This document shows positions 1-52,094 of a DNA stretch of 52,094 nucleotides, piece by piece. Every line of letters begins with the position of its first letter. Within the stretch, counting starts at the first letter, position 1. The translations under genes were made by a program, and so were the position numbers. The notes under the pieces were generated by a model that was not told where the DNA came from, did not search any database, and worked only from the letters and a program-made list of their open reading frames with translations. The stretch comes from Guillardia theta CCMP2712 (Eukaryota > Protista > Cryptophyta), in NCBI RefSeq assembly GCF_000315625.1, contig NW_005434556.1:174309-226402 (forward strand), given 5' to 3'.

Positions 1-1565
1 AGCACGGGAGCGTCTAGTTAGTGTATAGCGGGTCGACCGTGGGGGGGCATGTCCCTCTCATTGGCCTCGACGACCAACTCTGACACACTTGGGAGATCCT
101 TTGGGCATCCCCAGCTGTAAGGTCCTCGGAGGGAGGTGAGGGAGGGAGGGGAGGGAGAGGAAATGAGAGAACAGTAAGATAGAGAGGAAAAGATAGAAAT
201 GGAGGAGGAGAGGAGGAGGAGGAGGAGGAGAAAGAGGGAAGGAGGGAGAGGAAGAGGAGGAGGGAGAGGGGGAGAGTTAGAGGAATAGAAGGGGGAGCAC
301 GAGCAGAGGCAGGAGGAGGACGAGTTGATGGTGGTGATGGAGTAGCAGGAGGAGGACGAGAAGGAGGAGGAGAAGGAGAGAGAGGAGGGAGGAGAAAGAG
401 AGGGAGGAGGAGTAGGTGGTGGTGGTGGTGGTGGTGGAGGAGGAGGAGGAGTAACAGGAGGAAGTGGTGGTGCTGAAGTAGAANNNNNNNNNNNNNNNNN
501 NNNNNNNNNNNNNNNNNNNNNNNNNNNNNNNNNNNNNNNNNNNNNNNNNNNNNNNNNNNNNNNNNNNNNNNNNNNNNNNNNNNTCTTCTTCGAGATGCCT
601 TCCTCCCCCCAGATCGACGACCGGAAGGAGCTGAGGAGCTCCCTTCTCTCAAGATCGGTTAACCTGCCACTATCGAACCCGTCAGCGATGTGTCACGACA
701 AATTCCTTTACATGTCGCCCCTTTCATCCTACAGGCCATGCCGTCTCCCGTCTCTACCTTGTGCCCTCCTGGCCTATGTCGCTGGTTTTGTTGCGCTACC
801 GCTCCATACCGCATACGCTAGCTCTTCATCTTCCATCTCCTGATGACCGCCCATCACCTTCTTCTTTTCTATCCTCCCCATCCTCCTGTAGCAGCAGCAG
901 TACCAGTACCACCTCCAACACATCATTACCATCATCATCATCATCTCCATAACTACCACCATCTCCATCATCATCATCATCATCGTCATCATCATCATCA
1001 TCATCATCATCATCTCCTCCTCCTCCTCCTCCTCCCCTCTCCTCCTCCCCCCTCACGTCCTCTTCCCCCCCTCGTTCCTTCATTCTCCTCCCCCCCCCCC
1101 TCTCTCCTCCTCCCCTTCTAACGTAGCCATCGACAAGTTTGTCTCACTTTGATTCGAGGCTGAGCATTTGTAGAATCAACGNNNNNNNNNNNNNNNNNNN
1201 NNNNNNNNNNNNNNNNNNNNNNNNNNNNNNNNNNNNNNNNNNNNNNNNNNNNNNNNNNNNNNNNNNNNNNNNNNNNNNNNNNNNNNNNNNNNNNNNNNNN
1301 NNNNNNNNNNNNNNNNNNNNNNNNNNNNNNNNNNNNNNNNNNNNNNNNNNNNNNNNNNNNNNNNNNNNNNNNNNNNNNNNNNNNNNNNNNNNNNNNNNNN
1401 NNNNNNNNNNNNNNNNNNNNNNNNNNNNNNNNNNNNNNNNNNNNNNNNNNNNNNNNNNNNNNNNNNNNNNNNNNNNNNNNNNNNNNNNNNNNNNNNNNNN
1501 NNNNNNNNNNNNNNNNNNNNNNNNNNNNNNNNNNNNNNNNNNNNNNNNNNNNNNNNNNNNNNNAT

Positions 1566-1787
<222 letters not shown>

Positions 1788-2673
1788 AACTCTTCCCCCG
1801 CTTCTCATTCTCATGATGTTTGACCTGTTCGCCGCGAGCATTCCGAGGATACCACCTACCCCCTCTCAAACCCTCTTTTCAGAGCTGTAAGGGCGGTGGT
1901 GGGGGTCATGCGGACATTTGTTGGTTGATGGTCGCCAAATCGGGGGGGAGCAAACTCTGCAACAAACTTTGAAAGTTTAGACTTTGAGACTTTATGATCC
2001 AAACTTTGGTAGTGAAACTTTTTAGTGACAGTACGGTACTACGGAGTACTCCTTCGTTTCCTAGTATCTTATTGAGGCGGGTTTGTAGGGTGTATCCTCG
2101 TCCTCCTTTGTTTGCTCCGGTTTGCCTTTCTTTTGAAGTTAATGAAGAGTTTATAACTGTGACAGTTTTCCGGGGTTAACCGTGACCGTCCGATCCGGCC
2201 CCGGCCGCGGCGAAGTTCGGCGGCCCCGGCGGCCCGGCACCGGGGAGTCACACTGAGTTGGGCACAGTGACCAACATGCTGAATGTGGTCAGTTCGTCCA
2301 TGCTATGACGACTCGTTATCCGGCGAGTGTCCATCATGGCACTGGTGACCAGCGCTCAGTACCGATCGGACTCCGAGGGCCGTGACGGTGAGGCACTGGC
2401 ATGGTCAGCGGAGCTACGGTTCCGATTCGACCGTATTTCGATTCACGCAGGAGGTTGTGTTTGCTTTCAACCTGCTGTTGCAGCCAGTGAATGCGGAGCA
2501 GCTCACGGGGTTACGGAACTTGACAGGAACTGGCAGGGGACTGGCAGGTGCCGTCCCCCATTTATTGCTTCCAAACAGATATGGAAGTTCCACACGTTTC
2601 ATCAGCACTTGACCACAAGAGACAATGTTGACAGTAGGATCGTGTCCACGTTCAGAGACAGCAGGAACAGCGT

Positions 2674-3447
2674 CTAGGCATCCGGCTTGTTCCTGACGGT
2701 GACGTCCGACATCACGCATGACTGGCACCTGCTCCCGCGGTCAGCCTGCAAAAGCAGGAGATGGCAGGGACATACGCAAGGCGGAAGGATGGGGGGCATC
2801 CCTTGAGCAGCTTCTCCTCAGCAGCTGTGCGAGGAGAGAGATTTCCTGATACGAGATCGACCTGTTGAACATGGAATTTAAGCCTAATCTTCGAACCTCT
2901 TGCTGTTTCATCAACCTTGCACGTCCCACAGTTGCCACCTCCACCACAGTTGAAAAGTTTACCTGCCCAGAAAACAACATAAGGACATGAATATCATCTG
3001 TGTCAGTTGATGATAGACCTTTCATGGTATAGTACAAGTCCACCTTCCCTGCGAGCATGGCATCTCGGAGTATCGTTTCCCTATGAAATGAATGAGGAAC
3101 TTGCACAGAGAAGATTGAAAGCTCGGTGCAACTTGTCACGGCACAGAAACAAGAGAGAACACAACACCTTATGGTGGTGGGAAAAAGAGAGAAAACAAGA
3201 GGTCAACATGAATCTCTCACCTGTCACACTGCAGCTGCGCAACTTGCCCTCCGGATTTGTCAACGACCTTGACAGTAGCCATGTTCAACGATGTAGCACC
3301 GGAGCGAAGAGAGGGTGTAGAGACACAGGACGGGCTCCTGGATGAGCTTGGAGTGAAGCGAGCTGAAGGAGAGAAAGCGAAGGAGACGTCGGCTGTCGCC
3401 ATCGCCATCGCCATCGCCATCGCCGTTACCGCAATCTTGCGTGCCAT
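2674..3447 (-). CDS. Plastid-targeted 2Fe-2S ferredoxin-like protein (cyanobacterial/PnsB3-NDF4-like type), 5 exons
   Basis: Manually spliced exons 3447-3221, 3080-3019, 2962-2916, 2861-2776 and 2728-2674, all with GT-AG introns. Product: MARKIAVTAMAMAMAMATADVSFA|FSPS...ETILRDAMLAGKVDLYYTMKGKLFNCGGGGNCGTCKVDLVSGNLSPRTAAEEKLLKGCPPSFRLACQSCVMSDVTVRNKPDA*. It has the C-x4-C-x2-C...RLACQ cluster motif and a bipartite signal peptide + Phe-starting transit peptide typical of red-lineage secondary plastids. Confidence 0.93.
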
Positions 3448-3901
3448 GCTGCTAGATCTACCTTTGCAGCACTACCCCTACCTTATGTTACCCTACCCAG
3501 CACGATAGATCAAATACCAGCAGATACCACATTTCTGTTGAAATCACCTGACCAATCACATACAAAAATGACCCGTCTTTGCACGTTTTTTGATCACCCC
3601 CACCCCCAGTCTTAAATGAGTACCCCCCAAAATTATTCACCCTACCCCCAAGATCCTGTGATCTCCGCACAGCCCCTTATGTGTCACCTTATAACTTCAC
3701 GGGGGTGGAACTCCTCTTTTACCGGTATTAGGACGGGTACTTTTTCAATCCTTTTTACAGGGGTGGGGTAGTAGAATTTGTTGGGAATCGCAATGGCGAT
3801 CCCGCGACAAACTGTTTCGAGGATGAATATCTCAAGAATGAAAATCTGTACAATGCAAAACAAACATTTTATATTTAGAGATACATACAAATTGTCATTC
3901 T

Positions 3902-6226
3902 CTATACTTGTTCGCTTTGTACACGTCTTAACTTTTGACATTTTGTCCTTTCTATCTCTTCTTCCGTAGACTTACAACCAGACAAAGTTCGTAATCCCTG
4001 AAATCCAGGCATTTGTCCTGTGAATCCTCCTCGTGTATCCAAAGATTGAGTATGTATACGTTTCCGAGATCGAGGTTGGGACCTGCACTCATTCTCTTTG
4101 TCCCGTGTTCCTTCCTCTGCGTTGAAAAGCTTCTTCTCCCCGCGTGGTCTGCTAAGAATGATTCGCTTTTTTGAGTGGTCATACACAAAAGGCAGATTGG
4201 GATCGAATTTTTTTGAGAGCTCAGTGCATGCTTTGTTGAATTTCCTCAAGAAATCTTTCTTGTTCAAATGACCTATCAAAGACCAGAGGTTTTCAACGCT
4301 GTCTGTGCAGAGCGTCCGTGCATTGAAGTCATACTCCTTTTCACCCAACACACCTTTGTTGTTGCTCAAATAACTCTGTATCTGTAGATGTGTGTCCATG
4401 GCTACAATCAGTCCTTCGAAGGTTACAGATGACAACCCCCTCATGTGCTTCTTGCCTACCCTCATCCAATCCACATCTCTTAGAAGCCAGGTTCGAGCTC
4501 TAAGAATGAGATTTCTTCTTTCAGACTTGGTGAGGCCTCTCTCGTCGAAAGCTCTGTGAAGGCCGTTCATTGCTTCTGCCATTCTTGCTGTTTCAATGTG
4601 TCCCTCTGCATTCAGAAGCGATATGGCCTTGCTGCTGAACATTTTTAACATGATATCCACTGATTGAGGGTCCGTGCACCCATCGACTTCCAGCTGCGTT
4701 AGCCATGACGAATTCTTCTTGGAAATATCAGTGTACGCAGCATGCCATGTTTTAGCCTCTTGCTGTGCAGTCGGGTTTCTCCCCGAGCCAACCGTGTGCC
4801 TGACATTCTTCAGTAAATGATTGATACATGGCGCAAAGAAAAGTAGCTTCTTCGTTGTTGGAGAGATAACAGGGTTTGACAGGTACTCGTTGAATTGAAA
4901 CCTAATCTTGTTTGGATCAAATTCTTCCAATCCATCTGTGATCAATCGTTCGAGCTCCCAGGGCGTGAATTTGGCTGTTTCATTCTCTGCAACCCCTTGT
5001 TGTATAATGCTATCGTATCCATACCGTCGGCAGAAGATGTGGATTCTGCTGTACATCTCGTTCAAACAGGCCTTAGTTCTGGTGGAAGGAGAACACTGCA
5101 ATTTCTTTTCTCTCTGGACCTGCCATATCAATTGGTTCCTCCTCAAACTCAACGCGAATTTCTCTATTTGGGCAAACTCTGCAGTGTTCATGTGCATTAT
5201 TCCAGATCGAGTTCGAATTGTCACTTGGGACAAGTCAGGTCCATCATATTGGTTCATATTTAGCAAATTGCATTCTCTCTCTACTTCCTGTGCAGTAATG
5301 GCTGGTTCAAAGTCGAATACGCATGAAATGTATGATGCGATCTCTGAGCATATCTGTGATACATGAAGCTGCTGGGCCTCTTGTTTGATAGCCTTCACCT
5401 CTATTATGAATGTGCTTGGATTGTTCACGTAGTAATTCCTGTATATGCAAGAAAACTCGCTGTCAAAAGACCAGACATTGAAAATAATTCCACGCTCGTG
5501 AGCCTCCTTTGTGACGGCTTCCAATATTCGAAGACCTTCAGAGGCACTTAAACTTTTGGTTGAAAAACCAATGTACATGGGGACAGGGGGTGTGCTCGCA
5601 CATCCATCTTGTGCAACCACACTGATGGCATCTTCAGCCAGTTCAGCAACTGTATGCTTGTAAAATTTCTCATTGTACTTGTACAACTCGTTTTGAAGTT
5701 CTGATTCGTTGACAGGCAGATCGCCATTCGCCATTCCCTCCAGTTTTCCTATCAATCGAGGAATTTCTACATCCATCTGTTCACAGCCTTCAATTACTGT
5801 CTTCAAATAACGTTGATGTGGTGTGAACCTGACATCCTCTGGAGATTCGCCTACGGTTCTATGCTTGGCAACAAATGCACTTCGAACCTTCTTGTATGCT
5901 TGCTCCATATGACTCTTCCTCTGATGCACACTCTGTTGATCGGATCTCAACATGCCAACCAGCTGTTCGCTGATATAGTTTTCTGTCTTTCCTGTCAAAC
6001 AAAACTTTTCCTTGCGATCTTGAAGCAGGTCAATTCGCTGAGCCAAGTCAGGTTCATGACTTGTTATACCCCCCAGATCTGCTTCACATTCCTCAAACAC
6101 AGAACAAAATCCTGCATTTATCATTGTTTTGTCGATCGCACAACAATTCACTCCAGTCTGACAATGCTCAGGATAACATTTAAAGTTTCTAAGATAGCTC
6201 GTGGCCCGGCGCCGTCCGGGCCGCAA
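3902..6226 (-). mobile_element. P-element-superfamily-like DDE transposase core ORF (774 aa, intronless, N-terminus missing)
   Basis: Motifs occur in P/THAP9 order: CCAIDKT (first Asp), VWSFDSEF (second Asp), FFAPCINHLLKNVR (C/DxxH), DPQSVDIMLKMFS and LCTDSVENLWSLI (catalytic Glu, cf. QDxLENxFS). The region is more AT-rich than host genes and has no introns. The first in-frame ATG (~6124) lies after the first Asp, so the real 5' end is lost or spliced. No TIR or TSD was identified. Confidence 0.8.
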
Positions 6227-6253
6227 AACTTACCAGACCCCAAATAACTTAGT

Positions 6254-8085
6254 AAGTAGGGATCGGAGCAACAAGAAGCACAGACAATGAGGCAGAGAGA
6301 CAGAGAGACAGAGAGACAAGAGAAAAGAAAAGAGAGCCTGTCGCACACACCGCGCAAAGGCCAGCAGCAGCAAGAGGAGCCTCTGGTGAAGCAGAGAGTG
6401 ATGTTGCACGCGCATGTTTGGAGAAACAAGATAGATCAATCAGGACTTGCTTTTACTAGACTGTATCAAGCAGGGCAGGCTACTGCTGCTCGTCAGATCA
6501 TGGAGGTCTCTTTCTGTCGCGTGGACTCTAGGTGTGCGGTGTGAGCCAAGGTCCGGTGTACCACAACACGGATGGTTCACCATCGAAGCTCGTCCGATGA
6601 TCCTCTTGAAGCCTGGTCTGGTTGAACACGTACCACTGCAGAAACAGCGATACACTCCTTGCATGTAGATCGTCTGCGGCCGTGGAGGCAGACGCTGCCT
6701 CCCCCGCACTCCTTGCATCGAGATCGCTGACGGCCGTGGGGGCAGATGCTGGATCCCCCGCACTCCTTGCATTGAGATCGCTGACGGCCGTGGAGGCAGA
6801 CGCTGGATCCCCCGCACTCCCTGCATGTAGATCGCTGACGGCCGTGGGGGCAGACGCTGGCTCCCCCGCACTCCTTGCATCGAGATCGTCTGCGGGCGTG
6901 AGGGCAGAAGGTGGGTCCCCCGCACTCCTTGCATCCAGATCGTATACGGCCGTGGGGGCAGACGCTGGATCCCCCGCACTCCTTGCATTGAGATCGCCTC
7001 CGGCCGTGGGGGCAGATGCTGGATCCCCCGCACTCCCTGCATTGAGATCGTATACGGCCGTGGGGGCAGAAGCTGCCTCCCCCGCACTCCTTGCATCGAG
7101 ATCGTATGCGGCCGTGGGGGCAGATACTGGCCCCCCCGCACTCCTTGCATGTAGATCGCCTGCGGCCGTGGGGGCAGAAGCTGGCTCCCCCGCACTCCTT
7201 GCATGTACCTCGTATACGGCCGTGGGGGCAGACGCTTATCCTGCCTTCCTCTCCCTCCTCAGTGTCGGCAGGCAGCCATGCCTTGACGGCTCCTCCTCCT
7301 CCTGCGGAGGCCTCGACCCTCGGTCTCTTGCTGCGAGCGCGGCAGGGGCTGGAGGAGCTTCTCGCCATGTCTCCCGTCCAGGGCAGCGCGAACATGCCGT
7401 CGTCGGGTGGAGGACGGAAGGCGGGAGGGGTAGGGGTAGCAAGGCAGGGGGTAGGAGGGGAGGGAAGAAAAAGGCGGGAAGAAGCCTACCTGACTACCCC
7501 ACCCTCCCGTGCTCCTGCAGGGCCTCGCGACCCGTGACCCGTACACGGGGTGGGGTCCTACAGACCGCCGACTGACATTCAGCCGCAGAGATCACTCAGT
7601 CACTGTCGGTGGATGGTATGGAGGGGGTAGGGTACTAGATGGGTGATGAAGTTACGACCGTAGAGAAATGGCGGGAAGATGAAAGTTTGTGGGTCAGTCA
7701 GTCGGGCCCCGGCTCTTATCACCCCGGTCCGCTCATTCACTGAGACTGACTTTGACTAAGGGTCCTTTCACTCAAAGTTAGTCTCCTCATCCTGCCTACT
7801 GCTGATACCTTCACTTCACTGCGCGCAGCACCAGACCCCCGCGCCATCCCAGCGATGTCGCTGTGACCGCCGCCGAAGGACGATAGGGTACGATTGGCTG
7901 ACCCTCGAGGAGGAGCAGGCTACAGATCTAAGCGATCGCACGAGAGATGCTCGCTCGTGCGTGAGGAGCCTCACCACCCCTGGTGCTTTCCCTTGACCAT
8001 AACAGGATCGTCAACAACTGGTCGCTCGTGTTATCAAATATACTTCATATCTCTACTCTTCACCTTCGTGTGTTATCCAGCGGAG
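6254..8085 (-). repeat. Inverted partial copy (copy A) of the zinc-finger tandem unit
   Basis: The reverse complement matches the unit from ctccgctggataacacacgaagg (cf. ~20237) through the ZF gene to tccgatccctactt (cf. ~14144), with several internal deletions. Confidence 0.93.
6577..7395 (-). CDS. CxH-x6-CxxC repeat (putative zinc-finger array) protein, copy A, 11 repeats
   Basis: 272-aa ORF with 11 x S[IVF]C[PL]HGRxRxxCKECGG. It has the same leader as the other copies except for an in-frame 24-aa deletion that removes KKKRK. Confidence 0.8.
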   Translation of the reverse strand: MFALPWTGDMARSSSSPCRARSKRPRVEASAGGGGAVKAWLPADTEEGEEGRISVCPHGRIRGTCKECGGASFCPHGRRRSTCKECGGASICPHGRIRSRCKECGGGSFCPHGRIRSQCRECGGSSICPHGRRRSQCKECGGSSVCPHGRIRSGCKECGGPTFCPHARRRSRCKECGGASVCPHGRQRSTCRECGGSSVCLHGRQRSQCKECGGSSICPHGRQRSRCKECGGGSVCLHGRRRSTCKECIAVSAVVRVQPDQASRGSSDELRW

Positions 8086-8381
8086 ATTCAGCTACCCTAC
8101 GTATCTCCGTCATCTTGACCACCCGAAGCATTGTCAGCTTCACTGCGACTGTCACCCTTTTGGGTCTCTTCTTGCTGTGCCACATTCACTGAAAGGATTG
8201 TGGCCTTGTTTGTCCTCCCACGTGGTAAGAAGAGGCTGCTCATCCTTCAAATCTACCGCTCAAAATCAGTGAATGAGCAGCACGTCTGCCACACGGGCCA
8301 GCCTAGACTAGAACTTGGCAAGGCGTTGAAAATCCTCCTCCTACTACTACATCTTGAAACACCACTTCCGAAACTCCAACC

Positions 8382-8614
8382 TCAAATCCCCTCGAGCTCC
8401 CCCCACCCCTCCTCCTGCCCTGCCTCCTCGAGCTCCAGCAGGCTCCCAAAAAGCTTCGCAAACGCCTCCCTCCTCTCCGTCTTCTCAAACAACTCTGCCG
8501 TGTAGGCCATCGCCTTACCCTCCTCATGTCCCGGGATTGACTCCAGTGCTGCGGGCAAAGCGGCATCAGCCGGCTGATCTTGCTGGGAGGCGGAGTCGTT
8601 CCTCCATCGGCAGT

Positions 8615-8679
<65 letters not shown>

Positions 8680-8920
8680 GCCAGGCTCTGATAGCTTCTT
8701 GCCCTCCTGCTGATGGTCTTGCACATACGGCCATCGACACAGATCAAGCTTGCGGCATGCGGACTTGAGGGAGGTGAGGGAGATGCCGAGGTAGTCAGCG
8801 GCGAGGGGCTACTTGAGGTGGAAGAGGCGGGAGAGGATGGGTAGGGAGAGCCCGACAATATCTCTACTGAGGAAGTACTGGACGTTCATCGTGCGCATGC
8901 TGGCAGCGGTCTTGACTTCC
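8382..8920 (-). pseudogene. RWP-RK domain transcription factor pseudogene
   Basis: The minus strand reads ...LSLPILSRLFHLK*PLAADYLGISLTSLKSACRKLDLCRWPYVQ... with an in-frame TAG at 8809-8811 inside the RWP-RK domain. The C-terminal part appears to shift frame near the (GAGCAG)n run. The 5' exon(s) are uncertain, possibly from an ATG near 9117. Confidence 0.75.
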
Positions 8921-9865
8921 TAGAAAAGAAACTTCTGGACTAACGGCAGGGAGGTGATGGAGTGGGTATAGGGGAGCAGTGTTCTGTGGGTGACCTGAGT
9001 ACCGCTGCAAAGAGAGGGATGACGAGGGGTGGTGGGGCACTGTTTTGTGTTTCGATTGTGAAAGGAATCCTGTCACCAGGAAGTGACCGGCCAAAGCGCC
9101 GTGAAAGGTGGGGCCATGGTTGTGGTAAGTATTGTAAGGCAACGACTGAAGGTTAGGTAGCTTCCTAGGTTTGCTCCTCACTGTCTTCCTTGATTGCTTC
9201 AGAGTGATGAAGGCACTGCTCTCTGACGGTGACTGAGTCAGTCACGGGAGCCGCTGATTGCAGCATTGGGCAAATTTGTAGCTACAGAGTCTGATGGCAT
9301 GACGAAAGCACAACAAGGTTGCAGGCGATGAGTTGAAGTTTTTGGAGCTGATATAGTACCGAGCCTCTGAGTGCACACATCATGGCATGCTCACTAGTAC
9401 TCTTGATCCGCAAGGTATGCACCACTGTTGCTCCGATGCCGTACAGAACTTATCAAATCCGAGATCCTCACAGTGATCAGGGAGCTAGAGATACTTGTGC
9501 GAAAACACGAGGAATAGAACTGGACTCCGGAACTGAACTTGAAAGGAGGAGCAGGAGAAAATAGGCTTACACACCAGTTAAGAACGTAAACTATCACGGT
9601 TTAATCCACACTTAAAGAGAAGATAAACGAAGCTCCGACAAGAGCCCCCAAGGCCTGAACGTCTCTCTGAGATCAACGAAAAGAAAAGAGAAATTCACGT
9701 GAGCCTCGGAGATGCTTTTGTGTACGCGCACACTGGCACAGACAAAGCACCTGATCTCGTCGTATATGAAACAGAAGGCCTCTCTCCCCGCACTTCCATC
9801 GTCCTGCCTCACAGAAAAAACAGGATCCTCCAGTCAGTCAACCAATGCGAGGCAAAAAGTCAGGA

Positions 9866-11308
9866 TCAAACCACAGCATCCGAAGCAAGAAGCACTGGAC
9901 AGCATTGATGGCCGTACTGGCACACCCACACCTCTTCCACTCCATCTACCTTGAGCCTGCCTAGTCCACCTGCCCAGAACTTCAGTGACATCGTATGTGC
10001 ACAAGAGAAAACCTTCCCCAACGAACCTGTAATGAAGAAGTGACGTACTGGCTGCAACGGCTCCGTCTCATGCTGGATAATGTGCTCCCAAGATGCGTTC
10101 AAGGAGCAGTTGCCGTTCCAAGGAAGAACTGGCGTTATTCCTGTGCTGTTGGACAAGCTGCTGGTGTCCCATCCTCCAACACACACCGTTTCGTTCTCAC
10201 AAGGAGCCAGCCCCACATCCAGCTTTGCAAAGGCGGGCCATGAAGTATGGATGCAAGTCAGATTGTTGTCATACATCTCTAGAACTGTTAGAGCCGTCAA
10301 GTTTGCGAAAGCCATAGAGGACACGCATACGAGTCGATTGTCCTGAAGATATAGCCAACCTATCGTCGAGAGCCCGTCGAATAATCCCTCTGGAAGGCTC
10401 GTCAGCTGGTTGCCGCCAAGATCTAGACCCAGCAGCTGAGTGGTCCTGTCGAAAATCCCCTTTGGAAATCCCGTCAGCTGGTTGCCGCCAAGATCTAGCC
10501 AGCTCAACCCCGAGAGCCCGTGAAAGACACCCTTGTCAAGTCTAGCAATCTTGTTGTAGCCAAGATGTAGGCCTCGCAGCTTCGAGAGTCCGGTGAAGAC
10601 TCCCTCCTCAAGGCTCGTTAGCTCATGGCCGGTAAGGTCTAGCTCCTCCAACGCCGAGAGGTCCCTGAACACTCCCGCAGGAAGCTCCTTGAGCCGGTTG
10701 TTTGAAAAATAGATCCAGTACAACGCCGTGAGCCCTTTGAATATTCCCTCTGGTATGCTCGTCAGCTCGTTGTTATCGAGAGACAGATACTTCAGTCCTG
10801 TAAGCCCCTGAAATATTCCCGCCGGAAGAGTTGTTAGCTTATCGCTGTTAAGATTTAACTCTCTCAAGCTCAAGAGCCCGTGAAATATTCCCTCTGGAAG
10901 GCTCTTTAGATTATTGCCAGAAAAACTGAGTACCTCCAGCCCCAAGAGTCCGTCGAAGATTGCTTCTGGCATGCTTGTCAGCTGATTGCTACCCAAAGAA
11001 AGATGACGCAAGTTGAAGAGCCCGTGAAATATCCCCTCTGGAAGGATTGTTATCTGGTTGTCCCAAAGGAAGAGTGACTCTAGATTCGAGAGCCCGTCGA
11101 ATACAGCCTCAGTGATATTTCGGATGCTTTGACGGCTCAAGTCTAGACTCGTACAATCGCTCGCGCAATTTCCTTCCCTCGTCAGCAGCCCTCCTTCCGA
11201 GATATCAAATGTGCATCCTCCGCAAGGTACACTTCTTGCTCCATGTGCTAGAGGGCTGACCGCGCACAGCGCCACCATGTACATCACGGTGTTTCGATAC
11301 AACGACAT
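9866..11308 (-). CDS. Secreted/surface leucine-rich-repeat protein (~13 typical 24-aa LRRs, Cys-containing N-cap)
   Basis: Hydrophobic N-terminal signal-like segment and Cys cap (PCGGCTF...GNCASDC), then repeats of LxLxxNxLxxLPEGIFxGLxxL. The 3' end may be spliced. Confidence 0.9.
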   Translation of the reverse strand: MSLYRNTVMYMVALCAVSPLAHGARSVPCGGCTFDISEGGLLTREGNCASDCTSLDLSRQSIRNITEAVFDGLSNLESLFLWDNQITILPEGIFHGLFNLRHLSLGSNQLTSMPEAIFDGLLGLEVLSFSGNNLKSLPEGIFHGLLSLRELNLNSDKLTTLPAGIFQGLTGLKYLSLDNNELTSIPEGIFKGLTALYWIYFSNNRLKELPAGVFRDLSALEELDLTGHELTSLEEGVFTGLSKLRGLHLGYNKIARLDKGVFHGLSGLSWLDLGGNQLTGFPKGIFDRTTQLLGLDLGGNQLTSLPEGLFDGLSTIGWLYLQDNRLVCVSSMAFANLTALTVLEMYDNNLTCIHTSWPAFAKLDVGLAPCENETVCVGGWDTSSLSNSTGITPVLPWNGNCSLNASWEHIIQHETEPLQPVRHFFITGSLGKVFSCAHTMSLKFWAGGLGRLKVDGVEEVWVCQYGHQCCPVLLASDAVV

Positions 11309-11951
11309 CCTCTTCTTGCTCCTGCTGTCTGTCTGCGCTACACAGCTAACTGGACAAGTCGCTGCTCGGCAGCTGCTTGGTACAGCAGGACCCTGCCAAC
11401 AAGTGTTGGGAGGCAGCTAGGAGGAGGGGAGTGAGCTCGGGGTTATCGTGGGCGTGATGGGGGTGGGTCCCTTAACCGGGGGAAGGGTTAAATCGGGGAA
11501 AGAAGGGGGTGAAAGGACCCTTAGTCAAAGTCAGTCTCAGTGAATGAGCGGACCGGAGGGTGATAAGAGCCGGGGCCCGACTGACTGACCCACAAACTTT
11601 CATCTTCCCGCCATTTCTCTACGGTCGTAACTTCATCACACCACACCACACACCCACCCACCCTCTTCCTAGCGCTTTACCATCTAGTACCCTACCCCCT
11701 CCATACCATCCGACGACTGACTGAGTGATCTCTGCGGCTGAAAGTCAGTCGGCAGTCTGTAGGACCCCACCCTGTGTGATCCCCCTACTCCACCCCCTCT
11801 CTCACCATACGGGTGTCCCCGAGGCCCTGCAGGAGCACGGGAGGGTGGGGTAGTCAGGTAGGCTTCTTCCCGCCTTTTTCTTCCCTCCCCTCCTACCCCC
11901 TGCCTTGCTACCCCTACCCCTCCCGCCTTCCGTCCTCCACCCGACGACGGC

Positions 11952-13619
11952 ATGTTCGCGCTGCCCTGGACGGGAGACATGGCGAGAAGCTCCTCCAGCC
12001 CCTGCCGCGCTCGCAGCAAGAGACCGAGGGTCGAGGCCTCCGAGGAAGGAGGAGGAGCCCTCAAGGCATGGCCGCCTGCCGACACTGAGGAGGGAGAGGA
12101 AGGCAGGATACGGAAGGAAGCCGAGAGGGGGTCATGCAAGAAGAAGCGCAAAGAAGAGAAGAGCCAGGAGAGAGCAGAGGGCAGCGTCTGCACCCACGGC
12201 CGCAGGAGATCTCGATGCAAGGAGTGCGGGGGAGGCAGCATCTGCCCCCACGGCCGTCAGCGATCTAAATGCAAGGAGTGCGGGGGAGCCAGCATCTGCC
12301 TCCACGGGCGGAGGCGATCTACATGCAAGGAGTGCGGGGGAGCCAGCATCTGCCCCCACGGCCGTATACGATCTCGATGCAAGGAGTGCGGGGGAGCCAG
12401 CATCTGCCCCCACGGCCGTCAGCGATGTCGATGCAAGGAGTGCGGGGGATCCAGCATCTGCCCCCACGGCCGTGTACGAGGTACATGCAAGGAGTGCGGG
12501 GGATCCAGCATCTGCCCCCACGGCCGTATACGATATGGATGCAAGGAGTGCGGGGGATCCAGCATCTGCCCCCACGGCCGCATACGATCTCGATGCAGGG
12601 AGTGCGGGGGAGGCAGCATCTGCCCCCACGGCCGTCAGCGATCTGAATGCAAGGAGTGCGGGGGATCCAGCATCTGCCCCCACGGTCGTACACGATCTCG
12701 ATGCAAGGAGTGCGGGGGAGCCAGCATCTGCCCCCACGCCCGTGTACGATCTCGATGCAAGGAGTGCGGGGGAGGCAGCATCTGCCCCCACGGCCGGAGG
12801 CGATCTGAATGCAGGGAGTGCGGGGGAGCCAGCATCTGCCCCCACGGCCGGAGGCGATCTACATGCAAGGAGTGCGGGGGATCCAGCATCTGCCCCCACG
12901 GCCGGAGGCGATCTGAATGCAAGGAGTGCGGGGGAGCCAGCGTCTGCCCCCACGGCCGTATACGAGGTACATGCAAGGAGTGCGGGGGAGGCAGCATCTG
13001 CCCCCACGGCCGGAGGCGATCTGAATGCAAGGAGTGCGGGGGAGCCAGCATCTGCCCCCACGGCCGGAGGCAATCTGAATGCAAGGAGTGCGGGGGAGGC
13101 AGCATCTGCCCCCACGGCCGGAGGCGATCTGAATGCAAGGAGTGCGGGGGAGCCAGCATCTGCCCCCACGCCCGTGTACGATCTCGATGCAAGGAGTGCG
13201 GGGGAGCCAGCATCTGCCTTCACGGCCGGAGGCGATCTGAATGCAAGGAGTGCGGGGGAGGCAGCGTCTGCCCCCATGGTCGTACACGATCCCGATGCAA
13301 GGAGTGCGGGGGAGCCAGCATCTGCCCCCACGGCCGTATACTATCTCGATGCAAGGAGTGCGGGGGAGGCAGCATCTGCCCCCACGCCCGTAGACGCTCT
13401 ACATGCAAGGAGTGCGGGGGAGGCAGCATCTGCCTCCATGGGCGGAGGCGATCTACATGCAAGGAGTGCGGGGGATCTAGCATCTGCCCCCACGGCCGCA
13501 TACGATATGGATGCAAGGAGTGCGGGGGAGGCAGCGTCTGCCCCCACGGCCGGAGGCGATCTACATGCAAGGAGTGTATCGCTGTGTCTGCGCTAGTATC
13601 TGGCGCGTGTGCGCAATGA
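11952..13619 (+). CDS. CxH-x6-CxxC repeat (putative zinc-finger array) protein, copy B, 26 repeats
   Basis: 555 aa = 77-aa leader with basic NLS-like motifs (KRPR, KKKRK) + 26 x 18-aa repeats (54 bp) + short tail. Confidence 0.85.
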   Translation: MFALPWTGDMARSSSSPCRARSKRPRVEASEEGGGALKAWPPADTEEGEEGRIRKEAERGSCKKKRKEEKSQERAEGSVCTHGRRRSRCKECGGGSICPHGRQRSKCKECGGASICLHGRRRSTCKECGGASICPHGRIRSRCKECGGASICPHGRQRCRCKECGGSSICPHGRVRGTCKECGGSSICPHGRIRYGCKECGGSSICPHGRIRSRCRECGGGSICPHGRQRSECKECGGSSICPHGRTRSRCKECGGASICPHARVRSRCKECGGGSICPHGRRRSECRECGGASICPHGRRRSTCKECGGSSICPHGRRRSECKECGGASVCPHGRIRGTCKECGGGSICPHGRRRSECKECGGASICPHGRRQSECKECGGGSICPHGRRRSECKECGGASICPHARVRSRCKECGGASICLHGRRRSECKECGGGSVCPHGRTRSRCKECGGASICPHGRILSRCKECGGGSICPHARRRSTCKECGGGSICLHGRRRSTCKECGGSSICPHGRIRYGCKECGGGSVCPHGRRRSTCKECIAVSALVSGACAQ

Positions 13620-14289
13620 TCTGTCATGTACGTACAGGCTCTCACAACCCGGGCTCTTTAGACGGATCACTTGGCTGCAACTGGTCAGGTCTGCTATCCT
13701 CACGCTCGTGGCAGGAGGTCGCACCACGAGGGCAGGTCAACATTCTTACCATCACCCAGACCAAGTATCAAGAGGATCATCGGAGGAGCTTCGATGGTGA
13801 ACCATCCATGTTGTGGTACACCGGACCTTGGCTCACACCGCACTCCTAGAGTCCACGTGACAGAAGGAGACCTCCATGATCTGACGAGCAGCAGTAGCCT
13901 GCCCTGCTTGATACGGTCTAGTAAAAGCAAGTCCTGATTGATCTATCTTGTTTCTCCAAGGATGCGCGTGCAACATCACTCTCCGCTTCACCAGAGGCTC
14001 CTCTTGCTGCTGCTGCCCTTTGCGCGGTGTGTGCGACAGGCTCTCTTTTCTTTTCTCTTGTCTCTCTGCCTCTCTGTCTCTCTGCCTCATTGTCTGTGCT
14101 TCTTGTTGTCTTTGTGGTAGGTGTAAGTCGTACGCACGTCAGATCCGATCCCTACTTCCACCCTGATCACGTACGGTATGATTTCACTGTCTTCAAAGGT
14201 CAAGAGAGGGTGGGGTAGTCGGGTAGAGGAGATCCACAAACTTCCTTCTTCCCGCCTTTTTGCACAAGTCCAACCCCAGCGACTCCAAA

Positions 14290-15048
14290 ATGGGGGGAGC
14301 GAGTTCATCGCTGAGGCTGGTAGGCGCGCTGCCATCGGACGTGCATGGGATGATGTACGAGCACCTGATCTCTCCGCGCAACCTTGTGTGGACCATGGAC
14401 GATGCTGCGGTGACCGCGGGGATGCTGATCTCGGTGTGCATGGATGTGCGGGAGGGCTTTGCCCGTGGGCTATGGGCGAGGCTGAGGAGTGTGTTGCCTT
14501 GTCCTCGGGGGCAGCAGCACGGAGTTGTGGATATGAGGGGGTTTATCCGTGAGGTCGGGATCAAGCGGGTCCGTGGAGGGTCCTCTCTTGATGAGAGGGT
14601 TGTGTCGTATTTCGAGGAGAGGCCCGATATGCTGATGAACCCGATCCATCCACTGCAGCGGAGGGTGACGACGTGCGGGGAGAAGATGTTCTACTGGAGG
14701 GCGAGGAGGACGTTCAAGCTGGAGGATGGGGCCCTCAAGGGTCTTGTGTGGAGGACAACGGAGCGGAGGCACTGGGGAAACTGCAGCAGCTACCGGGAGA
14801 TCCGGCGTGTTGCGAGGGAGGTGCATGGTTTTGGCGGATTGCGGGAGACCAAAACAAATTCGGCATCGATTTTGAGATCTCAGAGCTTTAGAGCCGTTAC
14901 AAGACAATGTCGTTGCCTTTTCTGCAGCAGCCGCCGCTCTTGGCGGGGGGCATCATGTTGTACCGGGAAGTCCGTCCAGAGGGTCCTGCCAGGGTCGTTG
15001 CTGTCGTCCTCGTCTCAGCGTCTTGGTCGGCGTACCGGAGGGCGATGA
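14290..15048 (+). CDS. Companion ORF2 (unit B): N-terminal F-box-like motif and XPA C-terminal-like segment
   Basis: ATG at 14290. LVGALPSDVHGMMYEHL resembles an F-box start. ARRTFKLEDGALKGL...RHWGN...YREIRRVAREVHGFGGL resembles the XPA DNA-binding C-terminal subdomain. Open in units B and D; domain calls are by eye. Confidence 0.55.
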   Translation: MGGASSSLRLVGALPSDVHGMMYEHLISPRNLVWTMDDAAVTAGMLISVCMDVREGFARGLWARLRSVLPCPRGQQHGVVDMRGFIREVGIKRVRGGSSLDERVVSYFEERPDMLMNPIHPLQRRVTTCGEKMFYWRARRTFKLEDGALKGLVWRTTERRHWGNCSSYREIRRVAREVHGFGGLRETKTNSASILRSQSFRAVTRQCRCLFCSSRRSWRGASCCTGKSVQRVLPGSLLSSSSQRLGRRTGGR

Positions 15049-16178
15049 CGATGCAGACGCAGAGTGCGGACCTGTGTGCTGTGCGTGTAGGGGGGGCGGG
15101 GGGGGAGTAGGGCTTACCCAGAGATGAGTAGGATGGCTGCGACGGGGGGACATACCCGGCGCTGGCGATGTCGACGTGGTTGTGCGAGGAAGTCAGTATG
15201 CTTGTGTGACCCGCCTTGGTGTGTGCGTGTGTTGATCGTCACCATGCTGGTGACGGGGAAGGCCTTGGCGATGAAGGGGACGCCGGTTCGCCTGTACGCC
15301 ATGCGTTCCCCCCCGAAGCTTCACGGGTTGCAACGTCTACAGCAAATACTCATCAAGGCACCTCCGCTGAATAACACACGAAGGTGAAGAGTAGAGATAT
15401 CAAGTATATTTGATAACACGAGCGCAGTATCGACCCGTGGCACATACAGCAAGGGGGAGGACAGACCACCTGAGCAGTTGTTGACGATCCTGTTAGGTCA
15501 AGGGGAAGCACCAGGGGTGGTGAGGCTCCTCACGCACGAGCGAGCATCTCTCGTGCGATCGCTTAGATCTGTAGCCTGCTCCTCCTCGAGGGTCAGCCAA
15601 TCGTACCCTATCGTCCTTCGGCGGCGGTCACAGCGACATCGCTGGGATGGCGCGGGGGTCTGGTGCTGCGCGCAGTGAAGTGAAGGTATCAGCAGTAGGC
15701 AGGATGAGGAGACTAACTTTGAGTGAAAGGACCCTTAGTCAAAGTCAGTCTCAGTGAATGAGCGGACCGGAGGGTGATAAGAGCCGGGGCCCGACTGACT
15801 GACCCACAAACTTTCATCTTCCCGCCATTTCTCTACGGTCGTAACTTCATCACACCACCCCACCCACCCACCCTCTTCCTAGAGCTTTATTACCATCTAG
15901 TACCCTACCCCCTCCATACCATCCACTGACTAGACTGAGTGAACTCTGCGGCTGAATGTCAGTCGGCGGTCTGTAGGACCCCACCCCGTGTGACCCCTGT
16001 GATCCCCTGACTCCACCCCCTCTTTCACCATACGGGTGTCTGAGTGGGAGGCCCTGCAGGAGCACGGGAGGGTGGGGTAGTCAGGTAGGCTTCTTCCCGC
16101 CTTTTTCTTCCCTCCCCTCCTACCCCCTGCCTTGCTACCCCTACCCCTCCCGCCTTCCGTCCTCCACCCGACGACGGC

Positions 16179-18386
16179 ATGTTCGCGCTGCCCTGGACGG
16201 GAGACATGGCGAGAAGCTCCTCCAGCCCCTGCCGCGCTCGCAGCAAGAGACCGAGGGTCGAGGCTTCCGAGGGAGGAGGAGGAGCCCTCAAGGCATGGCC
16301 GCCTGCCGACACTGAGGAGGGAGAGGAAGGCAGGATACGGGAGGGAGCAGAGAGAGGGTCATGCAAGAAGAAGCGCAAAGAAGAGCAGAGCCAGAATAGG
16401 GGGAGAGGCAGCATCTGCCCCCACGGCCGACAGAAAGCTGGATGCAAGAAGTGCGGGGGAGGCAGCATCTGCCCCCACGGCCGTATACGATCTCGATGCA
16501 AGGAGTGCGGGGGAGGCAGCATCTGCCCCCACGGCCGTCAGCGATCTCGATGCAAGGAGTGCGGGGGAGGCAGTATCTGCCCCCACGCCCGTATACGATA
16601 TGGATGTAAGGAGTGCGGGGGAGCCAGCATCTGCGTCCACGGCCGGAGGCGATCTCGATGCAGGGAGTGCGGGGGAGCCAGCATCTGCCCCCACGGCCGG
16701 AGGCGATCTGAATGCAAGGAGTGCGGGGGAGGCAGCGTCTGCCCCCACGGCCGGAGGCAATCTCGATGCAAGGAGTGCGGGGGAGGCAGCGTCTGCCCCC
16801 ACGGCCGGAGGCGCTCCGAATGCAACGAGTGCGGGGGAGGCAGCATCTGCCCCCACGGCCGTCAGCGATCTACATGCAGGGAGTGCGGGGGAGCCAGCAT
16901 CTGCCCCCACGGCCGTCAGCGATCTACATGCAAGGAGTGCGGGGGAGGCAGCATCTGCCCCCACGGCCGTCAGCGATCTCGATGCAAGGAGTGCGGGGGA
17001 GGCAGTATCTGCCCCCACGCCCGTATACGATATGGATGTAAGGAGTGCGGGGGAGCCAGCATCTGCGTCCACGGCCGGAGGCGATCTCGATGCAGGGAGT
17101 GCGGGGGAGCCAGCATCTGCCCCCACGGCCGGAGGCGATCTGAATGCAAGGAGTGCGGGGGAGGCAGCGTCTGCCCCCACGGCCGGAGGCAATCTCGATG
17201 CAAGGAGTGCGGGGGAGGCAGCGTCTGCCCCCACGGCCGGAGGCGCTCCGAATGCAACGAGTGCGGGGGAGGCAGCATCTGCCCCCACGGCCGTCAGCGA
17301 TCTACATGCAGGGAGTGCGGGGGAGCCAGCATCTGCCCCCACGGCCGTCAGCGATCTACATGCAGGGAGTGCGGGGGAGCCAGCATCTGCCCCCACGGCC
17401 GTCAGCGATCTACATGCAAGGAGTGCGGGGGAGGCAGCATCTGCCCCCACGGCCGTCAGCGATCTCGATGCAAGGAGTGCGGGGGAGGCAGTATCTGCCC
17501 CCACGCCCGTATACGATATGGATGTAAGGAGTGCGGGGGAGCCAGCATCTGCGTCCACGGCCGGAGGCGATCTCGATGCAGGGAGTGCGGGGGAGCCAGC
17601 ATCTGCCCCCACGGCCGGAGGCGATCTGAATGCAAGGAGTGCGGGGGAGGCAGCGTCTGCCCCCACGGCCGGAGGCAATCTCGATGCAAGGAGTGCGGGG
17701 GAGGCAGCGTCTGCCCCCACGGCCGGAGGCGCTCCGAATGCAACGAGTGCGGGGGAGGCAGCGTCTGCCCCCACGGCCGTCAGCGATCTACATGCAGGGA
17801 GTGCGGGGGAGGCAGCATCTGCCCCCACGGCCGTCAGCGATCTACATGCAAGGAGTGCGGGGGAGCCAGCATCTGCCCCCACGCCCGTGTACGATCTCGA
17901 TGCAAGGAGTGCGGGGGAGCCAGCATCTGCCCCCACGGCCGTCAGCGATTTGAATGTAAGGAGTGCGGGGGAGGCAGTATCTGCCCCCACGGCCATATAC
18001 GAGGTACATGCAAGGTGTGCGGGGGAGGCAGCATCTGCCCCCACGCCCGTATACTATCTCGATGCAAGGAGTGCGGGGGAGTCAGCATCTGCCCCCACGG
18101 CCGCATACGATCTCGATGCAAGGAGTGCGGGGGAGCCAGCATCTGCCCCCACGCCCGTAGACGATCTACATGCAAGGAGTGCGGGGGATCCAGCGTCTGC
18201 CCCCACGGCCGGAGGCGATCTACATGCAAGGAGTGCGGGGGATCCAGCATCTGCCCCCACGGCCGTATACGATATGGATGCAAGGAGTGCGGGGGAGGCA
18301 GCGTCTGCGTCCACGGCCGGAGGCGATCTCAATGCAAGGAGTGTATCGCTGTGTCTGCGCTAGTATCTGGCGCGTGTGCGCAATGA
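16179..18386 (+). CDS. CxH-x6-CxxC repeat (putative zinc-finger array) protein, copy C, 36 repeats
   Basis: 735-aa ORF with 36 repeats, including a thrice-repeated 8-9-finger block. Confidence 0.85.
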   Translation: MFALPWTGDMARSSSSPCRARSKRPRVEASEGGGGALKAWPPADTEEGEEGRIREGAERGSCKKKRKEEQSQNRGRGSICPHGRQKAGCKKCGGGSICPHGRIRSRCKECGGGSICPHGRQRSRCKECGGGSICPHARIRYGCKECGGASICVHGRRRSRCRECGGASICPHGRRRSECKECGGGSVCPHGRRQSRCKECGGGSVCPHGRRRSECNECGGGSICPHGRQRSTCRECGGASICPHGRQRSTCKECGGGSICPHGRQRSRCKECGGGSICPHARIRYGCKECGGASICVHGRRRSRCRECGGASICPHGRRRSECKECGGGSVCPHGRRQSRCKECGGGSVCPHGRRRSECNECGGGSICPHGRQRSTCRECGGASICPHGRQRSTCRECGGASICPHGRQRSTCKECGGGSICPHGRQRSRCKECGGGSICPHARIRYGCKECGGASICVHGRRRSRCRECGGASICPHGRRRSECKECGGGSVCPHGRRQSRCKECGGGSVCPHGRRRSECNECGGGSVCPHGRQRSTCRECGGGSICPHGRQRSTCKECGGASICPHARVRSRCKECGGASICPHGRQRFECKECGGGSICPHGHIRGTCKVCGGGSICPHARILSRCKECGGVSICPHGRIRSRCKECGGASICPHARRRSTCKECGGSSVCPHGRRRSTCKECGGSSICPHGRIRYGCKECGGGSVCVHGRRRSQCKECIAVSALVSGACAQ

Positions 18387-19050
18387 TCTGCCATGTACGT
18401 ACAGGCTCTCACAGCCCGGGCTCTTTAGACGGATCACTAGGCTGCAACTGGTCAGGTCTGCTATCCTCACGCTCGTGGCAGGAGGTCGCACCACGAGGGC
18501 AGGTCAACATTCTTACCATCACCCAGACCAAGTATCAAGAGGATCATCGGAGGAGCTTCGATGGTGAACCATCCATGTTGTGGTACACCGCCTTCACACC
18601 GCACTCCTAGAGTCCACGTGACAGAAGGAGACCTCCATGATCTGACGAGCAGCAGTAGCCTGCCCTGCTTGATACGGTCTAGTAAAAGCAAGTCCTGATT
18701 GATCTATCTTGTTTCTCCAAGGATGCGCGTGCAACATCACTCTCCGCTTCACCAGAGGCTCCTCTTGCTGCTGCTGCCCTTTGCGCGGTGTGTGCGACAG
18801 GCTCTCTTTTCTTTTCTCTTGTCTCTCTGTCTCTCTGTCTCTCTGCCTCATTGTCTGTGCTTCTTGTTGTCTTGGTGGTAGGTGTAAGTCGTACGCACGT
18901 CAGATCCGATCCCTACTTCCACCCTGATCACGTACGGTATGATTTCACTGTCTTCAAAGGTCAAGAGAGGGTGGGGTAGTCGGGTAGAGGAGATCCACAA
19001 ACTTCCTTCTTCCCGCCTTTTTGCACAAGTCCAACCCCAGCGACTCTGAA

Positions 19051-19837
19051 ATGGGGGGAGCGAGTTCATCGCTGAGGCTGGTAGGCGCGCTGCCATCGGA
19101 CGTGCATGGGATGATGTACGAGCACCTGATCTCTCCGCGCAACCTTGTGTGGACCATGGACGAGGCTGCGGTGACCGCGGGGATGCTGATCTCGGTGTGC
19201 ATGGATGTGCGGGAGGGCTTTGCCCGTGGGCTATGGGCGAGGCTGAGGAGTGTGTTGCCTTGTCCTCGGGGGCAGCAGCACGGAGTTGTGGATATGAGGG
19301 GGTTTATCCGTGAGGTCGGGATCAAGCGGGTCCGTGGAGGGTCCTCTCTTGATGAGAGGGTTGTGTCGTATTTCGAGGAGAGGCCCGATATGCTGATGAA
19401 CCCGATCCATCCACTGCAGCGGAGGGTGACGACGTGCGGGGAGAAGATGTTCTACTGGAGGGCGAGGAGGACGTTCAAGCTGGAGGATGGGGCCCTCAAG
19501 GGTCTTGTGTGGAGGACAACGGAGCGGAGGCACTGGGGAAACTGCAGCAGCTACCGGGAGATCCCGGCGTGTTGCGAGGAGTGCATGGTTTTGGCGATTG
19601 CGGGAGACCAAACAAATTCGACATCGATTTTNNNNNNNNNNNNNNNNNNNNNNNNNNNNNNNNNNNNNNNNNNNNNNNNNNNNNNNNNNNNNNNNNNNNN
19701 NNNNNNNNNNNNNNNNNNNNNNNNNNNNNNNTGGCGGGGGCATCATGTGTACCGGGAAGTCCGTCCAGAGGGTCCTGCCAGGGTCGTTGCTGTCGTCCTC
19801 GTCTCAGCGTCTTGGTCGGCGTACCGGAGGGCGATGA
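19051..19837 (+). CDS. Companion ORF2 (unit C), interrupted by an assembly gap
   Basis: Near-identical to 14290-15048. The indels flanking the N-gap at 19632-19731 look like low-quality contig ends. Confidence 0.45.
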
Positions 19838-20050
19838 CGATGCAGACGCAGAGTGCGGACCTGTGTGCTGTGCGTGTAGGGGGGGCGACAGGGGGCGGGG
19901 GGGGAGTAGGGCTTACCCAGAGATGAGTAGGATGGCTGCGACGGGGGGACATACCCGGCGCTGGCGATGTCGACGTGGTTGTGCGAGGAAGTCAGTATGC
20001 TTGTGTGACCCGCCTTGGTGTGTGCGTGTGTTGATCGTCACCATGCTGGT

Positions 20051-20161
20051 GACGGGGAAGACCTTGGCGATGAAGGGACGCCGAAGACCTTGGCGATGAA
20101 GGGGACGGGGAAAACCTTGGCGATGAAGGGGACGGGGAAGACCTTGGCGATGAAGGGGACG
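20051..20161 (+). repeat. Four tandem copies of a ~27-bp motif (gacggggaagaccttggcgatgaaggg), unit C only
   Basis: Units B and D have a single copy at the equivalent site (~15250, ~23997). Confidence 0.85.
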
Positions 20162-21056
20162 CCGGTTCGCCTGTACGCCATGCGTCACCCCCCGAAGCTT
20201 TACGGGTTGCAACGTCTACAGCAAATACTCAAGGCACCTCCGCTGGATAACACACGAAGGTGAAGAGTAGAGATATGAAGTATATTTGATAACACGAGCG
20301 CAGTATCGACCCGTGGCACATACAGCAAGGGGGAGGACAGACCACCTGAGCAGTTGTTGACGACCCTGTTATGGTCAAGGGGAAGCACCAGGGGTGGTGA
20401 GGCTCCTCACGCACGAGCGAGCATCTCTCGTGCGATCGCTTAGATCTGTAGCCTGCTCCTCCTCGAGGGTCAGCCAATCGTACCCTATCGTCCTTCGGCG
20501 GCGGTCACAGCGACATCGCTGGGATGGCGCGGGGGTCTGGTGCTGCGCGCAGTGAAGTGAAGGTATCAGCAGTAGGCAGGATGAGGAGACTAACTTAGAG
20601 TGAAAGGACCCTTAGTCGAAGTCAGTCTCAGTGAATGAGCGGACCGGAGGGGTGATAAGAGCCGGGGCCCGACTGACTGACCCACAAACTTTCATCTTCC
20701 CGCCATTTCTCTACGGTCGTAACTTCATCACACCACCCCACCCACCCACCCTCTTCCTAGCACTTTACCATCTAGTACCCTACCCCCTCCATACCATCCA
20801 CTGACTAGCCTGAGTGATCTCTGCGGCTGAATGTCAGTCGGCAGGTCTGTAGGACCCCACCCCGTGTGACTCCTGTGATCCCCCTACTCCACCCCCTCTC
20901 TCACCATACGGGTGGTCTGAGTGGGATGCCCCTGCAGGAGCACGGGAGGGTGGGGTAGTCAGGTAGGCTTCTTCCCGCCTTTTTCTTCCCTCCCCTCCTA
21001 CCCCCTGCCTTGCTACCCCTACCCCTCCCGCCTTCCGTCCTCCACCCGACGACGGC

Positions 21057-22383
21057 ATGTTCGCGCTGCCCTGGACGGGAGACATGGCGAGAAGCTCCTC
21101 CAGCCCCTGCCGCGCTCGCAGCAAGAGACCGAGGGTCGAGGCCTCCGCAGGAGGAGGAGGAGCCGTCAAGGCATGGCCGCCTGCCGACACTGAGGAGGGA
21201 GAGGAAGGCAGGATACGGGAGGGAGCCGAGAGAGGGTCATGCAAGGAGAAGCGCAAAGAAGAGAAGAGCCAGGAGAGAGAGAGTGGGAGCGTCTGCCCCC
21301 ACGGCCGTATACGATCTCGATGCAAGGAGTGCGGGGGAGCCAGCATCTGCCCCCACGGCCGTATACGAGGTACATGTAAGGAGTGCGGGAGAGCCAGCGT
21401 CTGCCCCCACGGCCGCAAGCGATCTGAGTGCAAGGAGTGCGGGGGAGCCAGCATCTGCCCCCACGGCCGTAGGCGATCTCGATGCAAGGAGTGCGGGGGA
21501 TCCAGCATCTGCCCCCACGGCCGTATACGATCTGGATGCAAGGAGTGCGGGGGAGCCAGCATCTGCCCCCACGGCCGTAGGCGATCTCAATGTAAGGAGT
21601 GCGGGGGAGGCAGCATCTGCCCCCACGGCCGGAGGCGATCTACATGCAAGGAGTGCGGGGGAGGCAGCGTCTGCCCCCACGGCCGGAGGCGATCTGAATG
21701 CAAGGAGTGCGGGGGAGCCAGCGTCTGCCCCCACGGCCGCATCTGCCCCCACGGCCGTCAGAAAGCTGGAGGCCGGAGGCGATCTACATGCAAGGAGTGC
21801 GGGGGAGCCAGCATCTGCCCCCACGGCCGGAGGCGATCTACATGCAAGGAGTGCGGGGGAGGCAGCATCTGCCCCCACGGCCGCATACGATCTCAATGCA
21901 AGGAGTGCGGGGGAGGCAGCATCTGCCCCCACGGCCGTATACGATCTGGATGCAAGGAGTGCGGGGGGAGGCAGCATCTGCCCCCACGGCCGTATACTAT
22001 CTCAATGCAAGGAGTGCGGGGGAGGCAGCATCTGCCCCCACGGCCGCATACGATCTCGATGCAAGGAGTGCAGGGGAGCCAGCATCTGCCCCCACGGCCG
22101 TAGACGAGGTACATGCAAGGAGTGCGGGGGAGCCAGCGTCTGCCCCCACGGCCGGAGGCGATCTACATGCAAGGAGTGCGGGGGATCCAGCATCTGCCCC
22201 CACGGCCGTATACGATATGGATGCAAGGAGTGCGGGGGAGGCAGCGTCTGCGTCCACGGCCGCAGACGGTCTCAATGCAAGGAGTGCGGGGGAGGCAGCG
22301 TCTGCGTCCACGGCCGCAGACGGTCTCAATGCAAGGAGTGTATCGCTGTGTCTGCGCTAGTATCTGGCGCGTGTGCGCAATGA
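21057..22383 (+). pseudogene. CxH-x6-CxxC repeat protein, copy D, ~19 repeats, frameshifted
   Basis: An extra G (G6 instead of G5) at ~21963-21968 splits the array between ORFs 21057-22103 and 21010-22383. Repeat 9 is malformed (CPHGRICPHGRQKAGGRRRSTC). The extra G could be a sequencing error. Confidence 0.75.
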
Positions 22384-23030
22384 TCTGTCATGTACGTACA
22401 GGCTCTCACAACCCGGGCTCTTTAGACGGATCACTTGGCTGCAACTGGTCAGGTCTGCTGTCCTCACGCTCGTGGCAGGAGGTCGCACCACGAGGGCAGG
22501 TCAACATTCTTACCATCTTCCAGACCAAGTATCAAGAGGATCATCGGAGGAGCTTCGATGGTGAACCATCCGTGTTGTCCGCACTCCTAGAGTCCACGTG
22601 ACAGAAAGAGACCTCCATGATCTGACGAGCAGCAGTAGCCTGCCCTGCTTGATACGGTCTAGTAAAAGCAAGTCCTGATTGATCTATCTTGTTTCTCCAA
22701 GGATGCGCGTGCAACATCACTCTCTGCTTCACCAGAGGCTCCTCTTGCTGCTGCTGCCCTTTGCGCGGTGTGTGCGACAGGCTCTCTTTTCTTTTCTCTT
22801 GTCTCTCTGTCTCTCTGTCTCTCTGCCTCATTGTCTGTGCTTCTTGTTGTCTTGGTGGTAGGTGTAAGTCGTACGCACGTCAGATCCGATCCCTACTTCC
22901 ACCCTGATCACGTACGGTATGATTTCACTGTCTTCAAAGGTCAAGAGAGGGTGGGGTAGTCGGGTAGAGGAGATCCACAAACTTCCTTCTTCCCGTCTTT
23001 TTGCACAAGTCCAACCCCAGCGACTCTGAA

Positions 23031-23789
23031 ATGGGGGGAGCGAGTTCATCGCTGAGGCTGGTAGGCGCGCTGCCATCGGACGTGCATGGGATGATGTACG
23101 AGCACCTGATCTCTCCGCGCAACCTTGTGTGGACCATGGACGATGCTGCGGTGACCGCGGGGATGCTGATCTCGGTGTGCAAGGATGTGCGGGAGGGCTT
23201 TGCCCGTGGGCTATGGGCGAGGCTGAGGAGTGTGTTGCCTTGTCCTCGGGGGCAGCAGCACGGAGTTGTGGATATGAGGGGGTTTATCCGTGAGGTCGGG
23301 ATCAAGCGGGTCCGTGGAGGGTCCTCTCTTGATGAGAGGGTTGTGTCGTATTTCGAGGAGAGGCCCGATATGCTGATGAACCCGATCCATCCACTGCAGC
23401 GGAGGGTGACGACGTGCGGGGAGAAGATGTTCTACTGGAGGGCGAGGAGGACGTTCAAGCTGGAGGATGGGGCCCTCAAGGGTCTTGTGTGGAGGACAAC
23501 GGAGCGGAGGCACTGGGGAAACTGCAGCAGCTACCGGGAGATCCGGCGTGTTGCGAGGGAGGTGCATGGTTTTGGCGGATTGCGGGAGACCAAAACAAAT
23601 TCGGCATCGATTTTGAGATCTCAGAGCTTTAGAGCCGTTACAAGACAATGTCGTTGCCTTTTCTGCAGCAGCCGCCGCTCTTGGCGGGGGGCATCATGTT
23701 GTACCGGGAAGTCCGTCCAGAGGGTCCTGCCAGGGTCGTTGCTGTCGTCCTCGTCTCAGCGTCTTGGTCGGCGTACCGGAGGGCGATGA
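23031..23789 (+). CDS. Companion ORF2 (unit D)
   Basis: Near-identical to the unit B copy (one Met-to-Lys difference seen); open frame. Confidence 0.55.
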   Translation: MGGASSSLRLVGALPSDVHGMMYEHLISPRNLVWTMDDAAVTAGMLISVCKDVREGFARGLWARLRSVLPCPRGQQHGVVDMRGFIREVGIKRVRGGSSLDERVVSYFEERPDMLMNPIHPLQRRVTTCGEKMFYWRARRTFKLEDGALKGLVWRTTERRHWGNCSSYREIRRVAREVHGFGGLRETKTNSASILRSQSFRAVTRQCRCLFCSSRRSWRGASCCTGKSVQRVLPGSLLSSSSQRLGRRTGGR

Positions 23790-24932
23790 CGATGCAGACG
23801 CAGAGTGCGGACCTGTGTGCTGTGCGTGTAGGGGGGGCGGGGGGGGAGTAGGGCTTACCCAGAGATGAGATGAGTAGGATGGCTGCGACGGGGGGACATA
23901 CCCGGCGCTGGCGATGTCGACGTGGTTGTGCGAGGAAGTCAGTATGCTTGTGTGACCCGCCTTGGTGTGTGCGTGTGTTGATCGTCACCATGCTGGTGAC
24001 GGGGAAGGCCTTGGCGATGAAGGGGACGCCGGTTCGCCTGTACGCCATGCGTCACCCCCCGAAGCTTCACGGGTTGCAACGTCTACAGCAAATACTCATC
24101 AAGGCACCTCCGCTGAATAACACACGAAGGTGAAGAGTAGAGATATCAAGTATATTTGATAACACGAGCGCAGTATCGACCCGTGGCACATACAGCAAGG
24201 GGGAGGACAGACCACCTGAGCAGTTGTTGACGATCCTGTTATGGTCAAGGGGAAGCACCAGGGGTGGTGAGGCTGCTCACGCACGAGCGAGCATCTCTCG
24301 TGCGATCGCTTAGATCTGTAGCCTGCTCCTCCTCGAGGGTCAGCCAATCGTACCCTATCGTCCTTCGGCGGCGGTCACAGCGACATCGCTGGGATGGCGC
24401 GGGGGTCTGGTGCTGCGCGCAGTGAAGTGAAGGTATCAGCAGTAGGCAGGATGAGGAGACTAACTTTGAGTGAAAGGACCCTTAGTCAAAGTCAGTCTCA
24501 GTGAATGAGCGGACCGGAGGGTGATAAGAGCCGGGGCCCGACTGACTGACCCACAAACTTTCATCTTCCCGCATTTCTCTACGGTCGTANNNNNNNNNNN
24601 NNNNNNNNNNNNNNNNNNNNNNNNNNNNNNNNNNNNNNNNNNNNNNNNNNNNNNNNNNNNNNNNNNNNNNNNNNNNNNNNNNNNNNNNNTGACTAGCCTG
24701 AGTGATCTCTGCGGCTGAATGTCAGTCGGCGGTCTGTAGGACCCCACCCTGTGTGATCCCCCTACTCCACCCCCTCTCTCAGCATACGGGTGTCTGAGTG
24801 GGAGGCCCTGCAGGAGCACGGGAGGGTGGGGTAGTCAGGTAGGCTTCTTCCCGCCTTTTTCTTCCCTCCCCTCCTACCCCCTGCCTTGCTACCCCTACCC
24901 CTCCCGCCTTCCGTCCTCCACCCGACGACGGC

Positions 24933-26780
24933 ATGTTCGCGCTGCCCTGGACGGGAGACATGGCGAGAAGCTCCTCCAGCCCCTGCCGCGCTCGCAGCAA
25001 GAGACCGAGGGTCGAGGCCTCCGCAGGAGGAGGAGGAGCCCTCAAGGCATGGCCGCCTGCCGACACTGAGGAGGGAGAGGAAGGCAGGATACGGGAGGAA
25101 GCCGAGAGGGGGTCATGCAAGGAGAAGCGCAAAGAAGAGAAGAGCCAGGAGAGAGGGGAAGGCAGCGTCTGCCCCCACGGCCGTGTACGATCTCGATGCA
25201 AGGAGTGCGGGGGAGGCAGCTTCTGCCTCCACGGCCGGAGGCGATCTACATGCAAGGAGTGTGGGGGAGGCAGCATCTGTCCCCACGGCCGTATACGATC
25301 TGAATGCAAGGAGTGCGGGGGAGCCAGCATCTGCCCCCACGGCCGGAGGCGATCTCGATGCAAGGAGTGCGGGGGAGGCAGCTTCTGCCCCCACGGCCGC
25401 GTACGATCTCAATGCAAGGAGTGCGGGGGAGGCAGCATCTGCCCCCACGGCCGGAGGCGATCTCGATGCAAGGAGTGCGGGGGAGCAAGCATCTGCCCCC
25501 ACGGCCGCATACGATCTCGATGCAAGGAGTGCGGGGGAGCCAGCATCTGCCCCCACGGCCGTCAGCGATCTGAATGCAAGGAGTGCGGGGGAGGCAGCGT
25601 CTGCCTCCACGGCCGCATACGATCTCGATGCAAGGAGTGCGGGGGAGGCAGCATCTGCCCCCACGGCCGTCAGCGATCTCGATGCAAGGAGTGCGGGGGA
25701 GGCAGCATCTGCCTCCACGGCCGGAGGCGATCTGAATGCAGGGAGTGCGGGGGAGCCAGCATCTGCCTTCACGGCCGTCAGCGATCTGGATGCAAGGAGT
25801 GCGGGGGAGCCAGCATCTGCCCCCACGGCCGCAGGCGATCTACATGCAAGGAGTGCGGGGGAGGCAGCATCTGCCCCCACGGCCGTATACGATCTGAATG
25901 CAAGGAGTGCGGGGGGGCCAGCATCTGCCCCCACGCCCGTGTACGATCTCGATGCAAGGAGTGCGGGGGAGGCAGCATCTGCCCCCACGTCCGTCAGCGA
26001 TCTGAATGCAAGGAGTGCGGGGGAGCCAGCATCTGCCCCCACGGCCGCATCTGCCCCCACGGCTGTCAGAAAGCTGGATGCAAGGAGTGCGGGGGAGGCA
26101 GCTTTTGCCCCCACGGCCGCAGGCGCTCTGAATGCAAGGAGTGCGGGGGAGGCCGCTTCTGCCCCCACGGCCGGAGGCGATCTACATGCAAGGAGTGCGG
26201 GGGAGCCAGCATCTGCCCCCACGGCCGTCAGCGATCTGAATGCAAGGAGTGCGGGGGAGCCAGCATCTGCCCCCACGGCCGGAGGCGATCTACATGCAGG
26301 GAGTGCGGGGGAGGCAGCATCTGCCCCCACGGCCGCATACGATCTCGATGCAAGGAGTGCGGGGGAGGCAGCATCTGCCCCCACGGCCGCAGACGATCTC
26401 AATGCAAGGAGTGCGGGGGAGGCAGCATCTGCCCCCACGCCCGTATACTATCTCGATGCAAGGAGTGCGGGGGAGCCAGCGTCTGCCCCCACGGCCGCAT
26501 ACTATCTCGATGCAAGGAGTGCGGGGGAGGCAGCTTCTGCCCCCACGGCCGTAGACGAGGTACATGCAAGGAGTGCGGGGGAGCCAGCGTCTGCCCCCAC
26601 GCCCGGAGGCGATCTACATGCAAGGAGTGCGGGGGATCCAGCATCTGCCCCCACGGCCGTATACGATATGGATGCAAGGAGTGCGGGGGAGGCAGCGTCT
26701 GCGTCCACGGCCGCAGACGATCTCAATGCAAGGAGTGTATCGCTGTGTCTGCGCTAGTATCTGGCGCGTGTGCGCAATGA
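24933..26780 (+). CDS. CxH-x6-CxxC repeat (putative zinc-finger array) protein, copy E, 29 repeats
   Basis: 615-aa ORF with 29 repeats plus a 6-aa in-frame duplication (ICPHGR) in repeat 17. Confidence 0.85.
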   Translation: MFALPWTGDMARSSSSPCRARSKRPRVEASAGGGGALKAWPPADTEEGEEGRIREEAERGSCKEKRKEEKSQERGEGSVCPHGRVRSRCKECGGGSFCLHGRRRSTCKECGGGSICPHGRIRSECKECGGASICPHGRRRSRCKECGGGSFCPHGRVRSQCKECGGGSICPHGRRRSRCKECGGASICPHGRIRSRCKECGGASICPHGRQRSECKECGGGSVCLHGRIRSRCKECGGGSICPHGRQRSRCKECGGGSICLHGRRRSECRECGGASICLHGRQRSGCKECGGASICPHGRRRSTCKECGGGSICPHGRIRSECKECGGASICPHARVRSRCKECGGGSICPHVRQRSECKECGGASICPHGRICPHGCQKAGCKECGGGSFCPHGRRRSECKECGGGRFCPHGRRRSTCKECGGASICPHGRQRSECKECGGASICPHGRRRSTCRECGGGSICPHGRIRSRCKECGGGSICPHGRRRSQCKECGGGSICPHARILSRCKECGGASVCPHGRILSRCKECGGGSFCPHGRRRGTCKECGGASVCPHARRRSTCKECGGSSICPHGRIRYGCKECGGGSVCVHGRRRSQCKECIAVSALVSGACAQ

Positions 26781-27271
26781 TCTGTCATGTACGTACAGGC
26801 TCTCACAACCCGGGCTCTTTAGACGGATCACTTGGCTGCAACTGGTCAGGTCTGCTGTCCTCACGCTCGTGGTAGGAGGTCGCACCACGAGGGCAGGTCA
26901 ACATTCTTACCATCTTCCAGACCAAGTATCAAGAGGATCATCGGAGGAGCTTCGATGGTGAACCATCCGTGTTGTGGTACACCGGACCTTGGCTTACACC
27001 GCACTCCTAGAGTCCACGTGACAGAAGGAGACCTCCATGATCTGACGAGCAGCAGTAGCCTGCCCTGCTTGATACGGTCTAGTAAAAGCAAGTCCTGATT
27101 GATCTATCTTGTTTCTCCAAGGATGCGCGTGCAACATCACTCTCCGCTTCACCAGAGGCTCCTCTTGCTGCTGCTGCCCTTTGCGCGGTGTGTGCGACAG
27201 GCTCTCTTTCCTTTTCTCTTGTCTCTCTGTCTCTCTGCCTCTCTGCCTCATTGTCTGTGCTTCTTGTTGTC

Positions 27272-27346
27272 ATGATGATGACGACGACGACGACGACGAC
27301 GATGGTGGTGGTGGTGGTGGTGGTGGTGGTGGTGGTGGTGGTGGTG
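27272..27346. repeat. Compound (GAT)/(GAC)/(GGT) microsatellite replacing 81 bp of unit sequence
   Basis: The flanks cttgttgtc and ttcaaagg match the other units (cf. 18871 and 18953), but the intervening sequence is entirely different. Confidence 0.9.
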
Positions 27347-27495
27347 TTCAAAGGTCAAGAGAGGGTGGGGTAGTCGGGTAGAGGAGATCCACAAACTTCC
27401 TTCTTCCCGTCTTTTTGCACAAGTCCAACCCCAGCGACTCTGAAATGGGGGGAGCGAGTTCATCGCTGAGGCTGGTAGGCGCGCTGCCATCGGAC

Positions 27496-28545
27496 ACATT
27501 GAAGTAGGCTGGTGAGAAAATCAAATCCATCAACTTCTTTCCCTCACTTCTCACTTTGTCTCTGCCCGACTTTTCCTCGTTCTTTCCCCTCATGGCGCCT
27601 GAGTAGCAGCAACTCGTCTCTCTCCTCCCTTGTGGCAGGGAACGGCCGCCTGCTCCTGCTGTCGTCCAACCTCCTACGAGCTGGTGAGATGTCAAGTCAC
27701 AGAGCCCCCCGGGGATGACAGTCTGTACAGTCGAGACAACTTCGATCATCTTCCACGATCTGCTCAAGACAAGCGAGTCCAAGGTAACGAGGAGCTTCTA
27801 TTTCAGTCGCCCCTCCTCACCTCCCTCGCAGATCTTTCTTGTCTCAGAGCTCCAGGAGATCAGCAGGTTCTTGCATTCGTTCCCTCTCCCCCTCCGCCTC
27901 CTCCTCTATCTCCCCTTCCTCCCCTGCCCTCTCCCCCTCCTCCTCTCTCGGGTATCTGCTATCTCAATGTTGTTTTCCCGCTCTCCTCCTCTCCTCTTCC
28001 TCCTCTCTTCCCCCTCTCATCCCTGCGTCTGCAGGAACATGGATGCCATGTCGCTCTGTCTCCCGCACGAGGCTCCTCCTATCGTCCGCATCTCCGCCAG
28101 GGGGAAGGAGCTGCCAGCCAGCAAGCTCGACGCGACCCACAACAGGGGCAACAAGGGGATATGGCAGGACCCGCACCAGCGCATCGCCAGCTTCGCAGAC
28201 CTCTGCTTCAGCAGCTCGTTAAGTCCCAGCCCCCCCGACGCGATCGTCGTTGGAGGACACTCTGCATGGTTCAAGACATTCTTCTCCAAGTACCTGGGCA
28301 GCAGCACCCAGCATGCCTGCACCAGGCAGAAGTTGTGCAATGCCGGCGTCGTCGCCTTCAAGCTGCAACGCGGGGAGATTGGAGGACGAGTCCTCTACCG
28401 CGTGAGGCCGGAAAGCATCCAGGTTGTGCACGGACACTTTGGCAGCAAGTACAAGGACGAGGAGGAGGAGGAGGAGAAGGAGAAGGAGAAGGAGGAGAAG
28501 GAGGAGGAGAGGAAGAAGCAGAAGGGGAAGAGGAAGGCTGGTTGA
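27496..28545 (+). pseudogene. 5'-truncated histidine phosphatase (phosphoglycerate-mutase-like) gene
   Basis: Exons 27639-27683, 27731-27783, ~27832-27866 and 28035-28545 splice to LLLLSSNLLRAVETT...LVSELQEISRNMD...IVVGGHSAWFKTFF...KLCNAGVVAF, matching the SSxLxRA, LxE and VxxH motifs. The N-terminal RHG motif is absent and there is an in-frame TAG at 27505-27507. Confidence 0.72.
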
Positions 28546-28583
28546 CATTCTTCACTAAAGTACAGCGACAGCACACAGCACAG

Positions 28584-31500
28584 CTAATCGAATGCGATGT
28601 GCTCCTCCCAGATGGCCTTGCCCAGCCTCTCCTGCAGGATCAAGTGGCTGCTGTAGGGCGGGAGGTACCTGCAGACACTCCAGTCAGCCCCTCCTCCCCC
28701 CGCACCTCGAGCCTCAGCCTTACAAGTAGTTGGCGCAAGTGCGGCAGGTTGGAAGTTTCCTGTCCCAGTCTTCCATGTCCTTGCGGGAGGTGACTTGGGG
28801 GTGAACGATGATCGGGTTCTCCTCAGGCGGCATGCAGACGGAAGCTGTGACGAACTTGATGAAGGCGCGACGCTGCGGCATGTCCATGGCCTGCGCGTGC
28901 AGATCAGGAGGAGTAGGAGGAGTAGGAGTTGTAGGAGGAGGAGCGGGAGGATGTGGACGAGGAGGAGGAGGATGAGGAGAAACGATGAGGCGGAGGAGGA
29001 GAAAGGAGGGAGAGGAGTAGGGAGACTCAGAGTGGTCATGGGGTTAGCAATGACGGGGGGATCGCGATGCTTCACCAGCATCTCCTTCCTTAGCCAGTTG
29101 ATCTGCTCCTTGTCCTCGGGCCACATGGGCCCAGGCCTCACGATCTTCTCCAGCTTGATCTCATCCCACTGCAGGTCGCTCCACCTGTGAGGGGTCAGGA
29201 GGAGACTGCGAACCCTCCCCCCTCCCGCCCCCTGTAGCCCCCACCAACCTCCTCTACCAATACCACCACCTCCTCCTCTACCACCTCTACCACCACCACC
29301 TCCTCCTCTACCACCACCACCTCCTCTACAACCACCATCACCACCACAACCTGTATCTCCTCCTCTTCCTCCTTCACCACCTCCACCTCCACCTCCACCT
29401 CCTCCTCCTCCTCCTCCTCCTCCTCCCTTACAGTTTCTGCTGCATCTCCTCAGGGCTGAAGACTGACAGCATCCTCCAAGGGAACACACAGCTGATCCCT
29501 CGCCTCACAGCCTCCACCTGCTCCTCCACCCGCAGCATCGACAGGCTGCTCCTCAGCTCCTCCTCCGCGTACGCCTGAAGGTTCGCCACGGTCACCTGCC
29601 AGCCGTCAGAACACACGGGAGGAGGAGGAGCGGCGCGAGCTACCGCTGAACCGTCTGCAAACTCCAGGTACTGCACTCTCTCCTCGATCTCCTCCAGCGT
29701 CTTCAAGTCGCCCTTGTCCCGCGCATGCTCTGGTTTCGACAGCACCGCGATCGCCTCCTGAGCCCAGAACATAATCTTCTCAAGGCTCTGGAAGCGCATT
29801 TCATCCACTCCCTTCAGCTGCAGGTGAGCAGGCAGTCAGTCCAGCAGTCAGCAGTCAGCAAGGCGAGGCTCACATCGGAGACGTCGACCGCCTGGCCGAT
29901 GAGGAGCTTGTAGAAGGGCTTTGCGAGACACAGCCCGGGCATCTGCCTCTGCTGGATGGCCTTGCCGATGAAGAGGCCGATGAACTCGAAGTTACTGAGC
30001 ATGGAGCTTCGTCTCTCGTTGTCCGCCGGCAGCTGCTCGGGGAACAGCCCCTCCTTGTGCTTCGTCTCTCGTTGTCCGCCGGCAGCTGCTCGGGGAACAG
30101 CCCCTCCTTGTTCGCCGCCCCGACATCCCGCCACAGCTGGGTGAACTCTTCCTCCCCCTCCTGACCTTCGATGATCGCCGCTACCTTCTCGTAGAACTTC
30201 CGGGTGGGACCAGAGCCATGTCCAGCCTCCCCCCGCCACGTCACGTCCAGAACCGTCTCCTTGGAGGCGTGCGCGTGGAGGATCTCCTTTGCCCATTCGA
30301 TGAGCCTCGGCTTGTCCTCGTGGCCCTCCCGTCGGTGGTCGATTTCGATCGTCTCGCGCTGTAGCTCGGGGACTTTCTCACTGATGATGCTGCGGGAGGC
30401 AATGAGGAGGCGGGGGCTGTCCTTGAAGGGGTTTGCCCGCATGAGCTCGATCCCCGTCGTCTCCAGGCTCATCGCGTCATGGTCGACATCTAGGGACAGC
30501 AGCGCCCGACACACTCCCAGCGCGCTGGCGTAGAAGAATCGCTCCCGGACTGAGAACGGAACGAGGGCGTGCAGGTTGCAGAGGCCGAAGAGCCAGGGGA
30601 TCTTGGTAAGAATGCCGCTTCCTACCGTCAGGGGGTCGTCGAGCTGCTTGCGGATGTGCAGACCGATGGACTGGCTGGATAGGTGCTCGCGCAGCATGAG
30701 GAGCCTCTTGTGGTAGCGGTGGGTGAGGAGGTCGTAGAGCTTGATGCAGTGGACAAGCTTCGAGTCCTTGAGGAACTCAAACTTTCTCTTCTCCTTGTCC
30801 GCCTGCGACCCTGAGGAGGTTGAAGTGGTTGAGCTGACGTCATGTGCGCCCGAGCTGGAGTCGGCGTGTGCTGAGTCAGCAGCGTCCTCCTCCGCTAGAC
30901 CAGCAGCTTCCCCTGCCTTGGCAGCGTTCACCTCCTCCCCTTCACCGATGTCACGACTGTATCTGATAGTGAAGGTCTTCTCCCAGAATTTGTTCGGGTG
31001 GACGAAATGGGGCCTGTGGCTGTTTCGCCCCTGCCTTGTCTCCACGCTGCTTCTCTTGTCTTGCAAGGCTGCTTCCTCCTTCAGTGCTGACAAGCGGGTT
31101 ATGGCCTCGAACAAGGTTTGCTCGTCCTCGAGGTCCACGGCAACACAACTCTGAGCCTGGGACGCCTCGGTGGCGCTCTTGCCCTTTGCCGCATCCTTCT
31201 CCTTCGCAGCACCAGGGGCCTTCCGTTCCATGGCCCTCTCCATCGTCGGGACCCTGTCCTCCGACGAATCGTCCGACGTCATTTGACCGATGGAGTCAGA
31301 TTCTAGCTGGAGGAAGTCGATGAACGGTCTGTACCCATACCTTCCTTCCTTCCCTGGGATGATCTGCAGCTTCAGCGGGGGAGGCTCGAAGTCGCTGCCA
31401 GCAGCCGTTTGGCTGGTGGGCTGGTAACGGGGCTGAGAAGAACAGGCTGCCATGAACGCTTGGGTATCTCCACCTTCAAACATCTCCTCGTCCTCGTAGT

Positions 31501-34500
31501 CCTCGTCCTCCATGTCGCCTCTGTGCCTGCCGAACAAGTCGACCACGTTCTGCTCCTCCACGGGGTTCTGATCGACCTCGTTCTGGTTTAAGTTGATCCT
31601 CAGCGTTCTCTTCGCGCTCCCCCGGCTCGGCGTCTCCTTGTGCCAGGTGTTGAGCTCCGGGAGAGCTTCGAAGGACCTCTGTAGAGCTGGGCACATGCTG
31701 AGAGCCCGGCTCTCGCACTCAGCGAGGCTGCGCATGCGTTGAATGAGGAAGTGAGGGGTAGACTCGCTGTCATGGGCAAAGTTCTGCATAACAAACCGAA
31801 CATCTCGTTGACTGGCTGCATCGTCGTTGCTCTTGTTCTTGGACGTCTTCATCAGGTTGATCAACTTCGCTCGCACGTCCGAGTTCAAGCACAAGGGCTC
31901 AGCCCGTAGCTCCACGCTGGAGAGATCCGGCAGGTCCTCGTCGGCCTTGGCCTTCTCGAAGCGCAGGAGGACCTTCTGCCTGAGGCATCGATAGCCCAGG
32001 TGGAAGAAGTCCGACTCGGGGATGACCAACGGCAGCAGTTGGGAGGACTCCATGGGCAGCTTATCACACGCTTGCCGAAGGAGCTGAACCAGGTTCGAGA
32101 GGAGCTCCGAATCGTCGAAGAGATCGCCAGGCTCGTCGATCTCGAAGATGGGATCAACGAAGGCTGCTGTGTTGGTAGCCAGGACTTCAAGGTACTCAGT
32201 CAGGAGGAGTGGGACGTCGGAGTTCATGAGCTCTTCCACGTAGACTCCGTCGTTGTTTTGCAGCAGCTGCTTCAGTTTCCAGCGAAGCTCTCGCTCCACC
32301 TCGTGCCTCGGCATCGTGGAGACAGACGAGCACTTGGAAGCATCGATGTGACTCCTCAGGAGGCCCGAGATCTCAGTCAACCTTGCCTTGACATGCTCGC
32401 AACACTTGCTGGTCTGCTCCATGCTGTCGCCCTCGAAGTACTGCGAGATGATGAACTTGGAGGCATTCTGGATGAGGTCAGAGTTTGTAGCCATCGGGGC
32501 CTGCACGTTGCCACCCAGGGGGCTCTTGTCCAACTGCGCCACCTTCCGCACTCTTGCTACCGCACCACAGCGAGTGATGGGCTCCTTGAAGACTTCGGGA
32601 GCATGCCTCATGATCGTGTCCATACATATAAGGGCTGAGATGTAGTTGGGCTGGTTCTTCCCATTGAGTCTGTTACGAAAGTCGCTCTTGTGCGACGACA
32701 GTTCACTCTCGTAGGTGCTCATGTCAATCAGCGAGATCAAGTTCTCCATGCCATTCATCAGAGCAGCTTTCGAGCAGTAAGGAAGAACTTTGGATAGGAT
32801 GTACATCATATGCCGTTTGGTAGCAGTCTGGCCCTTTCCACTCTTCCCTTCAATAGGCTTCTTCAGCGCGTCCAGCAGGACCCGGCAGATATGCTCTGAG
32901 AAAGGAACTTGCAACTCAGGGTGTGAATCTGTGCAGGCGGTCTTCCTCTGAGTGAAGGACTCCTGAATGTCAGCATCTGACATGATGGTGTTGTATATGG
33001 AGACATGAGAGATCGACCCCAAGAACCCCGAGCATCGCTCTCCTTCCAAGTTCTCAGGGCACAGCCCTACCAAGATGTCGCCCTCGGGGTTGACCCGCAC
33101 GCTCTCGGTGGGTTTCAGCTGAACGGACGACCTGAGAAATCCATCCACGAACAACCTGATCGACTTCGCCTTGGCGCAGTACACACAAGTCACCTCACAC
33201 CACCTGCCAGTGTAGATTGAGATGTTTGCGTTGGCTGCAGGCTCACTGCAGAGTCCGGGGCCACATCGTAAGTATCCGTGAGACAAGAAGACCCCAAAGC
33301 CCTGCGCATTCCTTCTCGCTTCCCTGCCCTTGCCCTTTACTCCGAATGACAGCAAGCAAACTTTGGTGGGCGAGCTACAACAGACCTCCGCTGGTTTGAA
33401 ACGGATCCTTACAGTGAACGAGCTGCTGTCAAAGTTCGACGGCATGGGGAAACGAAACCCAGGATTGTTCCTTCCAAAATTTCGTTGCCCCCCATCTTTC
33501 ATGAAAACGAATTCTCGTTTTGCAGGGGATGACAGTTCAGACTCGAACATCTTGATAAGCTGGCACTGACGGGAGTAGAGGTCCGAAAACGAGTCGTGCT
33601 GCATGCTCTGAATACTTTGATACAGAGTTTCAATCGCATCGAGACCCTCTGAGTCCTGCCAAGACGAGTGATCAAGAGAACATCAATGCATATTCCGCCC
33701 GTTACCTTGAGAGCTGTGTTTGCTCCTTGAGACAACATCCAATCAACAATGTCCTTGCGACCTCGCTCAGTTGCCACGTTCAACGGAAGTTTTCCGTCTA
33801 TCAAGGTGTTGAGATCCAGGCTGAGCTCAGTCATGATGGTCTGCAATATCTAGAAAAGGGAAAGTCATTTTCAGCAAACGCATGCACAAGCTGCAGAGGA
33901 AACAAGAACAGGAAAGGCAGACACCTGGACGTCTCTCTCGTCTGACATGCCTTCTTCTACAGCAGACAGATAATGCAGGAAGGATGAAGCGGTCAACCTG
34001 CGGATAATTAATCTTGAAGACGGCATGGTCCTTCTAAGATTTTGACTGGTTGCTTACTTCTTGTCTTGACTTTCACCATTTAAACGTATGACTTGTTCAA
34101 GGCCTTCAGCATCTTTCTGTTGCAACGCATAGGCCAAGGCATTGCTGTGAACTGGCTGCACATCGTATGCCTCTTCTGCACCCCATCTATACCTGAGGAT
34201 GCATCACACCAGAGCCCTCCAATCATGCAAATGTCATACCCATTCCGACCACCAGCATCCCACTGCACACGAATCCAACCTTCTGCGCCCTTCTCCGTAC
34301 CGCTGATGACAACACCTTCGCACCCTTGTCCACCATCTTGATCACCCCACTTCCAATCCTGACCCCTTCGAACTCGGGTCCCAGACAGCTGGAAATCACA
34401 GGTCAGGAGGCATCAGCAACAGCAAGACTTCAGTACAAGCTCTCTAACAGCCGCATCGGATGCTCGGCTTCCGGCACCAGAAGCCCCCTCTCCAAAGGCT

Positions 34501-37268
34501 TCATCAATAAAAAAATGTCTCCTCCTCATCCTTGGTCCATCATGCCTCGCAAGCTTTGTCCTCTGGAGTCTGTTCATTGCAAGTACATGTCATTACAAGC
34601 CGAAGAACCATGCACACTGAGACATGACACCGAGGCACTCTTGAAGATAAGATGGACTGACAGATCAACAACAGAGAGCGCACATACCTATGCATTCTGA
34701 TTTCAAATTCAGCTCTTCTTTCTTGCAATTCCGCGAAAGATCTGCATGAAGTGGAACATGAGAGCTTGCCTCAAACTAGATTGATTCATCCACCTGTGCG
34801 GAATTTCATCATCATCAAAATCAAAGCCTTCTTTTATTTCTGAGTCATCCATGTTGTCATCTGAAGTATCGATGATCCCTTTGGACAAGTCTATTTCTCT
34901 GAATCTTGATGCATCTTTGTAAATCTTGGCATGTCCTTCCGTGATGCACCCTAGCAGGTCATCGACAAGAGACAGGATCCCCGTCATCCTTATCTGCGAG
35001 TAGGAGAAAATCAAGGAATTCAGATACAAAGGAGAACTAACTAGCTTGCAGACCTGCTTGCCATCTCCGTTCAAAGCAGTTTCTATAAACTCCAGTATCT
35101 TTGTTGGCACAGCGCTGTGCGAGGTGTGGCTTTCATCGACTAATCGTCTCAGAAGCTCACCAGGAAGTCAGCAAGCAACAACATGCACAGTGATGGGGTT
35201 CTACCTGATGTGAAAGGAGGCACATGGTGGACACAAGTCGAACTGCTAGACCAAATATCTTGGAGTGCTGGCAAGTTGCCAAGAGGTTCAAAAGTGCCGA
35301 CAAGACTGATCCTCCCTCTGGTACGAAGCTGTCGAATACCATGCTGCGATTGCTTCGAGGAACAAGTATCAGATAGTTCAACATCAAGAATGTCTACCTT
35401 GGAGAAAGCTTGTCCAACGAGCGAAGAAATGCAGAGTACACAGTCAAGACCCCTTCAACCAAAGTTGGGTCGTTCCTCGACAACAGATGTCCAAGATCTT
35501 GTAGCGCTTTCGCGATCTCAAGGTAACACTTCAAGTCTGAAGATTTGATCGAGGACACGAAAAGGGGAAGTGAGCGTATGGCTGGATGCAGAGCCACTGG
35601 CGTAAGCTTTCCGCTAGCTCCAGGGAGCCCGGCGTTACCCTGAGCACAATTTTTCACAAACTTGCAAGATGTAAAGTTGGGAATCTTACCTGTGAGATGC
35701 TCACAAGACCATCGAACTCTCTGACAAACCCCAAAATACAATTAACCCCTTGAAGTCTAGTGATGGTATCCAATTTCGATGAGATCTGAATTGAAGTGTC
35801 AGAGTGACTGAGCGACTGGTGACATCCACCACACACCGCTTGAGTGCATAACTTCTCAAGAATCGCAAAGGTCTCTTTGACAAGTTCGCACACTAGGCTG
35901 TTCTTGTAGGACTCCTGGTTAAGGTTCGCAATTCGTGAAAGCTGGAATCACTGAGTCATAGTCCTGCACGAAACAGAACAAGCTGGTTCACCAGCTTTGG
36001 AAGGATCGGGCCTGTCTCCTTGGACATTCTATATCTGTCGCGATCGCGATCTTCCGCCATGGGAGGGCACTCGTCCAAACCACGATTCAAGAAGCACAGA
36101 GCTTGGTAAGGCACAGCGAACGAATCGCAGAACCTGCATCGCTCGGCGTGAATACTTGCAAGAGGGAGAAAGAGAGCAACTCTCACGGCAGGTCATCGGC
36201 AGCCAGTCTCCGTATATCATCAAGGAGCGGCAGAAAGTTCGACTTGAGAGCACCTTTAAATCCTCTGCCGCGTTTCGCACTTTCATTCTGTAATGAGATC
36301 TCACACGCTCAAGTCTGCCGCATAATGACTTGTGCGCTTCATACCTGCCAGCCCCAGTATTGATCTCCCAGATCGCGGAAGTAGTCGAGCAGTCGTTGTT
36401 GCTTCGCTTCATTGGAGTCATCGGACGAGAAATCCGTTTTATTGTCGGGCTCTGCTTCTTGCGGGCTGGTGAGGATGAGCAAGGCAGCGAAGTCATCGTT
36501 GTTCGTCTTCTTGAGAGCCGCCTGTTGAGCATGATTTCTCAGCGTCCCGAAGGAGAGCTCACGGATGAGGATACCTTTGCAGCCTCTCTCTCGAAGCCTT
36601 GCTGCACCAGCTGCCTCAGCAGCCCTTCTTGTACCCGAACATCGTTCTCTTGTCCCCCCTTCCATACTTCACCCTTCACGAGTGTCTGCAGTCTCTGCAG
36701 CCACATCTATCGCTTGACAGCCTGCCAGTGCTGATTCAAGCGCGGGTGCAGATTTCCTGAAAAGGGATCGATCAGAAAGATGCAAGAACAGCGAAATGTC
36801 AGTCAGAATACTGCATACTGTTGAAAAAACTGAAAGCCGATGTAAAAACACCTCTTTCAGCTGACACTAGCTCGTCAATCTCACAACACGCATACTCTAG
36901 ATCATATTTAGTCGGCAGAATTGATTGCACAGGGTTGCAACGCAACCCTCTCAACCGTGACAAGACAACTCGTGAAAACTCGCGATGCCGTGTCACCGCA
37001 ACCAGCACATCGCCGCATCTACATGACAGCGCTGATCCTGCTCCCATCACATCATCTTTGTCTTCTCAAACTGAGCATGATCAAGGCCTACATCCGCCAC
37101 GGCCTTACACAGCCGTTCCCTGACAACCTGACAAGTTTCAGCTTTGTTCCTAGTGAACGACTCCCCATCTGCTCTCATTCTCGTATGCTGCTTCTCTCTT
37201 GTTCAATAGCTCCTGTCTCCTTCGTTCGACATCATCATCGTCGTCTTCTCCTCCCTTCTCATCTTCTC

Positions 37269-37301
<33 letters not shown>

Positions 37302-37344
37302 CTTCCCCTCGTCTCCTCCGTGCATCACAGCGCAAAGCTGCCAT
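28584..37344 (-). CDS. Large multi-exon HECT E3 ubiquitin ligase (HECTD1/TRIP12-like: helical repeats, MIB/HERC2, ankyrin, LamG-like, HECT), frameshifted as assembled
   Basis: MIB/HERC2: [18 protein letters not shown]...GWIRVQWD (~34240-34390). Ankyrin: [24 protein letters not shown] (~33720-33800). LamG-like: [11 protein letters not shown]...IRLFVDG...[10 protein letters not shown] (~32980-33430). HECT: [61 protein letters not shown]...[17 protein letters not shown]. The start and 5' exons are uncertain. Confidence 0.88.
30006..30111. repeat. Perfect 53-bp tandem duplication inside the HECT coding exon
   Basis: gcttcgtctctcgttgtccgccggcagctgctcggggaacagcccctccttgt occurs at 30006 and 30059; [17 protein letters not shown] appears in two frames. 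Confidence 0.95.
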
Positions 37345-38555
37345 AGGGAGACTCCCCTGCACCCCACCCCTACCCCACCAGAACCCCCCTTTGGTGGAGT
37401 ATTATTACCTTATTAGGGTACCCAACCCCACAATTTTCCAGCATTTATTGACCCTACCCCTACTTTACTATCAAATGTACCCCATAAATCTACAGTCATT
37501 TATTATTTGATTCTACCCCTACCCTCTATTCTCTCCTCCTCACCCTGGTTCGTCCTCCCATGAACCTACCCTACCCCCTCCGTGTTAAAACCCTAGACCA
37601 GGTTTGCGAACATGTACCCCCTTATTCCCTTTTATGTACCCCACCATTCCCTTCCACCCACCTCTCCTCAGTGATCTGTTTTTACTACCTACCCCATCTG
37701 CACCCTGATGTGCCACCCCACCCCATCATGGCCCTGCAACACCCAGGAATTTGATCTGGACTACCCCTCCATAGAACACCGTTTGTACCCTCCTTTGACC
37801 AATGACCCTGGGGAAACAAGTCCCCCCCTCCAACCCACCCCTTTCGGTCCAGAAGACTCAACTGACCCCACCAGGTAATCTTGTAGACCATGACCCTAGC
37901 TCTCAAAACTTCTAAAAGTACCCCCTCAGAGTCCTCTTTATGTACCCCTAATGACACTACCCCCACCCCCCAGCGATCCCATTAATGTGCTCCTATGCGG
38001 ACTACTTTTGAAGATCGGACGAATATACCCTGGGGTAGGGGTAGAAATTTAGTACCGGTACTAAAGTATCAATTTATGGGTTTAGAGATAGGGTAGGGGT
38101 AACATTTTAGGGGGTATATCCGATAGGGGGTTGTGTCCAACAAAATCTGAAATCACGAATCAAGGGGGTACTTTATTGGCTCGAAAGGAGGGGTGGAGAG
38201 ACTTGTAGGTAGGGAGGGGTTAAAAAACACTTGGAAACAGGGGTACAGGTTTTATTGTAGACACTACGGGTGATTTTCCCTAAAGAACAGGGTGATTGTG
38301 TGAGGAGGGGGTAATCGGGGTTTATTGGGATCTTTTTCATGCCGGGGTGAGTTTGGACAGCGAGCGGGAGAGAGGGAGGAGGAGGAGGAGGAGGAGGAGG
38401 AGGAGGGAGGGGGGGAGAAGAGGAAGAAGTGGAGGGGGAGGGGGAAGAGGAGGTGGATCAGGAGGAGGAGCAGGAGGAGGAGCAGGAGGATCAAGAGGAT
38501 CAGGAGGAGGATCAGGAGGAGGAGCAGGAGGAGCAGGAGGAGCGGGAGGAGCAGG

Positions 38556-38590
<35 letters not shown>

Positions 38591-39080
38591 TAGGAGGGAG
38601 GGAGGTAAGGAAGTAGGTGAGTGTACGGAGAGAATGTGGAGAGCACGCTTTGTGATGGTTTCGATCACGAATGATCGTGGACGGAGCATTGCTTCTATTC
38701 CGTGATAGTCGAAACATGCACCCGAGAAGGAGGAGAAGAAGCAAGGACGATGAGTCATGATGTGATTGAGGAAATATATCCTGTCTTGCAGGAAAATCAC
38801 AACGAGTTTCTTGAATTGTGGGAAAGAGTAACATGCAGTTCAGGTGCACGCAATGTACGCAGCAAAGAGCAGTTGTGAGGGAGGTCCGAGAAGATAGAAA
38901 CCCTGAAACAAACACAAGGAACAGTCTTCCTGCGTAAAAGAGGGCCTCAAGATGAAAACACACGTCGTCCTCCTGATCATCATGGCGCAATCCTTTGTTG
39001 TCGGGGAGGGATACAGCCCAAAGATGGCAGATACTGAGGTCTGAAATCATTGAGCGTGCTGTTCCCTCCTGACTTCCTTG

Positions 39081-40843
39081 ATGAAGGGCTCACTTGTGTG
39101 CTGTGGAGGCTCGCGATCTGCTGATGCAGCCAGTCGTCGAAGGGGCCCCTCCTTCCAGAAGCTGAGAGTCCTTGGAAGCGTTGAGGAAGGTGAAGGGGAA
39201 CGAGCCACAATCGATCTTGTGCGAGGAAGGGGTGCAAAGATCCTCATGAGAGTCTCAGGCGACGTCTGGAGGGATCGGAGGATCGCTTGCGGCGCTTCTG
39301 CCGAGGGTTTACTTCGGATAAGAGGGGGAAAGCGGCAGAGGGGGCTAGACCAAGAGCAAAGCAGCATGGTGGATACAGTCAGCCCACGTCGAGAAAGGAG
39401 GAGCGCGAGGTAGACGTGTGTTTATGATGAACGTGTGCGGTGCGGAGGTCGATGCCTGAAGTGTTCCTTGCCAGGGACTCTAGCACAACCGTGAGGACTG
39501 AGTCTGAACTGGAAGAGCTCCCGCAATCAGGAGTGGAGGACATGGAGGGGTCGGGGTCTCTATCGCAGCCTTCGTCGGAGCTGAAGGCGAGGGTTGACGA
39601 CAATCTGAAGCATCTGCTCAAGGCAAACCGCTTCCATGCATGTGCCCACCCTGCTGACCGCTGACTCGTCCCCGCAGGAAACGTCGGAGGAGCCTGCTGA
39701 CTCTGAGGATATCCAAAGTATGCTGAGTCACAAAGGGCTGAAGAACATCTCTGCGCTGGAGAACTTCGTCGCACAAGCACAGATTGATCAAGACAAGCTG
39801 AACGAGCTTGAAGCGGAGTATGCCAAGTTAGAAGAGGCAGAGAAGCAGCAGATACAGAGGTGCGGATTATGAAGAAACGTCGGTCCCTGCTGACACCAAC
39901 TTTCGTTGCCTGGTCCAACAGACCACAGAAGAGCAAGTTATACTTCCGTGAGAGCGACAGTACCACGGAGATGTTCGACAAGGCTGAGCGACTTCATGAC
40001 ATGATCCTTGCGGGTGAACCTGGAGGCGGCGAAAACGTCAGCGACTTTTCTATCAGCGAGTCGACGAGGTCGACAATGAGCAGGTACTCTCAGTGCTCTG
40101 TGTGCTCAGAGGTGCCGCAGCTCCTATGAGAAGGATGGCGTCAGAGTGCACGCGTACGACCGATCGATGCACAAGCTGAGCAAGATTCAGGTCTGATCAA
40201 GGGGAGGTGGCGTGACTTCCAGCTGACGCTTGTGTGGCCGTCAGAAACTGATCGACTATCTCATCGGGCTTCAGGAGAAGGTGGAGCCAGACACGGAGGA
40301 CTTCCATCCCAAGATCCCTCAGCTGAAGGAGCTGAAGAGTTTTCTCCAAGAAGCCATGACCAAAGACATCGTGAGATTGACGACGCGAACCTTGCTCGTT
40401 GCTAGATGCTCCATGCTTCTCAGCTTGCCCTGCAATATGCCCATGTTGCTTCTTGAATCGCCTGCTCACTTCGTCCGTGGCAGAGCTTCCTTCACGACCC
40501 CCCCACCGATGCGCTTGACATGCTGAAAAAGAAGCCCCAGCACCCGCAGGAGGTTTCTCCTCCTTCCCCGTAGGCAAGCTGAGACCGTGACCAGGAGCAG
40601 CAGTTGTCAGAAGTAGATCATCTGCGCATATCGCACAAGTATGTCAAGGTGATACCGTCTTTCTCCCCATGGCTCGAGTGAGCTTGCCCGAAGAAACATC
40701 CCCTGGATATCCTCCTCATGAGCACCGCCAAGTTGGGACGAGTCAAGATGCTGAAAAGACTCGTCGAGCTCGGAGCTGACGTCAAGGTGCTGTTTGCTCT
40801 CACTCCCCTGTTGTTGGAAGCATCCTGTGTTGCTGCTGCTATC

Positions 40844-40877
<34 letters not shown>

Positions 40878-40887
40878 TGTAGTTGTA

Positions 40888-40930
<43 letters not shown>

Positions 40931-42674
40931 ATGTTGATGGAGATGTTGATTGCAACGACTACGACTACGACGGTGATTATGATTGTGATGCAGGCCCACA
41001 ACCCACTGATGGGCAACTGGACTGCCCTGCACTCAGCTGCCGCCGAGGGGCATGACCGAGCCGGTCAGCGGTGAACCTCGTCCGTTGACGTCATGACCCT
41101 CCTGGTAGTCACGTTCCTCCTCGAGGCCGGCGCCGACCCCAACTTCAAGGAAGCATGTAGGACGCTTGCTGGATCGTTGCCGTCTATGTCGCCTCAGCTG
41201 AGATCCTGCTGCAGGCAGAGGGTTCACGGCGCTGCACTGCGCAGCATGCTTCGGGTTTGTGGATACGGTGGAGGTGAGAAGGGAGTGGAAGGGGTGGGAG
41301 GGTGGGGGAGGAGGAGGAGGAGAAGTGAAATGACGATCCTTGCTGTAGGCCCTCGCGGCAAATGGCGCAAACGTGAATGAAAGGTCGAGCTGGGAGGGAG
41401 GGAGGGAGGGAGGGGGACGGAGGGGACGGAGGCGATGGATAGAGGGAGGGAGGGAGGGAGGGAGGGAGGGAGGGAGGGAGGGAGGGCAGGGAGGGAGGGA
41501 NNNNNNNNNNNNNNNNNNNNNNNNNNNNNNNNNNNNNNNNNNNNNNNNNNNNNNNNNNNNNNNNNNNNNNNNNNNNNNNNNNNNNNNNNNNNNNNNNNNN
41601 CCGTACACGAACTCCCTTTTATTCCTCCTGGTCCACTCACAGACCTACGCGCAAGGGTACCCGTTTTCTCCGAGGGAGGGAGGGAGAAGCGACACGGACC
41701 AGGCGGTTGTAAAGCAAGTAAGCAGGTGCAGCAGCGGGTGGACGCCTCTGGATTATTCATACTTCCTGCATTTCTCGGAGGTCGCTGGGGTCAGGCCGAG
41801 TCTCGTCCTTGTGTTCCTTTGACACGTTCGTGCTTCTCAAGGTTGGGATTGATGAGGGGGGAGACGAGGAGGAAGAGGATGAGGAGCAGGTCGAAAGGAA
41901 GAAACAATTCCTGGCCATGTTTGACCAGCTCGACGTCACACCCCACCAGAACGACACTGAGTGAGAGGCAGGGCAGGTTTCGTTCCTCAGCTCAGCTTCT
42001 GCTGTTGACAGGCTGCGACTCTTCGCCAAGAAGATCATTGAGTTGTCCCGCGAAAAAAGCAATCCGACCATCATAATGAGCCACATGGAGACTGCGAGAA
42101 TACTGGGGGTACTCCCCTCCCCTGACTCCTCCTCCTCCTCGCTCCTAACCTTCACTACCTCCTGTCTCTCCTCTTCTTCTTTCTCGTTGTCCTTCTTTCG
42201 ACTCCTCCGCTACCTCCTCCTCCACCTCCCCCTCTCCTCCTGCTCCTGCTCCTGCTCCTCTTGCTCCTCCTCTTGCTCCTCCTCCTCCTCCTCTTCCTTG
42301 GCCTCCTCCTGGCTCTCACGTTCTTGCCAGTCCGTCTACAACGCCAAGAGCACCATAGATTTGACCTTGTTCGACATGAAAAATACTATCAGGAAGAAGA
42401 AGGGCGACGATGAAGAGGAAGAAGCGAAAGCGGTGATTAGTGATTGTGACAACTCTCGGCCTGTTCACCATGAGAGAAGGCGATTCGCAAGGCTCTTGGG
42501 GAGGAGGAGGACGAACGTCAACAGGAAATCAAGAGGATGAAGCTTGAGGTAGGACGGGCTAGTCATCTGTTGGGTCCTGACTGGGAGTAGGAGCTGGGAA
42601 AGGCCGCTCTCACGTCGTTGGACGAGATCATGGGAGATCCGATATTGTCCTCGTCTTCTAGCATGCAGGAATAA
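39081..42674 (+). CDS. Multi-exon ankyrin-repeat protein with coiled-coil/acidic regions
   Basis: Spliced segments: LLMSTAKLGRVKMLKRLVELGADVK, GNWTALHSAAAEGHDRAVTFLLEAGADPN, GFTALHCAACFGFVDTVE, ALAANGANVN and SGWTPLDYS. The upstream exons appear to join in frame (TKDI|SFLHDPP). Stop TAA at 42672-42674. The start is uncertain and the gene spans a gap. Confidence 0.7.
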
Positions 42675-43467
42675 CTAGTGGATACCTACTCTCTCCCCCT
42701 CTTCCTCATTCCATCCGTCCGTCCAATCCCTCCCTCCCTCCCTCCCTCCCTCCCTCCCTCCACGCCTGGTCAAGTTCTCCTTTGAAGATCCCGTTTTCTC
42801 ATCTTGCGCATCTGCTGGGGATGGGGGGGGGGCAGGGCCTGAAAGTTTGCAAGTACAAGTGACTTGTTCAAGAGAGAGTCTCAGCAGCAGCATGGACATG
42901 TTATGATGCGATCCTCAGAAATTTTGCTCAACATCAGGTTGATGTCATACAGCAACTCAAAGTTGACAGAGCCCAACTAGCAGCTCCATGGCAGCCAACG
43001 ATCTGTCTTAACAAGATCCTTTGCTGCTGCTACGTGAACAGCAGACGCTGCTAACGGACCGTTTCCATCCCATCTCCCCCTCCCTCTGCCACACATTCCC
43101 CCACAACCTCCCGCACCTGACCCTCGTGTCTCGCTGCTGTACCACAAGAGCTGTCGCTTGTTTGCGTGACCGTGGGTCATCCCCAACAAGTCTCAAGCAG
43201 CGAAGTGCCGAACGTGCCTCCTCCTCCATCTCCTCCTCTGCTTCCCCCACGGACACCACTTCTCCTCCTCCTCTTCCGCCTTCCCCAACAAGGTATCGAC
43301 GTACAGTGTTAGACATAAATCTCATCGTTGCCCTCCGATGAATCCGCTACTCTGATCCTTGAGAGGCAACAGACCCTTGATAGACCTCTATGACGTATCG
43401 CACACAGTCATGTGTCACTAGTGTACTAACTAGTATCACTAGTATTCCAACTCGCAACCCATGTATG

Positions 43468-43828
43468 CTATCAGTATGATGATGACATGTATCAGTATGA
43501 TGATGACGTGTATCAGTATGATGATGACGTGTATCAGTATGATGATGACGTGTATCAGTATGATGATGACGTGTATCAGTATGATGATGACGTGTATCAG
43601 TATGATGATGACGTGTATCAGTATGATGATGACGTGTATCAGTATGATGATGACGTGTATCAGTATGATGATGACGTGTATCAGTATGATGATGACGTGT
43701 ATCAGTATGATGATGACGTGTATCAGTATGATGATGACGTGTATCAGTATGATGATGACGTGTATCAGTATGATGATGACGTGTATCAGTATGATGATGA
43801 CGTGTATCAGTATGATGATGACGTGTAT
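43468..43828. repeat. 21-bp minisatellite (gtatcagtatgatgatgacgt), ~17 copies
   Basis: Read directly; it produces the VYQYDDD, TCISMMM and HHHTDTR ORFs. Confidence 0.95.
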
Positions 43829-43846
43829 TGTTGTTTCGTAACGGAC

Positions 43847-44904
43847 TCAAGCTGTCAACAGCCTCCCCTGCACCTCCTGACTGACGTACCAGTCGTTCCT
43901 GCCGTCGCTGTGGTAGAACGAGTAGCCGTTGGCGGTCAGCAGCCTTCGGATGAGGCTGTTCTTGGTGACGTTGTGGGTGGTAGCCTGCAGGAAGGAACCA
44001 GGAGGCGTCACAGGAGGCCAAGGAGACAGTCAAAGTCTTCACCACCCACCTCTGCTGCGATCACCCCGAACTTGACGCTGCTGTAGTCGATCGACTCGAG
44101 CACCTCAAGCTCCCCTCCCTCCACGTCGACAGTCAGCAGGTCGACCTGCTCCACCCGGAGGAACCGCAGAATCGCCGACAGCGGCAGGCAGAGCATCTTG
44201 TGCATTGACTGAGTCTTGTGCCAGTACCGAAGAAAGGAGGGGGCCATGAACTCGTAGATGCCGCGCACTGCGGGCCCTCCCGATGTCATGTAGTGAACCT
44301 CCCGTTCCTCCTTGCAGATCGCCGCATGCACCAGCACCTGGTCCGGCCTGTTCTTGACGAGCTGCCTGAAGTTGTCAGGATCGGCCTCGATCAAGATCCC
44401 CCGCCATCCCATGGCACGCTCGAAGTAGAAGGAGTTGGAGTAGGTCGACCCATCAAGGGCCCCGAGCTCCAGGAAAGTTCCGCTGCTGCTGTTGCGGAAG
44501 AAGTGGGACCAGGCGAAGCGGTCCTCTCCTGACTGGCTGCGGGAGAAGGAGGGGAGGAAGGAGGCGGAGGGCCGGGGCTGCCGCTGCCCCGCGGCCATGT
44601 CCTTGGATGCCAAGGAAGACGTATGTCGGGGAAAGATCCAGTGCAGAGGTATTGACATGCTGTTGCTGTTGCTCGTTGTTGAACCTTTCTCACTGACAGA
44701 CTGTGCTTGCGGGAGAGGGCGAGGAGGACCAGTATGCCTCTGATCAGCCCTCAGCCTCTTGGAAGCTGTCTCCTGGGGTTGAAGGCTCTTGGCTTCGGCT
44801 CTCCGCTGAGAGATTTCCCCTCCATCCCACGGCCTTGAGAAACTGATCCAGCAGACAACTCCAATGACCGACAGGGCAACGAGGATAGCTGTCTTGTCAA
44901 CCAT
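43847..44904 (-). CDS. FkbM-family (Methyltransf_21) SAM-dependent methyltransferase with N-terminal membrane anchor
   Basis: Motifs GTFLELGALDGSTYSNSFYFERAMGWRGILIEAD and VDLLTVDVEGGELEVLESID. One intron follows VIAAE; the last exon reads ATTHNVTKNSLIRRLLTANGYSFYHSDGRNDWYVSQEVQGRLLTA*. Confidence 0.9.
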
Positions 44905-45052
44905 CTCTTGGATGTCAAACCTCCCCTGATCTCTCGCTTGTCCTGACCCTGTCCTGACTCTGATACAATCCTACTCTACCCTATCCTACCTTAACAGGCT
45001 TCTTGACATCCTGACATGCTGTAGTCCTGTCCACGTACCTGTGGTGATCAGA

Positions 45053-45140
<88 letters not shown>
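45053..45140. repeat. (CTG)n microsatellite
   Basis: Read directly, with a few interruptions. Confidence 0.93.
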
Positions 45141-45141
<1 letters not shown>

Positions 45142-46576
45142 TCCTAGCCTAGCGGCGCATGTTTGGCCTGATCATCCGATGACTGTCGGGAGGGTACTGA
45201 GTTGCCACTACCCACCCCACCTATCATTGAAACTTGAATCCAGGGTTTTTAACTATAGTACCCCATCATTGACTACAAACTACCCCTGTATTCTACAGGG
45301 AATCGATCCAACCACCCCCTCCCAAGACGTGCCACACAGCAACCCATAGCCTGCCAGTCACTGATAGTACGATTTGGGGAATCACCTGAATCGCCGGGAA
45401 AATTTATGAAATTATTTCTGTATATTTGAAATATACAAACAATCTTTTGCAGGCTCACCTAATTTTTTAATAACATTATATCATCAGAAGTATTTTAAAA
45501 TATAAATTTCTACTGGTATGTCATGCATATTTATGATTTTTATATCTATACAAGGTATTTTCCGATAGCTTCATTCTTCATACAAATATAGTAATTATTT
45601 TAGTAAAAGCAATATCTTTTTAAAATGTACTATATATACTGAAGTTACTTTTAAAATTCTTCTGGTTCTTCCAACAATTGTATCAATCTCATGTAAAAGT
45701 AGTTTTTACCCTAGTGATATCTAAAACAATTATTGGGGACCATGCAGGAAGCAGGGAGAGACAGAGGTTACAGGCAGTTGGGGAGGAGGGAGGAGGGAGG
45801 AGGAGGGAGGGAGAAGAGGAGGAGAAGCATGTAAAGAACAAGGCAAGAACAGACGGGATGGATGCAGACAGGAAGGAGGAGGAGGAGAGTTGAACGCATG
45901 ATCCCGCATTCCAAGGTGGGAAAGTGAAGGGCAGAGCATGAGGGAGCGGTAGGAAGAGAGGGCTGGGGGAGAAGGTGAAAGCGGAGATTTGTCGGGTAGA
46001 GAAGATCTTCCAGGAAGGGTGGAGACAGGATCGATGATGAGATGCTGAAAGTTGGTGATATGAAAATCAGGAGTCCCACGATGTAGCTGGGGAGTGGGGG
46101 CGAGGGCCAGGGACAAACAGGAGCGTTCATTGCAATCTGGTACAAATACAAGGAGAAGGAGAGAATTTCGTATGTTGGTTGCAGTAGTTGACATGGTTGA
46201 TAAGGTTGGAAGAGGTGCAGGAGCGAGCAAAATAGAAGATGTGAGAAGAGTTGCTTTCAGTGACATTTGGGAGAAGTTTTGTCGAGGGAAGCAGGTCGAA
46301 ACGTGGAGTTGTGAATGTGCATCTTGCTTGCGAGAAGGTTGTGTTGTTGAGAAGATGAGGAGAGGACATGAAGCAGAGGGACATGTGAAGTCAGGAGGAG
46401 GCAGCAGATCAAGTAAGGGTCGTTGCGAGAGCAGTCGACTTACATGAGCTGAACTTTGAGTATCACGATCTTCCTATGTCAAGACATTCATCCATGATCT
46501 CGGACATGTTCTGTTGTTGACATGTGTTGCAGCAAACCACTCTAAACTCTTCGCACTCCTCTCAACATCTCCCACC

Positions 46577-46710
46577 ATGAGTTATATGTTACCGCACCTT
46601 GACAGCGGCTATGCCGTTGATCAAGCCATCCTCAGCGAAGAGGACCGTGTTGTAATCATCAGATTCGGGCATGACTGGGATCCGGTGACCTTGTTGCTCT
46701 TTTACTGTCT

Positions 46711-46743
<33 letters not shown>

Positions 46744-47276
46744 TCCCGACTTCTGACCTCCTGGTGACCTCAAGCTTGATAGGCCTGCATGAAGATGGAC
46801 GAAACTCTTTATCACGTTGCTGACAAAATCAAGAACTTTGCAGTCATGTTCGTCCCTCCCCCTTCTGCTCCTGCTCCTGTTTCTCCTCTTCCTCCTACCT
46901 CCTGCTCCTGCTCCTGCCCCTTCCCCTGCTCCTGCTCATTGTCCTCCTCCTCTCACTCTGTCTACTCCAGTTACCTCGTGGACATCACGGAGGTCCCAGA
47001 CTTCAACACCATGTACGAGTTGTACGACCCAGTCACCGTCATGTTCTTCTTCAGGTGAGAGTAGGAGGAGTTTGACAGCCGCGTGCCCTAAGCCTTCTTG
47101 CTAGGAACAAGCACATCATGATCGATCTGGGAACGGGAAACAACAACAAGATTAACTGGGCTCTACAGGACAAGCAGGAGTTCATCGACATTGTTGAGGT
47201 GGTGTATCGAGGAGCGAGGAAGGGCCGCGGTCTGGTGGTTTCGCCCAAGGACTACTCCACCAAGTACAAATACTAA
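46577..47276 (+). CDS. DIM1: U5 snRNP thioredoxin-like protein Dim1/Dib1 (TXNL4A), 4 exons
   Basis: MSYMLPHLDSGYAVDQAILSEEDRVVIIRFGHDWDP|ACMKMDETLYHVADKIKNFAVI|YLVDITEVPDFNTMYELYDPVTVMFFFR|NKHIMIDLGTGNNNKINWALQDKQEFIDIVEVVYRGARKGRGLVVSPKDYSTKYKY*, the highly conserved Dim1 sequence. Confidence 0.98.
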
Positions 47277-47796
47277 GACAAGACAAGGACCAGAGGAGAA
47301 GAAGAGGAGAGAGGAGGAGGAGAGGAGGAGAGAGCATGCAAGGACTTTGGACTTGTTGCCCTGAGAGTTTTGCGCTCTCTGGTTTTGTCAGGAGATTTTC
47401 GAGCTTGAACTCTCACCCTAATACTGATTGCTTGCCTGACAATAAAGAAGAGAACCTGTTGGATTATGAAGCATGTTGGTGGAGGCAAAGAGCATAAGAG
47501 TCAGGGAGGGAATCGGCAAGGGACTTGCCAGGTGGGATGGCAGATGAATGGAGAACAAGACCAGCATGACAGACACACATACAAGATGTTCAACGAGAGC
47601 ATGAAGACGCACACGTGTCTGAAGCAGCAGCAAAGAAAAAAATTCACCCAGAGAGTTTCATTCAAGTTATTTCACTAGATTTGACAAGTTCAGAATACAA
47701 TTATTTACACAGCAGGCAAACGACCAAGTCTGCTCATCATCCCGAATGGATGTTAACAAAGACAACTCTCTCTCTCTCTCTCTCTTCTCTCCTCAC

Positions 47797-49870
47797 TCAC
47801 ACAGCCTGCGCCGCTCCTCGCTCCCTTGCCTCCTTCTTCACATGCTCCCCTCCATCCCCCGTGAGCCACACGTGCGTCTCCTCATCCCACCCGTCCACAC
47901 TGAGCGACTCCGTCGGCAGCTTCAAGTCCCGTGCCTCTTTGATGTCCTTGAGCGGCACAGAGTCGCAGCTCGACGGGCTGTCTTCGTCTACTCTGCCCAG
48001 CTGTACCGTGTCCTCGTGGTCCCCGTCAGCCGGCACGTGGCTGCGGATATCGCCATGGTCCATCACGCTGAAGAATTCGCTATCCATGAGCTCGTGCCCA
48101 AAGTGATCGTGCTCGTTGTCGACATCGAACTTGGGCCGGCTCGCCGGATCGTGCTCGAGCGCTCCTGTCTCAAGGAGCTGGTCGCCCTTGAGGGAGAGAT
48201 GCACGGGCGCCTGGGGAGACGAGTGAGAAACCAGCGACAGGAGGAGGAAGAGAGCAGTGGAGAGGAGAGAGCAGTGGAGAGGAGAGCAGGAGAGGGAGAA
48301 GAGGTGCAAGATTCTCGTCACCTGATTTCGCTCGTGATCATTGTGTGAGTTAGTCACTGACGCCAAGGCCGACGCGATCCTGAGGTCAGCGTCGCTCACG
48401 GAGACTCCGCCATGGTGGTCACGGTTGCGAAGGTGGGAAGGAGACATGTTCGGAAGAACCAACTACAAGCATGTCAGACGAAGTTTAGCAGGAGGCAAGG
48501 AGGGAAGAGAGGTGGTGGTGGTAGTAGAGGAGGAGGAGGAGGAGGAGGGGGGGGGGGGGGGGGGGGGTTCGTCGTAACCTGAAGGGCGAATGATATTTTT
48601 TTTATGTTGTTTTGAAGTGGGTCCGTAGAGGAGCTAGCTTTGCCGACGAGTCTCCGAGATTCACTGTTGTTGGGGGTTGGGGTGTATTACCAAAATCACT
48701 TCCCTAATACTTTTTTTTGTCGATGGATTGTGAATGTACCGGGATGTATGAATATCATTCATCACAAGGGCGCGACATAAGGTCTGTACTCTACTATCCC
48801 TTGCTCTCTCACNNNNNNNNNNNNNNNNNNNNNNNNNNNNNNNNNNNNNNNNNNNNNNNNNNNNNNNNNNNNNNNNNNNNNNNNNNNNNNNNNNNNNNNN
48901 NNNNNNNNNNNNGGGTTCGTCTAACCGTCATCTTGACAAGTCCGTTCTTGTCCTTCTCAAGGATGCCCTTCATCAAGGCCCCGTTGACCTTCACCTCAGC
49001 TGTAGTCGACCTGCAGGTTTCCGTGTCGTCCAGGTGCCCCTCCATGGAGATGGCGTCGTCGAGGTGGCTGCTGTCCCACCCGACCCCGTGGCTCATGATG
49101 TGATCGTCCATGACGGCATGGCTACTCATTGGGTCGGCACCATCGGCGAAGATGTCTGAGAAGGACATGAGCCAGGAAGGAGAGAACAAGACGAGGGGTA
49201 GGAGCGACGAGGGAGGAGGCAGCAGCGAGAGAGCGGGAGGAGGAGAGGGAACAGCGAGGAGCAGGACTCACCGTGTTCGTTGGAGATGTTGGTCAGGGGC
49301 TCATCGGGAGGGGTGGGGATGCCGGACATTTCCTTGGAGAACGGCCAGATGTTCTTGCCTGTGGGTGACCCTCCCTTGCTGCCGAGCAGCACCGAAGACG
49401 CCGCGAACTTGTTCAAAGCCGAGCTCGTCTTCTTCTTGGGCCTCGAGACCTTGGGCTCCCCGTCCTGCATCGGGCACTCCGACGTCGCCGGGCTCGACAC
49501 GCCGTCCGCGCCTCCCGGGTGGTTGGGGTCTTTGAGCCCGTAGGTGAACGCTACTTGCATCTTCTCCTTCTTCAGCTCGTCTGCTCTCGCTCTCAGCGCC
49601 GCTGCGTCCTCGGGCCCGTTCCCAGCCCCATTCTCTGCCTTGGCGATCTTCTTGTCAAGAGACTTCAGCTGGAGGAGCAGGAGTGAGGAGGGGAAGGAGC
49701 ACAGAGAGCCCACAACGGACCTTCCTGTACGGCCAACGCGTGATCCCATGCTGTCTGCACAGCTTCTTCAGAGAGGTCAGGCAGATCCCGAGCTCCTTAG
49801 CGACTGTTTTCTCCGGGAGGTGCAAATACTGTGTCAGCTCCTCCATACTAACCATCCGGTGGGTTGGCAT
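47797..49870 (-). CDS. RWP-RK domain transcription factor, multi-exon
   Basis: MPTHRMVSMEELTQYLHLPEKTVAKELGICLTSLKKLCRQHGITRWPYRK|LKSLDKKI..., followed by low-complexity acidic exons. The gene spans a gap and its 3' end is uncertain. Confidence 0.88.
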
Positions 49871-52094
49871 CTTTTAAAAGAGTTGGGTTACAGACTTCGC
49901 GCCTCCCTCAGCTTTCCTTGACAATGTTCCACTTCAACGTTCACAACCGAGACAACTGCCGAGACAAACGTCAGAACCCCATACACCACCATCGCATCGA
50001 ATGTAAGTAAAGTAACTCTGGGAAATCAGTTTTGCAGAGTGTCAAACAACAATTCATGAGCGGAACGCCGCTGGAAACAACAGCAGCATGACAAAACTGT
50101 ACATGCTGTCTACAACCGTCACGACTTCATACAAGCCGCATGACACCCGATTTACCAAAGCTCTCCTCCCCTTGCAATCCAGATACACCTCAAAATCTAC
50201 AGTATACGAGGTCGATCGCAACACTCTTGCTCCGTCTCTCCCTCCTTTTAACTTTTCCTGCCCTTTCTTGTCTCATCTACCGACGAATCATTGCTGTCCG
50301 AAACCTCTCCTCTCCTCCATCTACGAAGGTCCACGACTTGCTAGATGCTGGTCCACGTATTTCTTGCCTACAACTGACGTGATCAACTCCATCAACACAC
50401 CAACAAGGGAAGACATGCCTCCTGTAGGGTGTAGATACACCTAGGATAACCCATCATACCTACCATCTTCCGCATACCCCACTCTGCCTACAGAACTATT
50501 TCGGGACGCTCCGGATCGTTCGAGATTCCCAGGCGCATGACGACGCTCTCGGGCCGGATTACAGGCGCTAAGTCCTTGTACAGGTTTCGAAGAGTGCCAA
50601 CAGATCGTATCCTGAAACTGCTCCCTTCCTCTCCCTTTCTAACGTAAGACCCATGGAGATCCCACTCCGTACCCTGTCTTGTCGTCTTGAGTCGTTGACT
50701 TGACTGGGAAGACCCTTTGCTTCGAACTTTCTTTCCTCGGCCATTCTATATCCCTTCTTGCTTTCTCATCCCTGCTCGCATTGTCTCGCCATTCCTCTTC
50801 CTCCTCTCCACTCCTTCCTCCTCTGCTCCACTTTCGGCACCTCCGCCGCTGCCATTATTATCATTTCCGGTACCTCCCAGGCCACTACCCCCCGCAAGAA
50901 TCTGCGACCCCTACCCCCTCTTCCGACCATACCCTACCCATCAACGACAGAATGCACCCCCTTCAACAATGCCACCTACTCCCTTTTATACCTTAATTTG
51001 TACTAAAAAGTAGGGGTACTGCTTATCAATACCTACCCACCCATTTCCTGGGAATGACCTGATGGAGTCAAATCATGCTATTTGGGGGTAATTTGTGGAA
51101 GAAGGAGGGGTGGGGGTAAGGCGTCCCTTGAGTAAGGGAGCGGCCGCACCGAAGAGTCAAAGTGGCTCTTCGCAAACACCCACCCAACCCCCATGAAGTC
51201 ATATAATTAGTACCATGTGATAGAAACTTAATATAAAAGTAAGATTCAGGACTTCGTACCATTCCATTACAAAATGTCGAAATATTTGACTTTTTGTACA
51301 ATATAGTTCAAATAATCAATCAAGAAACGAAACTTGCGACAAATTATGTACCGTATAATTGACTAACTTAATCATGGGGGGTGGAATATCCACCCTGTAG
51401 CAGCCCCCGACGTGATGTGTTTAGAACTGTCAGACCGAACGATCCCGTTTTCGAATGTTTCAAATGCGGATCGAGTGACTACCGGTACTTATTACATGTG
51501 AAAGGGGGTGGGGTTATTTTGCTAGGGGGTGCAAGTCCGAATCACCCCCGTACAACTCTTTGTGGTGCTGACAAAGAGGGGTGGGGGTGGTCATTCTAAA
51601 ATCTCCCCAAGGGTGATTCTTCTGGAAAACAGAGGAGAGAGATGGGGTGGGTGGGGCTGATTGATATGAATTTGTTAGGGGTAGGGGTGGTCAATCCAGG
51701 GCGTCGCAAAAACTTGGGAAAGTGGAGTGGTAGGAAGGAAGGAGGGTGGGTAGTTGTCGGATCGATGACACTCCTGGAGGAAGGGGAATGGTAGGGTCCT
51801 CGTTGAATCTTTGGGGTAGTACCCGTGGGTACGTCGAGGGTGGAAGAATGTCCTGGATTTTCATTCAGAAAGGGGGTACTGTGTAACTGAATTTGATAAA
51901 AAAAAAGGGGGTCCTTGTACAGAGTGGGGGGTGGGGTGGTTTAAGAGCAGGTAAACCGAGAAAGGGGGTGCAGTGAGGGGTAGGGGTCATAATGATGTGT
52001 CTCCGACCAGCAAAATATGAACTTAAAAACTACTTTTAACTTTTCGAATTTAAAACAATTTTATCACTGTCCATTGGAAAAAGGAACCAAGTTG

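What the first reader, a model, noticed from the sequence alone, without database searches (positions are those of the whole stretch)
3902..7395. Headless P-like transposase sits directly downstream of a co-oriented variable zinc-finger array
Seen: the 774-codon DDE ORF has no stops across its catalytic motifs but has no ATG before the first catalytic Asp and no THAP or other N-terminal DNA-binding region. Homology to the ZF unit begins about 30 bp upstream (6254), and the 11-finger ORF ends about 350 bp upstream on the same strand. Established: P-superfamily transposases normally carry an N-terminal zinc-binding (THAP) DNA-binding domain. Inference: either the array is spliced to or co-expressed with the transposase and replaces its targeting module (a protein-programmed transposase or nuclease), or the unit simply inserted into and decapitated a transposon. 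I could not build a convincing in-frame splice path by eye; the obvious GTAAG donor near 6232 joined to the first AG gives a TGA.
Basis: partly seen in the sequence, partly recalled or inferred. Interest (0 to 1): 0.8.

Follow-up and report, generated by a model that had tools for sequence, protein, structure and literature searches.

The report
Truncated P-type transposon beside zinc-finger gene
The "headless transposase" is a broken, front-truncated copy of a young P-element-like jumping gene of the alga Guillardia theta. Its intact, transcribed copy elsewhere in the genome has its own front end and no zinc-finger array, so the neighbourhood with the array looks accidental and ordinary.

Summary
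A 774-codon open frame (3902-6226, minus strand) has no ATG before Asp32. It lies 350 bp downstream of a co-oriented 11-finger ORF (6577-7395), and homology to the zinc-finger unit ends at 6254.

The "array-guided transposase" reading is not supported. The window is Guillardia theta CCMP2712. Window 6174..3698 is an ungapped, 98.6 % identical copy of positions 1496-3972 of a 3,972-bp element on another scaffold (GUITHDRAFT_115010). That element has 23-nt terminal inverted repeats, a 9-bp target-site duplication and an intact 942-codon ORF with its own ATG and N-terminus.

The window copy keeps only the right inverted repeat (3698-3720). A third copy is internally deleted. Four other loci (five copies in all, two sub-families) have no CPHGR fingers within 10 kb, and none of 127 distant homologues carries them.

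RNA-type contigs covering 3698-6174 carry the letters of the intact copy (33 of 34 variant sites) and leave the window sequence at 6174. No splice joint was seen between 3300 and 6660. The two ORFs are in different frames.

The protein is P-superfamily by fold (VIA Z 24.3 to 6P5A) and by profile (E 2.4e-6).

Verdict: an ordinary truncated transposon copy. The by-product is a young, expressed P-like family in a cryptophyte.

The parts
3698..6174 (-). 5'-truncated copy (element positions 1496-3972 of 3972) of a P-superfamily DNA transposon
   Evidence: Ungapped blastn match, 98.59 % over 2,477 bp, to L003 10557-13033 (GUITHDRAFT_115010 locus), with 35 substitutions.
3698..3720 (-). Right terminal inverted repeat of the element (outermost bases CACGGGGGTGGAACT on the + strand)
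   Evidence: The same 23-nt arm ends the L003 element at 13011-13033 and pairs with its left arm at 9062-9084. An exact 15-mer match lies at window 3698. Homology with L003 stops exactly here.
3902..6226 (-). 774-codon open frame. Codons 1-18 come from filler; codons 19-774 are transposase (RNase H core with helical insertion and GBD-like insertion domain, C-terminal tail)
   Evidence: ORF list. Alignment to paralogs. AF2 model pLDDT 73, and VIA Z 19.4 to 6p5a_A over residues 195-677.
3902..5776 (-). Annotated gene model (P0001, 624 aa, starts at Met151 of the open frame)
   Evidence: the search for homologous proteins and the look-up of encoding contigs.
6175..6253 (-). 79-bp junction filler of unknown origin between the ZF-unit homology and the transposon homology
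   Evidence: No match to the element's 5' end, to the ZF units or to any fetched locus.
6254..8085 (-). Inverted, partial copy of the zinc-finger gene unit: upstream region, array and about 320 bp of 3' region. It lacks the companion gene that follows in the four tandem units.
   Evidence: blastn against units at 11509-27269: 82-88 % identity upstream and 95.8 % in the 3' region. Alignment A3.
6577..7395 (-). Zinc-finger array ORF, 272 aa, 11 fingers of 18 residues. It is in a different reading frame from the transposase ORF.
   Evidence: The frame offset is (7395-6226) mod 3 = 2.

Best explanation
The ORF is the surviving 3' 62 % of one copy of a young P-superfamily cut-and-paste transposon of Guillardia theta.

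Shown:
- A full-length element exists on scaffold JH993044.1. It is 3,972 bp long, with 23-nt TIRs beginning CACGGGGGTGGAAC, a 9-bp TSD, an upstream 237-codon Cys-containing ORF and an intact 942-codon ORF.
- The window copy is 98.6 % identical to it from an internal point (6174) to the right TIR (3698).
- The window copy lacks the left 1,495 bp, which encode the element's own N-terminal regions.
- The RNA-type contigs covering this stretch carry the letters of the intact copy.

Inferred:
- The copy landed, or was left, at the edge of a cluster of zinc-finger array genes.
- A single deletion with 79 bp of filler most simply explains two things at once: why the transposon lost its 5' end, and why this one ZF unit lost the companion gene that follows all four other units. 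An insertion that was truncated from the start is the alternative.
- The truncated copy cannot make an active transposase. It lacks the left TIR, the HTH-like region and any ATG upstream of the beta1 Asp candidate.
- Its adjacency to the array has no function.
For: - Identity of the window: its gene model maps to GCA_000315625.1 JH993082.1.
- 2,477-bp ungapped match at 98.59 % to L003.
- L003 element: TIR pair 9062-9084 / 13011-13033, 9-bp TSD GGTCTGCTG on both sides, and an intact 942-aa ORF with ATG plus an upstream ORF in the same frame.
- A third copy, L005, is internally deleted but has its left TIR.
- RNA-type contigs from three studies cover only 3698-6174. They carry L003's letter at 33 of 34 variant sites, and they continue beyond 6174 with sequence found exactly at L003 10527. 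Raw RNA reads show only L003-type letters.
- No joints (splices) in 3300-6660. The bases before 6174 are not AG.
- The element's 5' part is absent from the whole window.
- P-superfamily kinship: profile against PDB hits only 6p5a at E 2.4e-6; VIA Z 24.3, rmsd 3.6 A, 294 residues aligned, next best 11.4; relatives carry PF21787.
Against: - The frame is still open over 774 codons, and dN/dS against the intact copy is 0.34. This could hint at constraint. With 1.4 % divergence an open frame is expected anyway, and differences between copies largely reflect selection on active lineages.
- One low-depth contig in run X13 (6145-6287, no differences, depth about 5) reproduces the window's own junction. 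If X13 is RNA, there is weak read-through from the ZF gene into the fragment.
- Contigs drop rare variants, and only about 6 % of the raw-read run was read, so silence of the window copy is not proven.
- The order of events (deletion or truncated insertion) is inferred.
Confidence: 0.9

Rival explanations
1. Array-guided transposase or nuclease: the 11-finger array is spliced to, or translated with, the transposase core and replaces its missing DNA-binding head.
For: Same strand and a 350-bp gap. The core lacks its own N-terminus. Earlier unchecked notes of this scan say similar arrays sit in front of DNA-cutting enzymes in giant viruses.
Against: - The ORFs are in different frames, with stops in between.
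- No joint in the laid RNA-type runs.
- The transposase part is a 98.6 % copy of an autonomous element with its own N-terminus.
- No other copy and no homologue has fingers.
- The left TIR is missing, so there is no substrate pair in cis.
Confidence: 0.02
2. Domesticated fragment: the truncated protein (for example the 624-aa model starting at Met151) is expressed from this locus and kept by selection, perhaps as a regulator of the active family or as a partner of the ZF protein, through co-transcription as two separate proteins.
For: Intact frame and dN/dS 0.34. A junction contig at 6145-6287 in X13. Truncated P proteins act as repressors in Drosophila (general knowledge; PMC7776569 describes internally deleted copies).
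Against: - Only 1.4 % divergence, too young to read selection from an open frame.
- All variant sites seen in the RNA-type contigs and the raw RNA reads carry the other copy's letters.
- Drosophila repressors keep the N-terminal DNA-binding part, which is exactly what is lost here.
Confidence: 0.05
3. The zinc-finger unit (or a partial duplicate of it) inserted into an intact resident transposon and split it.
For: Unit homology ends abruptly at 6254, only 79 bp from the transposon breakpoint.
Against: - The 5' 1,495 bp of the element are not on the far side of the unit or anywhere else in the 52-kb window.
- The ZF unit is older (82-96 % identity to its sister units) than the transposon copy (98.6 %).
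Confidence: 0.03

Closest known systems
Drosophila P element and its transposase (PDB 6P5A/6PE2); the P superfamily including THAP9 and Pdre2
   Same: - RNase H-like core interrupted by a large alpha-helical insertion domain, then a C-terminal domain: VIA Z 24.3, and the only significant PDB profile hit.
- The [C/D](2)H signature after beta5 (C-I-N-H) and the 'D.vE..F' glutamate motif.
- TIR-bounded cut-and-paste element with a target-site duplication.
- Internally deleted and truncated derivatives beside a full-length copy (PMC7776569).
   Different: - No THAP domain is detectable. PMC7776569 states that THAP is restricted to animals.
- The N-terminus instead holds an unclassified Cys-containing ORF and a low-confidence region that resembles the P HTH only by eye.
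- An insertion of about 135 helical residues precedes the aligned RNase H strands.
- The TSD is 9 bp in the one intact copy, against 8 bp. The TIRs are 23 nt and imperfect, against 31 nt.
- No Pfam P/THAP9 model reaches threshold on this protein itself.
Internally deleted or truncated non-autonomous P copies (for example KP-type elements in Drosophila)
   Same: A defective copy derived from a full-length element by loss of internal or terminal sequence, at near-identity to the master copy.
   Different: Drosophila deletion derivatives keep both termini and the N-terminal DNA-binding part. The window copy has lost the left terminus and the N-terminal part, so it can be neither mobilised nor a THAP-type repressor.
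Zinc-finger or TALE-type arrays fused to nucleases
   Same: Only the linear order: a modular finger array upstream of a DNA-cleaving enzyme core on one strand.
   Different: There is no fusion: separate frames, stops, no splice, and the enzyme part is a recent transposon fragment.

Membership tests
P superfamily of DNA transposons | RNase H-like catalytic fold with an insertion domain between beta5 and alpha4, as in P transposase | tested here: met
   Full-length paralog model against 6p5a_A: Z 24.3, rmsd 3.6 A, 294 residues aligned; the next families score 10-11. Window ORF model: Z 19.4. Foldseek's top two hits are 6p5a and 6pe2, prob 1.00.
P superfamily of DNA transposons | Sequence homology to P/THAP9 transposases | tested here: met
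   Family profile against PDB: only 6p5a_A is significant, E 2.4e-6. Distant homologues carry PF21787. ESM-atlas neighbours are PF21787/21788/21789 clusters. Direct Pfam scans of this protein are negative.
P superfamily of DNA transposons | DDE triad plus the [C/D](2)H signature | tested here: inconclusive
   The second Asp (WSFD, 20/21), Glu (DSVEN, 27/29) and C(2)H (CINH) are present and conserved. The first Asp is ambiguous: D32 of 'AIDKTM' sits in a low-confidence region, and the widely conserved D207 aligns near DmTNP D252/hTHAP9 D304, not D230.
P superfamily of DNA transposons | N-terminal THAP zinc-binding DNA-binding domain | tested here: not met
   No THAP hit in the window ORF, in the full-length ORFs of L003 or in P0002/P0003/P0006. 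No C2CH spacing in the first 200 residues of any of the 135 proteins fetched, which include the homologues.
P superfamily of DNA transposons | Terminal inverted repeats and an 8-bp target-site duplication | tested here: inconclusive
   TIRs are present (23 nt, 87 %). The TSD is 9 bp (GGTCTGCTG) in the single complete copy, against 8 bp for P (PMC7776569). One insertion cannot fix the family's TSD length.
P superfamily of DNA transposons | GTP binding by the insertion domain | not testable with these tools
   The fold of the insertion domain matches, but GTP-contact residues were not mapped. This needs biochemistry.
Array-guided (programmable) transposase or nuclease | Array and enzyme in one polypeptide or one obligatory transcript | tested here: not met
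   Different frames with stops between them. No joints in 3300-6660 in four runs.
Array-guided (programmable) transposase or nuclease | Linkage of array and enzyme conserved across copies and homologues | tested here: not met
   No fingers within 10 kb of four other copies, and none in the 127 homologues.

The most novel reading that the evidence does not exclude
Weak read-through from the zinc-finger gene into the fragment may be real, as the single low-depth junction contig suggests. The headless core, made from an internal ATG, would then be retained as a partner or regulator recruited by the array protein in trans. That would be an early step of transposase domestication next to a hypervariable DNA-reader gene.
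Probability: 0.03. Interest if true: 0.7.

Novelty: new member of a known kind. Interest (0 to 1): 0.15.

Why it matters
For the question asked, it removes a tempting false lead. This locus is not a natural zinc-finger-programmed transposase.

What remains useful is modest. Guillardia theta, a cryptophyte, carries a young and apparently still transcribed P-superfamily transposon family. It has clear TIRs and a TSD, no THAP domain, a large helical insertion in the catalytic core, and both deleted and truncated derivatives. All of its genes are currently annotated as hypothetical proteins.

That helps TE annotation of this reference genome. It also gives a THAP-less P-type element outside animals whose end-recognition domain could be studied.

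Tried and rejected
- Direct Pfam scans of the ORF, of pieces of it and of its paralogs gave no significant family.
- A single-sequence PDB search gave nothing.
- tblastn for the missing N-terminus anywhere in the window found nothing.
- Splicing was considered as an explanation for the transcripts leaving the window at 6174. It was rejected because the preceding bases are not AG and the continuation lies contiguously in L003.
- The 79-bp filler was tested as a remnant of the element's left end or as a templated copy of nearby DNA. No similarity above shuffled controls was found.
- A 7-of-9 match (AAGTTAT) between the right flank and 6250-6244 was considered as a TSD remnant. It is left open, because no TIR follows it.
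- The bacterial promoter/terminator scan is irrelevant for a eukaryote and was ignored.
A donor inside the array would therefore only have appeared as a loose end at an acceptor. None was seen between 6174 and 6660.
Full report
**1. What is in the sequence**

The ORF list confirms a 774-codon open frame on the minus strand at 3902-6226. It begins at a TTG, and its first ATG is at codon 35. A 272-aa ORF lies at 6577-7395 on the same strand. Six-frame motif mapping finds 11 CxHGR...CxEC fingers at 6690-7230 on the minus strand. It also finds four much longer arrays on the plus strand between 12189 and 26700.

Self-comparison shows that 8085..6254 is an inverted, partial copy of the unit repeated four times downstream. 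Identity is 82-88 % in the upstream part and 95.8 % in the roughly 350 bp after the array. In the multiple alignment, homology ends at '...CCGATCCCTACTT' = 6254. In the four tandem units this point is followed within about 150 bp by the start of the companion gene, which the inverted unit lacks.

**2. Where the window comes from, and the other copies**

The word-index protein search returned the window's own gene model (P0001, 624 aa) and two Guillardia theta proteins at 55 % and 48 % identity. P0001 maps to GCA_000315625.1, scaffold JH993082.1, so the window is G. theta CCMP2712. Both relatives extend 110-220 residues further N-terminal, and tblastn finds no trace of that N-terminus anywhere in the 52-kb window.

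The 90 % cluster of P0001 holds two more G. theta proteins, and the cluster of the paralog holds a 1,421-aa one. I fetched all of these loci.

**3. The intact element**

Window 6174..3698 matches L003 10557-13033 (scaffold JH993044.1, GUITHDRAFT_115010) without gaps at 98.59 % identity, with 35 substitutions in 2,477 bp. In L003 the homologous region is embedded in a structure with these features:
- an imperfect 23-nt inverted-repeat pair at 9062-9084 and 13011-13033;
- the same 9 bp, GGTCTGCTG, flanking both sides;
- an uninterrupted 942-codon ORF with its own ATG (10001-12829);
- a 237-codon upstream ORF in the same frame (9167-9880), separated from it by two stops that begin at an AG|GTAACC donor-like site.

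The upstream ORF is homologous to the N-terminal extension of the 1,421-aa paralog (E 8e-11).

The right arm ends exactly where homology with the window ends. The window has the same 15-mer at 3698. The window therefore holds element positions 1496-3972, including the right TIR, and lacks the left TIR and everything that encodes the N-terminal roughly 420 residues.

A third copy (L005, scaffold JH992991.1) has the left TIR and positions 1-2127 joined to 3526-3929, which is an internal deletion. A second sub-family (L002, L004; 55 % aa and 70 % nt identity) ends in a near-identical TIR core.

None of L002-L005 has a CPHGR-type finger within 10 kb.

**4. RNA evidence**

I laid one raw-read RNA-Seq run and the contigs of three transcriptome-sized runs on 3300-6660.
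- Contigs from three studies cover 3698-6174 only and share one set of differences from the window. 33 of the 34 listed variant letters are the letters of L003.
- Beyond 6174 the contigs continue, for up to 190 nt, with a sequence absent from the window and present exactly at L003 10527, immediately upstream of the match. In frame it reads ...FMMDEFRRMN|PEHCQTG..., continuing the homology to the paralog.
- The window bases before 6174 are ...AAATGTT, not AG, so this is a copy boundary and not a splice acceptor.
- The raw reads show only L003-type letters at the three variant sites they cover.
- No joints were reported anywhere in 3300-6660.
- Run X13 contains a low-depth contig at 6145-6287 with no differences. 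It carries the window-specific letter at 6146 and crosses both 6174 and 6254. This shows the junction is real DNA in the organism. If X13 is RNA, as its patchy coverage suggests, it also means some read-through from the ZF gene reaches the fragment.
- Beyond the right TIR, the contigs continue with a third sequence found neither in the window nor in L003 or L005. The likely cause is a further copy, or a graph path through shared transposon sequence. This is unexplained and does not bear on the verdict.

**5. Family assignment**

A profile of the two paralogs, searched against 1.84 billion representatives, found 127 proteins. Most matched the C-terminal half, and several carry PF21787 (TNP-like RNase H N).

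A 31-sequence profile searched against PDB sequences hit only the Drosophila P element transposase (6p5a_A, E 2.4e-6). The alignment covers the 'D/C..HLlKnvR' and 'kQ.v..A...FS' motifs and the catalytic 'D.vE.fF' motif.

The AF2 model of the 942-aa ORF has pLDDT 62, with a confident core at 230-480 and 610-840. Its matches are:

| Chain | Search | Score |
|---|---|---|
| 6p5a_A / 6pe2_A (P element transposase) | Foldseek | prob 1.00 |
| 6p5a_A / 6pe2_A | VIA | Z 24.3 (6p5a_A: rmsd 3.6 A, 294 residues) |
| Transib | VIA | Z 11.4 |
| RAG1 | VIA | Z 10.2 |
| Hermes | VIA | Z 10.1 |

The P-superfamily signature [C/D](2)H after beta5 (PMC8230255) is present as C-I-N-H.

Three features differ from the Drosophila P element:
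- No THAP domain is found. PMC7776569 states that THAP is restricted to animals.
- The TSD is 9 bp, not 8.
- The TIRs are shorter.

**6. Can the fragment make an enzyme?**

The model of the window ORF itself has pLDDT 73, with residues 1-59 disordered. It aligns to 6p5a_A only from residue 195, matching chain residue 249 (Z 19.4, 275 residues). P's beta1, which carries D230, therefore has no counterpart in the ordered part. Its equivalent must precede the helical insertion at residues 61-193.

The only conserved candidate is D32 in 'CCAIDKTMI', three codons before the first ATG. The acidic residues conserved across the wider family are D207 (18/21), D255 (20/21) and E645 (27/29).

Whichever Asp is the first catalytic one, the fragment lacks the left TIR, the N-terminal regions and a proper start. 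dN/dS against the intact copy is 0.34 (14.5 synonymous and 18.5 non-synonymous differences). At 1.4 % divergence this mostly reflects selection on the active lineage and says little about this copy.

**7. How the juxtaposition arose (inferred)**

The element's 5' part is nowhere in the window, so the ZF unit did not simply split a resident element. The ZF unit is older than the transposon copy: 4-18 % divergence from its sisters against 1.4 %.

The inverted unit is truncated at 6254, just before the point where a companion gene follows in all four sister units. The transposon is truncated at 6174. The 79 bp between them match nothing. One deletion with filler that removed the companion gene, the intervening DNA and the element's left 1.5 kb explains both truncations. 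An insertion truncated from the outset is the alternative.

**8. Verdict**

This is a dead, 5'-truncated copy of a young P-type transposon lying next to a zinc-finger array gene. The two ORFs are in different frames and no transcript joining them was seen.

The array-transposase linkage is absent from every other copy and from every homologue examined.

Earlier notes of this scan had flagged P-like transposases elsewhere in this genome, and finger arrays that precede nucleases in viruses. I used these as context only.

Noticed in passing
L003:9062-13033 (G. theta scaffold JH993044.1): A complete 3,972-bp P-superfamily element with 23-nt TIRs and a 9-bp TSD. Two co-framed ORFs (237 and 942 codons) are separated by a probable short intron. 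The upstream ORF has a CPIC...C...C..C cysteine motif that may be the element's own DNA-binding head. The locus is annotated only as a hypothetical protein, with a gene model (685 aa) that skips part of the ORF.
   Followed up: partly
L005:8285-10830 (scaffold JH992991.1): An internally deleted derivative of the same element (positions 1-2127 joined to 3526-3929). The left TIR is present and the last 43 bp are missing.
   Followed up: partly
window 3698 and lower; loose end: RNA-type contigs run through the right TIR into at least 590 nt of a sequence found in none of the window, L003 or L005. This suggests a fourth, transcribed copy, or a chimeric assembly path.
   Followed up: partly
L004 (scaffold JH992982.1), P0006: The second sub-family has a 1,421-aa gene model with about 600 extra N-terminal residues of unknown fold. 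A neighbouring gene has a weak Herpes_UL92 hit. The locus is broken into several ORFs.
   Followed up: no
P0021, P0036, P0045 (distant homologues): Long relatives combine a YqaJ-like viral recombinase/exonuclease domain with the TNP-like RNase H domain. This is an unusual architecture for a P-type transposase.
   Followed up: no
window 6244-6250 and 3691-3697: The 7-mer AAGTTAT lies just inside the filler next to the ZF-unit end, and again directly outside the right TIR. It may be a remnant of the original target-site duplication, or a chance match.
   Followed up: partly
window 27270-27340 (unit 4) against units 1-3: In the fourth tandem unit, the stretch after the ZF gene's 3' region is replaced by GAT/GAC/GGT trinucleotide repeats, and the companion-gene start diverges (alignment A3).
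   Followed up: no
window 1001-2000 and 37001-39000: Strong compositional anomalies. At 1001-2000, GC is 0.28 with GC skew -0.51. At 37-39 kb the GC skew swings from -0.50 to +0.49. These are probably simple repeats.
   Followed up: no
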